A DNA stretch of 64,000 bases. Source: Meiothermus sp. Lineage in GTDB: Bacteria > Deinococcota > Deinococci > Deinococcales > Thermaceae. Both the position numbers and the translations under genes were made by a program. Positions 1 through 64,000 of the stretch are shown one piece after another. The stretch spans positions 30,855 through 94,854 of the forward strand of contig NZ_JANXCG010000062.1 in assembly GCF_025060375.1 (NCBI RefSeq), read 5' to 3'. The notes below the pieces were generated by a model. It made no database searches. It had not been told where the DNA came from and was given only the letters and a program-made list of their open reading frames with translations. How positions within the stretch are numbered: the first letter of the stretch is position 1; every line of letters begins with the position of its first letter.

Positions 1-2921
1 TCAACCAGCAGTGCCGGGAATGGGTCTTCGCCAACATCGAGGACTGGAACCGCTTCACCGAGCGGATGGGGATGTGGCTTGACCTGGAAAACGCCTACAT
101 CACCTACACCAACGAGTACATCGAGTCGGTCTGGAACCTGCTGAAACGGATGTGGGACCGGGGCATGATCGTCCGGGACTACAAGGTGGTGCCCCTTTCC
201 CCCCGCATCTCCACCACCCTCTCGCAAAACGAGATTGCCGACGGCTACCGGGAGGTAGACGACCCCAGCGTGTACGTGCGCTTCCCCTTGAGGCTGGAGA
301 CCACCCCCAAGCCGGTGCGGGATAGCCTGGAGGCCCAGGGAATACGCCTGGAAGAGCTGGAGGGCCTCGCCATCCTGGTCTGGACCACCACCCCCTGGAC
401 CCTGCCCTCCAACACCCTGGCCGCGGTCCATCCGGAGATGGACTACGCCCTGGTTCGCTCCCCCTCGGTGGGCTACTTGGTGCTGGCCAGCCAGGCGGTG
501 GAGCGGGTGGGGGCGCTGCGCAAGGAGGGGCTCGAGGTGCTCGCCCACCTTAGGGGTGCGGAAATGGAAGGGTGGGAGTACCTGCCCCCTTTTCCAGAGG
601 TGTGCGTGGAGCTGGGCGTGGTGAGGACCCAAGGGGAGCGGCGGGAGGATGGGAAGCCGGTGATGCACTTCATCGCCTTGGCCGAGTTTGTGACCGCCGA
701 GGACGGTTCCGGCGTGGCCCACCAGGCGCCTGTGTACGGGGCGGAAGACCTGGAGATAGCCCGCAAGTACGAGGTTCCTCTCCTCTTTGGGACCGATGAG
801 TACGGAATTATGCAGGTTACCGAGGAGCGGGGCAAGTTCTTCAAGGACGCTGACAAAGGCCTGATTCGCTCCCTGAAGGAGCGGGGCCTGCTCTACCACG
901 CCGGGCAGATCCGCCACCGCTACCCCTTTCACGACCGCACCGGCGACCCCATCCTCTACTTTGCCAAGCCGAGCTGGTACATCAAGACCTCCAACTTCCG
1001 GCAGGAGCTCTACGAGAACAACGAGAAGATCAACTGGATTCCCCCCCACATCAAGCACGGCCGGTTCGGCAACTGGCTCAAGGACAACGTGGACTGGGCG
1101 ATCAGCCGAGAGCGCTACTGGGGCACCCCGCTGCCCTTCTGGGTCTCCGAGGACGGCTCGGAGTACATCTGCGTGGGCAGTGTGAAGGAGCTCTCGGAGC
1201 TGGCCGGGAGGGACCTGAGCGGCATAGACCTGCACCGCCCCTACGTGGACGAGATCACCTTCGTAAAGAATGGAAAGACCTTCCGGCGGGTACCAGAGGT
1301 TCTGGACGTATGGTTCGACTCCGGGGCCATGCCCTACGCCCAGTGGCACCTGATGCTGGACGAAAAGGGCCAGCCCCTACCCGGAACCGAGGAGAACTAC
1401 CGCCTGTGGCGGCGCCACTTCCCTGCGGACTACATCTGCGAGGCCATCGACCAGACCCGCGGCTGGTTCTACTCCCTCCACGCCATCTCCACCCTGCTCT
1501 ATGGGGAGCCCTGCTTCAAAAACGTAATCTGCCTGGGCCACCTGGTGGACGAAAAGGGCCACAAGATGTCCAAGAGCAAGGGCAACGTGGTGGAACCCTT
1601 GCCGATGTTCGACAAGTACGGGGCCGACGCGGTGCGCTGGTACCTCTTCACCGCCTCTGAGCCGGGGGAGCAAAAGCGCTTCTCCGAGCGGCTCGTCCAG
1701 GAAGCCCAGCGGGGCTTTCTGGGCACCTTGTGGAACGTCTACAGCTTCTTTGTGCTCTACGCCAATCTAGACAGACCGAACCTACAAAGCCGTCCAGAGG
1801 TCCAAAAGAGGCCGGAGATGGACCGCTGGCTGGTAGCCCGCCTGCAACAGCTCATCGAGCAGGTTACCGAGAGGCTCGAGGTCTACGATGCCCGCGGTGC
1901 AGGCAAGGCCCTGGAGGCCTTCGTGGACGAGCTTTCCAACTGGTACGTGCGGCGCAACCGGCGGCGATTCTGGAAAAACGAGGACGCGGCTGACCGCGAG
2001 GCGGCCTATGCCACCCTGTGGGAAGCCCTGGTCACCCTGGCAAAGCTCACCGCGCCCTTTACCCCCTTCATCGCCGAGGCGCTGTGGCAGAACCTGGTGC
2101 GGTCGGTGGAGCCCGAGGCCCCTGAGTCGGTGCACCTGGCTGAGTGGCCTGAAGCAGACCCCCAGCTCAAAGACACCACCCTGCTGACCCAGATGGGGGC
2201 GGTGGTGCGGGTGGTGGGTCTGGCCCGGTCGGCTCGAGCGATAAGCGGTGTCAAGACCCGGATGCCCCTACCCAGGCTCCTGACCACCGCTCCCAGCGAG
2301 ACCGAACGGGAAGGGCTGAGCCACTTCGCGGACGAGATCGCCGAGGAACTCAACGTGAAGCAGGTAGAGGTCCTGGAGCTAGGCGAGGAAGTCCTCTCCT
2401 ACCGGGTGCTGCCCAACTTGCCGCTGCTGGGGAGGAAGTACGGCAAGCGGGTGCCGCAGATCCGAGCTGCACTGGCCGAGCTGGACGGCCGCATGGTGGC
2501 CCAGACGGTTAAGGCTGGCCGCAGCCTGAGCCTGGAAATCGAGGGTGAACGGGTCGTGCTGGAGCCCTCGGAGGTGCTGTTGGAAGCCCTTTCGCCAGAG
2601 GGTTTCACCGCCCAGGAGGAGGAGGGGTACCTGGCCGCCCTCGAGGTGCGCATAGACGAGGCGCTCTTCTTGGAAGGCCTAGCCCGCGATCTCATCCGGC
2701 TGGTGCAGCAGGCCCGCAAGGAGATGGGGCTGGCGGTTTCGGACCGCATCCACCTAACCTACCAGGCCCAGGGCAAGTACGCCGAGGCGCTTAGGCAGCA
2801 CGGTTCTAGGCTTCAGGAGGAGACCTTGGCCCTCTCCCTCCTGGAGGGCGAACCCGCCGGCTTCGTCACCGAGCTTTCCGACGAGGAGGGCACCGTTCGC
2901 TTTGGACTGAGCAAGGCCTAG
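1..2921 (+). CDS. ileS: Isoleucyl-tRNA synthetase (IleRS2-like), 5' end outside the window
   Basis: Frame is open from the window edge (..NQQCREWVFANIEDWNRFTERMG). Contains DWAISRERYWGTP, CEAIDQTRGWFYSL, KMSKS and LSNWYVRRNRRRFW motifs. Confidence 0.97.
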   Translation, partial: NQQCREWVFANIEDWNRFTERMGMWLDLENAYITYTNEYIESVWNLLKRMWDRGMIVRDYKVVPLSPRISTTLSQNEIADGYREVDDPSVYVRFPLRLETTPKPVRDSLEAQGIRLEELEGLAILVWTTTPWTLPSNTLAAVHPEMDYALVRSPSVGYLVLASQAVERVGALRKEGLEVLAHLRGAEMEGWEYLPPFPEVCVELGVVRTQGERREDGKPVMHFIALAEFVTAEDGSGVAHQAPVYGAEDLEIARKYEVPLLFGTDEYGIMQVTEERGKFFKDADKGLIRSLKERGLLYHAGQIRHRYPFHDRTGDPILYFAKPSWYIKTSNFRQELYENNEKINWIPPHIKHGRFGNWLKDNVDWAISRERYWGTPLPFWVSEDGSEYICVGSVKELSELAGRDLSGIDLHRPYVDEITFVKNGKTFRRVPEVLDVWFDSGAMPYAQWHLMLDEKGQPLPGTEENYRLWRRHFPADYICEAIDQTRGWFYSLHAISTLLYGEPCFKNVICLGHLVDEKGHKMSKSKGNVVEPLPMFDKYGADAVRWYLFTASEPGEQKRFSERLVQEAQRGFLGTLWNVYSFFVLYANLDRPNLQSRPEVQKRPEMDRWLVARLQQLIEQVTERLEVYDARGAGKALEAFVDELSNWYVRRNRRRFWKNEDAADREAAYATLWEALVTLAKLTAPFTPFIAEALWQNLVRSVEPEAPESVHLAEWPEADPQLKDTTLLTQMGAVVRVVGLARSARAISGVKTRMPLPRLLTTAPSETEREGLSHFADEIAEELNVKQVEVLELGEEVLSYRVLPNLPLLGRKYGKRVPQIRAALAELDGRMVAQTVKAGRSLSLEIEGERVVLEPSEVLLEALSPEGFTAQEEEGYLAALEVRIDEALFLEGLARDLIRLVQQARKEMGLAVSDRIHLTYQAQGKYAEALRQHGSRLQEETLALSLLEGEPAGFVTELSDEEGTVRFGLSKA

Positions 2922-2929
2922 GGCAAAAA

Positions 2930-2962
2930 CGGCCGAAGGCCAGGGAGGAAAACCTTCGGCCG
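2930..2962. terminator. GC-rich stem-loop downstream of ileS
   Basis: 10-bp inverted repeat CGGCCGAAGG/CCTTCGGCCG with a 13-nt loop. No U-tract on the + strand, so terminator function is uncertain. Confidence 0.35.
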
Positions 2963-3065
2963 CCTTGGTGTGCCTACCTGGGCGGTGGCAAGGCTTTTAT
3001 ACCCTCGATGCGGAGAGCCGACTAGGGAAAAAAGTCCCCATCTCGAAAACCAGGGGAAAAACCTA

Positions 3066-3071
3066 TATCCT
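3066..3071 (+). promoter_or_regulatory. -10 element (TATCCT) for a probable leaderless sufE transcript
   Basis: TANNNT lies 6 nt before ATG 3078, with no Shine-Dalgarno sequence. Confidence 0.55.
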
Positions 3072-3077
3072 GGGCGT

Positions 3078-3512
3078 ATGGCCGAGGAACGGCTGGCCCA
3101 GCTGCCCCCCAGGTTGCAAAACGTGGTCAAGGCTTTAGGAAGCGTGCCCAAGGCGCTCAAAACCGAGATGCTTCTGGAATTCGCCAGGAAAATGCCCCCC
3201 CTGCCGGAAGGGATGAAGGGGAAGCTCGAGCAGGTGCACGAGTGCACCACCCCCTTCTTCGTGCACGCTGAGATAAGGGACCGGCGGGTTCACCTCTACT
3301 TCGACGCCCCCCAAGAGGCCCCTACAGTGCGGGCCTTCGCAGGGATGCTGGCCGAGGGGCTGGAAGGGGAAAGCCCCGAGGCCGTGCTGAGCGTCCCGGA
3401 GGACTTCTACACCCTGGCCCGACTGGAGGAGGTGATCACCCCCCTGCGCCTGCGCGGGCTCCAGGCGGTGCTGATGCGCATTAAGCGGCAGGTGCGGGAG
3501 GCCCAAGGCTAG
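3078..3512 (+). CDS. SufE-family Fe-S sulfur acceptor protein
   Basis: QVHECTTPFFV Cys motif and EAPTVRAFAGML. Start moved from 2970 to ATG 3078. Confidence 0.88.
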   Translation: MAEERLAQLPPRLQNVVKALGSVPKALKTEMLLEFARKMPPLPEGMKGKLEQVHECTTPFFVHAEIRDRRVHLYFDAPQEAPTVRAFAGMLAEGLEGESPEAVLSVPEDFYTLARLEEVITPLRLRGLQAVLMRIKRQVREAQG

Positions 3513-3514
3513 GG

Positions 3515-4300
3515 ATGCGGATTACCTCCACCGCCAACCCCCGCATCAAGGCCGCCGCGGCGCTCAAGGAGCGAAGGGCTCGAGAGAAAACGGGGCTTTT
3601 CCTGATCGAAGGGGCGAGGGAGATAGGGCGAGCCCTTCAGGCGGGCCTTGATTTTGTAGAGGCCTACCGGGGAGAGCGCCTAAGCCCGGAGGAAGCTCGG
3701 TTGGCGGCAGCGCTGGAACCCCGGCTTCCCCTGATCCTGGCCTCTGAAGCCGTCCTCAAAAAGCTCAGCAACAGGGAAAACCCCGCGGGCCTGGTAGCCC
3801 TGGCCCGAATTCCCAAGGCCACCTTGGCCGGGTATACCCCTCCCAAAAACGCGCTGGTGCTCCTGGCGGTGGGGATAGAAAAACCCGGCAACCTGGGGGC
3901 CATCCTCCGCTCCGCCGAGGCCGCTGGGGCCAGCGCAGTGCTGGTGGTAGGGGGAACTGACCTGTACAACCCGCAGGTCGTGCACAACTCTACAGGAGCT
4001 GTCTTCAGCCTGCCCTGCTTCTCCGTAGACGAAGAGGAAGCCTGGGGCTGGCTAGAGCGGCACCAAATCCCCCTCGTGGCGACCACCCCCCATGCAGAAA
4101 AAACCTACTGGGAAGCTGAGCTGAGGGGCGCAGTAGCCCTGGCGCTGGGCCCCGAGCATGAAGGGCTGGGCCCCGCGTGGCTGGCTCGAGCCGCCTCACG
4201 CATACGGGTGCCCATGTGGGGCCAGGCCGACAGCCTGAACGTTTCGGTCACCGCAGCCCTCGTGCTCTACGAGGCCGCCCGTCAGCGCAACCTCAGATAA
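3515..4300 (+). CDS. TrmH/SpoU-family RNA 2'-O-methyltransferase
   Basis: IEKPGNLGAILRSA, LGPEHEGL and IPM..ADSLNVSV SPOUT motifs. Confidence 0.93.
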   Translation: MRITSTANPRIKAAAALKERRAREKTGLFLIEGAREIGRALQAGLDFVEAYRGERLSPEEARLAAALEPRLPLILASEAVLKKLSNRENPAGLVALARIPKATLAGYTPPKNALVLLAVGIEKPGNLGAILRSAEAAGASAVLVVGGTDLYNPQVVHNSTGAVFSLPCFSVDEEEAWGWLERHQIPLVATTPHAEKTYWEAELRGAVALALGPEHEGLGPAWLARAASRIRVPMWGQADSLNVSVTAALVLYEAARQRNLR

Positions 4301-5279
4301 GAACGCTCACCGATTGGTTGGTGTGCACCCGCCGGATGGCCTGGGCCAGGAGGGGAGCGGTGGGCAGGATGGTGTAGCCCAGGTCGGGGCTCAGCGCGAT
4401 GGTATCGGTAAAGACCACCTCCCGGATGGCCGGGTGGGCCAGGTTCTCGCGGGCGTTTCCCACCAGGACCGCGTGGGAGGCCATCACAACCACCTCCGGC
4501 GCCGCCCCTGCCGCCAGCAGGGCCTCCACCCCTCGGCGTATGGTGCCGCCCGTGGAGATGATGTCGTCGATAATCAGGGGGCGCTTGCCTGCCACATCCC
4601 CGATGACGTAGCTGACCTGGGTCTCTAGGGGTCCGGTGCGACGCTTGGCCAGGATGGCCAGGGGCAGATTGAGGCGCTCAGAAAGCCTGCGGGCCTGCTC
4701 GGCCCGACCTGAATCGGGGGAAACCACCACCGCGTCCTGGGTCAGCCCGCGGCCCTCCAAGTACTCAGCAAAAAGCCGCACCGCAGAGAGCTCATCCACC
4801 GGATGGTAGAAGAAGCCCTGAATCTGCGGGGCATGGAGGTCCACGGTAATCACCCGGTGGATACCCACATGCTCGAGCAACCCCGCCACCAACCGAGCGG
4901 TGATGGGCTCGCGGCCCTGGGTCTGCTTGTCCTGCCGGGCGTAGCCGAAGTAGGGGATTACCGCATTGATCCGGCCTGCGCTGCTGCGGCGCACCGCATC
5001 GGCCAGAACCAAAAGCTCCATCAGGTTGTCGTTGACAGGGGGAGCGGTGGGCTGGATAAGGTAGACGTCGTCCCCCCGGATGCTCTCCTGCAAGCGCACC
5101 CGCACCTCGCCGTCGGGGAAGCGCTCCACCACGGCCTCCCCCAGGCGGACCCCCAGGGCCTTGGCGATGGCCTCAGCCAGGGGCCGGTTGGCGTTCCCGC
5201 TAAACAGCTTGACCTGCCCGCCCCCCACCGCCTCCACACCAGGGGCAGGCCGCCCCTCGGTCAAGAAAGCTCCACCCAT
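4293..5279 (-). CDS. prs: Ribose-phosphate pyrophosphokinase
   Basis: FPDGEVRV, IPYFGYARQDK, DLHAPQIQGFF and IIDDIISTGGT motifs. GGAGG RBS before ATG 5279. Confidence 0.96.
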   Translation of the reverse strand: MGGAFLTEGRPAPGVEAVGGGQVKLFSGNANRPLAEAIAKALGVRLGEAVVERFPDGEVRVRLQESIRGDDVYLIQPTAPPVNDNLMELLVLADAVRRSSAGRINAVIPYFGYARQDKQTQGREPITARLVAGLLEHVGIHRVITVDLHAPQIQGFFYHPVDELSAVRLFAEYLEGRGLTQDAVVVSPDSGRAEQARRLSERLNLPLAILAKRRTGPLETQVSYVIGDVAGKRPLIIDDIISTGGTIRRGVEALLAAGAAPEVVVMASHAVLVGNARENLAHPAIREVVFTDTIALSPDLGYTILPTAPLLAQAIRRVHTNQSVSVLI

Positions 5280-5338
5280 ACCCCCTCCTAGCACCCACGC
5301 CTTCCGCCTCAGTATACCCAGCAAACCAGAGGGAAAGG

Positions 5339-7777
5339 CTAGGCCCGGGCTGCTGGCTGTACCTTAGACCGGCGGGCCTTTTTGGGGGCAATAGCCCGAG
5401 CGGTAAGGGCTGAAAGCCCTCCCACCAAGGCCCAATCCAGCACCTGGTCCAGATGCTCAGCAAAGTGGAACTGGAGGCTCTGGCGCAGGTAGGCGGGTAT
5501 ATCGGAAAGGTCGGGCTGGTTGCGCTTCGGAAGGATGACCTCGCGGATGCCAGCCCGCCTGGCCCCCAGAACCTTTTCCCGAACCCCTCCAATAGGCAGA
5601 ACCCGGCCGGTCAGGGTAATCTCACCGGTCATGGCCACATCATTGCGCACGGGAACCTCGGCCAACGCAGAGACCAAGGCCGCGGTGATGGCCACCCCTG
5701 CCGAGGGCCCCTCCTTGGGCACCGCACCCGCCGGCACGTGGATGTGGATGTCGGTCTGGTCAAAACGCTTCAGGTCAATGCCAAAGCGCAGCGCGTTTTT
5801 CTTGGCGTAGGAGAGGGCCGCGCGGGCCGACTCCTTCATCACCTCACCGAGCTGGCCGGTGAGGATGAGGTTGCCCTTGCCCGGCATCAGGGCCACCTCC
5901 ACAAAGAGGATGTCGCCTCCCACCGGCGTGTAGAACATCCCCGTCGCCATGCCCACCTGGGGCTCCCGGGCCTCCGACTCAGGCTGGTAGCGGGCAGGCC
6001 CCAGGTACCTCTCCAGGTCGTCCTCGCCGATGCGCACCCGCTTCTTGCCGCCCTCCAGAATGACCCGGGCCGACTTGCGCAAAAGGGCCCCAATCTCCCG
6101 CTCCAGGTTCCGCACCCCAGCCTCACGGGTGTAGTGGGTGATAAGCCGCATCAGGGCCGCCTCGGTGATGTGCACCTGGTTCTCCCTGAGGCCGTTCTCA
6201 TGGAGCTGGCGAGGCAGCAGGTAGCGCTTGGCGATCTCCAGCTTCTCCTGTTCGATGTAGCTGGTGAACTCGATGAGCTCCATGCGGTCAAAAAGGGGGG
6301 TGGGAATGTGCTCGGGAAAGTTGGCAGTGCAGATGAAGAGCACCTCGCTCATGTCAAAGGGCACCCCAAGGTAGTGGTCGGTGAACTCCTTGTTCTGGGC
6401 CGGGTCCAAAAGCTCCAGAAGGGCCGCCGCTGGATCGCCTTGGTAGGAAACCCCTAGTTTATCCACCTCGTCCAGCAGGATGACCGGGTTCTTGCTACCA
6501 GCCTGCCGCATTCCCTGAATGATGCGCCCCGGCATGGCCCCGATGTAGGTGCGCCGGTGCCCCCGGATATCCGACTCGTCCCGAGCCCCTCCCAAGGAGA
6601 TGCGGTGGTACTTGCGGCCCAGGCTTTTAGCGATGGATTTGGCAATGGAGGTCTTCCCCACCCCGGGGGGGCCTACGAAGAGCAGGATGGGGCCCTTAGC
6701 CGCCTCCTCAGGGGGAATCTCGCCCTTCTGCTGACGCTCGAGCTTGAGCTTGCGCACCGCCAGGTACTCCAACACCCGGTCTTTGACCTTCTCCAGGCCG
6801 TAATGGTCCTCGTCCAGGATGCGCTTGGCCTCTATCAGGTCGATCCTGTCCTCCGTGCGGGTGTTCCAGGGAAGGTTGACAATCCAGTCCAGGTAGGTGC
6901 GCACCACACTGGCCTCGGCCGAGTCAGGATGCATGCGAGCAAAGCGCGAGAGTTCGCGTTCAACCTCGCCTCGAACGCTTTCAGGCAGGTTGAGGGCCTC
7001 GATTTTCTGGCGGAACTCCTCCACCTCCATCTCGCCCTCTTCCCCGTGCAGCTCGCGCTGAATGGCCTTCATCTGCTCGCGCAGGTAGAACTCACGCTGG
7101 TTCTTGTCGATCTCTTCCCGCACCTGCTGCTGGATGCGCCGCTGGGTCTCTATGAGGTCGAGCTCAGCGTCCAAAAGGACGGCCACCCGCTTCAGCCGCT
7201 CGGTCACGGAGGGCTGAGCGAGGATCTGCTGCTTGTCCTCTAGCTTTAGCTCGAGGTGGAAGGCAATGTAGTCAGCCAGCTGCACGGGGTCTTCCAGGTT
7301 GAGGATGACCTGGGCCACCTCTGGAGGAACCAGCCTACCCTCCTTGAGGAGGCTCTCAAACCGCTCCCGCACCTCGCGGAAGAGAGCCTTGAGCTCGGTC
7401 TCCTTGCCCATGACCTCAGGCAACCGCTCCACCTCAGCCTCGAGGTAGCCTTCCTGCCTGCGGTACTGCAGGACTCGAACCCGGGCAAAGGCCTGCACCA
7501 GCATCTGGACCGAACCATCGGCGTTTTTGCGCATCCTCAGAATGTTGCAGGCCGTCCCCACCTCAAAGAGGTCCTGGGGGCCCGGCTCCTCTACCTCCTT
7601 ATCGCGCTGGCTCACGATGAGGATGACCCTCTCCTGGGAGAGTGCAGCCTCAATGGCCCGAATTGATATCGGCCGGCCCGCGTCAATGGGCATGACCATG
7701 GTGGGGTAGATGACCGAACCGCGCACCGGGCAGACCGGGAGGGCAGTGGGAATGGGGTGGTTGGTGGTCCTTTCCAT
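5339..7777 (-). CDS. lon: ATP-dependent protease Lon
   Basis: LON N-domain, Walker [14 protein letters not shown], catalytic KEGPSAG and PIGGVREK. Confidence 0.97.
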
Positions 7778-7837
7778 CTGGATTCCTCAAGAGCGCACAG
7801 CGGAATTACTACTTTAGGGCCCTCAGCCCTCATCTGC

Positions 7838-7867
7838 AAGGTACATCTATGAGCCTAGTCTTGTCAA
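7838..7867 (-). promoter_or_regulatory. Sigma70-type promoter for lon
   Basis: Minus strand reads TTGACA (7867-7862), 18 nt, TACCTT (7843-7838). Confidence 0.55.
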
Positions 7868-7930
7868 GTTTAGTGAATCTACCTTTAGCAAACAGCCTGC
7901 CCAGGTCAGCCCCCAGAGGGTCCAGCCTGT

Positions 7931-8848
7931 ATGCTGGAGGGGATGCAAGGGGCGGCCCGAATGCTGTTCACGATCCTCCTGATTCTGGCAGGGCTGACCT
8001 GGGGGCTATCCATGTGGGGCTGGGCCTGGGGCCAGCGCAGCGGGGGCGGGGTGGGGGGCCGAGGGGGCTTTTCCGCGCCCCGCAGCCTGCCCTCGGTCCC
8101 GCGGGTCAACCCCGCCCCAACCCCCTCCTGGCCCCTGCCGACCCCAACCTACCCAAGCCCCAGACCGCCCATCTACGTGGCTCCAGGCACCGGCCCAAGC
8201 CGGGGGTTTGACCTGGTGGCCCTCCTGTTGATTGGAGGGATTGTGCTGCTCACCCTCTACATGGTGCGGGGCCTCAAACGAGCAGGCACCGGGGATGAGG
8301 AGGCCACGGTAGCCCGGCTGCGGCTTGCCATCCTCTACTCCCCCACCCTCCAGCAACGCTTGCGCAGGCTGGCCGAAGAGGCCGATACCGAGAGCGTGCG
8401 GGGCCTGGCCGACCTGGTGGACAACGCCGCGGTGCTCCTGCTGCGCGAAGCCCCGGGGTGGCGCTTCGGCCAGTACGAGGTCTGGCAAGGCCCACTGGAA
8501 GAGGCCGAGGGCCGCTTCGACGCCTGGATGAGCGAGACCCGGGCGGAGTTCGTGGAGACCTTCCAGCATTTTGAGGGGCGGAAGGAGGTGCACAACGACT
8601 ACCGACCCCAAGCTGAGCCCGACGGGCGGTACATCCTGGCCACCCTGCTCCTGGCGGTGCGGGGCGGGCTGCCGCCGGTGCCCACCCCCTTGCGCCGGGA
8701 AGGAGCCAAGGCCGCACTGCTGGCCCTCACCACCTCGAGCCCTACCAACACCCTAGCCAGCTACCTAGCCTGGACGCCCGAAGCCCCCGGCGAGGCGCTG
8801 ACCGAGGGGGAGCTGCTCAAGGGCTGGCCCCAGCTCGAGCTGCTCTGA
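7931..8848 (+). CDS. DUF1517-family protein (signal peptide, Gly/Pro-rich region, one TM helix); exact start uncertain
   Basis: N-terminal hydrophobic stretch, SGGGVGGRGGFS, a TM segment, then RLRLAILY..LQQRLRRLAEEADT..GLADLVDNAAVLLLR, which resembles DUF1517. Confidence 0.7.
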   Translation: MLEGMQGAARMLFTILLILAGLTWGLSMWGWAWGQRSGGGVGGRGGFSAPRSLPSVPRVNPAPTPSWPLPTPTYPSPRPPIYVAPGTGPSRGFDLVALLLIGGIVLLTLYMVRGLKRAGTGDEEATVARLRLAILYSPTLQQRLRRLAEEADTESVRGLADLVDNAAVLLLREAPGWRFGQYEVWQGPLEEAEGRFDAWMSETRAEFVETFQHFEGRKEVHNDYRPQAEPDGRYILATLLLAVRGGLPPVPTPLRREGAKAALLALTTSSPTNTLASYLAWTPEAPGEALTEGELLKGWPQLELL

Positions 8849-9299
8849 CCGCCTCCTCTATCGCCTCGTAAGGGGGCTCCTGGGAGGGAACCTCAGCCAC
8901 CCAGGCCCAGACCACCCGCCCCTGAGGCCCCACCACATAGGCCGCCCGCTGGGAAAAACCAGGCAGGCCCTTCAGGCTGATCTCCAGACCAAAAGCCCGG
9001 GTAGCCTCGCGGTTGTAGTCGGAGAGCAGGGGAAAACTCAGCCCTAGCTTTTCCGCATAGGCCCCCAGCGTCCAGGGGGTGTCCACGCTGATTCCGTAGA
9101 CCCGTGCCCCCAGGGCGTTGTAGGTGGCAAGCCCATCCCGCACGGCGCAAAGCTCCCTCTCGCAAACCCGGGTGTGCGCCGCCGGGAAGAACAGGAGGAC
9201 CAAAGGGCCATCCCCTGCGAGCTCGGGAAGCCGGCAGGGCTCTACGCTGGGAGTGTACACGACAACATCGGGCAGAAGGTCGCCTACCTGAACTGCCAT
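8817..9299 (-). CDS. Peroxiredoxin (AhpC/TSA, BCP-like)
   Basis: FFPAAHTRVCERELC (PxxxTxxC) and LLSDYNREATRAFG. Confidence 0.9.
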   Translation of the reverse strand: MAVQVGDLLPDVVVYTPSVEPCRLPELAGDGPLVLLFFPAAHTRVCERELCAVRDGLATYNALGARVYGISVDTPWTLGAYAEKLGLSFPLLSDYNREATRAFGLEISLKGLPGFSQRAAYVVGPQGRVVWAWVAEVPSQEPPYEAIEEAVRAARAGASP

Positions 9300-9305
9300 G
9301 AGGCC

Positions 9306-9311
9306 AGTTTA
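9306..9311 (-). promoter_or_regulatory. -10 element (TAAACT) for a leaderless peroxiredoxin transcript
   Basis: TAAACT-GGCCTC-ATG on the minus strand, no SD. Confidence 0.6.
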
Positions 9312-9479
9312 CCCCACATGCCCTGGGCCAACCGTGGGGTACTGAGGAGTGGCCCACAGCCCGCCCTGGGCGGTGGGGCTGGCCCTGGGAGGCTACGCCT
9401 TCATCTTCCGCCGGCTCGAGGCCGGGCTCCGGGCCGCGCGGGGGCCTAGGGCCAGAAAAAGTGTGCTACCTCGCATTCC

Positions 9480-9514
9480 TATAGTTGAAACCTCATTATT
9501 TTAGAGCTAAATAA
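9480..9514 (+). promoter_or_regulatory. AT-rich promoter/operator region of the anthranilate cluster
   Basis: TATAGT at 9480-9485 and palindrome TTTAG-AG-CTAAA at 9500-9511 in an otherwise GC-rich context. Confidence 0.45.
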
Positions 9515-9554
9515 AAAGTGCGGGCAGGGACCAACGTCTGCCTTGGGGGAGAGG

Positions 9555-11888
9555 ATGAGGATCGTCTGCATCGGTGGTGGCCCGGCGGGGCTTTATTTCG
9601 CCCTGCTGATGAAAAAGCAGAACCCGGCGCACGAGATCACCGTGCTCGAGCGCAACCGCCCCGACGATACCTTCGGCTGGGGGGTGGTCTTCTCTGACCA
9701 AACGCTGGGGAACCTGGAAAAGGCCGACTACCCCACCTACGACCAGATCCGGCAAGCCTTCCACCACTGGGACGACATAGAGATCCACTTCAAGGGCCAG
9801 GTCATTCGCTCCGGGGGCCACGGCTTTGTGGGTATCGGGCGGAAAAAGCTCTTGAACATCCTGCAAGACCGGTGCTTGGAGCTGGGGGTCAACCTGGTCT
9901 TCCAAACCGAGGTCACCGACGACGAGGCAGTGGCGCGGGCGTACCGGGCCGACCTGGTCATCGCCGCAGACGGCATAAACAGCCGCACCCGAAAAAAGTA
10001 CGAGGCCACCTTCAAGCCCGATGTGGACGTTCGCAAGTGCCGCTTTGTCTGGCTGGGAACCCACCAGCCGTTCCCGGCCTTTACCTTCGCCTTCGAGAAA
10101 ACCGAGTGGGGCTGGTTCCAGGCCCACGCCTACCAGTTCGACCCCGAAACCTCCACCTTCATTGTGGAAACCCCAGAAACGGTCTGGCAAAAGGCCGGGC
10201 TGGACCGGATGAGCCAGGAAGAGGGCATCGCCTTTTGCGAGAGGCTCTTCGCCAAGTACCTAGGCGGGCACAAGCTGATGTCCAACGCCCGGCACCTCAG
10301 GGGCTCGGCCATCTGGATTAGGTTCTCCCGTGTGGTCTGCGAGAGCTGGGTCCACTGGAACGGCCGGGTTCCGGTGGTGCTGATGGGCGACGCAGCCCAC
10401 ACCGCCCACTTCTCCATCGGCAGCGGCACCAAGCTTGCGCTGGAGGACGCCATCGAGCTGGCGCGCACCTTTGAGCGGATAGGCGACACCCCAGCCCAGC
10501 TGCGGGAGGTGCTGGAGGAGTACCAGCGGGTGCGGCGGGTGGAGGTGCTCAGGCTGCAAAACGCCGCGCGCAACTCCACCGAGTGGTTTGAGAACGTGGA
10601 GCGCTACAGCCATTTCGAGGCCCCGCAGTTCGCCTACAGCCTGCTTACCCGCTCGCAACGGGTCTCCCACGAAAACCTCAGGCTGCGGGACAGGAAGTAC
10701 CTGGAGGGCTACGAGGCCTGGCTGGCCGAGCGGGCTGGGCTGCCCAGAAAGCCCATCCCGCCCATGTTCCTCCCCTTCCGCCTGCGGGGGCTGGAGCTCA
10801 AGAACCGGGTGGTGGTCTCGCCCATGGCCATGTACTCGGCCAAGGACGGCCTGGTGAACGACTTCCACCTGGTCCACCTGGGGGCCAGGGCCCTGGGCGG
10901 GGCGGCTTTGGTTTTCACCGAGATGACCGCCCCCTCGCCCGACGGACGCATCACCCCGGGCTGTGCAGGGCTGTGGAGCGAGGCCCACATGCGGGCCTAC
11001 AAGCGCATCGTGGACTTTGTCCACGAGCACACCGACGCCAAGATAGCCCTCCAGCTCGGGCATGCTGGGCCCAAGGGCTCCACCCAGGTGGGCTGGGAGG
11101 CCATCGACGAGCCCCTACCCGAGGGTAACTGGCCCCTCATCGCCCCCTCCCCCATCCCCTACGGCCCCAACAACCAGGTGCCGCGCGAGATGACCCGGGA
11201 GGACATGGAGCGGGTCAAGGCCGACTTCGTACGAGCGGCTTTGTGGGCGGTTGAGGCTGGCTTCGACTGGCTCGAGCTGCACTGCGCCCACGGATACCTC
11301 CTCTCGGCTTTCATCTGCCCCCTCACCAACCACCGCACCGACGAGTATGGGGGCAGCCTGGAGAACCGCTGCCGCTACCCGCTGGAGGTCTTCAGGGCCC
11401 TGAGGGCCGTCTGGCCCGAGCACCTGCCCATGTCGGTGCGCATCTCGGCCCACGACTGGGCCCCGGGGGGCAACACCCCCGACGACGCGGTGGAGATAGC
11501 CCGCCTCTTCAAGGAAGCCGGCTGCGACCTGATCGACGTTTCCTCCGGCCAGACCACCCGGCTGGCCCGGCCCATCTACGGGCGGATGTACCAGACCCCC
11601 TTCGCCGACCGCATCCGCAACGAGGTGGGCATCGCCACCATGGCGGTGGGGGCCATCTACGAGGCCGACCACGTGAACTCCATCATCGCCGCCGGGCGGG
11701 CTGACCTGTGCGCCATCGCTCGGCCCCACCTAGCCGACCCCCACTGGACGCTGAACCAGGCTGCCCGGCTGGGCTACACCGAGGTTGGGTGGCCCAAGCA
11801 GTACCTCTCGGGCAAGGCCCAGCTCGAGCGCAACCTGGCCCGGGCCTCGCTCGAGCGGGCCGAGGAGCTGGCCATCCGCGGCGTATGA
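9555..11888 (+). CDS. Bifunctional anthraniloyl-CoA monooxygenase/reductase (salicylyl-CoA 5-hydroxylase family, AbmA-like)
   Basis: N-terminal FAD monooxygenase ([25 protein letters not shown]) fused to an OYE-like flavin oxidoreductase ([20 protein letters not shown]). Start at ATG 9555. Confidence 0.9.
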
Positions 11889-12649
11889 GACCCCTGGAAG
11901 ACCGCCACGCCCTCATCACCGGCGCCAGCCGGGGCATCGGGGCGGCCATTGCCAGGGCCCTGGGCGAGGCCGGTGCGGCCCTGAGCCTGTTAGGCCGCGA
12001 CCAGAAGGCCCTCCTGCAGCGGGCCCGGGAGCTTGGGGGAAGGGCGCACGTGGAGGTCTGCGACGTGACCGACCCCGAGGCGGTGCACCGGGCAGTGAGG
12101 GGCGCGGAGGCAGCCTGGGGACCGGTGCACATCCTGGTCAACAACGCCGGCCAGGCCGAAAGCTGCCCCTTCCCCAAGACCGAGCTGGAGCTGTGGGAGC
12201 GGATGCTAAGGGTCAACCTGACCGGGGCCTTCCTCTGCACCCGGGCCGTCCTGCCGGGAATGCTCCAGGCCGGCTGGGGACGCATCGTGAACGTGGCCAG
12301 CACCGCTGGGCTGAAGGGCTACCCTTACGTCGCCGCGTACGTGGCGGCTAAGCACGGCCTGGTGGGCCTGACCCGGGCTCTAGCGCTGGAGCTGGCCCAA
12401 AAGAACATCACCGTCAACGCGGTCTGCCCTGGCTTCACTGAGACTGGGCTGCTGGAGGACAGCATAGCCCGCATCGTGGAGAAGACCGGCCGCAGCCCGG
12501 GCGAGGCTCGGGAAGAGCTGGTCCGGGCCAACCCCCAGGGCCGCTTCGTGAGGCCCGAAGAGGTAGCCCAGGCCGTGCTGTGGCTGGCGCTGCCCGGCTC
12601 AGCAGCCGTCAACGGGCAGGCCATTGCGGTAGCAGGAGGGGAAGTCTAG
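11885..12649 (+). CDS. SDR oxidoreductase (3-hydroxyacyl-CoA dehydrogenase-like)
   Basis: [12 protein letters not shown] and YVAAK motifs. ATGA overlap with the upstream stop fixes the start. Confidence 0.92.
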
Positions 12650-13135
12650 ATGACCACGCTGGAGAAGGACCTGGAGACCCGCCTGGCCGAAGACCACCAC
12701 CAGGCCATCAAGCTCTGGTTACGGATGCTGACCTGCACCAACCTCATCACCGGAAAGATCCGGGGCCGGTTGCGCGAGAACTTCGCAACCACCCTACCCC
12801 GCTTTGACCTGCTGGCCCAGCTCGAGCGCCACCCCGAGGGGCTTCGGATGGGGGAGCTCTCCCAGCGCATGATGGTCACCACCGGAAACGTTACCGGGAT
12901 TGCCGACCAGCTCGAGGCTGAAGGGCTGGTGCGGCGCGAGGCCGACCCCAAGGACCGCCGCTCGGTGGTGCTGCGGCTTACCCCTAAGGGGCAGGCCGTC
13001 TTCAGCGCAATGGCCAAAGTCCACGAGGGCTGGGTCATCGAGTTCTTCGAGGGACTCTCCACGGAAGAAAAGGAGACCCTCTACGCCCTTTTGGGCAAAC
13101 TCAAGCGCCACCTAAACGGGAGGAGGAGCCCATGA
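12650..13135 (+). CDS. MarR-family transcriptional regulator
   Basis: [37 protein letters not shown]. Confidence 0.92.
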
Positions 13136-13962
13136 AGCGGCCCGACGGCAGCATCGCCCTGGCCGACTACCAGGCCCAGCACTTCCTCTGGCAGGTAGAG
13201 GACCGGGTAGCCACCCTGACCCTAAACCGCCCGGAGCGGAAGAACCCCCTCACCTTTGAGTCCTACGCCGAGCTGCGCGACCTATTCCGGGCCCTCCCCT
13301 ACGCCACAGACGTGCGGGCGGTGGTGCTCACCGGAGCCCAGGGAAACTTCTCCTCTGGGGGTGATGTGTACGAGATCATCGGCCCCCTGACCCAGATGAA
13401 GACCCCGGAGCTGCTGGCCTTTACCCGCATGACCGGGGATGTGGTCAAGGCCATGCGGAACTGCCCGCAGCCCATTGTAAGCGCGGTGGACGGGGTGTGC
13501 GCCGGGGCCGGGGCGATTTTGGCCATGGCCTCAGACCTCCGCTTCGGCACCGCCCGCAGCAGGACCGCCTTCCTCTTCGCACGGGTGGGGCTGGCCGGAT
13601 GCGACATGGGGGCCTGCGCCATGCTACCCCGCATCATCGGGCAGGGCCGGGCCGCCGAACTCCTGTACACGGGCCGGAGCATGAGCGGCGAGGAGGGGCT
13701 GGCCTGGGGCTTCTTCAACCGGCTTTGCGAGCCCGAGACCCTGCTGGAGGAGGCCCAGGCCTTCGCCCGGGAGCTGGCCACCGGCCCCACCTTCGCCCAC
13801 GCCATGACCAAGCGAATGCTCCACCAGGAGTGGAGCATGGGGCTGGACGAAGCTATAGAGGCCGAAGCTCAGGCCCAGGCCCTGTGCATGGCTACCCAGG
13901 ACTTCCGCCGGGCCTACGAGGCCTTCGTGGCCAGGGAGAAGCCGGTATTCCAGGGGGACTAG
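13132..13962 (+). CDS. Enoyl-CoA hydratase/isomerase family
   Basis: [26 protein letters not shown] and LLYTGR crotonase motifs. Confidence 0.92.
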
Positions 13963-15144
13963 ATGAACCGCGCGCACCTCGAGTGGCCCTTCTTTGAGCC
14001 AGAGCACCGCCGGCTGGCCCAGGAGGTCTGGGCCTGGGCCCGAAAAAACCTAGGGGAACACCCCGAGACCGACGTGGACCGCACCTGCCAGCGCCTGGTG
14101 CGGGCTTTGGGGGAGGCTGGCTTCATCCGCTATGCGGTAGGGGGTCAGGCCTACGGCGGGGCCAAGGAGACCATTGACACCCGTGCGGTCTGCCTCATCC
14201 GCGAGGCCCTGGCCTACCACCACGGCCTAGCCGACTTCGCCTTTGCCATGCAGGGGCTGGGCTCAGGGGCCATCACCCTCTGCGGCAACGAGGCGCAAAG
14301 GGCTCGCTACCTGCCCAAGGTAGCCCAGGGCCAGGCCATCGCGGCTTTTGCCCTATCCGAACCCCAGGCCGGCTCGGATGTGGGGGGCCTGTCCACCCTG
14401 GCTCAGCAGGAGGGCGGGACCTACGTGCTGAACGGCGAGAAAACCTGGATATCCAACGGGGGCATCGCCGACTTCTACGTGGTCTTTGCCCGCGCCCCAG
14501 GAAGCCAGGGGTCCAAGGGAATAAGCGCCTTTGTGGTGGACGCGGACACCCCGGGCCTCGAGGTAGCCGAGCGGCTCGAGGTGATGGCCCCCCACCCCCT
14601 GGCCACCCTGCGCTTCCGGGACTGCCGCATACCCCGGGCCCAACGCCTGGGCGAGGAAGGGGAAGGCTTCAAAATCGCTATGCAGACCCTGGACATCTTC
14701 CGCACCTCGGTGGCCGCGGCGGCTTTGGGCTTCGCCCGGCGGGCGCTGGACGAGGCCCTGGCCCGCGCCACCACCCGCCGGATGTTCGGCCAGACCCTGG
14801 CCGAATTCCAGCTCACCCAAGCCAAGCTGGCCCAGATGGCCGTCCAGATTGACACCGCAGCCCTCCTCACCTACCGGGCAGCCTGGCTGCGCGACCAGGG
14901 CAGGCGGGTAACCCTGGAAGCGGCTATGGCCAAACTCACCGCCACCGAACACGCTCAGCAGGTGATTGACGCCGCGGTGCAGCTGTGGGGCGGTCTGGGG
15001 GTGAAAAAGGGACAGGTGGTGGAGTCGCTTTACCGCGAAATCCGAGCCCTGCGCATCTACGAGGGGGCCAGCGAGGTGCAGCAGCTCATCATCGCCCGCG
15101 AACTGCTAAAAGCCTACCAAAAGCCGGAGGAGGTTTCGGTATGA
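13963..15144 (+). CDS. Acyl-CoA dehydrogenase
   Basis: [29 protein letters not shown] and [10 protein letters not shown]. Confidence 0.94.
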
Positions 15145-15175
15145 GGCCAAAGCGACCAACCAAAGGAGGGCCGGT

Positions 15176-16795
15176 ATGGGCCACACCGCCCATGTAGACA
15201 CCTTTGCTCGGGACAACCTGCCGCCCAGGTCCGAGTGGCCCGAGCTCATCTTCAAGCTACCTGAGCTGGCCTACCCCGAGCGGCTCAACGCCGCCACCGA
15301 GCTGCTCGACCGGATGGCCGAGCGGCACCCCGAGCGCACCTGCCTGCTGGCCCCGGGGATCCGCTGGAGCTACCGGGAGCTTCTGGAAAAGGCCAACCGC
15401 ATCGCCCATGTGCTGGTGGAGGATATGGGTCTGGTGCCGGGCAACCGGGTGCTCTTGCGGGCCCCCAACCACCCCATGCTGGTGGCCGCCTGGTTCGCGG
15501 TGCTGAAAGCTGGGGGCATCGCCGTCACCACCATGCCCCTGCTGCGGAGCAAGGAGCTCACCGAGGTGATCACCAAAGCCCAGGTCAGCCACGCCCTGTG
15601 CGACGCTCGCCTGGGGGAAGAGCTGGAGAACGCTCGAGCGGCCTGCCCCAGCCTGCAGCAGGTGCTCTACTGGGGCGAAGGGGGCGGCCTGGAGGGGCGG
15701 ATGGAGGGCAAGCCCACGGGGTTCCAAAACCTAGACACAGCCAGCGACGACGTGGCCCTCATCGCCTTTACCTCAGGCACCACCGGCAAGCCCAAGGGCT
15801 GCGTGCACTTCCACCGCGACCTGCTGGCGGTTTGCGACACCTTCGGCAAGCACATCCTTAGGGCCTCCCCCGAGGACACCTTCATCGGAAGCCCGCCCTT
15901 GGCGTTTACCTATGGGCTTGGGGGGCTGGTGCTCTTTCCCATGCGCATCGGGGCCAAAAGCGTGCTGTTGGAGCGGGCCAGCCCGGAACTGCTGCTCCCG
16001 GCCATTGCGGAGTTCAGGGCCAGCGTCCTCTTCACCTCCCCCACCGCCTACCGGGCCATGGCCGCCCAGGCCCGGGGACACGAGCTCTCCTCGCTTAGGA
16101 AGTGCGTCTCGGCCGGGGAGTTTCTACCCCCCTCCACCCGCAAGCTCTGGAAAGAGGCCACCGGAATCGAGATGATAGACGGCATCGGGGCCACCGAGAT
16201 GCTGCACATCTTCATCTCCCACACCGAGGAGGAGGCCAAACCGGGGGCCACTGGAAAGCCCGTGCCCGGCTATGAGGCCCGCGTGGTGGACGAGGAAGGC
16301 AACCCGCTTCCTCCCGGGGTGGTGGGGCGGCTGGCGGTGCGGGGGCCCACCGGCTGCCGCTACCTGGATGACCCCCGCCAGCGCAACTACGTGCAGAAGG
16401 GCTGGAACATCACCGGAGACGCCTATTTGGTGGATGAGGAGGGCTACTTCGTCTACCAGGCTCGTACCGACGACATGATCATCTCGGCAGGCTACAACAT
16501 CGCCGCACCGGAGGTGGAGGACGCCCTCCTGCTGCACCCAGCCGTAGCGGAGTGCGCGGTGGTGGGGGCCCCCGACCCCGAGCGGGGCCAGATTGTGAAG
16601 GCCTACGTGGTGCTGCGGCCTGGCTTTGCCCCCTCGAGCGAGCTCTCAAAGGAACTACAAGACTTTGTCAAACAGCAAATCGCTCCCTACAAGTACCCCC
16701 GGGCCATCGAATTCCGCGAGAGCCTGCCCCGCACCCAGACCGGTAAGCTACAGCGGTACATCCTGCGGCAGGAGGCCCAGCAGGTGAAAGGCTGA
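15176..16795 (+). CDS. 2-aminobenzoate(anthranilate)-CoA ligase, benzoate-CoA ligase family
   Basis: AFTSGTTGKPKG, GIGATE, TGDAY and PRTQTGKLQR motifs, plus cluster context. Confidence 0.85.
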   Translation: MGHTAHVDTFARDNLPPRSEWPELIFKLPELAYPERLNAATELLDRMAERHPERTCLLAPGIRWSYRELLEKANRIAHVLVEDMGLVPGNRVLLRAPNHPMLVAAWFAVLKAGGIAVTTMPLLRSKELTEVITKAQVSHALCDARLGEELENARAACPSLQQVLYWGEGGGLEGRMEGKPTGFQNLDTASDDVALIAFTSGTTGKPKGCVHFHRDLLAVCDTFGKHILRASPEDTFIGSPPLAFTYGLGGLVLFPMRIGAKSVLLERASPELLLPAIAEFRASVLFTSPTAYRAMAAQARGHELSSLRKCVSAGEFLPPSTRKLWKEATGIEMIDGIGATEMLHIFISHTEEEAKPGATGKPVPGYEARVVDEEGNPLPPGVVGRLAVRGPTGCRYLDDPRQRNYVQKGWNITGDAYLVDEEGYFVYQARTDDMIISAGYNIAAPEVEDALLLHPAVAECAVVGAPDPERGQIVKAYVVLRPGFAPSSELSKELQDFVKQQIAPYKYPRAIEFRESLPRTQTGKLQRYILRQEAQQVKG

Positions 16796-16797
16796 AG

Positions 16798-17205
16798 ATG
16801 GCGACCAGGGACATCCAGATTCTACAACCCCCCGGCTGGCCCAAGCCCAAAGGCTACGCCAACGGCATAGCGGCGCGAGGACGGCTGGTCTTCATCGCGG
16901 GCATGGTCGGCTGGAACCGGGAAGGGGTTTTTGAGAGCGACGAATTCGTGGCCCAAGCCTACCAGGCCCTGAAAAATGTCCTGGAAACCCTGGCTGAGGC
17001 CGGTGGCCGGCCCGAACACCTGGTGCGGCTCACCTGGTTCGTGACCAGCAAGGCGGAGTACCTGGCCTCGCTGGAGGCCCTGGGCGAAGCCTATCGGGCC
17101 CTGATGGGCCGCCACTACCCCGCCATGACCGTGGTGGAGGTGAAGGCCCTCTTGGAGGACCGGGCCAAGGTGGAGATTGAGGCCACCGCGGTTATCCCGG
17201 AGTGA
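16798..17205 (+). CDS. RidA/YjgF-family protein
   Basis: LVFIAGMVGW, LAEAGG, YPAMTVVEV..L and KVEIEATA. Confidence 0.9.
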   Translation: MATRDIQILQPPGWPKPKGYANGIAARGRLVFIAGMVGWNREGVFESDEFVAQAYQALKNVLETLAEAGGRPEHLVRLTWFVTSKAEYLASLEALGEAYRALMGRHYPAMTVVEVKALLEDRAKVEIEATAVIPE

Positions 17206-17214
17206 GGAGGTCCT

Positions 17215-18444
17215 GTGGTTCCCGCCGAGATACAGGCCCTTGACCGGGCCGACCCCCTGGCCGCCAAGCGGGAAGCCTTTGTGATTCCCGAAGGGCTGAT
17301 CTATCTGGACGGCAACTCCCTGGGGCCCCTGCCCAAGCGGGTGGCGGAGCGGATGCGGGAGGTGGTGGAGGGGCAGTGGGGGCAGGACCTGATCCGGAGC
17401 TGGAACCTGCACGGCTGGATTGGCCTGCCGCAGAGGCTCGGGGCCCGAATCGCCCGGCTCATAGGGGCCGAGGCAGACGAGGTGGTGGTGGCCGACTCCA
17501 CCTCGGTCAACCTCTTCAAGGTGCTTCTGGCCGCACTGGAGCTGCGCCCCGGCCGCAGGGTCATCCTATCCGAGGTGGACAACTTCCCCACCGACCTTTA
17601 CATCGCCCAGGGCCTGCGGGAGCTTCGGGAAGGCTGCGAGCTGCGCTTTGTGCCGAGGGAGGAAATTGAAGCCGCCCTGGACGAGGAGACCGCGGTGCTC
17701 CTGCTCACCGAGGTGGACTACCGCACCGGATACCGCCACGACATGGCCCACCTGACCCGGCTGGCTCAGGCCAGAGGGGCGCTGGTGGTCTGGGACCTGG
17801 CCCACAGCGCGGGGGCCTTCCCGGTACACCTGAACGCCTGCGGGGTGGACTTCGCGGTGGGCTGCGGCTACAAGTACCTGAACGGAGGTCCAGGAGCGCC
17901 CGCCTTTCTCTACGTGGCGCGGCGCCACCAGAAGTCCCTCAAACCCTTCCTGACCGGCTGGATGGGCCACCAAGACCCCTTTGCCTTCAGCGTCACCTAC
18001 ACCCCAGCAGAGGGCCTGCGCCGGATGACCGTGGGCACCCCACCTATCCTCTCCATGAGCGCGCTGGAAGCAGCTTTGGAGGTGTGGGAAGGGGTAGAGA
18101 TGGCGCAGGTACGGGAAAAATCGCTCAGGCTTACCGACTTGTTCATAGAGCGGATGGCCCCCCTGGCGGCCCGCTACGGCCTCGAGCTGGCCACCCCCCT
18201 CGAGCACGCCCGCCGGGGCAGCCAGGTGGCCTACCGCCACCCCGAGGGCTACGCCATCGTGCAGGCCCTTATCGCCCAGGGGGTGGTGGGCGACTTCCGC
18301 CACCCAAACATCCTGCGCTTCGGCTTTGGACCTCTCTACCTGCGCTACGCCGACGTGTACGAGGCGGTGGAGCGGTTCGAGCGGGTGATGGCGCAGGGGC
18401 TCTGGCAGGACCCCCGCTACCGGGAGAAAGCCCAGGTGACCTGA
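17215..18444 (+). CDS. kynU: Kynureninase
   Basis: YLDGNSLG, DSTSVNLFK, WDLAHSAG and GCGYKYLNGGPG (PLP lysine). Confidence 0.95.
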   Translation: MVPAEIQALDRADPLAAKREAFVIPEGLIYLDGNSLGPLPKRVAERMREVVEGQWGQDLIRSWNLHGWIGLPQRLGARIARLIGAEADEVVVADSTSVNLFKVLLAALELRPGRRVILSEVDNFPTDLYIAQGLRELREGCELRFVPREEIEAALDEETAVLLLTEVDYRTGYRHDMAHLTRLAQARGALVVWDLAHSAGAFPVHLNACGVDFAVGCGYKYLNGGPGAPAFLYVARRHQKSLKPFLTGWMGHQDPFAFSVTYTPAEGLRRMTVGTPPILSMSALEAALEVWEGVEMAQVREKSLRLTDLFIERMAPLAARYGLELATPLEHARRGSQVAYRHPEGYAIVQALIAQGVVGDFRHPNILRFGFGPLYLRYADVYEAVERFERVMAQGLWQDPRYREKAQVT

Positions 18445-19268
18445 TGAAGGACACGACCTACCGGACCGCCCACACCGACTTTAGCCGGGAGCTTTCCTAC
18501 GGCGACTACCTTCGGCTGGACGCACTCCTAGAGGCCCAGCAACCCCTGACCAAGGCCCACGACGAGGTGCTCTTCATCGTGGTGCACCAGGTGCAGGAAC
18601 TCTGGATGAAGCTCATCATCCACGAGCTCACCTCGGCGATGGCCTTGCTGGAGGAAGGCGTGGTGGACCCAGCCTTGAAGATGCTCAGCCGGGTCTGCCG
18701 GGCCCAGGAGCAGATGAGCCAAAGCTGGGAGGTGCTGACCACCATGACCCCGGCGGACTACCTGGAGTTCCGCTGGGCCTTCGGCAAAGCCTCGGGGTTT
18801 CAGTCCTATCAGTATCGGCTGATTGAATTCCTCCTTGGCAACAAGCAACCCTTCATGATGCGCCCCCACCGCCACCGGCCCGAGTACGGGAGGCTCGAGC
18901 GGGCCCTGCACAGCCCCAGCCTCTACGACCTCTCCTTGCGGCTCCTCCACAGACGGGGCCTAAGCATCCCCTCGGAGGTGCTGGCGCGCGACTTCGCCCA
19001 GCCCTACCAGCCCCACCCGGCGGTAGCGGAAGCCTGGCTGGCGGTCTACCGCCAAACCGAGCGCTACTGGGAGCTGTACTACCTGGCCGAGAAGCTGGTG
19101 GATGTGGAGGAGAATTTCCGCCGCTGGCGCTTCAACCACCTGACCACCGTGGAGCGCACCATCGGCCACAAACAGGGCACCGGGGGTACCGCCGGCGTCC
19201 CCTATCTGAGGCGGGCCTTGGAGGTCGTGCTCTTCCCCGAGCTCTGGCAGGTGCGGACACTCCTTTAG
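18444..19268 (+). CDS. kynA: Tryptophan 2,3-dioxygenase
   Basis: SYGDYLRLD, HDEVLFIVVHQ, ASGFQSYQYR and KQGTGGTAG. TGATG overlap fixes the start at 18444, not 18084. Confidence 0.96.
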   Translation: MKDTTYRTAHTDFSRELSYGDYLRLDALLEAQQPLTKAHDEVLFIVVHQVQELWMKLIIHELTSAMALLEEGVVDPALKMLSRVCRAQEQMSQSWEVLTTMTPADYLEFRWAFGKASGFQSYQYRLIEFLLGNKQPFMMRPHRHRPEYGRLERALHSPSLYDLSLRLLHRRGLSIPSEVLARDFAQPYQPHPAVAEAWLAVYRQTERYWELYYLAEKLVDVEENFRRWRFNHLTTVERTIGHKQGTGGTAGVPYLRRALEVVLFPELWQVRTLL

Positions 19269-19312
19269 ATGAGGAAAACCCTTATGATGCAGCGAAAACC
19301 GGAGGAGGAAAG

Positions 19313-20479
19313 ATGAAAAAGGCAATCTGGCTGTTAGTCCTTCTGGCCCTCGGCTTCTCGGCATCGCTGGCCCAAACCCGCACGGTCAAGGTCGGCTTCG
19401 TGAGCACCCTCTCAGGTGGAGGGGCTGCTTTGGGCATTGACGTTCGGGACGGTTTCAACCTGGCCATAAGGCTCCTTGGCAACCAGCTCGGGGGGCTGCC
19501 GGTGGAGGTGCTGGTGGCCGACGACCAGCAGAACCCCGACGTAGCCCGCCAGGCGGTGGACCGGATGCTCAAGCGCGACCGGGTGGACTTCATGACCGGT
19601 ATCATCTTCTCCAACGTCCTCCTGGCCGTGGGCGAGGCCATCTTCGAGGAAAAGGTTTTCTACATCAGCCCCAACGCCGGCCCCTCAGAGTACGCCGGGG
19701 AGCAGTGCAGCCCCTACTTCATCAACGTGGCTTGGCAGAACGACAACCTGCACGAGGCGATGGGCCAGTACGTGCAGACCCGCCGCTTCGAGAACGCCTT
19801 CCTGCTGGCCCCCAACTACCCCGCCGGACGCGACGCCCTCACCGGCTTCAAGCGCTTCTTCAAGGGCAAGGTGGTGGCCGAGGTCTACCACCGCTTGGGC
19901 CAGCTCGATTTCTCCGCTGAGATCGCCCAGATCCGCGCGGTGCGGCCCAAGGCGGTCTATGCCTTTGAGCCCGGAGCCATGGGGGTCAACTTCATCAAGC
20001 AGTACGCCGAGGCCGGCCTCTTGCGCGAGATACCCCTCTTCCTACCGGGCTTCTCCGCTGATGCGGACGTAATCCGCGCGGTGGGGCGGGCCATGGTAGG
20101 CATCTACAACAGCTCGCAGTGGGCACTTGAGCTCAACAACCCGGTCAACCAGCGCTTCGTAGAGGAGTTCCGCAAGGCCTATGGCCGCATCCCCACGCTC
20201 TACGCCTCGCAGGGCTACGACGCGGCCCTGCTCCTGGACACCGCCATCAAGGCGGTGGGGGGCGACCTGAGCAAGAAGGATGAGCTGCGCAAGGCCATGC
20301 TGGCCGGATTCAACAGCACCCGCGGGTTCATCCGCTTCAGCCCCAACGGCTACCCCATCCAGAACTACTACCTGCGGCAGGTGATCCAGCAGCCCGGTGG
20401 CGAGATCGTGAACCGGCTGGTGGGAACCATCTTCACCAACCACCGCGACGCCTACGTGGATAGGTGCAAGCTCCGCTAG
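19313..20479 (+). CDS. ABC transporter substrate-binding protein (HAAT/branched-chain type, aromatic-acid subgroup)
   Basis: Signal peptide, VKVGFVSTLSG, DDQQNPD and QGYDAA. Confidence 0.88.
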   Translation: MKKAIWLLVLLALGFSASLAQTRTVKVGFVSTLSGGGAALGIDVRDGFNLAIRLLGNQLGGLPVEVLVADDQQNPDVARQAVDRMLKRDRVDFMTGIIFSNVLLAVGEAIFEEKVFYISPNAGPSEYAGEQCSPYFINVAWQNDNLHEAMGQYVQTRRFENAFLLAPNYPAGRDALTGFKRFFKGKVVAEVYHRLGQLDFSAEIAQIRAVRPKAVYAFEPGAMGVNFIKQYAEAGLLREIPLFLPGFSADADVIRAVGRAMVGIYNSSQWALELNNPVNQRFVEEFRKAYGRIPTLYASQGYDAALLLDTAIKAVGGDLSKKDELRKAMLAGFNSTRGFIRFSPNGYPIQNYYLRQVIQQPGGEIVNRLVGTIFTNHRDAYVDRCKLR

Positions 20480-20481
20480 GT

Positions 20482-21402
20482 ATGCCCCCCTCACTCCTAA
20501 TAGAGCAGCTCCTGAATGGCCTTCAGTTTGGCCTGATGCTCTTCCTGCTGGCCGCTGGCCTCACCCTGGTCTTCGGCATCATGGACATGATCAACCTCGC
20601 CCACGGCTCGCTCTACATGATTGGGGCCTACCTGACCGCAACCTTCGTGGGCCTGCTGGGCAACTTCTGGCTAGCGGTACTCCTGGCGGTCCTGGGCACC
20701 GCCCTTGTCGGGATGCTTTTGGAGCTCAGCGTACTGCGCCAGCTCTACCGGCGCGACCACCTTTCGCAGGTGCTGGCCACCTTCGCGCTCATTCTCATCA
20801 TCAACGAGGTGGTGCGCATCATCTGGGGCTCCCAACCCCTTCTGCTCTCCGCCCCCGAGGGGCTTTCAGGACCGGTGGAGCTCCTGCCGGGGCTGAGCTA
20901 CTCGGCCTACCGGCTCACCATCATCGGGGTGGGGCTTTTGGTGGCGGCGCTCCTCTTCTGGCTGGTCAACCGCACCCGGGTCGGGATGTGGCTCCGGGCC
21001 GGGGCTTCCAACCGCGAGATGGCCCAGGCCATGGGGGTGCCCATCCGCCCCCTCTTCACCCTGCTCTTCGGGGTGGGTGCGGGGCTGTGCGCCGTCGCCG
21101 GGGCCTTCTTGGGGCCCATCCTGGCGGTGCAGATTGGGATGGGCGAGGGCATCCTGATCCTGGCCTTTGTGGTCATCGTGATCGGCGGGATTGGCTCCAT
21201 CAAGGGAGCCCTGGTGGGGGCCCTGCTGGTGGGCACCGTGGACACCGCGGGGCGGGCCTTCCTACCCCTCCTGCTCTCGCAGGTGGCCTCCCCCGAGGTG
21301 GCGGCCAACCTCGGGCCGGCCCTGGCCTCCATCCTGATCTACCTCCTGATGGCGGCGGTGCTCTTCTTCAGACCCCAGGGGCTCTTCCCGGCCCGCACCT
21401 AG
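20482..21402 (+). CDS. LivH-like ABC permease
   Basis: LNGLQFG..AAGLTLVFGIMDMINLAHG and VIGGIGS. Confidence 0.9.
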   Translation: MPPSLLIEQLLNGLQFGLMLFLLAAGLTLVFGIMDMINLAHGSLYMIGAYLTATFVGLLGNFWLAVLLAVLGTALVGMLLELSVLRQLYRRDHLSQVLATFALILIINEVVRIIWGSQPLLLSAPEGLSGPVELLPGLSYSAYRLTIIGVGLLVAALLFWLVNRTRVGMWLRAGASNREMAQAMGVPIRPLFTLLFGVGAGLCAVAGAFLGPILAVQIGMGEGILILAFVVIVIGGIGSIKGALVGALLVGTVDTAGRAFLPLLLSQVASPEVAANLGPALASILIYLLMAAVLFFRPQGLFPART

Positions 21403-21412
21403 GAGGAGCCCG

Positions 21413-22324
21413 ATGCGCTGGCCCCTCCTTCTGTTGGTCCTCTTCCTGCTGGCGTTTCCCCCCATCGCCAGCGCAACGGGGCTCGAGTTCTACCAGGGCC
21501 TCCTGACCAAGATCATGATCCTGGCCCTGGCCGCCAGCAGCCTGAACCTGATCCTGGGGTATGGGGGTATGGTGAGCTTCGGCCACGCCGCCTACTTCGG
21601 CCTGGGGGCCTACGCCGTGGCCATCCTGATGCGCGAAGGGATAAGCTCGGGCTGGGTCATCTGGGGGGTGGCGGTGGGGCTTAGCGCCTTGCTGGCCCTT
21701 CTCATCGGGGCCATCTGCCTGAGGACCCGGGGGGTCTACTTCATCATGATCACCCTGGCCTTCGCCCAGATGATCTACTACCTGGTGGTCTCCTTCAAGC
21801 AGTACGGCGGGGAGGACGGCCTCAGGGCCCGGCGGCCCGAGTTTGGCCTCTTTGAGCTAACCGATACCGCCCTTTACTACCTCAGCCTGGCGGTGCTGGC
21901 CGGGGCCCTGTACCTTCTGCACCGGCTGGTTCACTCGCGCTTTGGGCGGGTGCTCCAGGCCATCCGCGAGAACGAGTCCCGGGCTTTGGCCCTGGGTTAC
22001 CCGGTTTTCCACTTCCAGCTCGTGGCCTTTGTGCTCTCGGGGGCCCTGGCCGGGCTGGCTGGGGCCCTGATGGCCCACTACACCCAGTACGCCTCGCCCA
22101 ACCTGCTGGCCTGGCAGCAGTCCGGCCACCTGATGATGATGGTCATCCTGGGCGGGGTGGGGCAGTTTTGGGGCGGGGTGCTGGGGGCGGCAACGCTCTC
22201 CATCGTGGAGGAGGTCCTGCAGGACCTCACCATCCATTGGCAGCTTGGGGTGGGGCTGATCCTGCTGTTCATCGTGCTCTTCGCCCCCAAAGGGCTGGCC
22301 GGTCTCCTGAGGAGGAGGCCATGA
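21413..22324 (+). CDS. LivM-like ABC permease
   Basis: LNLILGYGGMVSFGHAAYFG, AIRENE and MVILGG. Confidence 0.9.
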   Translation: MRWPLLLLVLFLLAFPPIASATGLEFYQGLLTKIMILALAASSLNLILGYGGMVSFGHAAYFGLGAYAVAILMREGISSGWVIWGVAVGLSALLALLIGAICLRTRGVYFIMITLAFAQMIYYLVVSFKQYGGEDGLRARRPEFGLFELTDTALYYLSLAVLAGALYLLHRLVHSRFGRVLQAIRENESRALALGYPVFHFQLVAFVLSGALAGLAGALMAHYTQYASPNLLAWQQSGHLMMMVILGGVGQFWGGVLGAATLSIVEEVLQDLTIHWQLGVGLILLFIVLFAPKGLAGLLRRRP

Positions 22325-23073
22325 TTCTCCTGGAAACCCAACAGCTCAGCAAGCGGTTCGGCGGGCTGCTGGCAGTCAACAGCTGCAATCTGGAGGTGAG
22401 GGCAGGAGAGGTCCACGCACTAATTGGCCCTAACGGCGCGGGCAAGACCACCCTGCTCAACCTCATAACCGGTGTGCTGGCCCCCAGCAAGGGCCAGATT
22501 CGCTTTGACGGCCAGGAGATCACCCACCTGCCAGCCCATGCCCGGGTGCACCGGGGGCTGGCCCGCACCTTCCAGATCACCAACCTGTTCAAAAACTACA
22601 CCGTGCGGGTGAACCTCGAGCTGGCCGTGCAGGCCCGCCGGGGCAGCAGTTTTCGCTTCTGGCAGCCCGTCGCAAAGGAAAGGGCCCTTACCGAGGAAGC
22701 CTTCCAGGTGGCCGAACGGGTGGGTTTGGGGAGGCGCTTTGAGGTGGTGGCGGGCCAGCTCTCCCACGGGGAGCAGCGGGCCCTCGAGGTGGCCCTGGCC
22801 CTGGCCTCCAAGCCCAAGCTTCTGCTCCTGGACGAGCCCATGGCTGGCATGGGCCCTGAGGAGTCAGCGCGAATGGTGGAGCTTATAGAAAGCCTGCGCC
22901 AAGAGTTCACCATCCTGCTGGTCGAGCACGATATGGACGCCGTCTTCCGGCTGGCCCAGCGCATCTCGGTGCTGGTCTACGGCCAAGTCATCGCCACTGG
23001 AACCCCAGAGGAAATCCGGGCTAACCCCGAGGTGCACAGGGCCTACCTGGGCGACGAAGGGGGTGCGGCGTGA
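22321..23073 (+). CDS. LivG-like ABC ATPase
   Basis: GPNGAGKT, LSHGEQR, LLLDEP and EHD. ATGA overlap fixes the start at 22321. Confidence 0.93.
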   Translation: MILLETQQLSKRFGGLLAVNSCNLEVRAGEVHALIGPNGAGKTTLLNLITGVLAPSKGQIRFDGQEITHLPAHARVHRGLARTFQITNLFKNYTVRVNLELAVQARRGSSFRFWQPVAKERALTEEAFQVAERVGLGRRFEVVAGQLSHGEQRALEVALALASKPKLLLLDEPMAGMGPEESARMVELIESLRQEFTILLVEHDMDAVFRLAQRISVLVYGQVIATGTPEEIRANPEVHRAYLGDEGGAA

Positions 23074-23780
23074 ACCCCTTGCTGCAGATTGAAGGCTTGG
23101 AAGCCTTCTATGGACCCAGCCAGGTGCTCTTTGGGGTGAGCCTCGAGGTCGGCCAGGGCCAGGTAGCCACCCTGCTGGGACGCAATGGCATGGGCAAGAC
23201 GAGCACCGTGCGCTCCATCATGGGCCTCATCCCAACCATGCGAGGCCGTATCCGCTTTGCCGGGCAACCCATTGAGGGCCTGCCTCCAGAGCGAATTGCC
23301 GCCCTAGGCATCGGCCTGGTGCCTGAGGGGCGCCAGATCTTTCCCAACCTCACCGTGGAGGAAAACCTCGTCGCCTTCGCCGCCAACCGCAGCCAAAGCC
23401 CAAACCCCTGGACCCTTGGGCGGGTCTATGAGCTTTTCCCCAGGCTACGGGAGCGGCGCCACCACCTGGGCCACCAGCTTTCCGGAGGCGAGCAGCAGAT
23501 GCTGGCCATTGGCCGGGCCCTCATGACCAATCCCCGCCTGCTCATCCTGGACGAGGCCACCGAGGGCCTGGCCCCCCTGCTGCGCGAGGAAATCTGGCGG
23601 GTACTCCGCCTGCTCAAGGAGGGTGGCCAGACCATACTGGTGATCGACAAGTACCTGGAGCGCCTATTCCCCCTGGCCGACCAGCACACCATCCTGGAGC
23701 GGGGCCGGGTGGTCTGGCAGGGAACCTCCCAAGAGCTCAAGGCTAGCCCCGAGGTTTGGAAGAGGTATCTGAGCGTATGA
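23070..23780 (+). CDS. LivF-like ABC ATPase
   Basis: GRNGMGKT, LSGGEQQMLAIGRAL and LDEATEGLAP. Confidence 0.93.
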   Translation: MNPLLQIEGLEAFYGPSQVLFGVSLEVGQGQVATLLGRNGMGKTSTVRSIMGLIPTMRGRIRFAGQPIEGLPPERIAALGIGLVPEGRQIFPNLTVEENLVAFAANRSQSPNPWTLGRVYELFPRLRERRHHLGHQLSGGEQQMLAIGRALMTNPRLLILDEATEGLAPLLREEIWRVLRLLKEGGQTILVIDKYLERLFPLADQHTILERGRVVWQGTSQELKASPEVWKRYLSV

Positions 23781-24589
23781 GCGAACCCTCCTGGATAGAA
23801 CTCCAGTACAGCCCCCGTCTTACCGTGCCCGACGCGGCCGCATACTTCCAGCGCTGGGCCGAAGCCTCCCGGGTCGCCCGTGAAGCCTTACCCCACCACG
23901 CCAACCTGCGGTACGGCCCAGGCGAGAAGGAAACCCTTGACCTCTTCCCTGCCCCAGAAAGCCGCTACCTGCTCGTCTTCATCCACGGCGGCTACTGGCG
24001 GGCCTTCGATAAGAACGACTTCTCCTGGCTGGCCCCGCCCCTGGTAGAGGCTGGTCTCAGCGTGGCGGTGCTGAACTACGCTCTCTGCCCAGCGGTAACC
24101 ATTCCAGAGATTACCGAGCAGTGTCGCCGGGCAGTGGCCTGGCTGCACCGCGAGGCCCCCCGCTACGGTGCACACGGCCCCTTGCTCATCAGCGGGCACT
24201 CGGCGGGAGGGCACCTGACAGCCGAACTCTTCGCCACCCCCTGGGAAGCCTACGACGTACCCCAGGAGGCCTTCGCAGGGGGCATCGCCATCAGCGGGCT
24301 TTTTGACCTGGAGCCCCTTCTACAGGTGTCCTTCAACACCGAGTTGCGCCTTGACCAAAAGAGCGCCAAGGCCTCGAGCCCCGTTCACAAGCGACCCACC
24401 CTGAAGGTGCCCTTGGTGCTGGCATTAGGGGCGCTGGAATCAGAGGAGTTCCACCGGCAAAGCCAGCTCCTCAACCAGGCCTGGCCCGGGGTCTGTCACG
24501 GGATCATCCGGGTCCCTGAGACCCATCACTTCAGCGTCCTAGACGCCCTGGCTGACCCCAGCAGCCCGCTTTGGCGGCCCTTCTCCTAG
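23777..24589 (+). CDS. Alpha/beta hydrolase, probable AFMID-type kynurenine formamidase
   Basis: FIHGGYW oxyanion motif, GHSAGG nucleophile and HHF. Last gene of the kynU-kynA cluster. Confidence 0.7.
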   Translation: MSEPSWIELQYSPRLTVPDAAAYFQRWAEASRVAREALPHHANLRYGPGEKETLDLFPAPESRYLLVFIHGGYWRAFDKNDFSWLAPPLVEAGLSVAVLNYALCPAVTIPEITEQCRRAVAWLHREAPRYGAHGPLLISGHSAGGHLTAELFATPWEAYDVPQEAFAGGIAISGLFDLEPLLQVSFNTELRLDQKSAKASSPVHKRPTLKVPLVLALGALESEEFHRQSQLLNQAWPGVCHGIIRVPETHHFSVLDALADPSSPLWRPFS

Positions 24590-24590
24590 G

Positions 24591-26474
24591 CTACTCCTCC
24601 AAGGTGGAAAGGTCGCCTGGGTCCTGCCCCAACGCCTGGGCCCTCAAAAGCCGCCGTAGGATTTTGCCTGAGCGGGTTTTGGGCAGCCTGTCCACGAAGA
24701 CCAGCTCCCCTGGCGTAGCGATGGGGCCGAGCTGGTGCCGCACATGCTGGACAATCTCCTGCTGCAAGGTAGGGGTCTTCTCCCAACCCGCCCGCAGCAC
24801 CACAAAGGCCTGGATGCGCTCGCCCTTAATGGGGTCGGGCACGCCAATCACCGCAGCCTCAGCCACAGCAGGATAGGCAACCAGGGCGCTCTCCACATCG
24901 GCGGTGCCAATGCGGTGCCCCGCCACATTGAGCACATCGTCAGCCCGGCCCAGCACCGCAAAGTAGCCGTCCTCGCTCCGGCTGGCCACATCCCCCGCGG
25001 CATAGAACCCGCCGGGAATCTCCTCCCAGTACCGGGTGTAGCGGCCATGGTCGCCCCAGATGGTGCGCATCATGTGAGGAAAAGGCCGGCCCAGGACGAG
25101 CAGCCCTCCCCTGCCTGGGGGCACCTCCTTTCCCTCAGCGTCCACTACCTTTGCCTCCACCCCGGGCAACGGCACCCCCACAAAACCGGGGCGGGCCTCG
25201 AGGGTCAAGGGAGTGCCCAGGGTGGGCCCCCCCAGCTCGGTCTGCCACCAGTTGTCCACCACAAAACCGCGCCGGCCCTCATCCATAAGGTGGGTGTGGG
25301 CCCAGCGCCAGGCCTCGGGGTTCAGCGGCTCGCCGGCCACCGCCAAAAGCCGCAACGAGGAAAGGTCGTGCCGAGCCGGCCATTCTGGGCCGTACTTCAT
25401 AAACATGCGCACGGCGGTGGGGGCGGTGAACATTACGTTCACGCGGTAGCGCTCCACGGCCCCCCAGAGGGCGGAGGGGTCAGGGTAGTCGGGAGCTCCT
25501 TCGCGCAACACGCTGGTAATGCCCAAAAGCAGGGGGGCATAGACGATGTAGCTGTGCCCCACAATCCAGCCGATGTCCGAGGTAGCCCAGAAGACCTCGT
25601 CCTCCTTCACATCAAAAAAGGTCCGCAGGTGGTAGGCAACCCCCACCATGTACCCTCCGTGCACGTGCACCACCCCCTTGGGCTTCCCGGTGGAGCCCGA
25701 GGTGTAGAGGATGAAAAGGGGGTGCTCGCTGTCTAAAGGCACCGCCCCTGCCTCGGGTTTGTGCCCCCAAAGGAGGGCGTTAAAGTCGCTGTGGCGAGGG
25801 CCCTCAGGCACCGCCTTGCTCCGGCTGAACCAGACCACGTGCACGTCCAAGCCCTGGGTGGCCTGCAAAACGATTGACGCCAGGTCAACCGGCTTTCCCC
25901 GTCGGTAGCTCACATCCCCAGCCACCACCACCCTGGCCCCTGCATCCTGTATGCGCTCCCGCAGAGCTGCCACCCCCAGGCCGGCGTAGACCACCGAGTG
26001 GACCGCCCCAATCCGAGCGCAGGCCAGCATGGCAATGATCCCTTCGGGGGTCAGGGGCATGTAGACGATGACCCGGTCCCCTTCCCGAACCCCAAGGGCC
26101 TTGAGGGCGGTGGCAAAGCGGGCCACCCGGTCCAGAAGCTCCCCATAGGTGAGCTTCTGCTCCCTGCCGTCCTCCCCCAGGTACAAAAGGGCTACCCGGT
26201 TGCGGGTAGGCCCCTTAGCGTGGCGGTCCAGCGCATTGTAGACGATGTTGGTCTGGCCGCCCAAAAACCAGCGGTGGTCGGGGAAGTTCCACTCCAAGAC
26301 CCGCTCAAAGGGCTGGAACCAGCTGAAGCGCCGGGCCTCCTCCCCCCAAAACCCCTCCGGGTCCTCCAGGCTGCGGTTATACTCAGCCCAAAAGTCGCGC
26401 AGATTGGCGGCCTGCCGCTCCCACTCGGGCGCTAGATAACCAACCTGGGCCTTCAAAAGCTGCTCAATTTGCAT
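24591..26474 (-). CDS. Acetate/short-chain acyl-CoA ligase (ACS paralog)
   Basis: [30 protein letters not shown] and KTRSGKILRR. AGGAGG RBS before ATG 26474. Confidence 0.92.
   Translation of the reverse strand: MQIEQLLKAQVGYLAPEWERQAANLRDFWAEYNRSLEDPEGFWGEEARRFSWFQPFERVLEWNFPDHRWFLGGQTNIVYNALDRHAKGPTRNRVALLYLGEDGREQKLTYGELLDRVARFATALKALGVREGDRVIVYMPLTPEGIIAMLACARIGAVHSVVYAGLGVAALRERIQDAGARVVVAGDVSYRRGKPVDLASIVLQATQGLDVHVVWFSRSKAVPEGPRHSDFNALLWGHKPEAGAVPLDSEHPLFILYTSGSTGKPKGVVHVHGGYMVGVAYHLRTFFDVKEDEVFWATSDIGWIVGHSYIVYAPLLLGITSVLREGAPDYPDPSALWGAVERYRVNVMFTAPTAVRMFMKYGPEWPARHDLSSLRLLAVAGEPLNPEAWRWAHTHLMDEGRRGFVVDNWWQTELGGPTLGTPLTLEARPGFVGVPLPGVEAKVVDAEGKEVPPGRGGLLVLGRPFPHMMRTIWGDHGRYTRYWEEIPGGFYAAGDVASRSEDGYFAVLGRADDVLNVAGHRIGTADVESALVAYPAVAEAAVIGVPDPIKGERIQAFVVLRAGWEKTPTLQQEIVQHVRHQLGPIATPGELVFVDRLPKTRSGKILRRLLRAQALGQDPGDLSTLEE
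25642..25733. repeat. 92-bp exact repeat, copy 1 (ACS P-loop region)
   Basis: Identical base for base to 27524-27615. Confidence 0.9.
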
Positions 26475-26484
26475 AAAGCCTCCT

Positions 26485-29136
26485 TTAGGGTTCCAGAGTG
26501 GAAAGGTCACCGGGGTCAACGCCCAGCTCCTGGGCTTTTAGCAAACGGCGCATGATTTTCCCGCTTTTGGTGCGGGGTAGGCGCTCCACGATGAGCACCT
26601 CAGTGGCCAGGCTCAGGTTGCCCAGTTGCCGGCGCAGGTGGGATTTCAGCTTATCCGAAAGAACCGCTCGAGCCTCCAGGCTGGCCTCGCGGGTCTTCAG
26701 GACCACGTAGACCTTAACCACCTCCCCCCCCTCAGGGTCGGGCACCCCTATTGCCGCGGCCTCGGCCACGGCGGGGTGGGCGAGCATGGCGCCTTCTATC
26801 TCGGCGGTGCCAATCCGGAGCTCCCCGGCCTTAATCACATCGTCCGAGCGGCCTAGAAGGGCGATGTACCCCTCCTCATCCCGCACCGCAATGTCGCCGG
26901 TAGCGTAGCATCCCGGGATGCGGCTCCACTGCTCGACGTAGCGCCTATCGTCGTTCCAAAAGGTGCGCATGAAGTGGGGGAAGGGCCTGCAGATGACCAG
27001 ATGCCCCTTCTCGCCCGGAGGGAGTTCCCGGCCCAGGCCATCCACCACCCGCATCTCCACCCCTGGTAGGGGCAGGCCGGCCTTTCCGGGCTTGGCGGGC
27101 ATGCACACCGGGGTGGAAAGGCAAGGCCCACCGGTCTCGGTCTGCCACCAGTTGTCCAGCACGTGGGCCAGGTGATTCCGAGCCCAGCGCCAGACCTCCG
27201 GAGCCAGGTACTCCCCCACACAGCCCACCAAGCGCAAGGCGCTGAGGTCGGCATCCTTGGCCCACTCCTCCCCGTGCCGGCGGAAGGCGCGCAGCCAGGT
27301 AGGGCTGGTCAGCAAGACGTTGACCCCGCACGCCTCTAGGGTCTCGTAGAAGCTGCTGGGGTCGGGGTAGTCCAGCCGTTCAGCCCTGAGCACGGTGGTC
27401 AGGCCCTCCAAAAGAGGGGCGTAGAGCGCATAGCTGTGGCCCACAATCCAGGAGAGGTCGGCGGTAGCCCACATCACGTCCCCCTCCTTGAGGTCAAAGA
27501 GGGTGCGCAGGTGGTAGGTGATGCCCACCATGTACCCTCCGTGCACGTGCACCACCCCCTTGGGCTTCCCGGTGGAGCCCGAGGTGTAGAGGATGAAAAG
27601 GGGGTGCTCGCTGTCCACTGGAAGGGCCGGGGTATTGGGCCGGTGAGCCTCCACGAGCTCCCAAAACTCCAAGGACCGGGCGTTGCCACCCCGGCTAAAC
27701 CAGAGCACCTCCAGGTCCAGGCCCTGGACTGCCTCCTCTATCAGGGAGGCAAAGGGCAGGACACGCCCTCCCTGGTACATCCGGTCGGCCGCCACCAGAA
27801 GCTTAGCCCCGGTGTCCAAAAGGCGCTCCCGCAAGGCCTGGGCCCCCATCCCCGCCGGCACCGCCACGTGCACCGCCCCTATACGGGCGCAGGCCAAAAA
27901 GGTGAGGGCCATCTCCAGACCGGTGGGCATGTAGACCGCCACCCGGTCGCCCAGCCCAATCCCCAGGGCCCGCAAGCCCCCGGCCAGCCTCGAGACGAGA
28001 TCGCGCAGCTCGCGGTAGGTGAGCTTGTGCACAGCGCCGTCACCCGCCAAGGCGATGAGGGCCAGGTGATTGCGGCGGGGACCTTCGGCGTAGCGGTCCA
28101 GCGCATTGTAGGTGATGTTGGTCTCGGCCCCCACAAACCAACGGTGGTGAGGCGGCTCGAGGCAGCGAACCTCCTTCCAAGGAGAAAACCAAACAAAACG
28201 CCGGGCCCAGCCCGCCCAGAAGCCCTCGGGGTCCCTTAGGCTCCGCTCGTACTCGGCCCGATAATCGCGCAGGTTGGCCTCAGCTACCAGACGGGGTGGA
28301 GCGGGCACCGCCTTCTCCTCGCAAGCGGGGGTGGGAGACGGGTCAGGGGGGCTCTCCAGGGGCTGGGATAGTGGCTCCGAGGCCACCACCGCCGGCTCGG
28401 TGGGGTGGTAGCTCGAGGCCGCCTTGGCCACCTCCTGCACCGCCTGCACCAGCCGGGTAAAAGCGTAGGGGAAACGCCGGGAAGGCACCACCACCCCCAA
28501 AGCCCCCAGCACCCGCCCCTCCGGGTCAAAAATGGGGGCTGCCAGGCTAGAAAGCCCCAAGGCGTGCTCCTCTATCTCCACCGCAAACCCCATGCGCCGA
28601 ACCTTGGAGAGCTCCTCCTCCAGGGTCAGAGGGTCGGTCAGGGTCAGCGGGGTGTAGGCCCGTAGGTTCTGCAGGTGGCCCGCCTGCACCTCGGGCTCCA
28701 AAAAGGCCAACACCGCCTTGCCCAAGGCCAGGGCGTGAAAACCCTCGGCAATTACTCCCTCCACCCCACTCAGCTTGGGCAGCCCCTGCCGACCGCGGGT
28801 GCTGAGCCGGAGCCGGCCCTCCCGGTCAAGCAAGGCCAGGTAGGTCCGTTCGCGGGTGCGTAGGTAAAGCTCCTCTAGAGCGTCAGATAGACGCTCAGGC
28901 TCCACCAACGGGGCAGAGGGCTTGGCCAAAGCAGTCCTGGAAAGCTTGTAGAGGCTTCCTTCCCGCTCGGCAAAACCCTCAGCCACTAGGCTGGCCAGAA
29001 GGGCATAGGCAGTGGAGAGGCTTTTACCCAAAAAGGCCGCTAGCCGCGCTGCCTCAACCCCCTCAGGGTGCTCGGCCAGGTAGGCCAGCACCCTGAGGGC
29101 GGTTTGCACGGTGGTGAGCTTCCGACTTTGGGCCAT
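26485..29136 (-). CDS. IclR-family regulator fused in frame to an acetyl-CoA-synthetase-like domain (883 aa)
   Basis: IclR HTH (TALRVLAYLAEH..LGKSLSTAYALLASL) and IclR effector domain (HALALGKAVLA..GFAVEIEE..LAAPIF..GALGV), then a Pro-rich linker and a full ACS domain. No internal stop. Confidence 0.88.
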   Translation of the reverse strand: MAQSRKLTTVQTALRVLAYLAEHPEGVEAARLAAFLGKSLSTAYALLASLVAEGFAEREGSLYKLSRTALAKPSAPLVEPERLSDALEELYLRTRERTYLALLDREGRLRLSTRGRQGLPKLSGVEGVIAEGFHALALGKAVLAFLEPEVQAGHLQNLRAYTPLTLTDPLTLEEELSKVRRMGFAVEIEEHALGLSSLAAPIFDPEGRVLGALGVVVPSRRFPYAFTRLVQAVQEVAKAASSYHPTEPAVVASEPLSQPLESPPDPSPTPACEEKAVPAPPRLVAEANLRDYRAEYERSLRDPEGFWAGWARRFVWFSPWKEVRCLEPPHHRWFVGAETNITYNALDRYAEGPRRNHLALIALAGDGAVHKLTYRELRDLVSRLAGGLRALGIGLGDRVAVYMPTGLEMALTFLACARIGAVHVAVPAGMGAQALRERLLDTGAKLLVAADRMYQGGRVLPFASLIEEAVQGLDLEVLWFSRGGNARSLEFWELVEAHRPNTPALPVDSEHPLFILYTSGSTGKPKGVVHVHGGYMVGITYHLRTLFDLKEGDVMWATADLSWIVGHSYALYAPLLEGLTTVLRAERLDYPDPSSFYETLEACGVNVLLTSPTWLRAFRRHGEEWAKDADLSALRLVGCVGEYLAPEVWRWARNHLAHVLDNWWQTETGGPCLSTPVCMPAKPGKAGLPLPGVEMRVVDGLGRELPPGEKGHLVICRPFPHFMRTFWNDDRRYVEQWSRIPGCYATGDIAVRDEEGYIALLGRSDDVIKAGELRIGTAEIEGAMLAHPAVAEAAAIGVPDPEGGEVVKVYVVLKTREASLEARAVLSDKLKSHLRRQLGNLSLATEVLIVERLPRTKSGKIMRRLLKAQELGVDPGDLSTLEP
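27524..27615. repeat. 92-bp exact repeat, copy 2
   Basis: Identical to 25642-25733. Confidence 0.9.
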
Positions 29137-29272
29137 GGTGAGCAAAGGGTTCCCAGCGGCCAACGAAAAAGCGCTGGCTTCAGCTATGCACTTCAGCCGA
29201 CATAATGGTCCTGAGCTCGTCCAAATGTCAAGTAATGGCCGAATTCCTACATTTGACAAACCCCTGGATTTC

Positions 29273-29301
29273 TTGACGACGCCTGAGGCACCGCCTATGC
29301 T
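29273..29301 (+). promoter_or_regulatory. Sigma70-type promoter of acsA
   Basis: TTGACG (29273-29278), 17 nt, TATGCT (29296-29301). Confidence 0.75.
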
Positions 29302-29357
29302 CACAATCAAAAAGACCCCCTGGATTGGGTACATCTTTGCTCTAGGAGGGGCAGCCT

Positions 29358-31304
29358 ATGGAAAAAATCGAAGCGGTTCTAAAGGAGGAGCGGGTTTTTT
29401 ACCCCTCCGAGGCCTTTCAGCAGAAAGCGCACATCCGCCAGCTGCAAGAGTACGAGGCCCTCTACAAGGAGAGCCTAGAACAGCCCGAGGCATTCTGGGG
29501 CCGTGTGGCCGGGGAGCTACACTGGTTCCAACCCTGGCAAAAGGTGCTGGAGTGGAACCCTCCCAATGCCAAATGGTTCATCGGGGGCAGGCTCAACCTC
29601 TCCTACAACTGCTTGGACCGGCACCTGGAAACCCGGGGCAACAAGGCGGCCATCATCTTTGAGGGTGAGCCAGGGGACTCCCGGACCCTCACCTACCAAC
29701 AGCTCCACCGGGAGGTCTGCAAGTTTGCCAATGTGCTGAAAAGCCTGGGTGTGGGGAAGGGTGACCGGGTTACCATCTACCTACCCATGATTCCCGAGGC
29801 GGCCATTGCCATGCTCGCCTGCGTGCGCATTGGGGCAGTGCACTCGGTGGTCTTCGGCGGCTTCTCGGCCTCCGCCTTGGCCGACCGCATCAACGATGCT
29901 CAGGCCAAGGTGCTCATCACCGCCGATGGGGGTTACCGACGGGGGAGCATCGTGCCTCTGAAGGCCAACAGCGACGAGGCCCTGGCCGATGCCAAGAGCA
30001 TCCAGCACGTGGTGGTGATCCGGCGCACTGGGCAGGAAGTCCCCATGCAGGCTGGTCGGGACCATTGGTACCACGAGCTGATGGCGGGCGCCTCCCCCCA
30101 CTGCCCCGCCGAACCCATGGACGCCGAAGACCCCCTCTTCATCCTCTACACCTCGGGCTCCACCGGCAAACCCAAGGGCGTGCTGCACACCACCGGGGGC
30201 TACTCCGTCTACACCTACCTCACGGCCCGCTACATCTTTGACCTGCAGGAGAACGACACCTACTTCTGCACCGCTGATGTGGGCTGGATCACCGGGCACA
30301 GCTACGTGGTCTATGGCCTCTTACAAAACGGGGCCACCACCCTTATGTACGAAGGAGCGCCCAACTTCCCCGACGAGGGGCGCATCTGGAGCATCATTGA
30401 AAAGTACCGGGTGAACATCCTCTACACCGCCCCTACGGCCATCCGGGCTTTCATGAAGTGGGGGGAGGAGTGGCCGCGCAAGTACGACCTCTCCAGCCTG
30501 CGCCTGCTGGGGTCGGTAGGGGAACCCATCAACCCCGAGGCCTGGCTGTGGTACTACCGGGTGATTGGCCAGGAGCGCTGCCCCATTGTGGACACCTGGT
30601 GGCAGACCGAGACCGGGGGCATCATGATCACCACCCTGCCCGGGGTGCATCCTATGAAGCCTGGCCACGCTGGCAAGCCCTTCTTCGGGGTCAAGCCCGA
30701 GATTGTGGACAGCTCGGGGCAGCCGGTCACCAATCCCGACGAAGGCGGCCATCTGATCATCGAGCGACCCTGGCCCTCCATGTTGCGCACCGTGTGGGGC
30801 GACCCTGAGCGCTTCGAGCGGCAGTACTTCTCCCAGTACCCGGGCCGGTACTTCACCGGTGATGGAGCTAAGCGCGATGCCGAGGGCTACTACATGATCC
30901 TGGGCCGGGTAGACGATGTGCTCAACGTATCGGGCCACCGCTTGGGCACCATGGAGATTGAAAGCGCCTTGGTCGCCCACCCCGCCGTGGCTGAGGCCGC
31001 GGTGGTAGGCCGCCCCGACCCCATCAAGGGTGAGGGCATCGTGGCTTTTGTCACCCTGAAGAGCGGCCACAGCGCCAGCCCCGAGCTGGCCCAGGAACTC
31101 AAGGCCCACGTAGTCAAGATGATCGGGGCCATTGCTCGTCCCGATGAGATTCGTATAACCGACGCGCTGCCCAAGACCCGCTCGGGAAAGATCATGCGCC
31201 GTTTGCTCCGCCAGGTGGCCTCAGGCGAGGAAATCAAGGGGGACACCAGCACCCTGGAAGACCGCGCGGTGGTGGAGCGGCTCAAGACCTCTAGCGCGCA
31301 TTGA
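29358..31304 (+). CDS. acsA: Acetyl-CoA synthetase (canonical)
   Basis: [44 protein letters not shown] and [10 protein letters not shown]. Confidence 0.96.
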
Positions 31305-31354
31305 GCCAAACCCGCCAGATAAAGCCCCCAAAGCGGCCTTCGGAGGGGTTTGCA

Positions 31355-31383
31355 TTGACCCTCTCGAGCCCACCCCCTATACT
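31355..31383 (+). promoter_or_regulatory. Sigma70-type promoter of the TetR gene
   Basis: TTGACC, 17 nt, TATACT. Confidence 0.8.
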
Positions 31384-31393
31384 CTTCGCCAGG

Positions 31394-32005
31394 GTGGCAA
31401 ACAACCGTCCGTTTGAAGAGAGAAGGCCGGAAAGGGGCAGCCGTCGGGACGAAATCCTAAACGCGGCCGGGCGGCTGTTCAGCCGGAGGGGCTTCCATGC
31501 CACCTCCATGCGCGACCTGGCCCGGGCAGTGAACCTCCAGGGGGGAAGCCTCTACGCCCACATCGCTTCCAAAGAAGAGGTGCTTTTTGAGCTGGTTAAC
31601 CGCGCCGCCGACGAGTTCCTAAACGCTGCCCGGGCTATTCCCGAAAACCTCCCTGCCAAAGAGCGGCTCACCAGCCTGGTCCGCTCCCACCTGCAGGTAA
31701 TTGTGCGGGAACTGGACAACGCCACGGTCTTCTTTCACGAGTGGAAGTTCCTGAGGCCCGAGCTGCAAGAGAGGATAAAGGCTCGCCGAGACGAGTACGA
31801 AAGTCACTTCCGCCAAACCATTGAGGCGGGGGTCAAGCAAGGGGAGTTTCAGGTAGAGGACGTTCGGCTCTCCGCGCTCTTTGTTCTCTCTGCGTTGAAC
31901 TGGACGTACCACTGGTACCGCCCAGAGGGGAAGCTGAGTCTGGAGGAGCTGGCGCAGGCCTACTCCAGCCTAATCCTCCGCACCTTAGGGGCTAAGGCGC
32001 CCTAA
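31394..32005 (+). CDS. TetR-family regulator (PaaR/KstR2-like)
   Basis: EILNAAGRLFSRRGFHATSMRDLA..GSLYAHIASKEEVL and LNWTYHWYRPEG. The GTG start is inferred from the promoter position. Confidence 0.88.
   Translation: MANNRPFEERRPERGSRRDEILNAAGRLFSRRGFHATSMRDLARAVNLQGGSLYAHIASKEEVLFELVNRAADEFLNAARAIPENLPAKERLTSLVRSHLQVIVRELDNATVFFHEWKFLRPELQERIKARRDEYESHFRQTIEAGVKQGEFQVEDVRLSALFVLSALNWTYHWYRPEGKLSLEELAQAYSSLILRTLGAKAP
31398..31415. promoter_or_regulatory. Candidate TetR operator CAAACAA-CCGT-CCGTTTG
   Basis: Imperfect 18-bp palindrome just downstream of the promoter. Matches 39510-39527. Confidence 0.6.
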
Positions 32006-32165
32006 GCAGGGCACACCCTGCTAGAATCCCAGACGGGGTCCCTTCCAGGCCCGGCCGGGGGTTTTTGCCTCCGAGGCACGACCGGAAGCAGGCCTTTCCT
32101 TTCCCCAAAACGAGGGATAGCAGCGGTCTCTAACAGAGGCGGCCAAATCCGGGAGGGCTTCAAAA

Positions 32166-32693
32166 ATGGTGATCCTACGCCCACTGGTCATGAGCGACCT
32201 AAGCCAAATTCTGGCCTGGAGCCACGACGAGGCTTTCTGCCTGGCCAACGGCTGGCCCTTGGGCCTGTCTTCCGAGAAGCTACAGGACTGGTTTGTACGG
32301 CTTTTGAACAACCCTCCCGCCGACCTGGTGCGCCGCGGCATTGTGCTGGCGGGGGCGGAGCACCCCGAAGAGCTGCTGGTGGGGTTCGTTGACCTGCGCG
32401 ACCTGAACCTGCTGGAAAAGCGGGCGCGGTTTCGCATCGCCATTGGGGAGGAAGCCTACCGAAACCAGGGGGTGGACTACGCAGCCGGAAAGCTGATGCT
32501 GGCCCACGGCTTCAACGAGCTGGGCCTGGAGCGCATCACCGCTGAGGAGCGCGGCTCCAACGTTAGGATGCGCAGCTTGATGGAAAGGCTGGGCTTCACC
32601 CTAGAAGGCATCCTACGCCAGCACGAAACCTATCAAGGCATCAGGGAGGACATCTACCTTTACGGGATGCTGCGCCAGGAGTTCAAGGGTTAG
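32166..32693 (+). CDS. GNAT acetyltransferase, RimJ/RimL-like
   Basis: VILRPL, VGFVDL, AHGFNELGLERI and MERLGFTLEGILR. Confidence 0.85.
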   Translation: MVILRPLVMSDLSQILAWSHDEAFCLANGWPLGLSSEKLQDWFVRLLNNPPADLVRRGIVLAGAEHPEELLVGFVDLRDLNLLEKRARFRIAIGEEAYRNQGVDYAAGKLMLAHGFNELGLERITAEERGSNVRMRSLMERLGFTLEGILRQHETYQGIREDIYLYGMLRQEFKG

Positions 32694-33162
32694 AGGCCTC
32701 GCCCTGGGCTAGGCCCCGCTCCAGCTCCTCTAGGAGGGTGTAGAGAAGCTCGAGCTTCTCCTGACCCAAAATCCGCTCAATTTCGGCGTAGACCGCCACC
32801 ACCTCGGGCTTGATCTGCTCCACCAAAGCTTGGGCCCTTTCGGTAAGGGCCACCCGCATGCTGCGGCCATCGGCCCGGTTGGCCTCCCGCCACACCAAAC
32901 CCCGCCCCTCCATACGCCTCAGAATGCCGGTCATGCTGGGTAGGAGAATCCGACACTGCTCAGCTAGAGCGGAGATTTCCAAACCCCCCTTGCCGTCTAG
33001 GGCCCTCAAAACACGCCACTGCTGCTCGGTCAAGTCATAGCGGGAGAGCACCCGCCGAAAACGCTGCACCACCGCCTCACGGGTGCGCAGGAGGGCCATG
33101 GGCAGCGAGTGGGTCAGGTCGCGCAACAGGCGGGAGGCATCTGGGGAAAGGGGGGAGGCCAT
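32683..33162 (-). CDS. hpaR: Homoprotocatechuate operon regulator (MarR family)
   Basis: SLPMALLRTREAV..LTEQQWRVLRAL..PSMTGILRRME, divergent from the hpa genes. Confidence 0.88.
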   Translation of the reverse strand: MASPLSPDASRLLRDLTHSLPMALLRTREAVVQRFRRVLSRYDLTEQQWRVLRALDGKGGLEISALAEQCRILLPSMTGILRRMEGRGLVWREANRADGRSMRVALTERAQALVEQIKPEVVAVYAEIERILGQEKLELLYTLLEELERGLAQGEASNP

Positions 33163-33218
33163 GGGCTACCTCAAGGGGACAATTGTACTCTGGATCGCAA
33201 ACGCCGCCCCGTGGATAC

Positions 33219-33230
33219 TTAACATGTTAA
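33219..33230. promoter_or_regulatory. Candidate HpaR operator (perfect palindrome TTAACATGTTAA)
   Basis: 12-bp perfect palindrome in the hpaR/hpaI intergenic region. Confidence 0.6.
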
Positions 33231-33278
33231 CCATCTAAGCCAGCCGCATAGCAAGCCAAGCCACCATAGAGGAGCACA

Positions 33279-34220
33279 ATGGTTGAGTTCAAAGGCAGCA
33301 TCGTACCCCTGGTAACGCCGTTCAAGGATGGCGCAATAGACGAAGCGGCCCTAGAGCGGCTCATCGAGCGGCAGATCGAAGCCGGCTCCCACGCCATAAG
33401 TGTGGGCGGCACCACCGGCGAGCCGGGCGCGCTGAGCCTGGAAGAGCGCGAGTACCTCATAGAACGGGCCCTACACTACATCAAGGGCCGGGTACCCCTT
33501 CTAGCCGGAACCGGGACCCTGCGGCTGGACGAAACCCTGAGGTTAACCCAGGCTGCCTACCGGATGGGGGCCCAAGGCGCCTTGGTCATCACCCCTTATT
33601 ACGTGAAGCCCAACCAGGAAGGGCTCTACCGCTTTTTCGGCCAGGTGGCCCAGAGCGTTCCCGAGATGCCCATCGTGCTCTACAACATCCCAGGGCGCAC
33701 CGGGGTAGAGATCGGAGTGGAAACCGTAGCCCGCCTGCGCCGGGACTTCAAGAACATCGTGGGGCTCAAGCACTCCTCCAAAGACGTGGAGTACGTCTCG
33801 GAGCTCCTGCGCCGAGTGGGGCGGGACTTTAGGGTGTACTGCGGTCTTGAGGCCCTTACCTTCCCTATGATGTGCGTGGGTGCGGTGGGCACCATCGCCG
33901 CCACAGCCAACTGGCTGCCCAAGGAGACCGCCCAAATGTGCCAGCTCACCCTGGAAGGCAGGTACAAGGAGGCACTGGAGCTTCACTACTACGGGCTCGA
34001 GGCCAACAATGCGGTCTTCTGGGACACCAATCCCATCCCCCTCAAGACGGTGCTGTCCTGGATGGGCCTATGCGAAAAGGAGTGGCGCGAGCCCCTGGGG
34101 CCCACCACCCCAGAGGTCGAGGCCCGGCTGCGGCGGATGGCCGAGTCCTATGGCCTGATCCCAGCCCAGGGAAACCACCCCCCAGTGCTACCCGACCCAG
34201 CCGGAAAGCAGTACGTCTGA
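33279..34220 (+). CDS. hpaI: DapA-fold 2,4-dihydroxyhept-2-ene-1,7-dioate aldolase (HpaI-type)
   Basis: GGTTGE, YNIPGRTG and VGLKHS. Its position in the hpa operon argues against a lysine-pathway DapA. Confidence 0.75.
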   Translation: MVEFKGSIVPLVTPFKDGAIDEAALERLIERQIEAGSHAISVGGTTGEPGALSLEEREYLIERALHYIKGRVPLLAGTGTLRLDETLRLTQAAYRMGAQGALVITPYYVKPNQEGLYRFFGQVAQSVPEMPIVLYNIPGRTGVEIGVETVARLRRDFKNIVGLKHSSKDVEYVSELLRRVGRDFRVYCGLEALTFPMMCVGAVGTIAATANWLPKETAQMCQLTLEGRYKEALELHYYGLEANNAVFWDTNPIPLKTVLSWMGLCEKEWREPLGPTTPEVEARLRRMAESYGLIPAQGNHPPVLPDPAGKQYV

Positions 34221-34231
34221 GGCGGTGCAGG

Positions 34232-35026
34232 ATGAAGCTGGCGCGCTTTATCTCCAAAGGCCGCCTCCTGCAAGGGCGGCTGCAAAACGGAATGCTCATC
34301 GATCCCGCTGGCGAGGCCCACCACCCCGAGGAGGTGCTCTGGCAGCTCCCGGTGCAACCGGGCAAGGTGCTGGCCCTGGCGCTTAACTTTCCCGAGCATG
34401 CTGAGGAATTTGGCCTGCAGAAGCCCAGCGAGCCGGCCCTTTTCTGGAAACCCAACACCAGCCTCCTTCCCCACAAAGGCACCGTGGTCTACCCCCGGGG
34501 GGCCAGGTTCATGCACTTTGAGTGCGAACTAGCGGTCATCATTGGGCGGCCCGCGCGCCGGGTCAAGGCCAAGGACGCCATGGAGTACGTGGGAGGCTAC
34601 ACCATCGCCAACGACCTGGTGGTGCGCGACTACGTCTCCAACACCTTCCGCCCCCCCATCCGGGCCAAGGGCTGGGACACCTTTGGCCCGCTGGGTCCCT
34701 TCTACGTAACCGCAGACGAGGTGCCTGACCCCCACAACCTGCGGATGTGGGCCTACGTGAACGGCGAACTGCGCCAGGAGGCCACCACCCAGGGCATGCT
34801 TTTCTCCATCCCCGAAGTGGTTGAATTTATCAGCCGTTTTATGACCTTGGAGACTGGAGATGTAATCCTAACCGGTACCCCCAAGGGAATTTCCCAGGTG
34901 CACCCAGGAGACGTCATGCGAATGGAGATTGAAGGGCTGGGGGCACTGGAAAACCCCATCGAATGGGAAACCCCAGAGGCTGAGCCGGTAATTTCCGAGG
35001 AAGGCGACAGGTCGGTGGTGCTATGA
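34232..35026 (+). CDS. FAH-family isomerase/decarboxylase (single-domain HpaG-like)
   Basis: ALNFPEH, LFWKP, HFECELAV, GYTIAND, KGWDTFGP and ILTGTP. Start at ATG 34232. Confidence 0.85.
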   Translation: MKLARFISKGRLLQGRLQNGMLIDPAGEAHHPEEVLWQLPVQPGKVLALALNFPEHAEEFGLQKPSEPALFWKPNTSLLPHKGTVVYPRGARFMHFECELAVIIGRPARRVKAKDAMEYVGGYTIANDLVVRDYVSNTFRPPIRAKGWDTFGPLGPFYVTADEVPDPHNLRMWAYVNGELRQEATTQGMLFSIPEVVEFISRFMTLETGDVILTGTPKGISQVHPGDVMRMEIEGLGALENPIEWETPEAEPVISEEGDRSVVL

Positions 35027-36540
35027 AGGTATCCGAGCAAACCCAGGCCATCAGCCCCAACTTCATCGCCCAAATACGGCAGAAAGTCGCCGCCCGCCCC
35101 GTCGCGCACTTCATCGCTGGCGAGTTCGCACCGGGGCTGCGAGGGGAGTGGTTTGAAAGCCTCGACCCCTCCAACAACCAGGTGCTGGCGCAGGTCTACA
35201 AGGGCCACGCCGAAGACGTGGACCGGGCCGCTCGAGCCGCCCAGACAGCTTTTGAGGGCTGGAGAAAAAGCGCCAAAACCAGAAAGAGGTACCTTCTCAA
35301 AATCGCCGAGCTGCTCGAAAAGCATACCGACGAGCTGGCCGTGCTGGAGTGCCTGGACGCCGGTCAGCCCTTGCGGATTGTGCGCGCCCAGGTGGCCCGG
35401 GCCGCCGAGAACTTTAGCTTCTACGCGGAGTGGGCCGAGCGGGCCATGGAGGGGCATACCTTCCCCGTGGACCAGGCGTGGCTCAACTACTCCGTGCGGG
35501 TACCGGTGGGGGTCTGCGGCATCATCACCCCCTGGAACGCACCCCTAATGCTCTCCACCTGGCGCATCGCCCCGGCCTTGGCCTTCGGCAACACGGTGGT
35601 TCTAAAGCCCGCCGAGTGGTCGCCCCTGACCGCCTGGAAGCTGGCCGAAATCTTCCAGGAAGCCGACCTTCCACCGGGGGTCTTCAACGTGGTGCAGGGC
35701 TTTGGAGAGGAGGCCGGCGACGCGGTGGTGCGACATCCGGCCATCCCCCTCATCGCCTTTACCGGCGAAACCACCACGGGCAGCCTCATCACCCAAAACA
35801 GTGCCCCTTACCTGAAGCGGCTTTCCCTCGAGCTCGGCGGAAAGTCTCCCGTCATCGTCTTCGAGGACGCCGATCTGGAACGGGCCTTGGACGCCACCGT
35901 CTTCCAGATATACAGCTTCAACGGGGAACGCTGCACCGCGAGCAGCCGCGCCCTGGTGCAGGAGAGCATCTTTGATGAGTTCCTAAGCCGCCTGACCGAC
36001 CGCACCGCCCGCGTTCGGGTAGGGCACCCTCTGGAACCGGACACCGAGGTGGGCCCCCTGATCCACCCTGAGCACCTGGCCCGGGTGCTCCGTTATGTGG
36101 AAATCGGCAAGCAGGAGTCCCAGCACATCTTCGGCGGCGAGCGGGTTGGCAGCGAGGGCAACTACCTGCGGCCCGGGCTTTTTGTGGCGGAGAACCACCA
36201 CACCATTGCCCAGGAGGAGATTTTCGGCCCTATCCTAACCGTGATTCCCTTCAAGGACGAGGCCGACGCCCTGCAGAAGGCCAACGACAGCAAGTACGGC
36301 CTGGCCTCTTACGTCTGGACAAAAGATGTGGCTCGAGCCCACCGCGTGGCCCTGGCCCTGGAGGCGGGCATGACCTGGATTAACTCCCACAACGTGCGCC
36401 ACCTGCCCACCCCCTTCGGCGGGGTCAAGTTCTCGGGCACCCACCGGGAGGGCGGGGCCCACAGCCTGGAGTTCTACACCGAGCTCAAGCACATCGCCGT
36501 ACCGCTTGTGGAGCACCCCATCCCCAAGTTCGGTAATTGA
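35023..36540 (+). CDS. hpaE: 5-carboxymethyl-2-hydroxymuconate semialdehyde dehydrogenase
   Basis: ALDH motifs PWNAP, FTGETTTG, LELGGKSP and NGERCTA. Confidence 0.88.
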   Translation: MKVSEQTQAISPNFIAQIRQKVAARPVAHFIAGEFAPGLRGEWFESLDPSNNQVLAQVYKGHAEDVDRAARAAQTAFEGWRKSAKTRKRYLLKIAELLEKHTDELAVLECLDAGQPLRIVRAQVARAAENFSFYAEWAERAMEGHTFPVDQAWLNYSVRVPVGVCGIITPWNAPLMLSTWRIAPALAFGNTVVLKPAEWSPLTAWKLAEIFQEADLPPGVFNVVQGFGEEAGDAVVRHPAIPLIAFTGETTTGSLITQNSAPYLKRLSLELGGKSPVIVFEDADLERALDATVFQIYSFNGERCTASSRALVQESIFDEFLSRLTDRTARVRVGHPLEPDTEVGPLIHPEHLARVLRYVEIGKQESQHIFGGERVGSEGNYLRPGLFVAENHHTIAQEEIFGPILTVIPFKDEADALQKANDSKYGLASYVWTKDVARAHRVALALEAGMTWINSHNVRHLPTPFGGVKFSGTHREGGAHSLEFYTELKHIAVPLVEHPIPKFGN

Positions 36541-36551
36541 AGGAGGCCCTC

Positions 36552-38006
36552 ATGGCGCGCAGCGGCAAGGAGTACCTGGAAGCCCTCAGGAAAGACCCGC
36601 CCAATCTCTGGTACAAAGGCCAGCGGGTGGAGGATCCTACTGCCCACCCGGTTTTCAGGGGCATCACCCACATGCTCGCCCGGCTTTACGACCTGCAGCA
36701 CGACCCCCGCTACCGGGACGTGCTCACCTATGAGGAGGGAGGGCGGCGCTACCCCACCAGCCTGCTGCCCGCCCGGAGCAGGGACGACCTGGCCCGGCGG
36801 GGCGCGGCCTACAAGGTCTGGGCCGATGCGCACCTGGGCATGATGGGGCGCAGCCCCGACTATCTCAACGCGGTGCTGATGGCCTTTGAGCAAAGCGCTG
36901 AGTTTTTCGGGGAGTACGCCGAGAACGTGCGGCGCTACGTGCAGTACGTGCGCGAGAACGACCTCTGCACCACCCACTGCCTGACCAATCCCCAGGTGAA
37001 CCGGGCCAAGAGCAACCTCGAGCAGGCCGACCCGTACATCCCTCTGGGGGTCTTCAGCGAAAGCCCGGACGGGATTGTGGTGCGGGGGGCCCGGATGCTC
37101 TCCACCCTGCCCACCGCCGATGAACTGCTGGTCTTCCCCAGCACCCTGCTCAAGGAAGGCCCCGGCGCTGAGCGCTATGCGGTGGCCTTTGCCATCCCCA
37201 CCAACACCCCGGGGCTGCACTTCATCAGCCGCGAAGGCCTGCGCGGGGGGGACTCGAGCTTTGACCATCCCCTTTCCAGCCAGCTCGAGGAGATGGACTG
37301 CCTCACGGTCTTTGACGACGTCTTCGTCCCCAAGGAGCGGATTTTCATCCTCAAAGACCTAGAGCGCTGCAACACCGCCTACGCCGAGACCGGGGCCCTG
37401 ATGCACATGGCCCACCAGGTGGTGGTGCTCAAAACCGCCAAGACCGAGGCCTTCTTGGGGCTCATCTCCCTCATAGCCGAGGCCATCGGGGCCGACGTCT
37501 TCCCCCACGTGCAGGAAAAAATCGCCGAGGTCATCGTCTACCTGGAGGCCATGAAGGGCCTCTGGGCTCGAGCCGAGCGGGACGCCAAACCCAACCGGTA
37601 CGGCCTCTACTGCCCCGACCGGGGGGCCATTGACGGGGCCCGCAACCTTTACCCCAGGCTCTACCCCCGCATCCACGAGATTGTGCAGCAGATCGGGGCC
37701 TCAGGCCTGATTACCCTGCCCTCCGAGGCCGACTTTGAGGCCCCCATCGGGCGGCACCTGGAGAAGTTCCTGCAGTCCGCCAGCCTACCGGCCCGCGAGC
37801 GGGTGCAGCTCTTCCGGCTGGCCTGGGACATGACCCTAAGCGGCTTCGGAGCCCGCCAGGTGCTCTACGAACGCTTCTTCTTCGGCGATCCGGTGCGGAT
37901 GTACCAGACCCTCTTCTCCGTCTACGACAAGGAGCCCTACAAGGAGCGCATCCGGGAGTTCTTGGGCTGGAGAAAGCCCCAGCCAGCAACCGTTGCAAGC
38001 GACTAG
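36552..38006 (+). CDS. hpaB: 4-hydroxyphenylacetate 3-monooxygenase, oxygenase subunit
   Basis: GKEYLEAL, MGRSPDY, TNPQVNR, EMDCLTVFDDVFVP and YERFFFGDP. Confidence 0.93.
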   Translation: MARSGKEYLEALRKDPPNLWYKGQRVEDPTAHPVFRGITHMLARLYDLQHDPRYRDVLTYEEGGRRYPTSLLPARSRDDLARRGAAYKVWADAHLGMMGRSPDYLNAVLMAFEQSAEFFGEYAENVRRYVQYVRENDLCTTHCLTNPQVNRAKSNLEQADPYIPLGVFSESPDGIVVRGARMLSTLPTADELLVFPSTLLKEGPGAERYAVAFAIPTNTPGLHFISREGLRGGDSSFDHPLSSQLEEMDCLTVFDDVFVPKERIFILKDLERCNTAYAETGALMHMAHQVVVLKTAKTEAFLGLISLIAEAIGADVFPHVQEKIAEVIVYLEAMKGLWARAERDAKPNRYGLYCPDRGAIDGARNLYPRLYPRIHEIVQQIGASGLITLPSEADFEAPIGRHLEKFLQSASLPARERVQLFRLAWDMTLSGFGARQVLYERFFFGDPVRMYQTLFSVYDKEPYKERIREFLGWRKPQPATVASD

Positions 38007-38009
38007 ACC

Positions 38010-38495
38010 ATGGAAGTCACCAACCCTACCCTCTCCGAGCAACTCCGCCAGGCCATGAGCCACTGGCCCAGCGGGGTTGCGGTGGTGGCCGCCCGGCACG
38101 GCTGGGAGGTCCGGGGCATGACCGCCAGCAGCTTTACCAGCGTGAGCCTCGAGCCACCCCTCATCCTGGTCTGCATCAACCGGACGGCCTCTCTCTGGCC
38201 CGTGCTGGAGAAGGCCGGGCGGTTCAGCGTAAACCTGCTCAAGGAAGGCCACGAGCACACCTCGGCCCACTTCGCCGGCCAGCCCCTCGAGGGGTACGCC
38301 CCCCTGAACGAGGAGGAGGTTCCAGCGCTGGAGGAGGCCCTGGCCACCCTCTACTGCCGCACCTGGGCGGTCTACCCCGGCGGCACCCACCAGATTGTGG
38401 TGGGCGAGGTGGAGAGGGTGCGGCTGAACAGAGGGGAGAGGCCCCTGCTCTACTGGAACCGGGGCTACCACAGGCTCAAGGGAGGTGAGCCGTGA
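38010..38495 (+). CDS. hpaC: Flavin reductase component
   Basis: GMTASSFTSVSLEPPL, GGTHQIVVGEV and PLLYWNRGY. Confidence 0.9.
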   Translation: MEVTNPTLSEQLRQAMSHWPSGVAVVAARHGWEVRGMTASSFTSVSLEPPLILVCINRTASLWPVLEKAGRFSVNLLKEGHEHTSAHFAGQPLEGYAPLNEEEVPALEEALATLYCRTWAVYPGGTHQIVVGEVERVRLNRGERPLLYWNRGYHRLKGGEP

Positions 38496-39463
38496 AAGCC
38501 ATCCCCCAGGTTGTCCGCATCGCCCATGCGGTCCTCTACGTGACCGACCTCGAGCGCTCACGCCGCTTCTACGTGGACTTGCTGGGGCTAAACATACTCC
38601 ACGAGCGCCCAAACGCCCTGTACCTGCGCGGCACCGAGGACCGGGAGTGGACCCTGAAGCTCGAGCTGGCCCCCGAACCGGGCGTGAAGCACCTGGCCTA
38701 CCGGGTGGCCGATGCGGCGGCCCTGGAAAGGCTGGTGGAGATGGCCCAGGAGCTGGGCCTTCCCTACCGATGGGAGTCGGAGGAGGACCGCCCCAGGCTC
38801 CTGCGGCTACAAGACCCCTTCGGCGTTCCGGTGGCCTTCTACGCGGAAAGCCAAAAACACCCCTGGCTGCTGCAGCGCTACGACCTGCACAAAGGCCCCG
38901 GCATTCAGCGCATTGACCACATCAACGTGATGACCCCCCAGGTGGAGGCCATGACCCACTGGTACATGGAGCAGCTCGGCTTCCGCCTGTCGGAGTACAC
39001 CGAGGACGATGAGGGGCGCATCTGGGCGGCCTGGATTCACCGCAAAGGCAACGTACACGACTTGGCCCTCACCAACGGCACCGGCCCCCGGCTACACCAC
39101 CTGGCCTACTGGATGCCCGACGCCATGAGCATTATCCGGGCCTGCGACATCCTGGCCGGTGCGATGCAGACCGAGGCCATCGAGCGGGGGCCTGGACGGC
39201 ACGGGGTATCCAACGCCTTCTTCCTCTACCTCCGCGACCCCGATGGGCACCGCATTGAACTCTACACCTCCGACTACAGCACGGTGGACCCCGACTTTGA
39301 GCCCATTCGCTGGCACCTGAATGACCCCCGGCGGCAAACCCTATGGGGGGCCAGGACACCCAAAAGCTGGTTCCTGGAAGGCTCGTTGCTCGAGGCTTTT
39401 GAAGGAGGGTTTGTGCCCACCCTCGAGTCGGAGCTCAAGGGGCTGCCCCAACACGTCATCTGA
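38492..39463 (+). CDS. hpaD: 3,4-dihydroxyphenylacetate 2,3-dioxygenase
   Basis: VOC fold with RIDHIN, HDLAL, LHHLAY, GPGRHG and YLRDPDGHRIELY. Confidence 0.92.
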   Translation: MKAIPQVVRIAHAVLYVTDLERSRRFYVDLLGLNILHERPNALYLRGTEDREWTLKLELAPEPGVKHLAYRVADAAALERLVEMAQELGLPYRWESEEDRPRLLRLQDPFGVPVAFYAESQKHPWLLQRYDLHKGPGIQRIDHINVMTPQVEAMTHWYMEQLGFRLSEYTEDDEGRIWAAWIHRKGNVHDLALTNGTGPRLHHLAYWMPDAMSIIRACDILAGAMQTEAIERGPGRHGVSNAFFLYLRDPDGHRIELYTSDYSTVDPDFEPIRWHLNDPRRQTLWGARTPKSWFLEGSLLEAFEGGFVPTLESELKGLPQHVI

Positions 39464-39467
39464 GACC

Positions 39468-39496
39468 TTGACAGGGAAAAGACCAGCCGATACACT
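39468..39496 (+). promoter_or_regulatory. Sigma70-type promoter of the paa-like operon
   Basis: TTGACA, 17 nt, TACACT. Confidence 0.85.
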
Positions 39497-39509
39497 TACC
39501 CCCAAAAAA

Positions 39510-39527
39510 CAAACAAGTGTTTGTTTG
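39510..39527. promoter_or_regulatory. Operator CAAACAA-GTGT-TTGTTTG
   Basis: Perfect 7-bp inverted repeat with a 4-nt spacer, downstream of the -10 element. Confidence 0.75.
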
Positions 39528-39543
39528 GCAAGGGAGAGGCGGG

Positions 39544-41109
39544 GTGAAGGAGACGGTAGCGGTTTTAGGCGCGGGCATCATGGGCCGGGGAATTGCCCAG
39601 GTGGCAGCCACAGCGGGGCACCAGGTGGTCCTCTACGACCCTTACCCCGCGGCGCTCGAGAAGGCCTTGGCAGAGACAAGGGCTGAGCTGAAGAAGCTGG
39701 CTGAAAGAGGGCGGCTCGCCTCGGCGGAGGAGGTCTTGGCCCGCATCCAGCCCACCCAGGCCCTAGAGGATTGCACCCCGGCCCACCTGGTCATAGAGGC
39801 GGTCCCCGAGCAGCTCGAGCTAAAGCAGGAAATCCTGAGCCGGTTGGGGGGACTCAACCCCCACGGGCTCCTAGCCAGCAACACCTCCACCTTTTCCATC
39901 TCGGCCATCGCAGCTAAGGTGCCGAACCCTTCGAGGGTGCTGGGGCTGCACTTCTTCAACCCTGCCCCACGGATGAAGCTGGTGGAGGTGATAGGAGGGG
40001 AAAACACCGATCCAGTCCACCTCGAGCGGGCCTCGGAGCTCATGCGGGCCTGGGGCAAGGAGCCGGTCCGGGTCAAGGACGCCCCTGGCTTCCTGGTCAA
40101 CCGGGTGGCCCGCCCTTTCTACGGCGAGGCCATCCGGCTCCACGCCGAGGGGGTACCCAAGGAGTTCATCGACTGGGTGATGCGGGGGCTGGGATTCCCC
40201 ATGGGGCCCTTTGAGCTGATGGACCTGATAGGCCTGGACACCAACCTGGCCGCCTCTACCTCGGTCTACCAGGCTTTCTACGGGGAACCCCGCTACCGGC
40301 CCCACTACCTACAGCACCAGAAGGTGGCCGCCGGACAGCTGGGGCGCAAAAGCGGCCAGGGCTGGTACCGCTATCCCCCAGGCCCCCCACCCCCACCCAC
40401 CCCCTCCAACCCCACCGCCAAAGCCCCCCTCCCCCTGATCCTCGGTCCTAACCCACTGGCCCAGGAGCTAAAAGCCCGCTTTCCTCACGCGAAGAGCCCC
40501 GAAGAGGCCCAATTCGTGCTGGACTGCCGGGTGAAGCTCGAGCGCAAGAACGACCTTCCGGATAGCCTCCCGGTGGTCGGCCTGGTCTGGGGCCACTCCG
40601 CCAGCAGCCTTCAGGCTGAGCTAAAAGACCGGCCTGTGGTTGGATTCAGCCTGGTCCCACCCGTCGGTCAGGGGGCCATCGCCGAACTCTACACCCCCCT
40701 CTCTGGGCCAAACCCAGCCCTTCCGCTGGCCCAGGCCTTCTTTGAAGCCCAAGGCCATCCCACCCTCCTCCTGCCCGACCAGCCCGGCGGAGTGGGCTTC
40801 CGCATCCTGGCCCTGCTCATCAACGAGGCCATCTCAGCCCTTTCCGAGGGCATCGCCCAGCCGGACGACCTGGACCGGGCCATGCGGCTGGGAACGGGGT
40901 ACCCCCGGGGCCCCCTGGAGTGGGCCGAGCGCATCTGGCTCAAACCGGTACTGCGCGCACTGGAGGGTCTCTTCGCCGAGCTCGGCGAGGACCGCTACCG
41001 GCCCCACCCCCTGCTGCGCCGGATGGTGGCGGCAGGGCTTGAAACCTTCGGAAATCTCCCCCTGCACAAGGGAGATTGGCAAATCTACACCCACAAGGAG
41101 GCAAGATGA
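39544..41109 (+). CDS. 3-hydroxyacyl-CoA dehydrogenase (PaaH-like, duplicated C-terminal domain)
   Basis: GAGIMGRGIA, EAVPE, SNTST, HFFNPAP and FPMGPF. GTG start at 39544. Confidence 0.9.
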   Translation: MKETVAVLGAGIMGRGIAQVAATAGHQVVLYDPYPAALEKALAETRAELKKLAERGRLASAEEVLARIQPTQALEDCTPAHLVIEAVPEQLELKQEILSRLGGLNPHGLLASNTSTFSISAIAAKVPNPSRVLGLHFFNPAPRMKLVEVIGGENTDPVHLERASELMRAWGKEPVRVKDAPGFLVNRVARPFYGEAIRLHAEGVPKEFIDWVMRGLGFPMGPFELMDLIGLDTNLAASTSVYQAFYGEPRYRPHYLQHQKVAAGQLGRKSGQGWYRYPPGPPPPPTPSNPTAKAPLPLILGPNPLAQELKARFPHAKSPEEAQFVLDCRVKLERKNDLPDSLPVVGLVWGHSASSLQAELKDRPVVGFSLVPPVGQGAIAELYTPLSGPNPALPLAQAFFEAQGHPTLLLPDQPGGVGFRILALLINEAISALSEGIAQPDDLDRAMRLGTGYPRGPLEWAERIWLKPVLRALEGLFAELGEDRYRPHPLLRRMVAAGLETFGNLPLHKGDWQIYTHKEAR

Positions 41110-42299
41110 AGCGAGCTCTGATAGGACTGCTAACCCTTGGGCTGGGCTTGGGCCTGGCCCAGCAAGCCCCTCTGAAAATCGGGGTGGTGGTCTCGGCCAC
41201 CGGCCCCGCGGCCAGCCTGGGCATCCCCGAGCGCAACACCCTTCTGATCCTGGAGGAGCAGGTCAACCGGCGCGGAGGGGTGGCCGGACGCCCGGTGCAG
41301 TTCATCATCCTGGACGATGCTTCGGACACCACCCAGGCCGTGCGGGCCACCCGGCGGCTCATTCAGGAAGACCAGGTACTGGCCATCATCGGCACCACCA
41401 CCACCCCCGCCAGCTTGGGGATGATCGACGTGGTGGCCGAGGCTGGGGTGCCCAAGATTTCCCTCGCGGCCAACCTGGAGATCGTCTTTCCCGTGGACGA
41501 GAAGCGCCGCTGGGTCTTCAAGACCCCCCAGACCGAGCAGCAGATGTCTACCCCTATCGTGCGGGATATGGCGGCCGCAGGGGTGAAGACTGCCGCCTAC
41601 ATAGGCTTCAACGACGCCTACGGCGAGGGTTGGGCCCGGGCCTTTGAGGCCGCCGCCCGAGAAGCCGGCATCCAGGTGGTGGCCTCCGAACGCTTTGCCC
41701 GCACCGACACCTCGGTAACCGGCCAGGTACTGCGAATCCTGGCCCGCAACCCCGATGCGGTTTTGATCGGGGGCTCGGGCACGGCTCCGGTGCTGCCCCA
41801 GCGCACTTTGCGGGAGCGCGGCTACCGGGGCCTCATCTACCAGACCCACGGGGTGGCCAACCCCGACTTCCTGCGGGTAGGGGGAGACTTGCTGGTGGGC
41901 ACACGGCTACCGGCCGGGCCAGTGCTGGTCTTCGACCAGCTACCCCCTGACTTCCCCAACCGTCAGGTGGCCACCAGCTATGTGCAGCTATACGAGTCGC
42001 GCTTCGGCATCGGCAGCTACTCCACCTTTGGCGGCCACGCCTACGACGCCTGGGCCATCCTGCGCCCGGCCCTCGAGCGCGCCCTGCGCCGCGAGCAAAC
42101 CACCAACCTGGCGGCCTTTCGCCGGGTGCTGCGGGACGAGCTCGAGGCCACCCGCAACGTAGTGGGCACCCACGGCATCTTCAATATGTCCCCCACCGAC
42201 CACCTGGGCCTGCGCTTCAACGAAGCCGCGGTGATGGTGGAGATTGTGAAAGGCCCTACCGGCAGGCTCGAGTGGAAGCTGATCCGGACGTTCAGGTAG
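41106..42299 (+). CDS. ABC substrate-binding protein, aromatic-acid type (CouP-like)
   Basis: Signal peptide, LDDASD, GFNDAYGEG, SVTGQVL and IYQTHGVA. Confidence 0.85.
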   Translation: MKRALIGLLTLGLGLGLAQQAPLKIGVVVSATGPAASLGIPERNTLLILEEQVNRRGGVAGRPVQFIILDDASDTTQAVRATRRLIQEDQVLAIIGTTTTPASLGMIDVVAEAGVPKISLAANLEIVFPVDEKRRWVFKTPQTEQQMSTPIVRDMAAAGVKTAAYIGFNDAYGEGWARAFEAAAREAGIQVVASERFARTDTSVTGQVLRILARNPDAVLIGGSGTAPVLPQRTLRERGYRGLIYQTHGVANPDFLRVGGDLLVGTRLPAGPVLVFDQLPPDFPNRQVATSYVQLYESRFGIGSYSTFGGHAYDAWAILRPALERALRREQTTNLAAFRRVLRDELEATRNVVGTHGIFNMSPTDHLGLRFNEAAVMVEIVKGPTGRLEWKLIRTFR

Positions 42300-42316
42300 G
42301 AGGGCCTGTGGCCAAG

Positions 42317-42365
42317 AACCAGCAGCCAACCGCCATCCAGGCACAACGGCTGTTGGCTGCTGGTT
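42317..42365. other. Intercistronic stem-loop with a 14-bp perfect stem
   Basis: AACCAGCAGCCAAC (42317-42330) pairs with GTTGGCTGCTGGTT (42352-42365). Confidence 0.8.
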
Positions 42366-42383
42366 AGGGGCTTCCAACCATAT

Positions 42384-43415
42384 ATGGACTGGGCAATCTT
42401 CTCTTTTCTGGCCGCAGATGCGCTGCAAAACGGAACCATCTATGCGCTGTTGGCCCTATCCTTGGTGCTGGTCTTTGCGGTCACAAGGGTAATCCTGGTC
42501 CCCTTGGGGGAGTTTTTGGTGTACGCACCCCTGACCTACGTCTGGTTCCTCCCCCCCGAGGTGAGCGGCCTCAACCTTAGAGGGCAGATTCCCGGAACCG
42601 CCTGGCTGGCCGCGGCCATGCTGGCTGGATGGGCCTTTTTGGAACGCAAAAGCCTGAGAAGGGCTGGCCTTCTGGCGTTGGGAAGCCTGGGGGTGTTGGG
42701 GCTGGCCTGGTGGGGAGCCCAAGGGGTACCCCTGTGGCTTGGCTGGTTCCTGGCAGTGCTGGTGGTGCTCCCCATAGGCCCAGCCTCCTACCGGCTGTTC
42801 TTTGAACCGGCCAAAAATGCCAGTGTGCTCACCTACCTGATCATCGCCGTCGGCCTCCACTTCGCCTTCATGGGGCTGGGCCTGGTCTTCTTCGGACCTG
42901 AGCAGTTTCGTCTGCCGGCCGTCTGGAGCGGCCAGACCCAGGTTGGTTTGGTACCCATAAACAACCAAGCCTTCCTGGTCTACGGCTTCGCCTTTTTGAG
43001 CGCGCTGGGGCTCTACCTGTTTTTCAGCAGGAGCATCTACGGCAAGGCCCTACGGGCCTGTGCGGTCAACCGCTATGGGGCCCGGCTTTCCGGCATCAGC
43101 CCCAGTCAGGCAGGGTATGTGTCCTTTTCCATCGCCACCCTCATCGCCTGCGTGAGCGGCATGCTCCTGGCCCCCCTGATATCCCCGGCTTACTTTCAAG
43201 GCTTCCTCCTGGGGCTAAAGGGCTTTGTGGCTGGGATTCTCGGCGGCCTGGTGAGCTACCCCTTGGCGGCGCTGGGGGCTTTGCTGGTGGGGGCTATGGA
43301 ATCCTGGGCGGCCTTTCAGGCCAGCGCCTATAAGGATGCCATCGTTTTCGCTCTGCTCCTGCCGATTCTCTTCTGGCGTAGCCTCCGCAGCCAGGAGCTG
43401 GGGGAGGAAGAATGA
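42384..43415 (+). CDS. LivH-like ABC permease
   Basis: LQNGTIYALLALSLVLVF and GLKGFVAGILGG. Confidence 0.9.
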   Translation: MDWAIFSFLAADALQNGTIYALLALSLVLVFAVTRVILVPLGEFLVYAPLTYVWFLPPEVSGLNLRGQIPGTAWLAAAMLAGWAFLERKSLRRAGLLALGSLGVLGLAWWGAQGVPLWLGWFLAVLVVLPIGPASYRLFFEPAKNASVLTYLIIAVGLHFAFMGLGLVFFGPEQFRLPAVWSGQTQVGLVPINNQAFLVYGFAFLSALGLYLFFSRSIYGKALRACAVNRYGARLSGISPSQAGYVSFSIATLIACVSGMLLAPLISPAYFQGFLLGLKGFVAGILGGLVSYPLAALGALLVGAMESWAAFQASAYKDAIVFALLLPILFWRSLRSQELGEEE

Positions 43416-45175
43416 GGCCCCTGCCCCTGATCCTCCTCCTGGCCGGGCTCTTGCTCTTCCCCCTCGCCCTGCCGCCTTCCTCGTTCTACCTTACGGTGGG
43501 CAACTACATCGCCTTTGGCGCCTTGGTCGCGCTGGGCCTTTACCTGCTCACCGGGCTCTCGGGCATGACCAGCTTTGGCCAGGCAGCCTTTATGGGGCTA
43601 GCGGCCTATACCTCCGCCCTGCTCACCATCCACCAGGGCCTGAACCCGTGGGCCACCCTCCTGCTGGGCATCCTGGCTGCAGCGCTGGGCGCACTGGTGA
43701 TGGGCGGCATCACCGTGCGGCTAAAGGGGCATTACCTGCCCCTTTCCACCATCGCCTGGTGCATCGCCCTGTACATCGTTATGGGAAGCTGGATTGGCCT
43801 CACCGGAGGACACACCGGGCTAAGGGGGATCCCCCCCATATCGGTCCTGGGCTATACGCTGGGCGACTCCAGAAGCTATTTCTACCTGTCGTGGGGCATG
43901 GTCCTCCTGGGGGCTTGGGGGGCCTGGAACCTCACCAACAGCCGGATTGGGCGAGCAATGCGGGCCTCCAAAGGGGACGCCATCGCGGCGGCCAGCTTTG
44001 GGGTAAACCCGGCAACCCTGAAGCTCCAGGTCTTCGTTCTCTCAGCCGTCTACGCTGGGGTGGCTGGCTGGCTCTACGTCCACTACCAGAAGTTCATCAA
44101 CCCCACCCCCTTCAGCCTTGAGGCTTCCATCAAGTACCTGATTGCGGCGGTGGCTGGAGGGGTGGGCAGCATCCCAGGGGTCATCCTAGGCTCTGGGCTG
44201 GTGACGGGGCTGGAGGAGGCCCTGAAGGGGGTCTTGCCCCTCCTGTTCGGCCGTGCCGGAAACTACGAGATCATCGCCTATGGGCTTATCTTGGTGCTCA
44301 TCCTGATGTTCGCCCCCAAGGGGCTGTGGCCCTTTGTGGAACGGTACATCCCCAAGCCCAGGCCAAAGAACCCTGCAGGGCAGGGCCTGCCTGCTCGCCC
44401 CAGCGGAGGGCGCAAGGGAGAGGTGGTGCTCGAGGTCAGGGGCCTCAGCAAGCGCTTCGGTGGTCTGCTGGCGGTGAACAAGATAAGCTTTGAGCTCAGA
44501 CGGGGCGAGATTTTGGCCCTCATCGGCCCCAATGGGGCAGGCAAATCCACCTGCTTCAACATGATTACCGCAGTCTACCCCCCCAGCGAAGGGGAGGTCT
44601 GGTTCAGGGGAAAGCCCATCTCAGGGCGGAAACCCTACGAGGTGCACCGTCTGGGCATCGCCCGCACCTTCCAGCACCCCCACCTCTTTCCCGAGATGAC
44701 CGTGCTGGAAAACGCCGCCTTGGGCACCTATGCCCGCACCCGGCGGGGTTTTCTGGCCTCAATGCTGGCCCTCCATCGCTCTGAGGAAAAGGCCGCCCTG
44801 GCAGAAGCTTACCGGGCCCTGGAGCGGGTGGGCCTGGCCCACATGGCCCATCAGAAGGCGGAGGGCCTCTCCATCGGCCAGCTCCGGCTTCTGGAAATTG
44901 CCCGCGCCCTGGCCGCCAGCCCCGAGGTGCTGCTCCTGGATGAGCCGGCCGCGGGGCTGAGGGCTGGGGAGAAGCGGGAGTTCGCCTCGCTCATCCGCAA
45001 ACTGGTGGCCGAAGGGGTCACGGTACTCCTGGTAGACCACGACATGGACCTGGTCATGGGGCTGGTAGACCGGGTGGTGGTGATGCATTATGGGGAAAAG
45101 CTGGCCGAGGGTAGCCCCGCCGAGGTGCAGCGCAACCCCAGGGTCATCGAGGCCTACCTGGGGGAGGCCGCCTGA
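43412..45175 (+). CDS. Fused LivM permease and LivG ATPase
   Basis: GMTSFGQAAFMG TM region followed by GPNGAGKS and LLLDEPAAG. Confidence 0.9.
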   Translation: MRPLPLILLLAGLLLFPLALPPSSFYLTVGNYIAFGALVALGLYLLTGLSGMTSFGQAAFMGLAAYTSALLTIHQGLNPWATLLLGILAAALGALVMGGITVRLKGHYLPLSTIAWCIALYIVMGSWIGLTGGHTGLRGIPPISVLGYTLGDSRSYFYLSWGMVLLGAWGAWNLTNSRIGRAMRASKGDAIAAASFGVNPATLKLQVFVLSAVYAGVAGWLYVHYQKFINPTPFSLEASIKYLIAAVAGGVGSIPGVILGSGLVTGLEEALKGVLPLLFGRAGNYEIIAYGLILVLILMFAPKGLWPFVERYIPKPRPKNPAGQGLPARPSGGRKGEVVLEVRGLSKRFGGLLAVNKISFELRRGEILALIGPNGAGKSTCFNMITAVYPPSEGEVWFRGKPISGRKPYEVHRLGIARTFQHPHLFPEMTVLENAALGTYARTRRGFLASMLALHRSEEKAALAEAYRALERVGLAHMAHQKAEGLSIGQLRLLEIARALAASPEVLLLDEPAAGLRAGEKREFASLIRKLVAEGVTVLLVDHDMDLVMGLVDRVVVMHYGEKLAEGSPAEVQRNPRVIEAYLGEAA

Positions 45176-45193
45176 GGCTTACTGGAGGCAGGG

Positions 45194-45931
45194 ATGAACA
45201 TCCTGGAAGTGGAAAACCTGAGCGTGCGTTATGGGGCTGTGGAGGCCGTGCGGGGGCTTTCGCTCAGGGTGGCCGAGGGCGAGGCCATCACCCTCATTGG
45301 CCCCAACGGGGCAGGAAAGAGCAGCACCCTCAAGGGCATCCTGGGGCTGGTGCAAGCCAGCGGCACGGTGCACTACCTGGGGGAAACGCTATCGCGGCGC
45401 ACGCCAGAAATGCTGGCCGCTGTGGGGCTGGTCATGGTACCCGAAAAGCGCGAGCTCTTCGCGTCAATGGCGGTAGAGGACAACCTCCTGCTGGGGGCCT
45501 TTCCCCGTTTTCAGCGGCGCGAAAGGGGCATACGGGAGGACCTGGAATGGGTCTACAGCCTCTTCCCTCGCCTCCTCGAGCGGCGCCGTCAGCTCGCCGG
45601 CACCATGTCGGGGGGTGAACAGCAAATGCTGGCCATCGGCCGGGCGCTGATGGCCCGGCCCAAGCTCCTCTTGCTGGACGAACCTAGCTTGGGGCTGGCC
45701 CCCCTTATCGTGCAGGAGATATTCCGCATCCTGGGCGAACTCAAGGCCCGGGGGGTAACCATCTTGCTGGTGGAGCAGAACGCCCGGATGGCCCTAAAGC
45801 TGGCCGACCGGGGATACGTGCTCGAGGCCGGCGAGCTGGTCATGGAAGGCCGAGGAAGCGAGCTGCTCTACGACCCCAGGGTCATCGAGTCCTATCTAGG
45901 CATCCGCACGAGGGAGGCAGCCGGTGGGTAG
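45194..45931 (+). CDS. LivF-like ABC ATPase
   Basis: GPNGAGKS, MSGGEQQMLAIGRAL and DEPSLGLAP. Confidence 0.93.
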   Translation: MNILEVENLSVRYGAVEAVRGLSLRVAEGEAITLIGPNGAGKSSTLKGILGLVQASGTVHYLGETLSRRTPEMLAAVGLVMVPEKRELFASMAVEDNLLLGAFPRFQRRERGIREDLEWVYSLFPRLLERRRQLAGTMSGGEQQMLAIGRALMARPKLLLLDEPSLGLAPLIVQEIFRILGELKARGVTILLVEQNARMALKLADRGYVLEAGELVMEGRGSELLYDPRVIESYLGIRTREAAGG

Positions 45932-46319
45932 TGAACTCCACCCCGACCCCTACATGCGGCTCCTAGGGTTCAGGGTGGCCCGGCTGGGGCCAGGAGAAGC
46001 CGTGCTCCTGGCCGAGGTTCGGGCTGAGCACACCAACATCCACGGCCACTGCCACGGCGGATTTCTCTATAGCCTGGCCGATGCGGCCTTTGCCTTAGCC
46101 TCAAACGCCCACGGAACCCCAGCTGTAGCCCTCTGCACGCACATGGAGTACTTCAAGGCGGTACGGGTGGGCGAGCGGCTCGAAGCCCACGCCCGGGAGG
46201 AAAACCTGGGGCGCCGCACCGCCACCTACCGCATCGAGGTCAGGAACCGGGAACGGGTGGTGGCCCTCTTCACCGGGACCGTCTTCCGCATGGAAGGCCA
46301 AAGCAAGCCCGAGGCCTGA
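45924..46319 (+). CDS. paaI: PaaI-family aryl-CoA thioesterase
   Basis: HTNIHGHCHGGFLYSLADAAFALASN hotdog-fold motif. Confidence 0.85.
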   Translation: MGSELHPDPYMRLLGFRVARLGPGEAVLLAEVRAEHTNIHGHCHGGFLYSLADAAFALASNAHGTPAVALCTHMEYFKAVRVGERLEAHAREENLGRRTATYRIEVRNRERVVALFTGTVFRMEGQSKPEA

Positions 46320-46336
46320 GCGTTCGCAACAGGCCC

Positions 46337-46365
46337 TTGCGGGTCAAAACCTCAAAGGGTAAAAC
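46337..46365 (+). promoter_or_regulatory. Possible internal leaderless promoter for the thiolase
   Basis: TTGCGG, 17 nt, TAAAAC, 6 nt, ATG. No SD; the last -10 base is non-consensus. Confidence 0.4.
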
Positions 46366-46371
46366 ACAGCC

Positions 46372-47571
46372 ATGGAAGCTTACATTCTAGACGCCGTCCG
46401 CACACCGGTTGGAAAGCACGGGGGCGCGCTGGCCTCAGTCCGCCCCGATGACCTGGCTGCCATTCCCCTAAAGGCCCTCCTCGAGCGCACCGGCCTACCC
46501 GCGAGCGATGTGGAAGACGTCTACATGGGCTGCGCCAACCAAGCTGGGGAGGACAACCGCAACGTGGCCCGCATGGCCCTCCTCCTGGCCGGCCTTCCCA
46601 AGGAGGTGGGGGGTTGCACGGTAAACCGCCTCTGCGGTAGCGGCCTAGAGGCGGTAGCCAGCGCGGCCCGGGCCCTTATGCTGGGCGAGGGCCAGGTCTA
46701 CATCGGAGGCGGCGTGGAAAGCATGAGCCGGGCCCCCTGGGTGATGCCCAAAGCCGAGCGGGCCTTCCCCACCGGCAACCTCACGGTCTACGACACCACC
46801 TTGGGCTGGCGCTTCATCAACCCCAGGATGCAGGCCCTCTACGGCACCGAGGCGATGGGCGAGACCGCCGAGAACCTGGCCGAGCAGTACAAAATCCCCC
46901 GGGAAGCCCAGGACCACTTCGCCCTGCGCTCGCACCAAAAGGCCGTCCGAGCCCAGCAGAGTGGGGCTTTTGAGGGCCAGATGGTGCCCGTGGAGGTGAC
47001 GATCAGGGGCCAGACCACCCTGGTAAACGCCGATGAGGGCCCCCGGCCCGACACCAGCCTGGAGGCCCTGGCCAAACTCAAGCCGGTCTTCCGTCCTGGG
47101 GGTAGCGTAACCGCCGGGAACTCCTCCTCCCTAAACGACGGGGCAGCAGCGGTGCTGCTGGTCTCCGACGCCTACGCCCGGGCCCACGGGCTCAGGCCTA
47201 TGGCCAAAATTCGCTCGATGGCGGTGGCCGGGGTAGAGCCCCGGATTATGGGCATCGGCCCGGTTCCAGCCACCGAAAAGGCCCTCAAGCGGGCTGGGCT
47301 GGGCCTGCAGGAGATTGGCCTGATTGAGCTCAACGAGGCCTTTGCCGCCCAGAGCCTAGCGGTGCTCTATGAGTGGGGCGTGGACCCTGAGGACGAGCGG
47401 CTCAACGTGAATGGGGGGGCCATCGCCATCGGCCACCCCCTGGGGGCCTCGGGCGCCCGGATTCTCGCCAACCTGGTCCACGAGATGCAGAAGCGGAATG
47501 TGCAGTTTGGGCTGGCCACCATGTGCATAGGGGTGGGCCAGGGCATCGCGATGGTGGTGGAGCGGGTATGA
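46372..47571 (+). CDS. 3-oxoadipyl-CoA thiolase (PaaJ/PcaF-like)
   Basis: [38 protein letters not shown] and MCIGVGQG. Confidence 0.92.
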
Positions 47572-48317
47572 GGGTGCTGGAACAGTTCCGCCTGGACGGG
47601 AAAACCGCCCTAATCACCGGCGGCTCGAGGGGCCTTGGCCTGGAGATTGCCACTGCCCTGCGGGAGGCCGGGGCCAAGGTGGCCCTCCTGGCCCGGCGGG
47701 AGAGCTTCCTTGAGGAGGCCCTAAAGACCATCCCTGATGCCCTGCCCATCGTGGGCAACGTGCAAGACGAGGCCAGTTTGGAAGGCGCTTTTGCCCGCAC
47801 CGGCCCGGTGGACATCCTGGTCAACGCCGCCGGGGTAACCTGGGGGCAGGACGCCCTCGAGGTTCCCGCAGAAAAGATTCGCGAGGTGCTGGACATCAAC
47901 GTAACCGGGGCTTTCCTGGCCAGCCGCATTGCCGCAAGGGGCATGAAAGCCCGGGGTTACGGAAAGATTCTGAACATCGCCTCGGTGGCTGGGCTCATAG
48001 GCAGCCCCAGCGAGGTAATGGACGCCGCGGCCTACTCGGCCTCCAAAGGGGCCTTGATCGCTCTCACTCGCGACCTAGCGGTGAAGTGGGGGCCCTTTGG
48101 CATCCGGGTCAACGCCCTGGCCCCAGGCTTCTTCCCCACCCGCATGACCGAGCGGCTGCTGGCCCGGACAGAGTCTTTGGTACGAGCCCGCACCCCCCTG
48201 GGCCGCATCGGCCAGCCCGGCGAGCTGGCCGCGGCTGCGCTCTACCTGTGCAGCCCGGCCTCGGACTACGTAACCGGGCAGGTGCTGGCGGTGGATGGGG
48301 GGATGACCGCACGCTAG
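47568..48317 (+). CDS. SDR oxidoreductase
   Basis: TGGSRGLG, NAAG and YSASK. ATGA overlap start. Confidence 0.9.
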   Translation: MRVLEQFRLDGKTALITGGSRGLGLEIATALREAGAKVALLARRESFLEEALKTIPDALPIVGNVQDEASLEGAFARTGPVDILVNAAGVTWGQDALEVPAEKIREVLDINVTGAFLASRIAARGMKARGYGKILNIASVAGLIGSPSEVMDAAAYSASKGALIALTRDLAVKWGPFGIRVNALAPGFFPTRMTERLLARTESLVRARTPLGRIGQPGELAAAALYLCSPASDYVTGQVLAVDGGMTAR

Positions 48318-48325
48318 AGGTGCCT

Positions 48326-49672
48326 ATGCCGATGTTCCAACCCGAGATAGAAACGCTCCCCCGTCCCAAGCTCCAAGCGCTACAGAGCGAGCGGCTGCGC
48401 GAGCAAGTGGCCTATGTCTACGAACGCGTGCCCTTCTACCGCCAGGCCCTGGACGAGCGTGGCCTTAAGCCTTCCGACATCAGGGGCATTGAGGACATCC
48501 ACAAGCTCCCCTTTACCAGGAAGAAAGACCTGCGCGATACCTACCCCTTTGGAATGTTCGCGGTGCCCCGTGAGCAAATCGCCCGCATCCACGCCTCCAG
48601 CGGCACCACCGGCAAGCCCACCGTGGTGGGCTACACAAAGGGCGACCTGGAAATCTTCGCCGAGGTGGTGGCCCGCTCGTTGGCAGCTGCAGGTGGGCGG
48701 CCCGGTATGATGCTGCACAACGCCTATGGCTACGGTCTCTTCACCGGCGGGCTGGGCCTGCACGGAGGGGCTGAGAGGTTGGGGATGATTGTGGTGCCGG
48801 TTTCAGGCGGCATGACCGAACGGCAAATCATGCTCATCCAGGACTTCAGGCCGGAGATGATTGCCTGCACCCCCTCCTACGCCCAAACCCTGGCCGAGGA
48901 ATTCAGGAAGCGTGGGATAAGCCCGGAGGAAATCAGCCTCAAATACGCCGTACTGGGGGCAGAACCTTGGACGGAGGCGATCCGAAAGAACGTGGACGAG
49001 GGGCTAGGGGTGCAGTCCACCAACATCTACGGCCTCTCTGAGGTCATCGGACCGGGGGTCTCCAACGAAGATGTGAGCGAGCGGGAGGGGCTTTCCTACA
49101 TTTGGGAGGACCACTTCTACCCCGAAGTGGTGCACCCCGAGACCGGTGAGCCCTTGCCGGAGGGCCAAATTGGGGTGCTGGTGCTGACCACCCTGACCAA
49201 AAAGGCCATGCCCATCCTCCGCTACTGGACCGGCGATCTAACCTACATCACCCGCGAGCCCGGCCCCTCCGGCCGCACCCACGCCCGCATGGCCCAGATT
49301 CGGGGCCGCACCGACGATATGCTGATTGTGCGAGGGGTCAACGTCTACCCCACCCAGATTGAGGCGGTGCTCAGGGAAATTCCCGAGGTGGCGCCGCACT
49401 ACCAGATTGTGCTCACCCGCGAAGGCACCCTGGACGAGGTGGAGCTTAGGCTCGAGGTCTCCGGGGGCTTCCTAGGCTCACTGGGGCAACAGGCGCTCCC
49501 CGAAGGGGCGGTGGAGACCGACCCTCGATTGTCCCAGGTACGGGAGAAGGTGGCCCGCAAAATTAAGGACAACGTGGGCATCTCCCTACGGGTCACCCTG
49601 CTCAACCCCGGTACTGCGCCCAGGAGCGAGGGCGGCAAGCTCAAGCGGGTGTTGGATTTGCGCAAGATATGA
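48326..49672 (+). CDS. paaK: Phenylacetate-CoA ligase
   Basis: IHASSGTTGKP, YGYGLFTGGLG, YGLSE and GRTDDMLIVRGVNVYP. Confidence 0.93.
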   Translation: MPMFQPEIETLPRPKLQALQSERLREQVAYVYERVPFYRQALDERGLKPSDIRGIEDIHKLPFTRKKDLRDTYPFGMFAVPREQIARIHASSGTTGKPTVVGYTKGDLEIFAEVVARSLAAAGGRPGMMLHNAYGYGLFTGGLGLHGGAERLGMIVVPVSGGMTERQIMLIQDFRPEMIACTPSYAQTLAEEFRKRGISPEEISLKYAVLGAEPWTEAIRKNVDEGLGVQSTNIYGLSEVIGPGVSNEDVSEREGLSYIWEDHFYPEVVHPETGEPLPEGQIGVLVLTTLTKKAMPILRYWTGDLTYITREPGPSGRTHARMAQIRGRTDDMLIVRGVNVYPTQIEAVLREIPEVAPHYQIVLTREGTLDEVELRLEVSGGFLGSLGQQALPEGAVETDPRLSQVREKVARKIKDNVGISLRVTLLNPGTAPRSEGGKLKRVLDLRKI

Positions 49673-50121
49673 AACCCATTCCCATCGGCTACCAGGCCAT
49701 TTTCGAAACGGTCGTAACCGACGAGATGACCGTGGATTTTGAGCAAGGCGACCCCCAGCTCGGCAAGCTGCACCCAGTCTACGCCACCTACTGGATGGCC
49801 AAGCACATGGAGCTGGCCGGGCGCAAAATCATCCTGCCCTTTTTGGAGGAGAACGAGGAGGGCATCGGCTCCAAGGTAAGCGTGGACCACCAGGCCTCGG
49901 CCCTGCCCGGGATGAGGGTGCGGATTGTAGCCGAGCACCTGCGCACCGAGGGCAACCGGGTGCACGCCCGCTGCACCGCCTGGAATGAGCTGGGCGACCG
50001 GATTGGCGAGGGGTACACCGAGCAGGTCATCCTGCCGAAGGAGAAGCTGAGGCGAATTTTTGAGCGGCTCGAGGTGCGCTGGCGGGAACACAGGGCTGAC
50101 TCCGCAGCCAATTCCGGCTAG
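49669..50121 (+). CDS. FlK-like hotdog thioesterase
   Basis: HPVYAT..MELAGR and [15 protein letters not shown]. Confidence 0.8.
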
Positions 50122-50132
50122 ACTTTTCCTGG

Positions 50133-51425
50133 ATGGCCAGGGCTGCCCTGCACTACCGCTGCGCCGTATGCGGCTACAGGTCCGTGAAGCCCCTGGGGCG
50201 CTGCCCGGGATGCGGAAGCTGGGAGAGCCTCAAGGAGGAGGCCCCTCTGTCCCGTCCTGTCCCAGCAAAAGGCGCCGCAAACCCCCAGGCCCTCATCCGG
50301 CTGGGCGAGGTGGGTGAGGTGGGCGAGGCCCGCTTCAGCAGCCGAATAGGCGAGCTGGACCGGGTGCTGGGCGGAGGCTTCGTGCCCGGGGCAGTGCTCC
50401 TGCTTGGGGGAGAACCCGGGGTGGGCAAGAGCACACTGCTCCTGCAGGTGGCGCAAAGGATGCTGGAGGAAGGCCGGCGGGTGGTCTACCTAGCGGGTGA
50501 GGAGTCTCCCGGACAGGTTCGGCTGCGGGCCGGGCGGCTTGGGGTCTCGGGGGACCTCGAGCTGTTACGGGAAACCCATCTGGAAACCGCTCTGGCCACC
50601 CTGGAGGCCGATCCACCGGAGTTTTTGGTGGTGGATTCCATCCAAACCCTGGAGACCACCGCTGCGCCAGGGTCGCTGGTGGCGGTACGGGACGCCACCG
50701 CAGCCCTCACCCGCTTCGCCAAACGCCACCGGGTGACCACCGTGCTGGTGGGTCACGTCACCAAGGAGGGTATCGTAGCGGGTCCCAAGGTGATTGAGCA
50801 CGTGGTGGACGCCACTTTGTACCTAGAGACGGCAGGGCACTTCCGGGTGCTGCGCTCAACCAAGAACCGCTTTGGCCCGGTAGGGGAGCTGGGGGTTTTC
50901 AGCATGGGCGAGAGCGGCCTGGAAGAGGTACCCAACCCCTCCGCAGCCTTCCTGGCCGAACGCCCCGTGGGGGCCCCAGGCTCGGTGGTGGCGCTTGGCC
51001 TGTCGGGGGAGCGGGCCTTGGCCCTGGAGGTGCAGGCCCTGGCCGCGCGGACCCCCTTCCCGGCCCCGCGCCGGGTAGCCCAGGGGCTTGACGCAAGGCG
51101 GGTAGATGTGGTCCTTGCGGTGCTCGAGCGGCGCCTCAACCTGCCCCTGGGCAACCTGGACGTCTACGTGAACCTGGCCGGGGGCCTGCGAATCTTCGAC
51201 CCGGGGCTCGACCTGGCGGTGGGCCTGGCGGTCTACTCGGCGGTGGTGGGCCGCCCCCTGCCCCAGGAAGTGGCGGTGGTGGGCGAGGTTGGGCTAGCCG
51301 GGGAGCTCCGCAGCGTAGAGGGCCTGGAGCGCCGCCTGCGCGAAGGGCAGCGGGCCGGGTTCAGGCGCCTGGTCTACCCACCGGAGTTTAGAAGCCTGGA
51401 GGCTGCTGTAAGCGAATTGCTATGA
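50133..51425 (+). CDS. radA: DNA repair protein RadA/Sms
   Basis: C4 zinc finger [21 protein letters not shown] and KNRFG. Confidence 0.95.
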
Positions 51426-52483
51426 GCTGGGGTCGCTGGGTTCTCTATGCGCTGTTCACCTGGCTGGGGTACCGGGTCGGGGTCCAGCTGGAAGCCGCTG
51501 GTCTGATCAGCACCAACCCCCTGGGCAACCTGATCAGTCTGAACCAGCTGTACCTGGCCCTGGTGGGCTTCCTCCTAGGGCTGCTGATGGTCCCCCGCCT
51601 GCTCTTCTGGTCTGCCCCGCGCTGGGAACAGGCCCAAGCCCGGCTGAGGAGGCTGCCCCCCGAGATTCCGGTGGCCATCACGGCGGCCTCGAGCCTGGCC
51701 CTGCTGCTCGCGGTGCTCCTTACCAACCTGCTGAGCCAAATCCCCGGCTTCTCCCCGCTTCACTCCCTCACCATTGCCGCGGTGCTGGTGCTCTCCTTCT
51801 CCGCTTTCGCAGTGGCTAACCGGGAGTACTTCCGCCTGGCGCGCCCTCCTGTGCCCCCTGCAAAGCCCAAGGGGGGCAAGGTGCTGGACACCTCCGTGCT
51901 CATAGACGGCCGGGTTGTCGAGGTAGCCTCCATGGGCTTTTTAGAAGGCCCCCTCTTCGTACCCAAGCAGGTTCTGAGGGAGCTACAACAGTTCGCCGAC
52001 GCCTCAGACCCTCAAAAAAGGGCCAAAGGGCGCCGGGGGCTGGAGACCCTGGAGCGGCTCAAGGCGAGCGTGGGCCTGGAGGTGCTGGACTCCCCGGAGT
52101 CGGACGAACCGGTAGATGAACAGATCCTAGCCCAGGCCAAAGAGCTGGGCGCAGCCCTGGTCACCAACGACCACGCCCTAGCCCAGCTCTCCCGCATCTA
52201 CGGGGTCAGAACCCTTTCCATTCAGGCCCTGGCCTCTGCCCTCAGAGCCCCTCTGCAGCAGGGGGATTTCCTCAACATCACCATTGTCAAAGAGGGAAAG
52301 GAACCGGGCCAGGGGGTGGGGTACCTGGAGGACGGCACCATGGTGGTGGTGGACGACGCCATCGCCTACAAGGGGAAGGAGGTAGGGGTGGTGGTCACCC
52401 AAGCCATCCAGACCCAGGTGGGCCGCCTGCTGTTCGGGCGGCTTAGGGAGGGGGCCACCCCCAAAGGCGAGCGGCAGGCCTAG
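51422..52483 (+). CDS. Membrane-anchored PIN/TRAM domain protein (YacL-like)
   Basis: N-terminal TM helices, [14 protein letters not shown] and [15 protein letters not shown]. Confidence 0.9.
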
Positions 52484-52938
52484 CGCCCGCTGGCCACCCG
52501 ACGAAAGTTGCGGTCAAGCCAGCCGAAGGCCGGCCCTTCCACCGAGGCCACGTCGATCGTCTCCGAAGCCAGCGTCTCCAACCGCACCGAACCATACCCG
52601 TCGGGGCGCACCGCAAAGGTCCAGCGCATCTCCACGGCCGCCTCCACCCGCCCCTGAGCGTCCACACGCTGGGAAACATACACCGCCGTAGAGCCTACTC
52701 CCTGGCGCTGCACCCAGCGGCCATACCCCGGCAAGGGCCGGGCTTCCAGGGCGTAGTAGGCCGCCACCGTCTGGGCGAGCCGCACCACCACTGGGTGGCC
52801 GGCAAAGAGGACCTGCGCACTGGCGCTGGGCAGGGTCGCGCTCACATCGTAGACCACCTCGCCGGGGTCGGCCCGCACCGCAGGGGCACAGCCCCCAAGC
52901 AGGAGGCCGAACAAGACCAGGAGAAACCAGAGGCGCAT
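52480..52938 (-). CDS. Hypothetical lipoprotein
   Basis: MRLWFLLVLFGLLLGGC lipobox, with a leaderless -10 element upstream. Confidence 0.75.
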   Translation of the reverse strand: MRLWFLLVLFGLLLGGCAPAVRADPGEVVYDVSATLPSASAQVLFAGHPVVVRLAQTVAAYYALEARPLPGYGRWVQRQGVGSTAVYVSQRVDAQGRVEAAVEMRWTFAVRPDGYGSVRLETLASETIDVASVEGPAFGWLDRNFRRVASGR

Positions 52939-52944
52939 GGGTGC

Positions 52945-52950
52945 ATTCTA
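52945..52950 (-). promoter_or_regulatory. -10 element (TAGAAT) for a leaderless lipoprotein transcript
   Basis: TAGAAT-GCACCC-ATG on the minus strand. Confidence 0.65.
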
Positions 52951-54537
52951 CCCCAGCAAACCCGCCCAGTCGGTGGGGGGCCTGGGTTGGGTGTAGCCCG
53001 TGTCCATCTGGGCGAGCTGGAGGCGGCCGGAGTACTCCTCGTTGACGGCCTGCCAGTAGGTGTACTCCTCAATCACCCAAATGCCGCTCTCGCGGGCCCC
53101 GTTGCCGCTCCCGCGAATCCCCCCAAAGGGCAGGTGGGCCTCAGCGCCCACGGTGGAGTTGTTAACGCTGGTCATCCCGGCCCTAATCTCGTTCTTGAAG
53201 CGGTAGGCCCAGTCGCGCCGATTGGTGTACACCGCACTAGACAGCCCATAGCTGTGTGCGTTGGCCGCCTCAATGGCCTCGTCCAAGTCCTCCACCCGCA
53301 CCAGGTTGACTGTGGGGCCAAATATCTCCTGCTCAAACTGGCGCATTCCCGGGCGGGCTTCCCACACGGTGGGCCAGCCAAAAAGCCCCGCCTCGGGATC
53401 GCCCTGGAAGTGCGGGTAAGGGTTCTTTGCCGTGATGCGGGCCTTCCCGAAGAGAAGCTGGGCCCCATCCTGCTGACCCCAGGTGTAGTGCTCGAGCCAG
53501 CGCTCGAAAAGCCGCTGGTTGATGAAAGGGCCGTAGGTAACCTGGGGATGGGTGAACGGATTTCCCACCACCGTGGACTCGGTTTTCTCCAAAAAGCGCC
53601 TTTTGAACTCGTCGTAGATGGGGGCCTCCACGATGATGTTGCCCGCGCTGGTACAGCGCTGCCCCCCGGTGGCAAAGGCGCTCCACCAAGCCCCCTCCAC
53701 GGCCAGCTCGAGGTCGGCATCCCTAAGGACCACCAAGGGGTTCTTACCCCCCAGCTCCAGGGTGGGGCGCAGGAGGTTGCGCCCAGCCACCTCCCCAATC
53801 CAGCGACCTACCGCGGTGCTGCCGGTAAAGGCAAACTTGTTCAAAAGCCCCTCGTCCATAAGCTCCACCAGCCACTGCCCGGTAGAGTCCTTGCCCCCGC
53901 CAAAGACCACGTTGATGACCCCTGGAGGCAGCCCCGCTTCCTCAAAGAGTCGGACGAAAACGTAGGAGAGGGCCGGGGAATCCTCTGAGGGCTTCCAAAC
54001 CACCGTGTTCCCGGTAAGCACGGCCGGTATCAGCTTCCAGGAAGGCACCGCAATAGGAAAGTTCCCCGCGGTGATCATCCCCACCACCCCCAGGGGCCGG
54101 CGGAAGGTAAAGAGCTCCTTGTCGCGCATCTCGCTGGGCACGGTTTGGCCGTAGAGCCTGCGCCCTTCCGAGGCAAAGAAAACCGCAGTGTCTATGGCCT
54201 CTTGCACATCGCCCCCGGCCTCCTTAAAGGTCTTGCCCACCTCCCGCACCATCAGGCGCACCAAGGCCTCCTTCTCCCGGGTGAGAATCTGGGCCAGGTT
54301 CATCAAAACCGCCCCCCGCACCGGCGCTGGGGTGCGGGACCAGGCCCGAAAGGCCTCCTGGGCCACCCGCGCTGCTTTGCGCAGGACCTCCTTGGAGCCC
54401 ACCGGGAAACGGGCCACAAGGTCTTCCCTATCCGCGGGGTTGCGCCGCTCCTGCACCTCCCCCTCAAAAACCTCCTCCCCTCCGATAAGGTGGCCTATTT
54501 CCAGCGCGCTGCCGTACCTGCTCCTGTGTAGCTGCAT
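52948..54537 (-). CDS. Aldehyde dehydrogenase with C-terminal arm (Thermus ALDH-like)
   Basis: AGNFP, FTGSTAVG, LELGGKNP, GQRCTS and EIFGP. GGAGG RBS before ATG 54537. Confidence 0.92.
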   Translation of the reverse strand: MQLHRSRYGSALEIGHLIGGEEVFEGEVQERRNPADREDLVARFPVGSKEVLRKAARVAQEAFRAWSRTPAPVRGAVLMNLAQILTREKEALVRLMVREVGKTFKEAGGDVQEAIDTAVFFASEGRRLYGQTVPSEMRDKELFTFRRPLGVVGMITAGNFPIAVPSWKLIPAVLTGNTVVWKPSEDSPALSYVFVRLFEEAGLPPGVINVVFGGGKDSTGQWLVELMDEGLLNKFAFTGSTAVGRWIGEVAGRNLLRPTLELGGKNPLVVLRDADLELAVEGAWWSAFATGGQRCTSAGNIIVEAPIYDEFKRRFLEKTESTVVGNPFTHPQVTYGPFINQRLFERWLEHYTWGQQDGAQLLFGKARITAKNPYPHFQGDPEAGLFGWPTVWEARPGMRQFEQEIFGPTVNLVRVEDLDEAIEAANAHSYGLSSAVYTNRRDWAYRFKNEIRAGMTSVNNSTVGAEAHLPFGGIRGSGNGARESGIWVIEEYTYWQAVNEEYSGRLQLAQMDTGYTQPRPPTDWAGLLG

Positions 54538-54628
54538 ACAATCCCTCCAGCAAGCCCATCCAGCCAGAAAGGCCAAAACCGCGGCCCAATTCTCACCGAT
54601 TCTATGGGACAGCGGCAGGGATCCATCC

Positions 54629-55147
<519 letters not shown>

Positions 55148-55258
55148 TCATCCCACAGGGGAGCCCTCGAGGCAAGGGCAGGGCTTGGGGCCAACCCCCA
55201 GGCCCTAGTGAAAACTGTAGCGAATACCGCTTTCTCCCCCCACCCGGCCCCATAACAT

Positions 55259-55272
55259 TTCATAGGCATGAA
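55259..55272. promoter_or_regulatory. Candidate MarR operator overlapping its own start codon
   Basis: TTCAT-AGGC-ATGAA inverted repeat, with TAACAT (-10-like) at 55253-55258. Confidence 0.35.
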
Positions 55273-55717
55273 GTTTACATTGGACGAAATAATGGAGGAG
55301 ATGTGGCGCCTCTCCTCCCACCTGGCCTGGCAGATGCGCCTGGACCAGCAAAAGGCCCTTGAGGGGCTGGGGCTTTCACCCATGCAGGCCTTTGCCCTGA
55401 TGTGCGTGGCAAGCGGCATGGACCAGCCCTCGGCCCTGGCCTTCGTGATGGATGCCTCCCCCCAAGGGGTTTCCCAGCTCCTGGCGGGGTTGGAGGAGCG
55501 GAAGCTGGTGCGGCGCGAGCTAGACCCGGAGGACCGGCGGAAGGTGCGAATTCTCCTAACCCAAAGCGGGGAAAGGTTGCTCGAGGTCATGCGGGAAAAC
55601 TGGAAGCAGGTCTCGTGCGAGCGCTTCAGCCGGCTCAGCCCTGAGGAGCTGGAGATGTTGCTGAGGAGCTACCGAAAACTGATTGAGCCTAGGGAAAAGG
55701 GCACGGCACAACCATGA
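55268..55717 (+). CDS. MarR-family regulator of the efflux operon
   Basis: GLSPMQAFAL, VSQLLAGLEERKLVRR and DRRKVRILLTQSG. Confidence 0.9.
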   Translation: MKFTLDEIMEEMWRLSSHLAWQMRLDQQKALEGLGLSPMQAFALMCVASGMDQPSALAFVMDASPQGVSQLLAGLEERKLVRRELDPEDRRKVRILLTQSGERLLEVMRENWKQVSCERFSRLSPEELEMLLRSYRKLIEPREKGTAQP

Positions 55718-57012
55718 GGCACCCCATCCTGATCCCCCTCGTGCTCTTTGGGAGCTTATCCCTCGGGCAGGGTTTCTTTGCCCCGCTGGAAAACCACCCC
55801 AGCCTGTTGCAAGCCCGGCTCAACCTCGAGGCAGCCCAAGCCCAGCTGAGGGCGGTCCAAAGCCCCCTGAGCGTGCAGGCCCAAGGGGGCCTTTCCCTCT
55901 TTGAGACCTCCCCACCCCCTGGCCCCCCTGTCTGCCCCAACCCCCTGAACCCCCAGTGCCTGGAGCTGCCCAGCGACGCCCGGCAGATCACCCTGGGGCT
56001 GACCCTTACCCCCTTCCCCTTTGGGGATGTGGCCGACGCGGTCAACCAAGCCGCCCTGGGGGTGGCCCAGGCCGAGCTAGGGCTGAAGCAGGCCCGAACC
56101 CAGCTCCAGGCCCAGGCGGTGGAGGCCGCCTACCGGGTGCGGCTGGCAGAAGGGGGGCTCGAGGTGGCCCGGCTGGCGGTGCGGGTGGCCCAGGCCGGCC
56201 TGGAAGCCGTTCGGTTACGGACCCAGCGGGGGGCGGCCAGCCCCAGCGAGCTCCGGCAAGCCGAGGCCAACCTGCGCCAGGCGGCCCTGCAGCAAGCCGA
56301 GGCCGAGCGAAACCTGGCGCTGGCTCGGAAAAACCTGGCCGACCTGATCGGCAGCGAAAGGGCCGAGCCCCCTGCCCTGCCCCTTCCCCCAGAGACCACC
56401 CCGCCCCAGGTGCGCCAGGCTGAGCTCCAGCTCGCCAACGCTCAGATAGGCTACGACCGGGCGCTCAGGGGCGTCCTCCCCGTGCTGCAGGGAAGCTACA
56501 CCCGCAACATCTCCAACCAAGAGGCCTGGAGCATCTCCCTCAACTCCCGGACCTTGCAGCCCAGCCTCAGCTACACCCACCAGTCCCAAGGGCGCACCCC
56601 ACCCCAGGACCGCATCCAGGGCACCTTTCAGATCGGGCTCTCAGCCAACATCTCGTTCGGCGTGCTGGAAGCCTTGGAGGCCGCGCGCAAGCAGGTGGAG
56701 GCAGCCCAGCAAGCCCTGGAAGCGGCCCAGCGCAACAGCCGGCTGCAGCTCGAGCTGCTCAAGACCGCCCTGCAGACTGCTGAGCAGAACCTGGAAAACG
56801 CCCGCAGCGCTCTAAAGGATGCTGAGCAAAGCCTAAGCGAGGCCAAGGAGCGAGAGCGTCTGGGCCTTACCAGTCCACTGGCCACCCTTCAGGCTGAGCT
56901 GAGCTTGGCCCAGGCTCGGCTGGGGGTGGAGCAGGCCACGCTGGGCCGCATCCAGCGCATCCTCGACCTCTACCGCTTCTACGCCCTGCCCCCAAGCGAG
57001 GTGACCCCATGA
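55714..57012 (+). CDS. TolC-family outer-membrane factor 1 (beta-strand-rich)
   Basis: Two OEP repeats (HPSLLQARLNLEAA..; ERLGLTSPLATLQAEL) with beta-like segments after each Pro. Confidence 0.8.
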   Translation: MRHPILIPLVLFGSLSLGQGFFAPLENHPSLLQARLNLEAAQAQLRAVQSPLSVQAQGGLSLFETSPPPGPPVCPNPLNPQCLELPSDARQITLGLTLTPFPFGDVADAVNQAALGVAQAELGLKQARTQLQAQAVEAAYRVRLAEGGLEVARLAVRVAQAGLEAVRLRTQRGAASPSELRQAEANLRQAALQQAEAERNLALARKNLADLIGSERAEPPALPLPPETTPPQVRQAELQLANAQIGYDRALRGVLPVLQGSYTRNISNQEAWSISLNSRTLQPSLSYTHQSQGRTPPQDRIQGTFQIGLSANISFGVLEALEAARKQVEAAQQALEAAQRNSRLQLELLKTALQTAEQNLENARSALKDAEQSLSEAKERERLGLTSPLATLQAELSLAQARLGVEQATLGRIQRILDLYRFYALPPSEVTP

Positions 57013-57998
57013 AACCTGCAAAACCCATCTTTCTGCTCTTGAGCCTGTTCTCTCCCCTAGCCCTGTCCCAGGGCCTAACCCTGGAAAGCGCCCTTGCCAA
57101 AGCCAGCGAGCAGGCCCCGGTGCGGGCCGCCCAGGTGGAGCTGGAGGACGCCAAGGCCAACCTGCAACGCACCCTGGCCGACCCCCTTCTGACCCGGCCA
57201 TCGCGCCTTCAGGCCGAGCAACGCCAGGCCCTCGCCCAAGCCAACTACGAGCGGTCCTTGGCCCAGGCCCAAAGCAGCATCGTGGGGGCCTACACCCAGG
57301 TACTCGAAGCCCAGCTCCAGGTGCGCCTGGCCCAAAAAGCGCTGGAAATCGCCGCGCGGGGGCTCGAGGTGGCCCAAATCCGTCAGCGAAACGGCTCCGG
57401 CACCGCCCTGGACGTGCGCAACGCGCAAAATCGGCTGGAAGACGCCAGGAGCAACCTGAGCCGGGCCGAAAATGGGCTGGCCCTGGCCCAAAGCTCCCTG
57501 CGCAGCCTGGTGGGGCCTTTTGGTGGGCTCTCTCCCCTGCCCGCCCCTCCCGCCTTACCCGAACGGGGCCTGCTGAGGGAACTCTTGGAGAAAAGCCCCG
57601 ACCTGCTGCAGGCCCGGCAGAGGCTCGAGCTGGCCCAGCTGCAGGTGGAGTTGCTCGACCCAAGCTACGCCGCCCCAGCCGAAATTGAGGCCGCCAAGGC
57701 GCGGGCTGAACAGGCCGCCGCCGCCGCGCGGGAACTGGAGCGGGGCCTCGGGCTCCAGTACGACTCGCTTTACCAGAACCTTGAGGCCGCGGCCCGGAGC
57801 CTGAGCGTCCAGCAAACCGCCCTGGCCAACGCCCGGGAAACCCTCTCCAGCGAGAGAAAGCGGCTCGAGGCTGGTCTCATCAGCCAGCTCGCCTACCTCC
57901 AGGCCGAGCTCAGCTACCTCCAGGCCGAGCTGGCGGTCCAGCAGGCTCTGGGGAACTACTGGCGGGCCTACTACAGCTTGCGGGCAGGAGGGCGCTGA
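57009..57998 (+). CDS. TolC-like protein 2, short (329 aa), apparently without beta-barrel strands
   Basis: OEP helical repeats (LTLESAL; GSGTALDVRNAQ; SPDLLQARQRL; AGLISQLAYLQAE) joined by short Pro-containing turns. Confidence 0.75.
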   Translation: MKPAKPIFLLLSLFSPLALSQGLTLESALAKASEQAPVRAAQVELEDAKANLQRTLADPLLTRPSRLQAEQRQALAQANYERSLAQAQSSIVGAYTQVLEAQLQVRLAQKALEIAARGLEVAQIRQRNGSGTALDVRNAQNRLEDARSNLSRAENGLALAQSSLRSLVGPFGGLSPLPAPPALPERGLLRELLEKSPDLLQARQRLELAQLQVELLDPSYAAPAEIEAAKARAEQAAAAARELERGLGLQYDSLYQNLEAAARSLSVQQTALANARETLSSERKRLEAGLISQLAYLQAELSYLQAELAVQQALGNYWRAYYSLRAGGR

Positions 57999-59215
57999 TG
58001 CGGGGCTGGGCAGGTCTGATGGTGGGGGTTCTGGCGCTGGCCCTTTTGGCGGGGTGTGGCCCTCGCCGGGGTGCCCAAAACGAAGCCAACAACCCCAGTG
58101 AGGCCCCGGCCAGCCGGGTAAAGGTCCGGGTGGTCGAGGCCCAAAGCGGGCGGCTTAGCATAAGCCGCACCACAGGGGCCACCTTGATCCCGACCCGCGA
58201 GAGCCAGGTGGGGGCCACCGCAGGCGGCAAGGTGCTCGCTGTGCTGGTGCAGGCAGGCAGCCAGGTGGCAGCGGGCCAGGTGGTGTTGCGGCTCGACCCA
58301 GTAAACGCCCAAACCACCCTGCGCAACGCTGAAATTGCCCTGGAGCAGGCCCGGGTGAACCTGGCTCGAGCCGAGCGGTCCACCGCCGGCTCCCTGGCCC
58401 CCCTGCAGGCCAGCCTGGAATCCGCCCTGGCCAACCTGCGGGCCGCTGAGCAGCGCTACCAAGAGGGGAAGCAGCTCTTTGCCGCCGGGGCCATCGCCCA
58501 AGTGGAGCTGGTGGGGCTCGAGGCGGCCTACAACCAGGCCAAAGCCGCGGCCGACAACGCCCGGGAAAACCTAGCCCGGGCCCAGCGGGCCTCCCAGGAG
58601 GACCTGGCCCTGCTGCGCCTGCAGGTACGCCAGGCCGAGAACCAGCTCGCCCAGGCCAAAAGGGCCTTGGCCGACACCGAGGTGCGGGCGCCCTTCGCCG
58701 GGGTGGTGGCCGAGGTCTACGTGAACCCCGGTGAGTTCGTGGCCGCCGGGCAGCGGGTCTTCCGGCTGGCCGATACCCGCCGGCTTGAGGCCCGCTTCCG
58801 GCTGCCTCCCGAGGAGGCCGCCGCGCTGCCCCTGGGTACCCTTCTGAACCTGAGCTACGGCGAGCAGACCTACACCGCCCGCCTCACCCGCAGCAGCCAG
58901 GTGCCTGGCACCGACCGGCTGGTGGAGCTCACCGCCCAGGTGGAGGGCAACCCCCCACCTGGGGTCAGCGTCCAGGTCCGCTACACCCTGACCCTGGCCG
59001 AGGGAATCCTGCTGCCCGCAGGGGCCCTCCGCACCGAGGGCCGGACCACCTTCCTGTACGTGGTCCAGGAGGAAAGGGCGGTGCGCACCCCGGTGCGGGT
59101 GGTGGGCGACAGCGGGGCCCAGGTGGTGGTGGAGGGGATAAGAGCAGGGGCCCAGGTGGTCTTTCCGGTGCCCTCGAGCCTGAGCGACGGGGATCGGGTG
59201 GAGGTGGTCCGGTGA
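57998..59215 (+). CDS. RND periplasmic adaptor (membrane fusion) lipoprotein
   Basis: LLAGC lipobox, long alpha hairpin and VRAPFAGVV lipoyl motif. Confidence 0.92.
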   Translation: MRGWAGLMVGVLALALLAGCGPRRGAQNEANNPSEAPASRVKVRVVEAQSGRLSISRTTGATLIPTRESQVGATAGGKVLAVLVQAGSQVAAGQVVLRLDPVNAQTTLRNAEIALEQARVNLARAERSTAGSLAPLQASLESALANLRAAEQRYQEGKQLFAAGAIAQVELVGLEAAYNQAKAAADNARENLARAQRASQEDLALLRLQVRQAENQLAQAKRALADTEVRAPFAGVVAEVYVNPGEFVAAGQRVFRLADTRRLEARFRLPPEEAAALPLGTLLNLSYGEQTYTARLTRSSQVPGTDRLVELTAQVEGNPPPGVSVQVRYTLTLAEGILLPAGALRTEGRTTFLYVVQEERAVRTPVRVVGDSGAQVVVEGIRAGAQVVFPVPSSLSDGDRVEVVR

Positions 59216-62200
59216 GGGAAAAGGCGGTCAACCCGGTCATCGAGTTCTTCGTGCGGCGCTTCGTCTTCTCCACGGCGGTCTTTCTGGCGCTGGTCCTCTT
59301 CGGCCTCATCTCCGGAAGCCGGGTGGGGGTAGACCTCCTGCCGCGCTTTGAGATACCGGTGGTTGCGGTCACCACCGCCTATCCCGGGGCCGGGCCAGAG
59401 GAGGTGGAGCAGCAGGTAAGCCGCCCCATAGAGGAGGCGGTCTCCACCCTCTCGGGCCTGGACCAGATCGCCTCGCTCTCCGGCGAGGGCTTCTCCCAGG
59501 TCATTGTTTCCTTTGAGTTCGGACAGGACATCAACCGGGTAGCCACCGACGTAGCCCAGCGGGTGGCCGCGGTGCGGGGCCAACTTCCCCGCGATGCCCA
59601 AGCCCCCGTGGTGCAGCGCTTTGACCCGGGTGCCGCACCCATCCTCTACATCGCCCTCTCGGCCGATGGGCGCGACCTGCGCGAGGTGGCCAGGTACGCC
59701 AACGACGTGCTCAAGCCCCGCCTTCAGCTCGTCGGTGGAGTAGCCGACGTGCAGGTACAAGGGGCCCCAGAGCGAGAGGTGCAGGTTCTGCTCGACCCTT
59801 ACAAGGTGGCGGCCTTCGGCCTCTCGCCCCAGCAGGTGGTGGGGGCCATCCAGGCCTCAGCCCTGGCGGTGCCCGCGGGCACCCAGGACGAGCAGGGGCA
59901 GCGCCTCCTCTTCACCCTGCGCAACACCCCCACCACCCCAGAGGAGGTAGGCCGCATCCTGGTAGACCCCGCCCGAGGCCTTGAGGTGCGCGACCTGGCC
60001 GTGGTGCGGGACACCCAGGCAGAGCCCACCCGCCTCACCCGCCTGAACGGCCAACCGGTCATCCCCCTAGCGGTGCGCAAGACCCCCGACTCCAATGCGG
60101 TGGCGGTAGCCCAGGGGGTGAAGCGCACCCTGGAGGAGGTACGGCTGCCCCCGGGCTACTCCGCCCAAATTGTCGGCGACACAACTATCTTCATCGAGAA
60201 CACCGCCCGGGACACCTTCCGCGAGGTGTTGCTGGTGGCCCTCATCGTCTCTCTGATCACCCTGGTCTTCCTCGGGAAGCTCAACTCGGTCTTCAGCGTG
60301 GTGCTGGCCATCCCCATCACCATGTCGGGGGCCCTCATCGTCTTCGGGTTACTGGGCTTCACCTTCAACATTATCAGCCTGCTGGCCCTGATTGTGGCGG
60401 TGGGCATTGTGGTCGACGACTCCATTGTGCTCTCCGAGAACATCGAGCGCTACCGCCAGATGGGCTACGACAACCTGCAGGCGGTGCTCAAAGGGGCCAC
60501 CGAGGTGCTCTCTGCGGTCTCAGCAGCCACCCTCTCCCTGCTGGCGGTTTTTCTGCCGATCAGCTTCCTGCCGGGCATCATCGGGGAGTTCTTCCGCCAG
60601 TTCGGGATTGTGCTGGCCGCGGCCATCGCGGTGAGCTGGCTCGAGGCCCTTTTCTTCCTCACCGTGCGGCTGGCCTACTTTCCCGACCCCGACCCACCGA
60701 GCTGGCCGCAGCTTGGGCGGCGCCTGCTGGGCTTGGGCGACGACCTGCGCTGGGGCCTGCGGCTGCACGTCTACCGGCAAAAGGACGCGGGCCTGGCCAA
60801 GCGTCTTTTCAACCTGCTCATCACCCCCCTCACCCTGGCCCTGGCCCCACTGCGGTGGGCCGCCTCGGTTTTGCTGGGGCTCGCGGGGGCCATCGCGGGC
60901 AGCCTGCATGGGGGCTCTGAACGGACGTTTCTGGCTCTGCGGGAGCTTTACGCCAGGAGCCTGGCGGCTGCCCTCAACAGAAGCGGGCTGGTCCTCCTGG
61001 TGGGCCTGGGGTTCTTCCTCAGCATCGGCTTCGTAGCCCCCCGCATCCCCTTCAACTTCACCCCCAAAAACGATAGTGGCCAGATCAACATTGACCTGAG
61101 CCTACCCAAAGGCACCGCCCTGTCCGAAACCAACGCCCTTACCCGGCGGTTGGAGGGGTGGCTCGGGCAGCGGCCGGAGGTCCAGGCCTTCCTGACCACG
61201 GTAGGTAGCTCGCAAAACCTGCTCGGCACCGGGAACCCCGAACGGGCCCGCATCGTGGTGGAGCTGGTGCCCAGGGAGGAGCGGCCCAACGTTTACGACC
61301 TAGCCCCCCTCTACCGCGAAGCGCTGGGTGCGCTCCTGACCGACCGGCCCGAAGCCGACCTGCGGGTCTCGGTGCCCGAGGGGGGCCCCGGCGGGGCTGC
61401 CGACTTGCAGTTCACCTTGACCGCACCCAACCCCCAGGTGCTGGAGGAGAAAAACCGGCTGGCCCTCCAGGTCCTGCGCAGCCTTCCCTACCTGAGCGAT
61501 GTGCGCAGCAGCCTCGAGGAAACCACCACCGAACGGGTGCTGGTGCCCGACCCAACCCGGCTCCAGGGCACAGGGCTCAGCCCAAACGACCTGGCCCAGA
61601 CCCTGCGCATCTACAACGCGGGCACCCGTGCCGCTAACCTGCGGGCAGGAGGCGATGACATACCCATCGTGGTACGGGCTGACCCGCGCTTCGTCCCCGA
61701 CCAGGCCAGCCTCCTCTCGCTGCCGGTAGCCGCCCCCGCCCTGCGCACTACCCTGCCCATCGGCAGCCTGGGCCAGTTTGAAACCCGCCAGACCCCAGCC
61801 CAGCTCGCCCGGACCAACCAGGCCTTTTCCGCCGGTATCAACGCCAACCGGACCCCTGGGGTGGAGCTGGGCATTCTGCAAATCTCCAACCTGGTGGAAG
61901 CTGAGCTAGAGAGGGCCGGTGTCCTTGGGGATGGGGTACAGCTGGAACGGCAAGGCTCGACGGCCTTCGTGGGCGACCTGGCCCGGAGTGCCCCCATCGC
62001 CTTTGGTCTGGCGCTTCTGCTCAACTTCCTGGTGATCTCGAGCCAGTTCAACACCTTCCGCTACCCCATTTACCTGCTCCTGCCGGTTCCTCTAGCCCTG
62101 GTGGGGGCCTTCTGGTTCCTGTACTTCTTCCAAAGTGGCCTGGACGTGGTCTCGGTCCTGGGGGTGGTCATCCTGATAGGCCTGGTGACCAAGAACGCCA

Positions 62201-62517
62201 TCCTGCTTCTGGACTTCGCAGTCCGAACAGCGCGGGAAAAGCCCCTCTACGAAGCGCTGGTGGAAGCCGGCCGGTTGCGTCTGCGCCCCATTCTGATGAC
62301 CACTCTCACCGTGCTCATGATCTCCATCCCCCTCATCGCTGCAGTTGGGGAGGGCTCGGAGTTCCGCCGGCCCTTGGGCATTATCATCCTCGGGGGGGTC
62401 TCGGTCTCCATGCTGCTCACCCTCTTCGTGGTTCCGGCCGCCTTCTACCTCTTTGAGCGCAAGCGCTACGAGCAGCTCCGCCTTCAAAACCAACCCTTTC
62501 CCGCCTCAACGGACTGA
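59212..62517 (+). CDS. RND efflux permease (AcrB/AcrD/AcrF family)
   Basis: YPGAGPEEVE, GIVVDDSIVLSENI, GLVTKNAILL and RLRPILMT. Confidence 0.95.
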   Translation: MREKAVNPVIEFFVRRFVFSTAVFLALVLFGLISGSRVGVDLLPRFEIPVVAVTTAYPGAGPEEVEQQVSRPIEEAVSTLSGLDQIASLSGEGFSQVIVSFEFGQDINRVATDVAQRVAAVRGQLPRDAQAPVVQRFDPGAAPILYIALSADGRDLREVARYANDVLKPRLQLVGGVADVQVQGAPEREVQVLLDPYKVAAFGLSPQQVVGAIQASALAVPAGTQDEQGQRLLFTLRNTPTTPEEVGRILVDPARGLEVRDLAVVRDTQAEPTRLTRLNGQPVIPLAVRKTPDSNAVAVAQGVKRTLEEVRLPPGYSAQIVGDTTIFIENTARDTFREVLLVALIVSLITLVFLGKLNSVFSVVLAIPITMSGALIVFGLLGFTFNIISLLALIVAVGIVVDDSIVLSENIERYRQMGYDNLQAVLKGATEVLSAVSAATLSLLAVFLPISFLPGIIGEFFRQFGIVLAAAIAVSWLEALFFLTVRLAYFPDPDPPSWPQLGRRLLGLGDDLRWGLRLHVYRQKDAGLAKRLFNLLITPLTLALAPLRWAASVLLGLAGAIAGSLHGGSERTFLALRELYARSLAAALNRSGLVLLVGLGFFLSIGFVAPRIPFNFTPKNDSGQINIDLSLPKGTALSETNALTRRLEGWLGQRPEVQAFLTTVGSSQNLLGTGNPERARIVVELVPREERPNVYDLAPLYREALGALLTDRPEADLRVSVPEGGPGGAADLQFTLTAPNPQVLEEKNRLALQVLRSLPYLSDVRSSLEETTTERVLVPDPTRLQGTGLSPNDLAQTLRIYNAGTRAANLRAGGDDIPIVVRADPRFVPDQASLLSLPVAAPALRTTLPIGSLGQFETRQTPAQLARTNQAFSAGINANRTPGVELGILQISNLVEAELERAGVLGDGVQLERQGSTAFVGDLARSAPIAFGLALLLNFLVISSQFNTFRYPIYLLLPVPLALVGAFWFLYFFQSGLDVVSVLGVVILIGLVTKNAILLLDFAVRTAREKPLYEALVEAGRLRLRPILMTTLTVLMISIPLIAAVGEGSEFRRPLGIIILGGVSVSMLLTLFVVPAAFYLFERKRYEQLRLQNQPFPASTD

Positions 62518-62526
62518 AGCGCCGCC

Positions 62527-63279
62527 ATGAAGCTCCGCAAACACCATGTTTTCTGGCTGGTCTTTTTCGGAGGACTGCTCCTTTTCGCCGGGGCCATGGT
62601 CTGGTACACCCGGCAAGCCCTAAGGCCCTACCCCGCAGCCCCCGAGGCCCGGGAGGCCCTCGCCTCTACCCCAGAGCTGGAGGTGCGCCCAACCGCGTAC
62701 GGATGGGTCTTCATACCCAGCCAACAGGTCAGAGCTGGGCTGGCCTTTTACCCAGGCGGACTGGTGGAGCCGGAAGCCTACGCCCCGGTGCTGCGCCGCA
62801 TCGCTCAGGCAGGCTACCGTGTGGCCCTGCTGCGGTTGCGCTACAACCTAGCGGTCACCGAGCAGGGTAAGGCCCGGCAGCCCATCGCTGAGGCCCCCGG
62901 GCTGCGCTGGGCGGTAGGGGGGCACAGCCTAGGGGGGGTGGTGGCCTCCAACTTTGCGGCCAGCAACCCGGCTGCCAAAGCCCTGGTGATGTGGGCGGCC
63001 TACCCCCTGAACGACCTCTCGAGCCTATCCCTCCCCACCCTAGCCCTCTTTGGGGAGAAAGACGGCCGCATTAGCCAGGAGCAGCTCGAGGCCCACAAGG
63101 GCAAATTCCCCCCAGCCACCCGATTCGTGGTCATACCCGGGCTCAACCACGCAAGCTTTGGCGCATACGGCCCCCAGCGAGGCGACAACCCTACGGCCCT
63201 TCCAAAGGAGACGGGTTGGGATCAGGTAGCCCAGCAAACGGTGGCCTTCCTAAACGAAGCACTGGGCACCCTCCCCTAG
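62527..63279 (+). CDS. Membrane-anchored alpha/beta hydrolase
   Basis: N-terminal TM helix, FYPGG, GHSLGG, GEKDG and GLNHASFG. Confidence 0.85.
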   Translation: MKLRKHHVFWLVFFGGLLLFAGAMVWYTRQALRPYPAAPEAREALASTPELEVRPTAYGWVFIPSQQVRAGLAFYPGGLVEPEAYAPVLRRIAQAGYRVALLRLRYNLAVTEQGKARQPIAEAPGLRWAVGGHSLGGVVASNFAASNPAAKALVMWAAYPLNDLSSLSLPTLALFGEKDGRISQEQLEAHKGKFPPATRFVVIPGLNHASFGAYGPQRGDNPTALPKETGWDQVAQQTVAFLNEALGTLP

Positions 63280-63318
63280 CCCCTCGCGCCCCTCTGCAGT
63301 GTAGAATCCGAGGGAGTT

Positions 63319-64000
63319 ATGGGCCGTCTTCTGTTTTTCACCACGAGCGGAGTTGTGCTGCTCGTGATGGCGCTTGCCCCATGGGCTGTCCCGCTTCGGG
63401 AGTTTGACGGAACCGGATACCTTCTCAATCCCATGGGGACCATCAACCTCGGAAGGCTCTCCCTTCCCGAAGGCCTGAGCTTCCCTTGGCTGGGCCCCTT
63501 CTTCGGCGTATGGGTGGCCCTGGTCCTAGCAGCCAGCATAGCCTTCCTCACACCCAACCCCCAGACCCGGGCCCACCTCCTGTACGCCCTAGGGGGCCTT
63601 GGAATTGCCCTTTTCGTAGTAGGCGCGCTGCTTTTTTACCAAGCGGTGGGCTCGGCCAACGAGGCTGCCCTGGCAGCAGGAGCCCGGCGCCCCCCGCTGC
63701 GCCGCTTCGCCCTATCGCTGGGGATGTACGCAGGGCTTTTCTACGCCCTGTTCCTGCTGCTCCTAGCCCGGATGCAGCTTCCAGGCGGCCTGGCCTTCCT
63801 GGTTCGGATGCGGGGAGTGGTGGTCCCGCTGGTCTCCCTCCTGCTGGCAGTGGTGGTGGGAGCAGCGGTGGTGGCCCTGCTACGGCCTGGCCTGGGTACG
63901 CAGGGCATGGAAGGCCTGGGTCTCCGCGAGCTTGTAGCGAGCAAGCTCGACTTGGTGACCTACACATTCCAAATCCTCTTCAGCCCTCTGCTCAGCTTGC
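63319..64000 (+). CDS. Integral membrane protein, probably a nucleoside/sugar ABC permease; 3' end outside the window
   Basis: Open frame from ATG 63319 (MGRLLFFTTSG..VVVPLVSLLLAVVVGAAVV..) to the window end, with multiple TM segments. TAGAAT at 63302. Missing from the ORF track because it has no stop. Confidence 0.65.
   Translation, partial: MGRLLFFTTSGVVLLVMALAPWAVPLREFDGTGYLLNPMGTINLGRLSLPEGLSFPWLGPFFGVWVALVLAASIAFLTPNPQTRAHLLYALGGLGIALFVVGALLFYQAVGSANEAALAAGARRPPLRRFALSLGMYAGLFYALFLLLLARMQLPGGLAFLVRMRGVVVPLVSLLLAVVVGAAVVALLRPGLGTQGMEGLGLRELVASKLDLVTYTFQILFSPLLSL

Follow-up and report, generated by a model that had tools for sequence, protein, structure and literature searches.

A Meiothermus operon with kynurenine and anthraniloyl-CoA genes predicted to break down tryptophan-derived and imported anthranilate

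Organization of the operon

Fifteen intact, co-directional open reading frames lie between positions 9555 and 24589 on the + strand of the window, the 64-kb stretch of DNA analysed here (Table 1). The gaps at successive junctions are -4, 0, -4, 0, 31, 2, 9, -1, 44, 2, 10, -4, -4 and -4 nt. Six junctions overlap, five by 4 nt (ATGA/GTGA) and one by 1 nt, and the widest gap is 44 nt, as expected from the tightly packed, often overlapping genes described in the initial annotation. Terminator-like sites showed no excess within the operon (14 versus 10.5 +/- 3.4 in shuffled sequence). The host, which had been called Thermaceae-like, is a hot-spring Meiothermus with a genome completeness of 99.8%.

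Profile searches identified a FAD-monooxygenase+OYE fusion, SDR, MarR, crotonase, ACAD, AMP-ligase, Rid/L-PSP, kynureninase and TDO domains, together with a Peripla_BP_6 binding protein, two permeases, two ATPases and, in the 15th gene, an alpha/beta hydrolase; apart from the hydrolase, this content agreed with the gene list proposed earlier. Three modules make up the operon, which is thus a mosaic: seven abm core genes, an ABC importer with the alpha/beta hydrolase, and kynU-kynA, which is inserted between the other two. Because the identical 15-gene order recurs in 12 further species-level Meiothermus genomes (67-95% amino-acid identity), a chance arrangement was excluded.

Table 1 Predicted features of the operon and its upstream region, with positions in the window.
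Feature	Position	Strand	Supporting evidence
AT-rich promoter/operator-like block, 5' of abmA	9458-9520	+	conserved in genus loci
abmA, 2-aminobenzoyl-CoA monooxygenase/reductase	9555-11888	+	NF006101, 1410 bits (cut-off 1078), covers 5-773
SDR (FabG/BadH-like)	11885-12649	+	adh_short 7e-62
MarR-family regulator	12650-13135	+	MarR 2e-15
Crotonase-superfamily enzyme, PRK08258 family	13132-13962	+	NF006107, 500.6 bits (cut-off 330)
Acyl-CoA dehydrogenase	13963-15144	+	three of three ACAD domains
Aryl-CoA ligase	15176-16795	+	best PDB match 4WV3 'Anthranilate-CoA ligase'
Rid (YjgF/L-PSP) protein, abm-specific subfamily	16798-17205	+	Ribonuc_L-PSP 4e-22
kynU, kynureninase (L-kynurenine to anthranilate + L-alanine)	17215-18444	+	TIGR01814, 319.9 bits (cut-off 246.4)
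kynA, tryptophan 2,3-dioxygenase	18444-19268	+	TIGR03036, 403.6 bits (cut-off 390.7)
Substrate-binding protein, periplasmic/lipoprotein	19313-20479	+	Peripla_BP_6 1e-74
Two permeases, HAAT/Liv-type	20482-21402, 21413-22324	+	BPD_transp_2 2e-38, 3e-42
Two ABC ATPases	22321-23073, 23070-23780	+	ABC_tran in both, BCA_ABC_TP_C in first
Alpha/beta hydrolase, HGGYW / GHSAGG type	23777-24589	+	BD-FAE/Abhydrolase_3

The abm core

Pfam analysis indicated that AbmA fuses an N-terminal FAD monooxygenase (FAD_binding_3) to a C-terminal OYE-type FMN reductase (Oxidored_FMN), and the two halves match separate PDB entries, VioD and thermophilic-type OYEs. Relatives of AbmA carry the JGI label 'anthraniloyl-CoA monooxygenase'. 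The identity of the AbmA substrate rests on context, because NCBI names the family (NF006101) 'salicylyl-CoA 5-hydroxylase/oxidoreductase'.

The ligase matched 4WV3 at 1e-95 (324.6 bits) and benzoate-CoA ligases at no more than 270 bits, and it fell just under the cut-off of the benzoate-CoA ligase subfamily profile (350 versus 375 bits). Its identity to the solved anthranilate ligase is approximately 40%, as estimated by eye from the alignment and not computed. Judged by these matches, it is most likely an anthranilate-CoA ligase.

The Rid protein had been annotated as RidA. It is a member of the Rid family, with 49.7 bits against the RidA profile (cut-off 106), but it is not RidA proper because the catalytic Arg105 of RidA is replaced by Met. 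Arg is retained in the genome's housekeeping RidA, and Met occupies this position in 82/82 abm-linked homologues. We propose that the Met-type Rid is an enamine/imine deaminase working on the AbmA product.

The remaining enzymes of the core were assigned less narrowly. The SDR matched 3-hydroxybutyrate dehydrogenase, BadH-type 2-hydroxycyclohexanecarboxyl-CoA dehydrogenase and other NCBIfam families, all below equivalog cut-offs, and is a candidate keto/hydroxy oxidoreductase for an alicyclic CoA intermediate. The next-best NCBIfam and PDB relatives of the PRK08258 crotonase are PaaG-type isomerases; it is a candidate hydratase or ring-opening hydrolase. The acyl-CoA dehydrogenase is closest to acryloyl-CoA reductase and cyclohexane-1-carbonyl-CoA dehydrogenase, below the cut-off for both.

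If the NCBI family name were taken at face value, AbmA would be a salicylyl-CoA 5-hydroxylase in a cluster that degrades salicylate or another ortho-substituted benzoate, with kynU-kynA as unrelated neighbours, and relatives of the binding protein do bind salicylate (PMC3223731). We regard this as very improbable, since an anthranilate-producing kynU sits inside the operon, the ligase is nearest to anthranilate-CoA ligase, the deaminase-family protein is invariant in the module and sensible only for an amino-substituted ring, and gentisate-pathway genes were not found in the cluster. The founding Azoarcus enzyme, which has the same fused architecture, also reportedly acts on 2-aminobenzoyl-CoA.

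Upstream of abmA, the operator-like block contains the dyad TTTAG-AG-CTAAA (9498-9512), a 15-mer that occurs only once in the window. The block is kept upstream of abmA across the genus loci and is missing from the sole marR-less locus (G023). It is presumed to be the MarR site and the only promoter region of the operon.

The kynU and kynA genes

KynU contains the KYNU_C and Aminotran_5 domains, and the start of kynA overlaps the stop codon of kynU. A unit running from tryptophan through kynurenine and anthranilate to anthraniloyl-CoA had been claimed for this locus, and it was upheld by AbmA, KynU, KynA and the crotonase, which exceed curated equivalog cut-offs, and by the ligase, which is nearest to 4WV3. 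The further claim that catechol chemistry is absent was supported by sequence searches of the 99.8% complete genome, in which AntA-type anthranilate dioxygenase was not found (best 143 bits versus a cut-off of 672).

Elsewhere, the linkage of kyn genes to abm modules takes differing layouts: in Aggregatilineales, kynU separates the ligase gene from rid, a divergent kynA-kynU pair lies upstream in a proteobacterial MAG, and kynA/kynU lie 5' of abmA in Ca. Tepidifontimicrobium, where they are only 40%/33% identical to those of the window. These arrangements bear on whether the packing is an accident of gene order, with kynU-kynA serving NAD synthesis or secondary metabolism and having no functional tie to abm. 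The pair does occur alone in abm-less Meiothermus genomes and so can work without abm genes. However, the 9-nt gap and 1-nt overlap at its junctions, the lack of a terminator signal, the genus-wide conservation of gene order and the kyn-abm linkage in other phyla make an accident hard to credit. A search for 3-hydroxyanthranilate dioxygenase also gave no match, although the controls of the same search were silent as well.

The ABC importer and the terminal hydrolase

The best PDB matches of the binding protein were 4EVQ/4EVR (3e-55) and 4EY3/4EYG/4EYK, which we take to be Rhodopseudomonas palustris binders of benzoate derivatives. RPA0668/HbaE binds benzoate, 4-hydroxybenzoate and salicylate (PMC3223731). 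From this similarity of ~190 bits, the ligand is probably an aromatic carboxylate (anthranilate). Copies of the permeases, 55-74% identical, adjoin abm modules without nearby kyn genes, and both ATPases fell below the cut-offs for the LivG/LivF and UrtD/UrtE equivalogs. Anthranilate uptake is likelier than tryptophan uptake, because the importer resembles aromatic-acid binders and belongs to the abm module.

The last gene, which the initial annotation had left unnamed, encodes a hydrolase that matched 2PBL (1e-41) and the Drosophila kynurenine formamidase 4E11 (6.5e-18). Its motifs and candidate Ser/Asp/His residues are invariant in 9 aligned relatives, and its relatives carry the JGI label 'arylformamidase'. 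In Deinococcus radiodurans, kynU-kynA is followed by a homologue of the hydrolase (44.5% identity) with 4-nt overlaps and no abm genes; a control search of that genome for the cyclase-type KynB gave no match. The hydrolase is thus probably an AFMID-type arylformamidase (N-formylkynurenine to kynurenine + formate), for which it is a good candidate. A cyclase-type KynB-like gene is present on another contig of the Meiothermus genome (215 bits versus a cut-off of 223). The tryptophan unit is complete only if a formamidase is supplied, by the candidate hydrolase and/or by the unlinked KynB-like gene.

It is also possible, though we consider it the less probable course, that the operon mainly serves the uptake and degradation of external anthranilate or N-acyl/N-formyl-anthranilates. 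The kynU-kynA pair would then be a later add-on that trickles in endogenous tryptophan/kynurenine, and the hydrolase would be an aryl-acylamidase or CoA-rescuing thioesterase of the anthranilate module and not a kynurenine formamidase. The resemblance of the binding protein to aromatic-acid binders is consistent with this. So are the ABC+hydrolase+abm clusters without kyn genes in two genomes (G044 and G076), of which the latter, a family genome, lacks kynU/kynA genome-wide, and the loss of kynA in Meiothermus sp. QL-1 (G020), which retained the remainder. Within the genus, the hydrolase co-varies with the abm/ABC modules (abmA) and not with kynU/kynUA: 7 genomes lack it, and at least 4 of these retain kynU-kynA. 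In Betaproteobacteria it was found in ACAD-GST-FAH-hydrolase operons, and a quinaldine plasmid of Arthrobacter is said to carry an alpha/beta-fold N-acetylanthranilate amidase near anthranilate-CoA genes. Against this stand the persistence of kynU-kynA, tightly joined to its neighbours, in the operons of 13 species-level genus genomes including that of the window, the recruitment of kyn genes to abm modules in several arrangements, and D. radiodurans, which ties the same hydrolase family to kynU-kynA without abm genes. Degradation of external anthranilate is compatible with, and does not exclude, the pathway from tryptophan.

Proposed pathway

We consider it likely that the locus is a MarR-controlled operon whose products degrade anthranilate, both imported and derived from tryptophan, without cleaving the ring oxygenolytically. 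The steps from KynA to AbmA are assigned by family-level homology; the Rid, ring-opening, import and MarR steps are those that we infer. KynA would open the indole ring of tryptophan to give N-formylkynurenine, from which formate would be removed by the AFMID-like hydrolase and/or the KynB-like protein. KynU would then convert kynurenine to anthranilate and alanine, and the ligase would convert anthranilate to anthraniloyl-CoA. Hydroxylation and reduction by AbmA should yield 2-amino-5-oxocyclohex-1-ene-1-carboxyl-CoA, whose enamine/imine may be hydrolysed by the Met-type Rid to cyclohexanedione-carboxyl-CoA and ammonia. A CoA-ester like cyclohexanedione-carboxyl-CoA was detected in anthranilate-grown Arthrobacter (PMC3534580). 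The crotonase, SDR and ACAD may open the ring and feed the product into beta-oxidation. In no organism have the reactions that follow AbmA been worked out, and the GapMind authors omitted the route for lack of knowledge (PMC9007349). The importer may take up anthranilate or a close aromatic acid, and MarR may leave its site in response to the substrate or its CoA ester.

Distribution and origin

Homologues of the abm core, 50-78% identical, were found in Burkholderiales, Chloroflexota and others. Core members adjoin abmA in 60-69 of the 80 abm loci examined outside the family: the crotonase in 69 (65-78% identical), a conserved marR in 63 and the ligase gene in 60. The SDR gene was found in 35. 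A possible horizontal import had been suggested for the operon, and the patchy distribution and the AbmA tree favour it for the abm part. This part appears to have been acquired long ago, because the GC and GC3 of the cluster are native to the host and the cluster forms one clade within the genus, in some species of which it seems to have been lost or reshaped later.

Comparison with known systems

The salicylyl-CoA 5-hydroxylase family name presumably comes from SdgC of Streptomyces sp. WA46, which belongs to the same NCBIfam family (NF006101) as the Meiothermus AbmA. The sdg cluster reportedly pairs SdgC with gentisate 1,2-dioxygenase, whereas the Meiothermus operon lacks that gene and has kynureninase and a Rid deaminase-family protein.

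Arthrobacter sp. Rue61a degrades anthranilate through CoA thioesters, and its CoA metabolome supports deamination to cyclohexanedione-carboxyl-CoA (PMC3534580). The anthranilate there derives from quinaldine rather than kynurenine, and kyn genes were not reported in the cluster (PMC3534580). The Arthrobacter ligases were assayed (PMC3534580), whereas the activity of the Meiothermus ligase is predicted from sequence.

On chromosome II of D. radiodurans (NZ_OV024759.1), the kynU-kynA-hydrolase operon shares its hydrolase family with Meiothermus but has neither an abm module nor an ABC importer, and an ACAD gene lies upstream. The D. radiodurans KynU is probably of a different type, because the KynU of a kynB-kynU pair in a sister-family genome of the same order is only 40% identical to that of the window.

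The bacterial kynurenine ('anthranilate') pathway, kynA-kynB-kynU, was reportedly described by Kurnasov et al. in 2003. TDO and kynureninase equivalogs are common to it and the Meiothermus operon. In Meiothermus, however, the operon lacks the metal-dependent cyclase-type KynB, and anthranilate would enter the CoA route instead of the anthranilate dioxygenase/catechol route.

The seven-gene abm core matches the abm operon of Azoarcus evansii. The aerobic 2-aminobenzoate (abm) operons of this species, described by Schuhle et al. 2001 (J Bacteriol 183:5268), a study cited in PMC3534580 and PMC4539516, reportedly encode a monooxygenase fused to an OYE-reductase, a ligase for 2-aminobenzoate and three enzymes of the beta-oxidation type. 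A MarR-like regulator, an ABC binding protein and a Rid/L-PSP protein, called a 'translation inhibitor', are reportedly encoded as well. Every one of these kinds of gene is present in Meiothermus, whose operon differs in that it carries kynU and kynA as an insertion, has a whole ABC system, with a pair each of permeases and ATPases, and ends with an AFMID-like hydrolase. The hosts also differ, one being a thermophilic member of the Deinococcota and the other a betaproteobacterium. The route is known in outline, and the Meiothermus operon is a new example of it, not a new kind of system.

Organization of the operon

Start codons were chosen by fit to profile matches and Shine-Dalgarno-like sequences, and the resulting 15 open reading frames were all uninterrupted. 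The gaps at the 14 junctions were, in order, -4, 0, -4, 0, 31, 2, 9, -1, 44, 2, 10, -4, -4 and -4 nt. The initial annotation had described fifteen packed, co-directional genes, and this description stands, with unbroken frames and gaps between -4 and 44 nt. Terminator-like hairpins were no more frequent in the cluster than in shuffled sequence, that is, at chance level, and a promoter consensus scan returned no sigma-70-like site upstream of abmA, so that conservation alone marks out the regulatory region. The AT-rich block that precedes abmA occurred once in the window and was absent at the sole genus locus that lacks marR. This block is likely to act as a promoter/MarR operator.

The operon is bounded upstream by a divergent peroxiredoxin gene, beyond which lies a DUF1517 gene that was kept at that position in just the two closest relatives (loci L095 and L105). 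Downstream, the last operon gene and the convergent acetyl-CoA synthetase gene end 1 nt apart (24589-24591), which leaves no intergenic room for terminators on either strand. The flanking genes were common to the two closest relatives only, indicating that the cluster has stayed intact while its neighbourhood shifted.

Table. Coordinates of the operon, its flanks and the genes compared with it. Plain coordinates refer to the window; G000 is the genome of the window, C a contig, and L a compared locus.
Feature	Location	Strand	Remarks
Operon of 15 genes	9555-24589	+	
AT-rich block	9458-9520		TTTAG-N2-CTAAA dyad; upstream of abmA; kept across the genus
Peroxiredoxin gene	8817-9299	-	upstream, divergent
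DUF1517 protein gene	7931-8848		upstream of the peroxiredoxin gene
Acetyl-CoA synthetase gene	24591-26519	-	downstream, convergent
Cyclase-type KynB-like arylformamidase gene	G000:C25:13778-14377 (L108:1438-2100)		unlinked to kynU-kynA; 214.6 bits against TIGR03035 cut-off of 223
Adjacent pair of intradiol-dioxygenase-family genes	G000:C35:1088-2190		typical of protocatechuate dioxygenase
Rieske oxygenase gene	G000:C81:14931-15518		not AntA
ACAD gene, then kynU-kynA-alpha/beta-hydrolase operon	L124:3378-7780		D. radiodurans chromosome II, NZ_OV024759.1; 4-nt overlaps
ACAD - GST - FAH-family hydrolase - alpha/beta hydrolase unit	L029:16882-21350; L119:7309-10840; L121:7364-11598		Betaproteobacteria
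SBP-permease-permease-ATPase-ATPase-hydrolase, then abmA-SDR-marR-crotonase-ACAD-ligase-rid	L123 (G076:C4:1-20000)		genus g14, 2.4 Mb genome; 53-66% identity

Kynurenine and anthraniloyl-CoA enzymes

Four products scored above curated equivalog cut-offs: the AbmA-type monooxygenase/reductase (NF006101, 1410 bits against 1078, residues 5-773), the PRK08258 crotonase (NF006107, 501 bits against 330), kynureninase (TIGR01814, 319.9 bits against 246.4) and tryptophan 2,3-dioxygenase (TIGR03036, 403.6 bits against 390.7), the last two marking the kynurenine pathway. The earlier claim that the operon carries kynA, kynU and an AbmA-like enzyme was thereby confirmed for all three. AbmA is a single-chain fusion of the abm type, in which an N-terminal FAD aromatic monooxygenase (Pfam FAD_binding_3, 7-315) is joined to a C-terminal OYE-type FMN reductase (Oxidored_FMN, 408-736). 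The PDB held no full-length AbmA structure; its N-terminal half matched VioD and its C-terminal half thermophilic-type old yellow enzymes, separately. The best solved relative of the AMP-forming aryl-CoA ligase was the anthranilate-CoA ligase 4WV3 (1e-95), with benzoate-CoA ligases second. Beta-oxidation-type enzymes, MarR, a Rid/L-PSP protein and an ABC binding protein were all encoded in the operon, again as in the abm type; the SDR, ACAD and MarR products are clearly placed, at family level only. Family-level homology likewise underlies the reactions assigned to KynA, KynU, the ligase and AbmA, the last of which is predicted to convert anthraniloyl-CoA with NAD(P)H and O2 to 2-amino-5-oxocyclohex-1-ene-1-carboxyl-CoA.

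The Rid protein did not fit its earlier name. It had been called RidA, and it reached 49.7 bits with the RidA profile TIGR00004, whose cut-off is 106. At the catalytic, carboxylate-binding arginine position, which is Arg105 in E. coli TdcF/RidA (PMC4433059), it carries Met (motif PAM), whereas the motif in this genome's housekeeping RidA is PAR. Met occupied this position in 82 of 82 abm-linked Rid homologues, all those that could be extracted. On this evidence, the operon protein is better classed in a Rid subfamily of its own than as RidA. Without the arginine, the protein would be freed from the need for a free carboxylate, which fits a CoA-thioester substrate. We propose that it would deaminate the enamine product of AbmA, and Arthrobacter grown on anthranilate contained a cyclohexanedione-carboxyl-CoA-like ester (PMC3534580), in agreement with this proposal. 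A survey paper of the Rid family makes no mention of anthranilate (PMC4433059).

No AntA-type anthranilate dioxygenase was detected in the 99.8%-complete genome (best score 143 bits against a cut-off of 672), which leaves the CoA route as the sole recognizable fate of anthranilate. The search for 3-hydroxyanthranilate dioxygenase gave no match, though its controls gave none either. Among the 15 genes of the operon there was no cupin dioxygenase (gentisate 1,2-dioxygenase partner), so that the cluster itself does not conform to the salicylyl-CoA 5-hydroxylase/gentisate (sdg) route. Elsewhere in the genome, the two intradiol-family genes probably encode a protocatechuate 3,4-dioxygenase, and together with a Rieske oxygenase they fit a wider aromatic-acid catabolic repertoire.

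Substrate of the ABC importer

The importer is a five-component HAAT-type ABC system. All of its parts scored far below the cut-offs of the LivJ/LivK, LivG/LivF and UrtA-E equivalogs, placing it outside the Liv and Urt groups. The best solved relatives of its binding protein in the PDB were 4EVQ/4EVR and 4EY3-type proteins, which we take to be Rhodopseudomonas palustris binders of benzoate derivatives. Ligands of RPA0668/HbaE include benzoate, 4-hydroxybenzoate and salicylate (PMC3223731). Among the matches listed, ABC genes at 55-74% identity adjoined abm modules with no kyn genes nearby. The likeness to aromatic-acid binders and the linkage to kyn-less abm modules both argue for uptake of anthranilate and not of tryptophan, and anthranilate is probably the cargo. 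The importer proposed as part of a tryptophan-utilization unit is present, and tryptophan as its cargo is disfavoured by the ligands of the binding protein's relatives.

Candidates for the formamidase

The fifteenth gene encodes an alpha/beta hydrolase in which HGGYW and GHSAGG motifs occur together with an invariant Asp/His. It matched Drosophila kynurenine formamidase 4E11 at 6.5e-18, and its relatives are called 'arylformamidase' by JGI. In D. radiodurans, a hydrolase 44.5% identical to that of the window follows kynU-kynA in an operon at which there are no abm genes, and it is annotated just as 'alpha/beta hydrolase' (NZ_OV024759.1). A cyclase-type KynB gave no match in D. radiodurans, which was part of the control panel of the profile search. 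For the formamidase still missing from this well-studied species, the D. radiodurans hydrolase is a strong candidate, and the operon of that species weakens any reading in which the hydrolase is wholly apart from the kyn genes.

The genome of the window also encodes a cyclase-type KynB-like protein, which scored just below its family cut-off. Its gene was seen in 23 of 25 genus genomes, abm-less ones among them; the two without it, G009 and G020 (Meiothermus sp. QL-1), both bear the cluster, which favours a formamidase role for the hydrolase. Within the genus, the hydrolase occurred exactly where abmA did, and abm-less genomes that keep kynU-kynA were without it. It was retained in G076, a genome of the family outside the genus that has neither kynU nor kynA. 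G076, together with G044 from the same family, weakens the reading of the hydrolase as purely a kynurenine-pathway enzyme.

Relatives in Betaproteobacteria (44-56% identity) were encoded in ACAD-GST-FAH-hydrolase(-TetR) operons, often right after an abm module. The four-gene unit lay immediately 3' of abm modules at five loci (L013, L021, L028, L029 and L063) and was solitary elsewhere, often with a TetR gene next to it. This unit could represent further lower-pathway or tryptophan-related chemistry. On balance, we consider it fairly likely that the operon hydrolase has arylformamidase activity, possibly with a broad aryl-formyl/aryl-acyl substrate range. An animal/yeast-type formamidase family is tied to kynU-kynA in Deinococcota.

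Conservation and assembly of the operon

The closest proteins bear the names Meiothermus sp., M. ruber and M. cerbereus, which places the genome in Meiothermus. Full-length abmA was found in 17 of 25 species-level genomes surveyed in the genus, that of the window among them, and the same 15-gene order was seen at 12 further genus loci that were long enough to judge, at 67-95% amino-acid identity. The QL-1 locus (L105) kept 14 of the 15 genes and was missing only kynA, which, like the cyclase-type KynB-like gene, was found neither in the operon nor in the rest of that genome; this version could handle kynurenine or anthranilate, not tryptophan. The locus of G023, a genus genome, consisted of the abm core alone, with kynU-kynA and the hydrolase elsewhere in the genome.

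Outside the family, the best 80 of 569 confirmed AbmA relatives were compared, with no Meiothermus records among the 80. The core abmA-(SDR)-marR-crotonase-ACAD-ligase-rid adjoined abmA in 60-69 of these 80, at 50-78% identity, in Burkholderiales, Chloroflexota, Ca. Sysuimicrobiota and one actinomycete bin. Within the family, G044 and G076 carried the abm, ABC and hydrolase genes without kynU-kynA, and neither kynU nor kynA was found anywhere in G076, whose abm and ABC modules look like a separate, more divergent acquisition. The presence of ABC genes and the hydrolase beside kyn-less abm modules indicates that the operon is a mosaic of an abm core and an ABC-hydrolase module, with kynU-kynA inserted between.

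Among the matches listed, kyn genes also adjoined abm modules in other lineages. Two Aggregatilineales bins had kynU between the ligase and rid genes (54-55% identity to the KynU of the window), a proteobacterial bin had a divergent kynA-kynU pair upstream of its abm module (52-54%), and Ca. Tepidifontimicrobium had kynA-kynU upstream of abmA, just 40% and 33% identical. That the genes were joined repeatedly, and in differing orders, makes a good comparative case for a shared pathway, and kynurenine genes have been linked to the anthraniloyl-CoA route more than once.

Origin of the cluster

The distribution of full-length AbmA across the family is patchy. It was found in 17 of 26 Meiothermus (g1) genomes, one of four g11 genomes, one of 32 g14 genomes and none from three other genera, and four other families of the order, sampled with 16 genomes, gave none. 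In an unrooted FastTree phylogeny of 95 sequences, whose outside members were the best 80 of 569 relatives, the genus formed one well-supported clade, nested with Chloroflexota, Casimicrobiaceae and Sysuimicrobiota sequences inside a Burkholderiales-dominated family, with short branches across the whole tree. Plasmids or megaplasmids encoded AbmA as well, in 240 records, and roughly half of these were predicted to be mobilizable or conjugative. The KynU proteins of the genus were about 54% identical to abm-linked Chloroflexota KynU, against 40% to KynU of a sister family with a kynB-kynU pair. In the KynU tree, abm-less species nested among cluster-bearing ones, a pattern indicating that the abm and ABC modules were lost at a later time.

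The base composition did not suggest a recent import, as both GC (0.662 in the cluster against 0.651 in the rest of the window) and GC3 (0.86 against 0.73-0.86 in flanking genes) appeared native. The suggestion of horizontal import therefore remains plausible in view of the patchy distribution and the AbmA tree, and its timing is not recent, given the native composition and the single genus clade. An ancient import of abm followed by vertical descent and losses is a plausible history.

Proposed pathway and known systems

Tentatively, the operon may be a minimal gene set for the lower aerobic anthraniloyl-CoA pathway. The invariant Met-for-Arg Rid subfamily would be an enamine/imine deaminase devoted to a CoA thioester, namely the AbmA product, the PRK08258 crotonase would open the ring hydrolytically, and the HGGYW hydrolase would be an AFMID-type arylformamidase replacing cyclase-type KynB, as in D. 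radiodurans. We infer the role of the crotonase in this scheme, and likewise those of the SDR and ACAD, the importer substrate, the MarR effector and the identity of the formyl-removing protein.

Three features are useful additions: the Met signature of the Rid protein, the importer, which is likely to carry anthranilate, and, as a formamidase candidate, an alpha/beta-type hydrolase that in Deinococcota is tied to kynU-kynA. In this conserved thermophilic operon, four small enzymes (Rid, crotonase, SDR and ACAD) are left as candidates for the missing steps, and proteins from a thermophile are likely stable enough for reconstitution. The operon is chiefly valuable as a compact and thermostable system in which the lower pathway can be tested. 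The textbook picture is unchanged; annotation is filled in and clean experiments are suggested.

The CoA-dependent aerobic anthranilate route has been known since about 1990. Its first two enzymes and a proposed beta-oxidation have been described (PMC3534580, PMC4539516), and the steps beyond these enzymes are without assigned genes, for which reason tryptophan breakdown along this route is passed over by automated pathway tools (PMC9007349). A full-text literature search pairing kynureninase with 2-aminobenzoyl-CoA or anthranilate-CoA ligase returned no description of a single kyn-abm operon, and the search found nothing relevant to this pathway in Meiothermus. Both half-pathways, and the idea of joining them, can already be found in databases, and most of the operon genes receive their names by automated annotation. 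The abm operon of Azoarcus evansii reportedly has the gene set abmA-(SDR)-marR-crotonase-ACAD-ligase-rid, the same as the core found beside abmA outside the family.

Follow-up and report, generated by a model that had tools for sequence, protein, structure and literature searches.

The locus and the layout of the fusion protein

The window analyzed here, a 64,000-nucleotide stretch of the Meiothermus sp. contig NZ_JANXCG010000062.1, carries on its minus strand a gene at 26485..29136 (883 codons and a TAA stop at 26485-26487) whose open reading frame and translation place an IclR-type regulator and an acetyl-CoA synthetase (ACS) on one polypeptide. Divergent from it lies a canonical acsA (29358..31304, plus strand; NF001208 at 1083 bits, TIGR02188 at 1028 bits), its likely regulated target. 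Behind it, in the same operon, follows acs2 (24591..26474, minus strand), a stand-alone ACS paralogue of 627 amino acids with all catalytic and CoA residues intact, whose ribosome-binding site AGGAGG (26479-26484) stands directly after the fusion stop codon. The open frame itself spans 26485..29334 on the minus strand; translation from the ATG at 29136, its conserved start, gives the 883-residue protein. This start is supported by the N-terminus MAQSRKLTTVQ, identical in 12 of 12 same-genus sequences (the window and 11 relatives); the 66 excess codons at the 5' end of the frame are promoter region and show no conservation.

The first-pass annotation of this DNA had read the single frame as a full IclR protein, a linker and a complete ACS, and Pfam and AlphaFold bear out that layout, with the IclR part at residues 1-245, the linker at 246-284 and the ACS fold at 285-883. 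The winged helix-turn-helix (HTH; residues 10-59, 28960..29109, minus strand) is an IclR-family HTH by its match to PF09339 HTH_IclR (41.1 bits against a cut-off of 22). The effector-binding and oligomerization domain (residues ~80-245, 28402..28899, minus strand) matches PF01614 IclR_C over residues 133-241 (77.5 bits against a cut-off of 24) and is modelled by AlphaFold with a pLDDT of 85-92. Residues 1-225 are colinear with full-length IclR structures (1mkm residues 4-225 of 249; 3r4k residues 3-225), and the effector domain is colinear with the C-domains of TM0065 (1mkm), E. coli IclR and E. coli AllR. Like these regulators, with which residues 7-223 are colinear, the protein has an N-terminal winged HTH and a C-terminal effector/oligomerization domain, and its gene has the position of a divergent local regulator of carbon-metabolism genes; E. 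coli IclR controls acetate and glyoxylate genes. Unlike them, it adds a 600-residue ACS module after a 40-residue tether.

The tether, whose sequence the first-pass annotation had quoted, is a Pro/Ser/Glu-rich flexible linker (residues 246-284, 28285..28401, minus strand) that is predicted to be disordered (pLDDT about 32 in the AlphaFold model), is low in complexity and unconserved in sequence, and differs in length by about 15 residues between clades. The ACS N-terminal extension and large N-domain follow (residues 285-764, 26845..28284, minus strand; PF16177 and PF00501), with Pfam matches to ACAS_N at residues 292-345 and to AMP-binding at residues 354-726 (277 bits). Mapped onto S. enterica Acs, this domain holds the P-loop (518-527), the acetate-pocket Trp664 and the WWQTETGG motif (663-670). 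The mobile C-terminal domain (residues 765-883, 26488..26844, minus strand; PF13193, with AMP-binding_C matched at residues 779-860) holds the hinge Asp765, Arg774 and the catalytic Lys860, which corresponds to Lys609 of S. enterica Acs. AlphaFold predicts a complete ACS fold across residues 285-883 with high confidence, and public databases label the protein acetate--CoA ligase. Fold and domain order are those of known ACS enzymes (S. enterica Acs, 2p2f; a Chloroflexota ACS, 8rpk), with 35-42% identity.

A genuine and conserved gene of Thermaceae

An open fusion frame without stops is present in 41 of the 49 Thermaceae genomes sampled, and stop-free frames also occur in Marinithermus and in uncultured Deinococcales metagenome-assembled genomes (MAGs). 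The architecture search that the first-pass annotation had called for thus shows conservation across the Thermaceae, with 58 protein clusters of 820-910 amino acids that all carry every fusion domain, and 42 genomes. Stops in the linker of relatives, proposed there as the observation that would refute the fusion, were looked for and found in none of the 42 full-length genomic matches, which have no internal stop anywhere and several of which come from complete assemblies. Purifying selection acts strongly on all the folded modules (dN/dS 0.01-0.07), with values of 0.014 for the HTH, 0.034 for IclR_C, 0.067 for the ACS N-domain and 0.036 for the ACS C-domain; the linker gives 0.19-0.69. The HTH is the best-conserved part of the protein, at 66% identity between the Meiothermus and Thermus clades.

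A separate ACS expressed from an internal start or promoter was considered and rejected, as the linker has no conserved in-frame internal start with a ribosome-binding site, and a scan of 24400-29500 found no promoter-like site inside the fusion gene. That separate IclR and ACS genes were wrongly joined through an assembly, annotation or read-through artefact is extremely improbable, since the low complexity and variability of the linker are all that was found in its favor, and against it stand an uninterrupted frame in 42 independently assembled genomes and 58 protein clusters and the lack of both a conserved internal start with ribosome-binding site and an internal promoter-like site. The fusion is a genuine, strongly conserved Thermus/Meiothermus gene.

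We found no other fusion of IclR with a member of the ANL superfamily among the best 150 matches of the IclR module against 1.84 billion representative proteins, which were ordinary IclRs of 250-320 amino acids and some tandem double IclRs. The nearest stand-alone IclRs among the matches listed are at most 45% identical to the IclR part of the fusion. A full-text literature search likewise found no description of an IclR-ACS protein, in agreement with the remark in the first-pass annotation that it knew of none that had been characterized.

The surroundings are conserved as well. Divergent transcription of the fusion gene and acsA, which the first-pass annotation had pointed out in the window, holds there and at every Thermaceae locus examined, including Meiothermus, Thermus and Calidithermus-type genomes, and also in Marinithermus. 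The order fusion-acs2 recurs in Thermus oshimai and many other genomes, and in Marinithermus the fusion is followed by a DUF4212 gene and an SSF transporter gene of the yjcH-actP type. The genomic context in the Thermaceae and Marinithermus loci is therefore acetate-specific, with acsA opposite and acs2 or yjcH-actP behind. As the fusion gene heads its own operon, it is probably autoregulated and would control both divergent promoters. A GNAT gene lies 3 kb from the fusion gene.

Adenylation and CoA residues of the ACS module

The residues of the adenylation step are identical in the fusion of the window (P-loop T264-G273, W414, Q415-G419, Y496/D500, R515, D517 and K609). Across the Thermaceae fusions, roughly 47 diverged sequences, little or no variation is seen at Trp414, QTETG, YxxGD, Arg515, Arg526 and Lys609. 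The P-loop varies as little outside Lys270, a variable position in the Thermus clade, and D517 undergoes a conservative Asp/Glu exchange in Thermus fusions. In retaining the adenylation motifs, the Trp414 acetate pocket and Lys609 the module resembles ACS enzymes; it differs from them by the changes Gly524 to Glu, Arg191 to Gln and His525 to Leu.

Two of these changes remove residues of the thioester half-reaction from the window's fusion. Where S. enterica Acs has the pantetheine-tunnel Gly524, the window's fusion has Glu772 (codon 26821..26823, minus strand). An acidic residue, Glu or Asp, stands here in 57 of 58 fusions, and a Gly in 55 of 57 stand-alone relatives. The acidic residue tracks the fusion, as Gly is kept in both ACS paralogues of the window and in the Deinococcus stand-alone relatives, which retain AGHR. 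Gln455 (codon 27772..27774, minus strand) aligns with Arg191 of S. enterica Acs, which binds the CoA phosphate and is Arg193 in AcsMt. The Gln is shared by 22 of 25 Meiothermus-type fusions, and 56 of 57 stand-alone relatives have the Arg. In Thermus-clade fusions Arg194 is replaced by Gln and Arg584 by Leu, Met or Phe. The window's fusion retains Arg194, Arg526 and Arg584, so that residual CoA binding is possible.

The Acs variant G524L of Reger et al. in 2007 reportedly adenylates normally and cannot complete the full reaction. Fatty acyl-AMP ligases (FAALs, e.g., mycobacterial FadD32) are ANL enzymes that still adenylate while a structural block stops their CoA half-reaction. A FAAL is blocked by an insertion motif, passes its acyl group to a carrier protein and is not a regulator; the fusion, by comparison, has a point substitution in its pantetheine tunnel. 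The conserved Gly has been proposed to be required for opening the pantetheine tunnel (PMC10455477), and Arg193Gln in AcsMt, the equivalent of the Arg191 change, lowers kcat/Km for CoA about 12,000-fold (PMC10455477). An acidic residue at the tunnel position might still be tolerated, as a Gly-to-Ala exchange at the equivalent site of MacsMa costs only about 5-fold in kcat (PMC10455477).

The fused ACS modules form one clade with a support of 1.0, and their branches exceed in length those of the acs2-type paralogues about 4.4-fold. The fusion scores below both curated AcsA cut-offs (TIGR02188 and NF001208; 587.6 against 724.95, and 594.2 against 657), which acs2 and acsA both pass. It thus departs from ordinary ACS in falling below the AcsA equivalog cut-off, in being joined to a transcription factor and in evolving faster than its paralogues. 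In the AlphaFold model, which is weak evidence on this point, the ACS module adopts the adenylation conformation, with an RMSD of 3.1-3.4 Å to C. neoformans Acs1 (5k8f, 5u29 and 7kno, of which 5k8f is in the adenylation conformation) and of about 10 Å to structures in the thioester conformation. Taken from the sequence, the ACS module keeps the residues of the ATP/adenylation step, has lost key residues of the CoA step and is probably an incomplete enzyme. The "complete ACS" of the first-pass annotation therefore stands for the fold and probably fails for the enzyme, because the residues of the CoA half-reaction are replaced.

These residues bear directly on a reading in which the protein is a fully bifunctional trigger enzyme akin to PutA: its synthetase would make acetyl- or short-acyl-CoA with normal activity, and its IclR part would couple transcription to that turnover or to a small-molecule pocket of its own. 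The confidently predicted complete fold, the full set of adenylation residues with the Trp414 pocket, Arg526 and Arg584 in the window's fusion, the purifying selection over the whole module and the database name acetate--CoA ligase would all fit such an enzyme. We nevertheless consider it unlikely, given the near-universal Glu/Asp at position 524, the loss of CoA-phosphate arginines clade by clade, the scores under the AcsA cut-offs, the 4.4-fold longer branches, the loss of the P-loop and Lys609 in one clade, and the intact acs2 directly downstream, which would make enzyme activity of the fusion redundant.

The clade in question comprises the Deinococcales MAG fusions, in which the P-loop TG is changed to GD, Arg526 to Leu and Lys609 to Thr, Ser, Val or Asn, the HTH is still conserved, and the gene is not adjacent to acs genes. 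Adenylate formation is therefore not a family-wide signal. A catalytically dead ACS module next to a conserved HTH is what would be expected of a pseudoenzyme, that is, a non-catalytic ACS that reads AMP, ATP, CoA, acetyl-CoA or acetylation of Lys860, or that drives oligomerization, while IclR_C binds the effector that governs DNA binding. An intact and conserved IclR_C, the PxxxxGK acetylation motif kept around Lys860 in Thermaceae fusions and the nearby GNAT gene also fit this reading. We judge it improbable all the same, as the adenylation residues remain invariant or nearly so over the roughly 47 diverged Thermaceae sequences; a module that neither catalyzed the first half-reaction nor at least bound ATP and acetate precisely would hardly be expected to keep them.

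Divergent promoters, a candidate operator and the proposed role

Only two promoter-like sites were found in 24400-29500, and both are near-consensus. The predicted promoter of the fusion-acs2 operon lies at 29202..29231 on the minus strand (TTGACA, 18 nt, CATTAT) and that of acsA at 29273..29301 on the plus strand (TTGACG, 17 nt, TATGCT). The fusion-side -35 box, T(T/A)CTTGAC, is conserved in 19 of 19 relatives having paired boxes, and of the 20 paired-box sequences, from four genera, 18 set the two back-to-back -35 boxes 43 bp apart, with 44 bp in one Thermus and 69 bp in one other sequence. This paired architecture occurs once in the genome. It could not be recovered in the Deinococcales MAGs, where the sole conserved match to TCAAGA-N33-TCTTGA lies inside an ftsH-like coding region and was rejected.

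The conserved block between the two -35 boxes (29236..29268, no strand assigned) is a candidate operator. Read toward the fusion gene, its Meiothermus consensus is GGnTTTGGCAAATGTAGGAAT, and in Thermus it contains the dyad GGGTTTTT-N10-AAAAACCC; significant dyad symmetry is seen in Thermus, Marinithermus and some Meiothermus sequences, and weak symmetry in the window (z = 1.1). Scanned with a weight matrix, the genome contains the central block once, at 36 bits against 17.6 for the next-best site, and a wider regulon was rejected for want of a second genomic site. The extended -35 word TTTCTTGAC was also tried as an operator half-site and rejected, as it occurs at a few unrelated promoter-like sites and is a promoter feature. 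In three same-genus genomes without the fusion gene the central block is absent and the acsA -35 and -10 are kept, a co-loss of block and fusion that is confounded by the deletion itself. The retained acsA boxes suggest a promoter that works without the fusion protein, which favors repression as the sign of regulation.

On balance we lean toward reading the fusion as an IclR repressor that acts locally and on its own promoter, with the ACS-derived module as a sensor of acetate and ATP, probably in the form of bound acetyl-AMP. A whole AMP-forming ACS would have been recruited to an IclR-family transcription factor as a second sensor module. We infer that a dimer or tetramer of the IclR part binds the candidate block, which is flanked by the -35 boxes of P(acsA) and of P(fusion-acs2), and represses both promoters. 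The ACS module would bind acetate and ATP and form acetyl-AMP, the putative effector; with Glu772 in the pantetheine tunnel and Gln455 in place of the CoA-phosphate arginine, the CoA half-reaction would be blocked or very slow and thioester formation presumably lost, so that the module would stay in the adenylation conformation with acetyl-AMP bound. By way of the tether, the loaded module may alter oligomerization or DNA affinity, with derepression when acetate and ATP are present. Acetate and ATP sensing is better supported than CoA sensing, because the CoA-side residues are replaced and the adenylation residues kept. The IclR_C effector domain of the fusion could itself be the real sensor.

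A more specific and more tentative version of this repressor model makes the ACS module a one-turnover sensor of acetate and ATP. The Glu or Asp plugging the pantetheine tunnel would trap acetyl-AMP, the adenylate-locked C-domain would switch an IclR tetramer off the acsA/acs2 operator, and CoA, through a slow residual attack, would return the switch to its starting state; one protein would in this way integrate acetate, ATP and free CoA. If true, this would be a BirA-like adenylate-as-effector mechanism that arose independently in the ANL superfamily.

BirA likewise carries an HTH and an adenylate-forming active site on one polypeptide, and its enzyme-bound biotinoyl-5'-AMP is the corepressor while the protein remains a full enzyme; the logic proposed for acetyl-AMP in the fusion would be the same. 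The resemblance is one of logic and not of family. The two folds are unrelated, that of the ACS module being ANL and that of BirA a class II aaRS-like biotin protein ligase, their HTH families differ, and a Pfam scan of the fusion gives ANL and IclR domains only, with no homology to biotin protein ligases. In GabR, an enzyme fold on a long flexible linker serves as a sensor that carries out only a partial reaction. The fusion is like the MocR/GabR proteins (a GntR HTH, a long linker and an aminotransferase-like domain) in tethering a whole enzyme fold to a DNA-binding part, and unlike them in its HTH family, its enzyme superfamily and a DNA-binding partner that is already a complete two-domain regulator. 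As the Pfam scan found neither a GntR HTH nor a fold-type I aminotransferase-like domain in the fusion, MocR/GabR is an analogue only.

Dozens of Thermus and Meiothermus genes of this kind are named "acetate--CoA ligase" or "AMP-binding protein", and the number of ACS genes in these genera is overstated as a result. The clade-wide replacement of the pantetheine-tunnel glycine by an acidic residue is a natural experiment on domain alternation, and the proteins, being thermostable and from cultivable Thermus and Meiothermus species, are tractable and a possible source of a thermostable acetate biosensor part. If the proposed mechanism is true, the ANL superfamily would join the short list of enzyme folds that serve as transcription-factor sensors (BirA, PutA, GabR/MocR), and acetate, a small ligand of low affinity, would be sensed in these bacteria by its conversion into a tightly bound adenylate within a disabled enzyme.

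Reading frame and domain organization of the fusion

In the ORF listing of the window, an open frame on the minus strand (26485..29334) spans the fusion gene (26485-29136), which starts at the ATG at 29136 and encodes 883 residues. This start is backed by the conserved N-terminus among relatives, as MAQSRKLTTVQ is identical in 12 of 12 same-genus sequences (the window and 11 relatives), and the fusions of Thermus, Calidithermus-type genomes and Marinithermus also begin at the homologous position. The 66 ORF codons upstream of the ATG overlap the promoter region, and the intergenic length upstream of the fusion varies from 127 to 321 bp across relatives. Pfam domains were assigned to residues 10-59 (HTH_IclR), 133-241 (IclR_C), 292-345 (ACAS_N), 354-726 (AMP-binding) and 779-860 (AMP-binding_C); with both defining domains present, the protein belongs to the IclR family. 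Residues 1-225 are colinear with the full-length IclR crystal structures 1mkm and 3r4k, so that the regulator is whole rather than fragmentary. In an AlphaFold2 model built with 66 homologues (mean pLDDT 85.7), both parts fold confidently and residues 246-273 are disordered. The ORF, Pfam, structural alignment and model together confirm the first-pass annotation of IclR, linker and ACS in one frame.

Comparison of the window fusion with a 95%-identical relative gave dN/dS values of 0.014 for the HTH, 0.034 for IclR_C, 0.19 for the linker, 0.067 for the ACS N-domain and 0.036 for the ACS C-domain. Across clades, the HTH is the most conserved part (66% between Meiothermus and Thermus) and the linker the least (24%, with lengths differing by about 15 residues). 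The three folded modules are all in use, with the linker serving as a tether.

Adenylation and thioester residues of the ACS module

The fused ACS modules form a single clade (support 1.0) with a mean distance from the common node of 1.52 substitutions per site, versus 0.34 for the stand-alone paralogues of the acs2 type. Residues of 58 fusions and 57 stand-alone relatives were mapped onto S. enterica Acs, whose numbering is used here for catalytic residues, via HMMER alignment to 2p2f. The P-loop is invariant or nearly so in Thermaceae fusions, except for Lys270, which is variable in the Thermus clade; Trp413/Trp414, QTETG, Tyr496/Asp500, Arg515, the hinge Asp517, Arg526 and the catalytic Lys609 are likewise (near-)invariant. 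In contrast, the Gly524 site is Glu or Asp in 57/58 fusions versus Gly in 55/57 stand-alone proteins, with Deinococcus stand-alone relatives retaining AGHR there, and the His525 site is variable in Thermaceae fusions. Reger, Carney and Gulick reportedly found in 2007 that Acs G524L adenylates normally without completing the reaction, and that K609A does not adenylate. Gln replaces Arg191 in 22 of 25 Meiothermus-type fusions, among them the window protein (Gln455), and Thermus-clade fusions carry Arg194 to Gln (16/22) and Arg584 to Leu, Met or Phe (19/22). The equivalent of the Arg191 change in AcsMt, Arg193Gln, lowers the catalytic efficiency for CoA about 12,000-fold with little effect on the ATP Km, and the tunnel Gly, highly conserved in the superfamily, is a proposed requirement for opening of the pantetheine tunnel (PMC10455477).

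The residue pattern and variant data suggest that Thermaceae fusions have kept the first half-reaction and dismantled the second, the latter apparently by clade-specific routes following a shared acidic tunnel substitution. The AlphaFold model superposes on C. neoformans Acs1 (5k8f, 5u29, 7kno) with an RMSD of 3.1-3.4 A, versus about 10 A for thioester-conformation structures; PMC8383264 assigns 5k8f to the adenylation conformation and the S. enterica type to the thioester one, so the comparison is a weak pointer consistent with an adenylation-side reading. The fusions from uncultured Deinococcales (the MAG clade) degenerate further, with P-loop TG to GD, Arg526 to Leu and Lys609 to Thr, Ser, Val or Asn, and make up a sister clade with a catalytically dead ACS module. 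Beyond the CoA site, the fused clade differs from stand-alone ACS by near-invariant substitutions at residues 365, 427, 586-587, 597, 611, 769 and 855 (for example, Glu to Gly365, Tyr to Pro427, Gly-Ala to Glu/Asp-Arg/Lys at 586-587 and Asn to Lys769), which are new constraints and not mere decay.

We lean towards a mechanism in which the IclR part would be a local, autoregulated repressor and the ACS-derived module would form, and probably retain, acetyl-AMP, thereby sensing acetate and ATP, with the ligand-locked ACS state relayed via the tether to the oligomeric IclR part. A bifunctional enzyme-regulator with full activity seems unlikely given the tunnel and arginine substitutions and the intact paralogue encoded downstream. 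It is similarly doubtful that the ACS module is a non-catalytic ligand-binding or scaffold part and that the actual sensing falls to the IclR_C pocket; the dead MAG clade would fit such an arrangement, but the adenylation residues are strictly conserved in Thermaceae.

Because the fused ACS scores under the NCBI curated AcsA equivalog cut-offs, which the two other ACS genes of the window pass, and lacks the thioester half-reaction residues, the fusion ought not to be classed as an acetate--CoA ligase. The earlier description of a complete ACS fold holds, but the C-terminal part, which belongs to the ANL/ACS fold, is probably not a complete enzyme. Public annotation already shows the fusion, under misleading enzyme names.

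Gene neighbourhood and candidate operator

Co-transcribed behind the fusion is acs2 (24591-26474, minus strand), a stand-alone ACS paralogue of 627 aa in which no catalytic or CoA residue is lost. It begins 10 nt past the fusion TAA, and its AGGAGG ribosome-binding site starts at the base after that stop codon; translation truly starts at the ATG at 26474 and not at the TTG at 26519 given by the ORF finder. The acyl pocket differs from that of canonical AcsA (Val386 to Ala, Thr311 to Val), hinting at a broader preference among short-chain substrates, propionate for instance. Thermus oshimai has the order acsA <- -> fusion-acs2, and in Marinithermus hydrothermalis (L001 8667-10655) the yjcH-actP pair for acetate uptake (DUF4212 and an SSF transporter) replaces acs2 behind the fusion, which is again divergent from acsA. 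Across Thermaceae and Marinithermus the fusion thus stays linked to acetate genes, with a partner gene that is interchangeable yet always acetate-related. In the Deinococcales MAG loci (L004, L005, L026-L028), the fusion lies directly after holB and beside a two-component system, and no acs gene is adjacent.

A TetR-family gene (TetR_N and TetR_C_24; 31301-32005, plus strand) overlaps the stop codon of acsA (29358-31304, plus strand) by 4 nt, which makes co-transcription of acsA with this second regulator, of the acyl-CoA type, probable. A GNAT acetyltransferase gene (Acetyltransf_3; 32166-32693, plus strand) lies 0.9 kb downstream of acsA. Convergent with acs2 is the end of a co-directional block (18084-24589, plus strand) containing genes for a tryptophan 2,3-dioxygenase, a five-gene branched-chain-type ABC importer and an alpha/beta-hydrolase (BD-FAE/Abhydrolase_3).

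Only two promoter-like sites were found in 24400-29500, both intergenic and back-to-back: the predicted fusion promoter (29231-29202, minus strand; TTGACA, 18 nt, CATTAT) and the predicted acsA promoter (29273-29301, plus strand; TTGACG, 17 nt, TATGCT). The arrangement GTCAAGAAA-N34-T(T/A)CTTGAC is present in 20 of 21 aligned sequences (the window and 20 relatives), with a box-to-box spacing of 43 bp in 18/20, covering Meiothermus, Thermus, one Calidithermus-type genome and Marinithermus, and of 44 in one Thermus and 69 in one other. The conserved inter-box block reads GGnTTTGGCAAATGTAGGAAT in Meiothermus and GGGTTTTT-N10-AAAAACCC, a clear dyad, in Thermus; the z score for dyad symmetry is as high as 2-2.8 in Thermus, Marinithermus and some Meiothermus, and only 1.1 in the window. 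Both the block (36 bits versus 17.6) and the paired-box architecture are unique in the window's genome. Three same-genus genomes are without the fusion gene. In two of them, the larger genomes G095 and G038 (loci L044 and L045), the gene has been lost and acs2 lies back-to-back with acsA across a rebuilt intergenic region, the acsA -35 and -10 being retained with block and spacing both absent; these natural knock-outs are useful for comparison. In the third, the sequence upstream of acsA is unrelated. The block is therefore a candidate operator of the fusion protein, its co-loss with the gene being in part confounded by the deletion. As both promoters are close to consensus and the acsA promoter is kept without the fusion protein, we infer that the protein would repress both transcription units, including its own.

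Distribution, origin and relation to known systems

A word-indexed protein search yielded 58 protein clusters of 820-910 aa with all domains, from Meiothermus (73-85% identity), Allomeiothermus silvanus, Marinithermus hydrothermalis (63%), many Thermus species (about 55%) and metagenomes (about 50%, the clade of uncultured "Deinococcales bacterium" MAGs), so the architecture is conserved in Thermaceae. In a six-frame search of 151 genomes of the phylum, a full-length, stop-free fusion was found in 41 of the 49 genomes of the window's family and in one Marinithermus-type genome outside it (G043); Deinococcus and the remaining families had stand-alone relatives only. Among the other eight family genomes, at most three are truncated by the end of a contig (one match begins where its contig does, and two loci close to a contig end retain the promoter architecture), two give only partial matches and three have no gene at the locus. 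None of the full-length matches has the linker stop that the first-pass annotation had raised as a sign of read-through, and an assembly or annotation artefact is extremely improbable.

When the IclR part alone was queried against 1.84 billion representative proteins, the best 150 matches were ordinary IclRs (250-320 aa, identity no higher than 45%) apart from some possible tandem double IclRs, with no further long fusion among them, which points to a single lineage-specific invention within Deinococcales. Eight proteins of 527-574 aa from the IclR-module search (P0156, P0183, P0186, P0188, P0195, P0201, P0216 and P0244) align with the query in two or three stretches, several with matches in the second half, and some may be tandem double-IclR proteins.

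Full-text literature searches found no description of an IclR-ACS protein, in agreement with the first reading, which is supported overall with refinements on enzyme residues, neighbourhood and control region. The fusion is not homologous to PutA, nor to BirA or GabR/MocR, which it resembles in logic through an adenylate as effector and a tethered enzyme fold with a partial reaction, respectively; FAALs provide a precedent for ANL proteins limited to adenylation. The fusion would be an enzyme-derived sensor attached to a transcription factor. This hypothesis can be tested, is clear and conserved, and is founded on a distinctive residue signature.

Follow-up and report, generated by a model that had tools for sequence, protein, structure and literature searches.

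Within the window analysed here, i.e., a stretch of 64,000 nucleotides of Meiothermus sp. DNA, one gene encodes an IclR regulator and an acetyl-CoA synthetase (ACS)-like domain, both complete, which are joined by a disordered linker. Its sequence and conservation on balance lead us to read the product as a one-component regulator whose enzyme-derived ACS domain would act as a sensor with an impaired thioester step, and which probably senses acetate and ATP rather than producing acetyl-CoA. The gene, its parts and its neighbours are located as follows (window positions, strand).

24591..26474 (-): stand-alone ACS paralog 2, downstream and co-directional, with canonical motifs (752 bits vs. a cutoff of 657)
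26485..29136 (-): IclR-ACS fusion gene, 883 aa, Met at 29136
26488..26844 (-): ACS-like C-terminal domain with remodelled A8 hairpin, R526, R584 and the A10 Lys
26809-26853 (-): remodelled A8 hairpin, overlapping the hinge; reads GRSDDVIKAGELRIG
26845..28317 (-): ACS-like N-terminal domain with P-loop, DRMYQGGR, GEYLA, WWQTE and TGD
28318..28404 (-): Pro/Ser/Glu-rich disordered linker (residues 245-273, pLDDT <50)
28414..28740 (-): IclR C-terminal effector-type domain (PF01614, E=1.3e-21)
28960..29109 (-): IclR-type helix-turn-helix (PF09339, E=1.6e-10)
29137..29357 (no strand): control region between the fusion gene and acsA with two back-to-back promoter-like sites
29358..31304 (+): canonical acsA, divergently transcribed (1083 bits)

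The mechanically derived open reading frame extends to 29334. The 66 extra upstream codons are not conserved, and the ortholog start MAQSRKL is consistent with Met at 29136. The protein, which is exactly the cluster representative P0001 (883 aa), carries the Pfam domains HTH_IclR, IclR_C, ACAS_N, AMP-binding and AMP-binding_C. With regard to the regulator part, the N-terminal HTH_IclR and the C-terminal effector domain that characterize the IclR family are both present at full length; the AF2 model is confident for residues 7-240, and the effector part (residues 80-240) is structured. The enzyme-derived C-terminal domain comprises 610 aa. Databases name the gene 'acetate-CoA ligase' or 'AMP-binding protein'. 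When compared with the NCBIfam acetate-CoA ligase families (NF001208 / TIGR02188; curated cutoffs 657 and 724.95), the fusion protein scores below both cutoffs (593.9 vs. 657, 587.3 vs. 724.95), and both neighbours clear them (752 and 728 for paralog 2; 1083 and 1028 for acsA).

Residues are numbered according to Salmonella Acs (PDB 2P2F). The HMMER alignment is gapless across A8, and segment lengths rebuilt from it give back the published Acs numbering. According to the original prediction, the fused domain has lost residues needed for the CoA half-reaction, among them the A8 glycine G524, and has kept its adenylation motifs. The minus-strand sequence and the alignment uphold the replacement of G524: the hairpin tip S523-G524-H525 reads G-E-L, i.e., the A8-tip Gly of acetate-CoA ligases is Glu (GAG codon 26823-26821). 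The A8 loops of acsA and of the second paralog (GRADDVLNVAGHRIG) also read as had been described. The same holds for the changes from YRRG to YQGG and from GEPIN to GEYLA, that is, position R191 is Gln (CAG codon 27774-27772; MYQGGR at 27780-27763) and position P389 is Tyr (GEYLA at 27216-27202). The adenylation core is indeed intact and comprises the P-loop (A3, 27588-27556), WWQTE (A5, 27150-27136), TGD (A7, 26901-26893), R515 and the A10 Lys (K609, codon 26559-26557). D500 and the Mg-binding E417 of WWQTE are kept too, as is the acetate-size acyl pocket (W414, V386), with Leu at position 310 and Val at 311. The broader claim about CoA half-reaction residues stands in part: G524, R191, P389 and N391 are changed, but R194, R526 and R584 of the arginine set for CoA binding and the thioester step are present.

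It had been suggested to check by structure modelling whether an adjacent Gly takes the G524 position. We see no sign of this in two AF2 models. In the fusion model, G771 and E772 form a regular two-residue turn between the strands 767-770 and 773-776, with a hairpin pLDDT of only ~68; the quality of the paralog-2 model is low in this part (pLDDT <50).

The proposed comparison with fusion orthologs revealed that G524E/D, S523G and the losses of H525, P389 and N391 are family-wide. At position 524, 53/53 fusion orthologs carry Glu or Asp and 64/64 stand-alone ACS carry Gly, and judged by these alignments the pattern is for this reason not chance. Among ~70 diverse ACS-family representatives, Gly is found with one exception. 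S523, H525, P389 and N391 as well as N521 (to Lys) are changed in all 53 fusions, such that G-[E/D]-x takes the place of [S/A]-G-H at the A8 tip; A394, G308 and A360 of the CoA-site region are substituted as well. Altogether 18 columns without variation among stand-alone ACS differ in the fusions, which in turn conserve the new residues. R191 is truly absent from the window protein, but its loss is specific to lineages: 24/24 Meiothermus-type fusions lack it (21 of them, with the window protein among these, have Gln and 3 have His or Tyr), and beyond these it is missing only from one degenerate clade, while YRRG is present in most fusions of the Thermus type. K609, E417, T416, D500, R515 and the P-loop show the same degree of conservation in the 47 main-clade fusions as in true enzymes. 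K609, R526 and the P-loop are additionally missing from a degenerate Deinococcales clade, which keeps Asp at 524. Finally, chimeras occur in Calidithermus chliarophilus and Allomeiothermus silvanus; their C-terminal ACS part comes from paralog 2 and shows the canonical AGHR loop. Since these chimeras persist in two lineages, Glu at 524 is evidently not indispensable for keeping the gene.

The fusion is found in 62/68 Thermaceae genomes from 5 genera with open frames of 840-916 aa, and the order of acsA, fusion and paralog 2 is conserved. Its ACS domains are monophyletic (SH-aLRT 100); their stem is long, at 0.46 substitutions per site, and paralog 2 is their sister. The tree thus places a single origin, by duplication, in the lineage of the adjacent paralog 2. 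A search of the representative library, which also supplied the diverse ACS sample, yielded no fusions outside the family, which as a whole forms one 50% cluster. The nearest unfused relatives of the IclR part (40-45% identity) are from Solirubrobacteraceae and are encoded beside di-iron monooxygenase genes; we looked for ACS genes next to these stand-alone relatives and found none. As to selection, the fused ACS domain shows a dN/dS of 0.10-0.14 and the IclR part one of 0.11, and the linker is the fastest-evolving part of the gene (0.43). Given its low dN/dS, the ACS domain is, by this measure, functional and not decaying. In the Deinococcales clade, dN/dS is 0.08-0.15 despite the loss of K609, R526 and P-loop, which marks its ACS domain, as far as sequences tell, as non-catalytic yet selected. 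Because this clade is still under selection, it argues that catalysis is not required everywhere for the role of the domain.

In the control region, the promoter-like site toward the fusion gene reads TTGACA-18-CATTAT and the one toward acsA TTGACG-17-TATGCT. A conserved palindrome TTTGNCAAA lies between the two -35 boxes (29252-29260), and alignments of Meiothermus as well as of Thermus sequences show the elements of the region to be conserved. A genome scan for TTTGNCAAATG gave 5 sites vs. 0 in the control; four of them show no obvious connection with acetate metabolism.

Anatomy, conservation pattern, single origin, purifying selection and synteny are established by this analysis; for the mechanism, we infer the loss of CoA ligation as well as which ligand is bound, which DNA is targeted and in which direction regulation works. 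A complete IclR module that is flexibly linked to an ACS domain would constitute a one-component regulator, near-universal in Thermaceae. After the fusion, the domain would have kept all that the formation of acetyl-AMP and the binding of its substrates, ATP and an acetate-sized acid, call for (P-loop, W414, V386, E417, D500, R515, K609), and the parts by which CoA enters and is held would have been rebuilt, i.e., the A8 tip lining the pantetheine tunnel, P389, N391, A394, G308 and A360 and, in the Meiothermus lineage, the CoA-phosphate-binding Arg191, now Gln. The most likely consequence would be a crippled thioester half-reaction. The ACS domain may then report acetate/ATP, or another ligand of the adenylate site, to the IclR module. 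Through the shared divergent promoter region, this module would control acsA as well as its own operon with paralog 2.

Published mutants inform the CoA step. R193Q in the Acs of M. thermautotrophicus (AcsMt) lowers kcat/Km for CoA ~12,000-fold (PMC10455477); R191Q of the window protein is the same substitution, and the involvement of the R191/R194 loop in binding CoA has been restated (PMC13404658). On the other hand, G459A of MacsMa, at the Gly equivalent to G524, barely affects activity (PMC10455477). Because this Gly-to-Ala exchange is nearly harmless, we infer rather than read off the effect of Glu at 524 on CoA use. For the same reason, non-Gly residues may be tolerated at 524, and the Gly gained next to it might make the loop flexible again.

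Acetyl-AMP is a plausible candidate for the signal. A tentative version, drawn by analogy, is a stalled ACS: acetate and ATP would yield acetyl-AMP without transfer to CoA, and the trapped adenylate together with domain rotation would switch the IclR module at the acsA promoter, i.e., a BirA-like logic that would have evolved independently from an ANL enzyme. In a bolder variant, acetyl-AMP might self-acetylate a lysine of the regulator, similar to the reported Acs-dependent acetylation of CheY.

Two bona fide ACS genes flank the fusion, such that a third enzyme would be redundant. This weighs against a bifunctional enzyme-regulator, in which the fused domain still makes acetyl-CoA, maybe slowly or with altered kinetics, DNA binding responds to the catalytic cycle or its product in the manner of PutA or BirA, and the A8 changes tune CoA use rather than abolish it. 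We consider this unlikely, even though all adenylation residues plus R194, R526, R584 and K609 are present, R191 is kept in most Thermus-type fusions, MacsMa tolerates G459A, the chimeras with canonical C-domain persist in two species and selection on the ACS domain is strong. Such an enzyme would have to work with an acidic residue in place of a superfamily-invariant Gly in 53/53 orthologs and, in the window, with a substitution whose AcsMt equivalent is severe; its scores below the family cutoffs and the continued selection on the sister clade without K609 and P-loop fit it poorly.

The same Deinococcales clade, under purifying selection without K609, R526 and a working P-loop, is what a non-catalytic ligand-binding sensor or oligomerisation scaffold would lead one to expect. 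Here, ATP, AMP, acetyl-CoA, CoA or acetate would be bound without turnover, and the adenylation residues would serve binding only. A further, weak point comes from the AF2 model of the fusion, which resembles the adenylate-forming conformation of CnAcs (rmsd ~5.8 A vs. ~10.5 A to SeAcs, with the paralog-2 model intermediate); the comparison is weak because the conformer chosen by AF2 is not evidence of a state preference. We nevertheless give this explanation a low probability, as the conservation of K609, E417, T416, D500, R515 and P-loop in the 47 main-clade fusions goes beyond the needs of nucleotide binding. That the ACS part is a decaying, functionless remnant of the fusion is highly improbable: missed family cutoffs and 18 replaced columns would agree with it, but the replacements are conserved, frames are intact in 62/68 genomes of 5 genera, and dN/dS values of about 0.1 in the main fusions as well as the low values in the Deinococcales clade led us to reject it.

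The proposed regulator with an ACS-derived sensor can be set beside known systems. With AMP-forming Acs (Salmonella Acs 1PG4/2P2F; Chloroflexota AcsA 8RPK), the fused domain shares fold, domain order and 35-42% identity as well as all adenylation motifs and the acetate pocket; unlike Acs, it is attached to a transcription factor and stays under the ACS family cutoffs. Acs G524L, described by Reger et al. in 2007, reportedly retains adenylation and loses the overall reaction, which is the phenotype predicted for the fused domain. In contrast to this mutant, the change in the fusions is natural, acidic (E/D) and family-wide, and comes with S523G, H525x, P389x, N391x and, in Meiothermus, R191Q.

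Enzyme-derived sensor domains are known from the one-component regulators BirA, PutA and BzdR. In BirA, biotinoyl-AMP, the acyl-adenylate that stays bound to the enzyme, serves as corepressor and alters oligomerisation and DNA binding. Its combination of an adenylate-forming enzyme with an HTH domain offers a functional analogy, with no homology, for the acyl-adenylate logic proposed here for acetyl-AMP. The folds are, however, unrelated (BPL class II synthetase-like plus winged helix in BirA, ANL plus IclR in the fusion), and BirA completes its second half-reaction, which appears disabled in the fused domain. The fatty acyl-AMP ligases (FAALs) of mycobacteria are ANL enzymes that form acyl-adenylates and are unable to use CoA, as proposed for the fused domain. 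There, an N-domain insertion blocks domain rotation and the acyl group goes to a carrier protein, whereas the fused domain lacks the insertion, is altered at the A8 tip itself and has no carrier protein nearby. Compared with the IclR family, the full-length HTH_IclR and IclR_C and the divergent orientation to a putative metabolic target gene are typical, but the 610-aa enzyme-derived domain sets the fusion apart from its unfused stand-alone relatives. Our literature search found no paper on an IclR-ACS fusion, nor on an ANL/ACS domain as sensor of a one-component regulator.

If the thioester step is disabled, these genomes would be wrongly annotated with a third ACS, and the family would be a natural, conserved counterpart of the engineered G524L half-reaction mutant as well as a thermostable, genetically encoded transcription factor responsive to acetate/ATP. 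Paralog 2, the main fusion clades and the Deinococcales clade would form a graded series from enzyme to pseudoenzyme sensor, whose stages, as suggested by their residues, are the enzyme, a form with adenylation kept and the CoA site altered, and a form in which all catalysis is lost and selection continues.

Three ACS-type (AMP-forming acetyl-CoA synthetase) genes lie consecutively within the window:

29358-31304, + strand: acsA, the canonical copy
26485-29334, - strand: long open reading frame (ORF) with the IclR-ACS fusion, divergent from acsA
24591-26519, - strand: paralog 2, a stand-alone ACS (mechanical ORF, likely start 26474), ten bases downstream of the fusion ORF

This order is kept in Meiothermus, Calidithermus and Thermus loci. 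The long ORF shows five Pfam domains (HTH_IclR, IclR_C, ACAS_N, AMP-binding, AMP-binding_C), and the fusion starts at a conserved Met at 29136, which gives 883 aa, identical to the database cluster representative. The 66 codons upstream of it (29137-29334, promoter region) are part of the mechanical ORF only, unconserved in orthologs, and should not be annotated as coding. An AlphaFold2 model of the fusion (51 orthologs as input, mean pLDDT 84) has a folded IclR module (7-240) joined to a complete ACS fold by a disordered linker (245-273, pLDDT <50).

The original prediction stated that the fused domain has lost residues of the CoA half-reaction, using Salmonella Acs (Se) numbering. We rebuilt 2P2F chain residues 18-632 from a HMMER alignment with the fused domain; the resulting numbering recovers R191, R194, T264, V386, W414, D500, R515, D517, G524, R526, R584 and K609, and the numbering of the original prediction was correct. 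The alignment is gap-free across A8, whose motif reads GRSDDVIKAGELRIG in the fusion (26809-26853), such that the GAG codon at 26823-26821 indeed places Glu at G524, flanked by S523 to Gly and H525 to Leu. The nucleotide sequence also bears out the Gln within YRRG (MYQGGR, CAG at 27774-27772), which is R191, as well as GEYLA for GEPIN at 27216-27202, i.e., P389 to Tyr and N391 to Ala. P-loop, WWQTE, TGD and the A10 Lys (K609) are intact as predicted, and R515 is kept as well. The original description is accurate for G524, R191, P389 and N391; R194, R526 and R584 are all retained. Salmonella G524L is reported by Reger et al. (Biochemistry 2007) to retain adenylation and to lose the overall reaction.

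A protein search gave 56 clusters of IclR-ACS fusions at full or nearly full length; their sources are Meiothermus, Calidithermus, Allomeiothermus, Marinithermus, Thermus and uncultured Deinococcales. Of the fusions, 53 could be scored at the positions in question, and their residues were tabulated alongside those of 64 co-aligned stand-alone ACS, among them the two paralogs of the window and Salmonella Acs. All 53 fusions carry Glu/Asp at 524 and Gly at 523 and have His525, Pro389 and Asn391 replaced; [A/S]-G-H, P389 and N391 are kept in 64/64 stand-alone ACS. Among ~70 further diverse ACS-family representatives, position 524 is Gly in all except one (Ala). A systematic screen for columns with at least 92% invariance in stand-alone ACS (most fully invariant) and replacement in fusions yields 18 (Se 100, 161, 299, 308, 343, 360, 389, 391, 394, 461, 480, 521, 524, 525, 534, 583, 591 and 604), and 114/170 columns conserved in stand-alone ACS are also kept in fusions. 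R191 is replaced by Q, H or Y in 24/24 Meiothermus-type fusions and by Q in 6/6 fusions of a deep Deinococcales branch (degenerate clade), but kept in 19/23 Thermus-type fusions. Conservation over fusion orthologs holds for the changes at 524, 525, 389 and 391 but fails for R191. The original observation is upheld, far more strongly than the window sequence alone could show. The altered A8 tip defines this family-wide fusion and is under selection.

The substitution R191 to Gln of the window fusion equals R193Q of M. thermautotrophicus Acs (AcsMt), which raises the Km for CoA 41-fold and lowers kcat 291-fold, i.e., catalytic efficiency is ~12,000-fold lower with the Km for ATP little affected (PMC10455477). 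The A8 Gly is highly conserved superfamily-wide and a proposed requirement for pantetheine tunnel opening; MacsMa Gly459Ala does almost no damage, which indicates tolerance of a small side chain there (PMC10455477). A 2026 preprint places R191 and R194 within the CoA-binding loop (PMC13404658). Literature searches found no publication on the IclR-ACS architecture.

The adjacent Gly might instead take over the G524 position. This is unsupported: no indel occurs between D517 and G528 in any aligned sequence, so the hairpin length is fixed, and the fusion model forms a two-residue turn G771-E772 between strands 767-770 and 773-776, in agreement with the ungapped register (K769 = N521, R774 = R526). 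The comparison with the paralog-2 hairpin is suggestive only, since pLDDT is <50 at the latter's tip. The change from x-G to G-x at the two turn positions would fit a different type of turn, in which the acidic side chain sticks out at the tip. The adenylate-forming state is represented by CnAcs structures (e.g., 5K8F) and the thioester-forming state by SeAcs structures (PMC13404658). The rmsd of the fusion model is ~5.8 Å to the former vs ~10.5 Å to the latter, with paralog 2 intermediate (~6.3 and ~7 Å), a conformer comparison that carries little weight as evidence of state.

An impaired CoA half-reaction of the fused domain is a reasonable reading of the sequence, given that an acidic residue replaces the invariant Gly, R191Q is found in the window lineage, P389 and N391 are replaced, the fusion scores below ACS family cutoffs and two true ACS genes adjoin it. 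Against it, three of the four CoA-binding or thioester-step Arg are kept and small Gly substitutions are tolerated elsewhere.

The degenerate clade goes further. Its six clusters (P0028-30, 34, 42, 51) from Deinococcales metagenome bins form the deepest fusion branch (L022:7992-10673; L023:7992-10658; L024:5287-7995). Asp is retained at 524, whereas the P-loop has become SGDKPKG, Leu replaces R526 and T, V, S or A replaces K609, so adenylation is also lost. No ACS genes adjoin these fusions; the surrounding genes include a LuxR-type two-component pair as well as XdhC-like and saccharopine-dehydrogenase-like ones. The ACS-like domain lacks catalytic residues yet is under purifying selection (dN/dS 0.08-0.15), so in one branch at least the domain does have a non-catalytic role.

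Two further fusions are chimeric (Calidithermus chliarophilus L017:7935-10634 and Allomeiothermus silvanus P0027), i.e., the IclR part and early ACS are fusion-type and the remainder is paralog-2-type, switching partway through the ACS N-domain. As their breakpoints differ, it looks as if the tandem paralogs underwent unequal crossover twice, independently in the two species; no separate paralog 2 lies downstream of the L017 chimera. Both carry canonical GEPLN and NVAGHRIG, which restores the AGHR loop. Loss of the Glu at 524 is evidently compatible with survival of the gene, which tempers any claim that the regulator cannot do without this residue.

Maximum-likelihood analysis groups the fused ACS domains in a single clade (SH-aLRT 100) on a long stem (0.46 substitutions per site) with the Meiothermus paralog-2 clade as sister (support 95). 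Monophyly, stem and sister placement point to a single duplication of the gene next door and a single fusion, followed by a burst of change. After this burst, the fused domain is conserved:

Median dN/dS among Meiothermus genomes
Fusion, ACS N-domain: 0.14
Fusion, ACS C-domain: 0.10
Fusion, IclR part: 0.11
Fusion, linker: 0.43
Paralog 2, N-domain / C-domain: 0.10 / 0.04
acsA, N-domain / C-domain: 0.08 / 0.05

Whole-genome searches find the IclR part in 62/68 Thermaceae species genomes (5/6 genera) and in 56/60 high-quality genomes, mostly in open frames of 840-916 aa. In Thermus parvatiensis (L028:7964-10534) the fusion appears split, a 409-aa IclR frame overlapping an 857-aa ACS frame, and in Thermus tenuipuniceus (L025:7851-10465) it likewise appears divided over two frames; this may be a frameshift or sequencing error, so that some Thermus strains may carry a broken gene. 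The nearest stand-alone relatives of the IclR part are unfused Solirubrobacteraceae proteins (L036-L080, e.g., L036:9094-11676; 40-45% identity). Beside these we found no ACS genes; neighbours encode a soluble di-iron monooxygenase (Phenol_Hydrox), ferredoxin-reductase, amidohydrolases and a GAF-domain protein.

The fusion-acsA intergenic region holds two promoter-like sites vs 0.1 expected by chance:

toward the fusion gene: TTGACA-18-CATTAT
toward acsA: TTGACG-17-TATGCT

Alignments of Meiothermus and of Thermus show both -35 boxes to be conserved. They form an inverted repeat, GTCAAGTAAT / ATTTCTTGAC (29227-29277), and the palindrome TTTGNCAAA between them (29252-29260) is conserved in Meiothermus and also, in inverted orientation, in Thermus. 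The palindrome is a putative operator, and the conserved elements would be compatible with a regulator acting on both promoters. We lean slightly towards the fused domain being a sensor with disabled or strongly weakened thioester step that regulates acsA and paralog 2; that acetyl-AMP is the actual signal within such a scheme seems less likely than not.

Scanning for the candidate operator also returned a perfect palindrome, CTTTTGCCA-TT-TGGCAAAAG, at L081:1980-2000 (G000:C2, ~21380-21400). Some 120 bp downstream of it starts a gene of 627+ aa with an N-terminus similar to pyruvate dehydrogenase E1.

Follow-up and report, generated by a model that had tools for sequence, protein, structure and literature searches.

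The short TolC-like protein S, encoded beside a longer relative, L, in an efflux operon of Meiothermus sp., appears to be an obligatory secreted TolC paralogue that lacks a β-barrel and most likely makes up a periplasmic tube of its own. Both tripartite efflux pumps and type I secretion systems are described as three-component machines in which the duct is a single TolC-type homotrimer with a 12-strand barrel, and to our knowledge all solved TolC/OprM/CusC factors are homotrimers in which each chain supplies four long strands to that barrel. The whole phylum Deinococcota, with its model organisms Thermus thermophilus and Deinococcus radiodurans, appears to have solved the duct differently: whereas TolC, OprM and CusC each derive from one gene, the Deinococcota system has two, encoding L with six predicted short strands and S with none. 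A literature search turned up no account of TolC paralogues without a barrel, of heteromeric or 18-strand outer-membrane factors (OMFs), or of the L–S pairing.

Organization of the operon

The window, the whole 64,000-nucleotide stretch of Meiothermus DNA that was analyzed, contains a translationally coupled operon in the order MarR, L, S, periplasmic adaptor (MFP) and RND pump, as follows.

55268..55717, + strand: MarR-family repressor gene, first in the operon (Pfam MarR_2, E=1.9e-10), overlapping L by ATGA
55714..57012, + strand: L, long TolC-like outer-membrane factor, 432 aa (PF02321, E=1.1e-34; AF2 model, pLDDT 90.6; Foldseek)
57009..57998, + strand: S, short barrel-less TolC-like protein, 329 aa (PF02321, E=1.9e-27; AF2 model, pLDDT 94.5; Foldseek)
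57998..59215, + strand: periplasmic adaptor (MFP) lipoprotein, 405 aa (TIGR01730, E=7e-46; HlyD_3, HlyD_D23; lipobox LLAGC)
59212..62517, + strand: RND inner-membrane pump, 1101 aa (PF00873, E=2.7e-205; NF033617)

Genes overlap at each junction, by ATGA at MarR/L and again at L/S, by TGATG at S/MFP and by GTGA at MFP/RND. These junctions agree with the first-pass annotation, which had described L and S as coupled by ATGA directly upstream of the MFP and RND genes; the sizes it gave for the two open reading frames (432 and 329 aa), and their coordinates, likewise hold. The adaptor lipoprotein, which has a long α-hairpin, the RND permease, the OMF and the local repressor together constitute a tripartite RND efflux operon, differing from the canonical one in its two OMF-type genes. 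A MarR gene occupies the same place at the Thermus, D. cellulosilyticus and Trueperaceae loci. The same Meiothermus genome carries a second, diverged pair, L′ and S′, with the anatomy of L and S. Current annotation describes both L and S merely as “TolC family protein.”

L is a TolC-type protein with six predicted strands

L carries a Sec signal peptide but lacks a lipobox cysteine. Two stretches of the protein match PF02321, and in the predicted structure these OEP repeats adopt the helical fold of TolC. Foldseek matched the L model to TolC-family chains only (TolC, OprM, CmeC and VceC; TM-score 0.6–0.7, E down to 1e-17), while its scores of 46.7 and 51.3 bits lie below the curated NCBIfam cut-offs of 225 (TIGR01844) and 210 (TIGR01845). 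The principal elements of the L model are listed here.

55867..56007, + strand: L repeat 1 β-hairpin (strands at aa 52–62 and 88–98; AF2 DSSP and family alignment)
56227..56241, + strand: L periplasmic tip 1 (aa 172–176, RGAASP; turn between helices 105–171 and 177–212; R169 invariant)
56482..56643, + strand: four short strands of L repeat 2 (aa 257–265, 270–277, 284–290 and 303–310; AF2 DSSP)
56860..56874, + strand: L periplasmic tip 2 (aa 383–387, LGLTS; turn between helices 315–382 and 388–423)

The AF2 model (pLDDT 90.6) thus shows six β-strands, two in repeat 1 and four in repeat 2, in the very segments where about two and about four had been read from the sequence at first pass. L thereby departs from the four strands per protomer that characterize the TolC family, its repeat 2 having one hairpin more than that of canonical TolC. 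The strands of repeat 1 are linked by a 25-aa loop containing a conserved cysteine pair (CPNPLNPQC). In repeat 2 the periplasmic turn reads SRTLQP with hardly any variation; S278 and P283 are invariant, as are G384 and L385 at tip 2. Segment lengths are fixed across 277 L sequences, and the family alignment indicates that the 2+4 pattern is conserved throughout the phylum. The predicted strands are short, at 7–11 aa compared to ∼13–15 aa in Escherichia coli TolC, and are joined to the helices by linkers of just 2–6 residues.

S retains the helical tunnel and is predicted to lack a membrane domain

S also has a Sec signal peptide and is without a lipobox. It is colinear with L, with 34–41% identity in the helices, and the AF2 model (pLDDT 94.5) is all-helical with zero strands, comprising helices 63–128/133–168 and 223–287/293–326. 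Helix lengths in the L and S models agree within 1–5 residues. S keeps the full-length helical tunnel with a minimal equatorial part. The turns at either end of the S model are as follows.

57180..57194, + strand: S top turn 1, in place of the repeat 1 β-hairpin (aa 58–62, DPLLT; AF2)
57393..57404, + strand: S periplasmic tip 1 (aa 129–132, GSGT; AF2)
57654..57674, + strand: S top turn 2, in place of the repeat 2 hairpins (aa 216–222, LDPSYAA, also given as DPSYAAP; AF2)
57870..57884, + strand: S periplasmic tip 2 (aa 288–292, AGLIS; AF2; G289 invariant)

The first-pass annotation had proposed that short turns replace both hairpins of S, leaving the helical barrel alone, and had named hairpins in S, or just four strands in L, as outcomes that would count against it. 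Neither was seen in the AF2 models: S is all-helical, with tight turns of 5 and 7 residues where the hairpins of an outer-membrane β-barrel would be. On this model, S cannot be a membrane protein. Both top turns are strongly constrained, with D58 and P59 invariant and length constant in 516 of 520 S-family sequences for turn 1, and with D217 invariant and length constant in 514 of 520 for turn 2. The tips are more constant still (520/520 and 519/520 sequences), tip 1 bearing the canonical TolC-type motif G-x-x-T-x-L-D-V with G129 invariant. Among NCBIfam profiles, S matches TIGR01844 best, over aa 65–214; on that profile S scores 67 bits and L 47 bits, by which measure the tips of S are of more canonical TolC type than those of L. 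Like L, S falls far under the curated cut-offs (47–67 bits for the two proteins against 210–225). In some S homologues, additional domains or linkers are present at the N or C terminus.

S shows two OEP repeats, the TolC helical fold and helix-turn-helix tips, and its Foldseek matches were to the TolC family only (E down to 6e-10). More generally, structural matches of the L and S models in the PDB were exclusively of TolC/OprM/CusC type, and the PDB search yielded no relative of either protein closer than E. coli TolC. L and S resemble TolC, OprM and CusC in the two-repeat protomer, in helix-turn-helix tips with a conserved glycine, and in being encoded beside an adaptor and an RND, ABC or MFS pump; as in TolC, long helices of 65–68 residues are paired with helices of 34–36 residues.

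L and S co-occur across the Deinococcota

The pairing of L with S is phylum-wide and obligate. S is present in 134 of 151 Deinococcota genomes, representing 19 of 22 genera, and the 17 genomes without S are also without L. L lies immediately upstream of S at 108/125, 36/36 and ∼178/195 loci. A profile scan of named genomes, built from a narrower alignment, matched just Meiothermus, Trueperaceae and other Deinococcota. The neighbors of the pair vary, including RND, MacB-ABC and MFS pumps, and orphan pairs are found; since the pair moves with several pump types or none, the fixed partner of S is L and no particular pump. Stand-alone S genes exist. Long open frames that resembled natural L–S fusions (Rosetta stone candidates) were alternative-frame artifacts of GC-rich DNA and were rejected.

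A protein that has no membrane domain and scores under curated family cut-offs might be suspected of being a decaying, functionless duplicate of L. This explanation is contradicted by the conservation of S, namely its presence in 134 of 151 genomes, a family of at least 137 clusters at 50% identity, and invariant residues and turn and tip lengths, as well as by an intact frame, signal peptide and translational coupling; we consider it to have almost no chance of being correct.

Covariation points to an S homo-oligomer

Coevolution within S was examined by pseudolikelihood covariation analysis (plmDCA) of 475 sequences (Neff80 = 265, the effective number at 80% identity). All four intra-chain helical hairpins were recovered, together with both lateral interfaces, H3 with H6/H8 and H7 with H2/H4. 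The first interface contains the top-ranked pair of the analysis (V121–L294), and the second sits exactly in the register that the internal repeat (pseudo-symmetry) predicts from the first, with lateral registers of i+j about 407–416 and 275–280 in S numbering. In-register pairs made up 7 of 10 for H4×H7 (p=1.6e-4) and 3 of 3 for H2×H7 (p=5.5e-4). In the TolC fold, the two edges of one protomer lie approximately three helices apart. One chain can therefore form only one of these interfaces internally, and the other would be inter-chain; S–S contact on both lateral edges in turn implies that S forms its own all-S ring. The couplings are consistent with a closed homo-oligomer.

These observations bear on the arrangement preferred at first pass, in which one S and two L would share a single heterotrimeric TolC-like channel with 6+6+0 = 12 strands over a 12-helix tunnel. 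Several features favor such a 2:1 assembly: the strand counts of L and S are complementary, the genes are coupled and strictly co-occur, helix lengths match within 1–5 residues, both proteins retain TolC-type tips, and 2:1 heterotrimers have a precedent in RND pumps. That precedent is MdtB2C, cited in PMC8277102, a 2:1 heterotrimer that adjacent paralogous genes supply to a tripartite pump. MdtB2C differs in being an inner-membrane component, and S, as judged by covariation, is not mixed into the L ring. The sum 6+6+0 = 12 would be left an unexplained coincidence if L and S form separate homotrimers. Conversely, a heterotrimer with a single S per complex would have no S–S lateral contact, which is at odds with contact on both S edges and specifically with the H7–H2/H4 couplings. 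It would also combine a two-fold symmetric β-barrel with a three-fold symmetric helical barrel and demand two conformations of L, with strand blocks shifted by ∼60 degrees (∼17 Å) on linkers of 2–6 residues. Strands of 7–9 residues are probably too short for the steep tilt of a 12-strand barrel of TolC radius. Moreover, such an assembly gives no reason for the S top to covary with the S tips (see below), and stand-alone S genes are known. At 0.04–0.058, the couplings of the second S interface are weaker than the top pair of the first interface (0.133), and if the complex were a heterotrimer, an L outside the analysis could in principle relay a weak indirect correlation between the S edges. On balance, the S–S lateral covariation and the strand and linker lengths of L disfavor the 2:1 heterotrimer, which we regard as quite unlikely.

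Heptad insertions and deletions were considered as a shared-ring indicator, given that helix lengths should change together within one ring. L and S helix lengths were constant in every pair examined, with extra length confined to terminal extensions, and the approach was uninformative. Covariation of L alone (244 sequences, Neff 136) was noisy, with even known hairpins poorly recovered. Joint L/S covariation (162 pairs, Neff 102), calculated over columns at the top and tip of S, at the tips of L and at the periplasmic ends of the L strands, was at noise level in every block, a depth at which an S subsample of equal size loses its lateral signals too.

The two ends of S also covary with one another. 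Couplings between top turns and tips, ∼100 Å apart, are enriched ∼2-fold, while intermediate distances are depleted (0.3–0.7-fold); among the top 300 pairs, 31 link top and tip compared to ∼9 expected at noise level, and the excess holds inside each of two subfamilies. Top turn 1 covaries with tip residues 129–131, and top turn 2 with residues 121–130 and 288–292. This pattern suggests that the S top docks onto TolC-type tips. Alternatively, two specificity surfaces could have diversified together among paralogous systems, with no physical contact between them.

A proposed duct of stacked L and S homotrimers

The arrangement that we favor, and to which we assign an even chance of being right, is an L3 membrane channel with S3 stacked below it as a periplasmic extension. 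The outer-membrane factor of Deinococcota pumps would then consist of two separate homotrimers made from coupled paralogous genes. L3 would comprise a TolC-like 12-helix tunnel below a barrel of 3 × 6 = 18 strands, which would be short and only weakly tilted, whereas the canonical barrel has 12 long strands at a steep tilt. Barrel-geometry formulae and the AF2 strand boundaries underlie this argument: because the L strands are short (7–11 aa), they fit an 18-strand barrel of three L and misfit a 12-strand barrel of two. S3, exported by Sec and never inserted in a membrane, would be a soluble tube ∼10 nm long with two unlike ends. At its lower end, TolC-type helix-turn-helix tips would meet the six hairpins of the adaptor hexamer tip-to-tip. 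Its upper end, from which the β-hairpins have been deleted, would be a ring of six α-hairpin turns with invariant D-P motifs that resembles the top of an adaptor hexamer and docks on the tips of L3, possibly also of another S3. The conduit would run from L3 through one or more S3 to MFP6 and an RND, ABC or MFS pump, lengthened by S3 so as to span the very wide Deinococcota periplasm. We infer the 18-strand barrel, docking of the S top on L tips and the order of the stack.

The likeness to adaptors is one of geometry. Adaptor α-hairpin rings dock tip-to-tip on TolC, as reviewed in PMC8277102, and the hexameric rings of AcrA, MacA and MexA share with the proposed S3 top the six turns, the 12-helix barrel and the TolC diameter. 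The S top has no sequence similarity to adaptor tips and lacks the RLS motif; S has no relationship to the adaptor family, being a paralogue of TolC, and docking through its top is a putative function.

The periplasm is ∼70 nm wide in T. thermophilus (PMC4463427) and 121 nm wide in D. radiodurans, where peptidoglycan begins 30 nm beneath the outer membrane (PMC9388160). A single S3 of ∼10 nm falls far short of these distances. This shortfall is among the arguments that S is a soluble trimer with some other role, such as a cap or plug, an assembly factor for L or a cell-wall anchor; in addition, S–S contacts are seen, the extra terminal domains or linkers of some homologues could bind the wall, and gating might be required if L forms an 18-strand barrel. 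Yet S conserves an open-tunnel architecture and canonical adaptor-docking tips as strictly as real ducts do, with G129 and G289 invariant and tip length constant in 520/520 and 519/520 sequences. A plug or chaperone needs no 100-Å, 12-helix tunnel, and the top–tip covariation indicates end-on docking. We consider a role outside the conduit unlikely, although we give it some weight. An extension of the conduit by the barrel-less protein had been the second suggestion of the first-pass annotation, and it is now favored on the strength of the covarying S ends and the wide periplasm.

More speculatively, and in our view improbably, S3 rings might serve as modular segments that stack head-to-tail into a periplasmic tube whose length can vary. 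Each ring would dock by its top on the TolC-type tips of L3 or of another S3. Approximately four units would be needed in Thermus and nine in D. radiodurans for a standard pump to reach an outer membrane 70–120 nm away. Such a tube would constitute a new trans-envelope conduit principle and would account for the covarying ends of S.

If confirmed, S would represent a fourth component class for these pumps and would give a first molecular explanation of how efflux and secretion systems bridge periplasms that exceed the width of the pump two to four times; it would also provide structural and engineering studies with a soluble TolC tunnel of natural origin. Another lengthened envelope-spanning machine is known from the same phylum, the PilQ secretin of T. 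thermophilus, which is stretched to ∼35 nm by extra periplasmic rings in a periplasm of ∼70 nm (PMC4463427). PilQ belongs to an unrelated family and gains its length from extra domains within one chain, whereas the extra length of the proposed L/S duct would come from a separate paralogous ring.

A five-gene operon encodes two TolC-like proteins and an RND pump

The paired TolC-like genes lie in a five-gene operon on the + strand of the window (55268–62517):

55268–55717, +, MarR-type regulator
55714–57012, +, long TolC-like protein (L, 432 aa)
57009–57998, +, short TolC-like protein (S, 329 aa)
57998–59215, +, periplasmic adaptor lipoprotein (MFP)
59212–62517, +, RND pump

Neighboring genes overlap at all four junctions (in order, ATGA, ATGA, TGATG, and GTGA), which makes them one translationally coupled operon, and the gene assignments are backed by Pfam and NCBIfam. 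Both lines of evidence agree with the first-pass annotation, in which L and S were described as coupled by an ATGA overlap and positioned upstream of the MFP and RND genes. L and S are both assigned to PF02321, the outer-membrane efflux protein family (E = 1e-34 and 2e-27, respectively), and share the database name “TolC family protein,” and both score far under the curated cut-offs of the NCBIfam TolC and NodT subfamily models. Two separate parts of the RND protein (1101 aa) align with the AcrB family model; an insertion of ∼80 residues after transmembrane segment 6 (∼aa 490–580) lies outside the match. An alpha/beta-hydrolase gene (62527–63279, +) starts 10 bp 3′ of the RND gene, and a hydrolase gene (Pfam Abhydrolase_5) occupies the equivalent position in a Thermus locus (L015); this hydrolase may be a conserved sixth operon member.

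L is predicted to carry six β-strands and S none

Each protein was modeled with AlphaFold2 from alignments of 47 to 48 homologues. The L model (pLDDT 90.6) contains the TolC helices (105–171, 177–212, 315–382, and 388–423) and six strands, two in repeat 1 (52–62 and 88–98, flanking a loop of 25 residues in which a Cys pair is conserved) and four in repeat 2 (257–265, 270–277, 284–290, and 303–310). The S model (pLDDT 94.5) is all helix, with helices 36–57 and 63–128 linked by the five-residue turn DPLLT and helices 197–215 and 223–287 linked by LDPSYAA. The 2+4 strand count previously proposed for L and the replacement of both β-hairpins by short turns in S are thus borne out by the models, and the underlying sequence details were all correct. 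L and S are colinear paralogues with 34 to 41% identity in the long helices, and the S turns retain the (S/D)-P residue found at the junction ahead of the strands in L and Escherichia coli TolC, so that S has the appearance of a protein from which the hairpins were cleanly deleted.

The strands of L are short (7–11 residues, as compared to ∼13–15 in E. coli TolC) and are joined to the helices by linkers of 2 to 6 residues. By standard barrel relations, strands of this length cross the membrane only at a tilt of ∼37°, at which 12 strands give a radius of ∼10.6 Å and 18 strands ∼16 Å, the latter near the radius of the TolC tunnel. A barrel of 18 strands from three L chains would fit without strain.

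By fold, L and S belong to the TolC superfamily, but each departs from it in one defining feature: L has six predicted strands rather than four per protomer, and S has no membrane barrel. Structural matches of both models in the PDB were to TolC-family structures only, and no close relative of either was found among solved structures. Solved outer-membrane factors are all single-gene homotrimers with 12 strands, and the only heterotrimers named in a comprehensive review are those of MdtBC, an RND component (PMC8277102). Full-text literature searches returned no account of an L/S pair, a barrel-less TolC paralogue, or an enlarged TolC barrel, and the finding is relevant to both the efflux and cell-envelope fields.

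S is tied to L across Deinococcota but not to a particular pump

When 1.84 billion representative proteins were searched with a profile, at least 137 S clusters were found at E < 1e-30, nearly all of 325 to 375 aa and colinear with the query. The turns at the top (the end at which they replace the TolC hairpins) are constant in length in 516 and 514 of the 520 S sequences collected, and the helix-turn-helix tips at the opposite, periplasmic end in 520 and 519. As to whether the pair always co-occurs, a question raised in the first-pass annotation, the S profile matched 134 of 151 genomes (19 of 22 genera) in a sample spanning Deinococcota, and the remaining 17 lack L as well as S. S lies directly 3′ of an L match in 108 of 125 listed cases, and L is upstream of S in ∼178 of 195 loci taken from species genomes and in all 36 named Meiothermus and Trueperaceae loci with sufficient flank. 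The strand pattern of L is kept in all these pairs, with the first three repeat-2 strands of fixed length and the periplasmic turn S-R-T-L-Q-P nearly invariant. The few exceptions to adjacency are stand-alone S genes in Trueperaceae.

These rare lone genes (L132:19–1083, −, and L020/L134) are preceded by 1.6 kb that contains no L gene; one lies after a Yip1-like membrane protein gene and another after a NorB-like oxidase gene. Additional segments occur in three of the short barrel-less proteins (P0252, P0344, and P0217; one each with a 270-aa Pro/Asp-rich N-terminal linker, a ∼170-aa C-terminal β-rich domain, or a Gln-rich N terminus) and could be wall-binding or spacer modules. The representative-protein search also returned P0314, a 1246-aa chain of three complete tandem CzcC/CusC-like outer-membrane-factor protomers; this would amount to a naturally occurring TolC trimer in one chain.

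The pumps that accompany the pair are of several classes: in Meiothermus, Thermus, and Deinococcus cellulosilyticus it is an RND pump, in Truepera a MacB-type ABC pump, and in D. alpinitundrae an MFS pump whose adaptor is of double length. In the last of these (L017:6001–12026), the pair is followed by the MFS transporter and the adaptor (603 aa), whose barrel-sandwich and β-barrel domains are duplicated. The window's own genome encodes a second, diverged pair, L′ and S′ (L013:6130–8588, contig C57; 471- and 348-aa frames with an ATGA overlap), of the same 2+4 and 0 strand anatomy, standing alone between unrelated genes with no adjoining pump. A MacB-ABC system elsewhere in this genome (L014:229–3823, contig C73) includes an adaptor of 531 aa but lacks a duct gene; the orphan pair probably serves it. 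The genome has no canonical single TolC gene. S is tied genetically to L and not to any particular pump.

Covariation points to S–S contacts, and stacked trimers are proposed

Covariation was analyzed in 475 non-identical S sequences (effective number at 80% identity, 265), initially by mean-field and then by pseudolikelihood inference. The four intra-chain hairpins (H3–H4, H7–H8, H2–H3, and H6–H7) were recovered clearly in antiparallel register, indicating that the method works on this family. Beyond these, two lateral interfaces were detected, H3 against H6/H8 and H7 against H2/H4. The H3–H8 side includes the highest-ranked coupling overall (V121–L294), with 9 of 11 pairs at i+j = 407–416. 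The internal repeat, with an offset of ∼160, predicts the same i+j values for the H7 interface; among the top 200 couplings, 7 of 10 H4×H7 pairs (binomial p = 1.6e-4) and 3 of 3 H2×H7 pairs (p = 5.5e-4) fall in this register. The four helical columns of a TolC-fold protomer are arranged side by side, and the two edges of the protomer cannot meet; one interface or the other has to form between chains. The couplings argue that S contacts S, as expected of an all-S ring and not of a complex with a single S, with the caveat that an unobserved L could relay weak indirect correlation; the couplings in register at the second interface nevertheless equal most of those at the first in strength. Covariation of L alone (effective number 136) and of 162 L–S pairs (102) was too noisy to show L–S contact, and the lateral signals were also lost when S was subsampled to the depth of the L–S pairs.

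The first-pass annotation had preferred a heterotrimer of two L and one S, in which 6+6+0 strands complete a 12-strand barrel. Couplings on both edges of S are unexpected with a single S. Furthermore, a 12-strand barrel formed by two L chains over a three-fold helical barrel would need these chains to be unlike, their strand blocks shifted by ∼60° on linkers of so few residues, and we now consider this arrangement quite improbable.

Unexpectedly, the two ends of S, ∼100 Å apart, also covary. Thirty-one of the top 300 couplings join residues separated by 85 Å or more along the tube, as compared to ∼9 expected from the noise level of intermediate-distance couplings; end-to-end couplings are about twice as frequent as chance would give and exceed the noise level three- to fourfold. 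The coupled segments are R54–R72 and Q212–E225 at the top and V121–V136 and T278–L294 at the tips, and top–tip pairs recur in each of the two main subfamilies analyzed apart (S130–L215/L216/P218, T62–S130/G131, I124–Y220, and P218–L290). This pattern fits either docking of the S ring top on TolC-type tips or co-diversification of both ends as specificity surfaces; neither is expected if the S top merely sat under the strands of a neighboring L.

An S homotrimer (S3) would be a secreted, soluble ∼100-Å tube of 12 helices, its lower end formed by TolC-type tips and its upper end by six α-hairpin turns. In the most economical model, an L homotrimer (L3) would sit in the outer membrane, S3 on the L3 tips, and an adaptor hexamer on the S3 tips, since S is tied to L rather than to a pump and its tips are more canonical for adaptor docking than those of L (NCBIfam comparison). 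We hold this stack of two trimers with even confidence; its 18-strand barrel, docking surfaces, and number of S3 per pump are what we infer. A separate all-S ring in some other role appears unlikely, and the remaining weight falls to arrangements not yet conceived.

The evidence favors the other earlier suggestion, that S extends the conduit; a single S3 adds only ∼10 nm. The need for a longer duct is real: the Thermus thermophilus periplasm is ∼70 nm wide, with a PilQ channel stretched to ∼35 nm (PMC4463427), and that of Deinococcus radiodurans is 121 nm, with 30 nm separating the outer membrane from the start of the wall (PMC9388160). The envelope would have to be narrowed locally where pumps sit, or else several S3 would be stacked head-to-tail; the latter, which we think rather doubtful, would directly explain the top–tip covariation. 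In one Trueperaceae pair (L016:6001–9005, 4.4-Mb genome), the long partner (606 aa) has a ∼190-aa Q/E/A-rich N-terminal coiled-coil extension after the signal peptide, which could run down the outside of a stacked ring, and the short partner (395 aa) ends in a disordered C-terminal tail of ∼60 aa.
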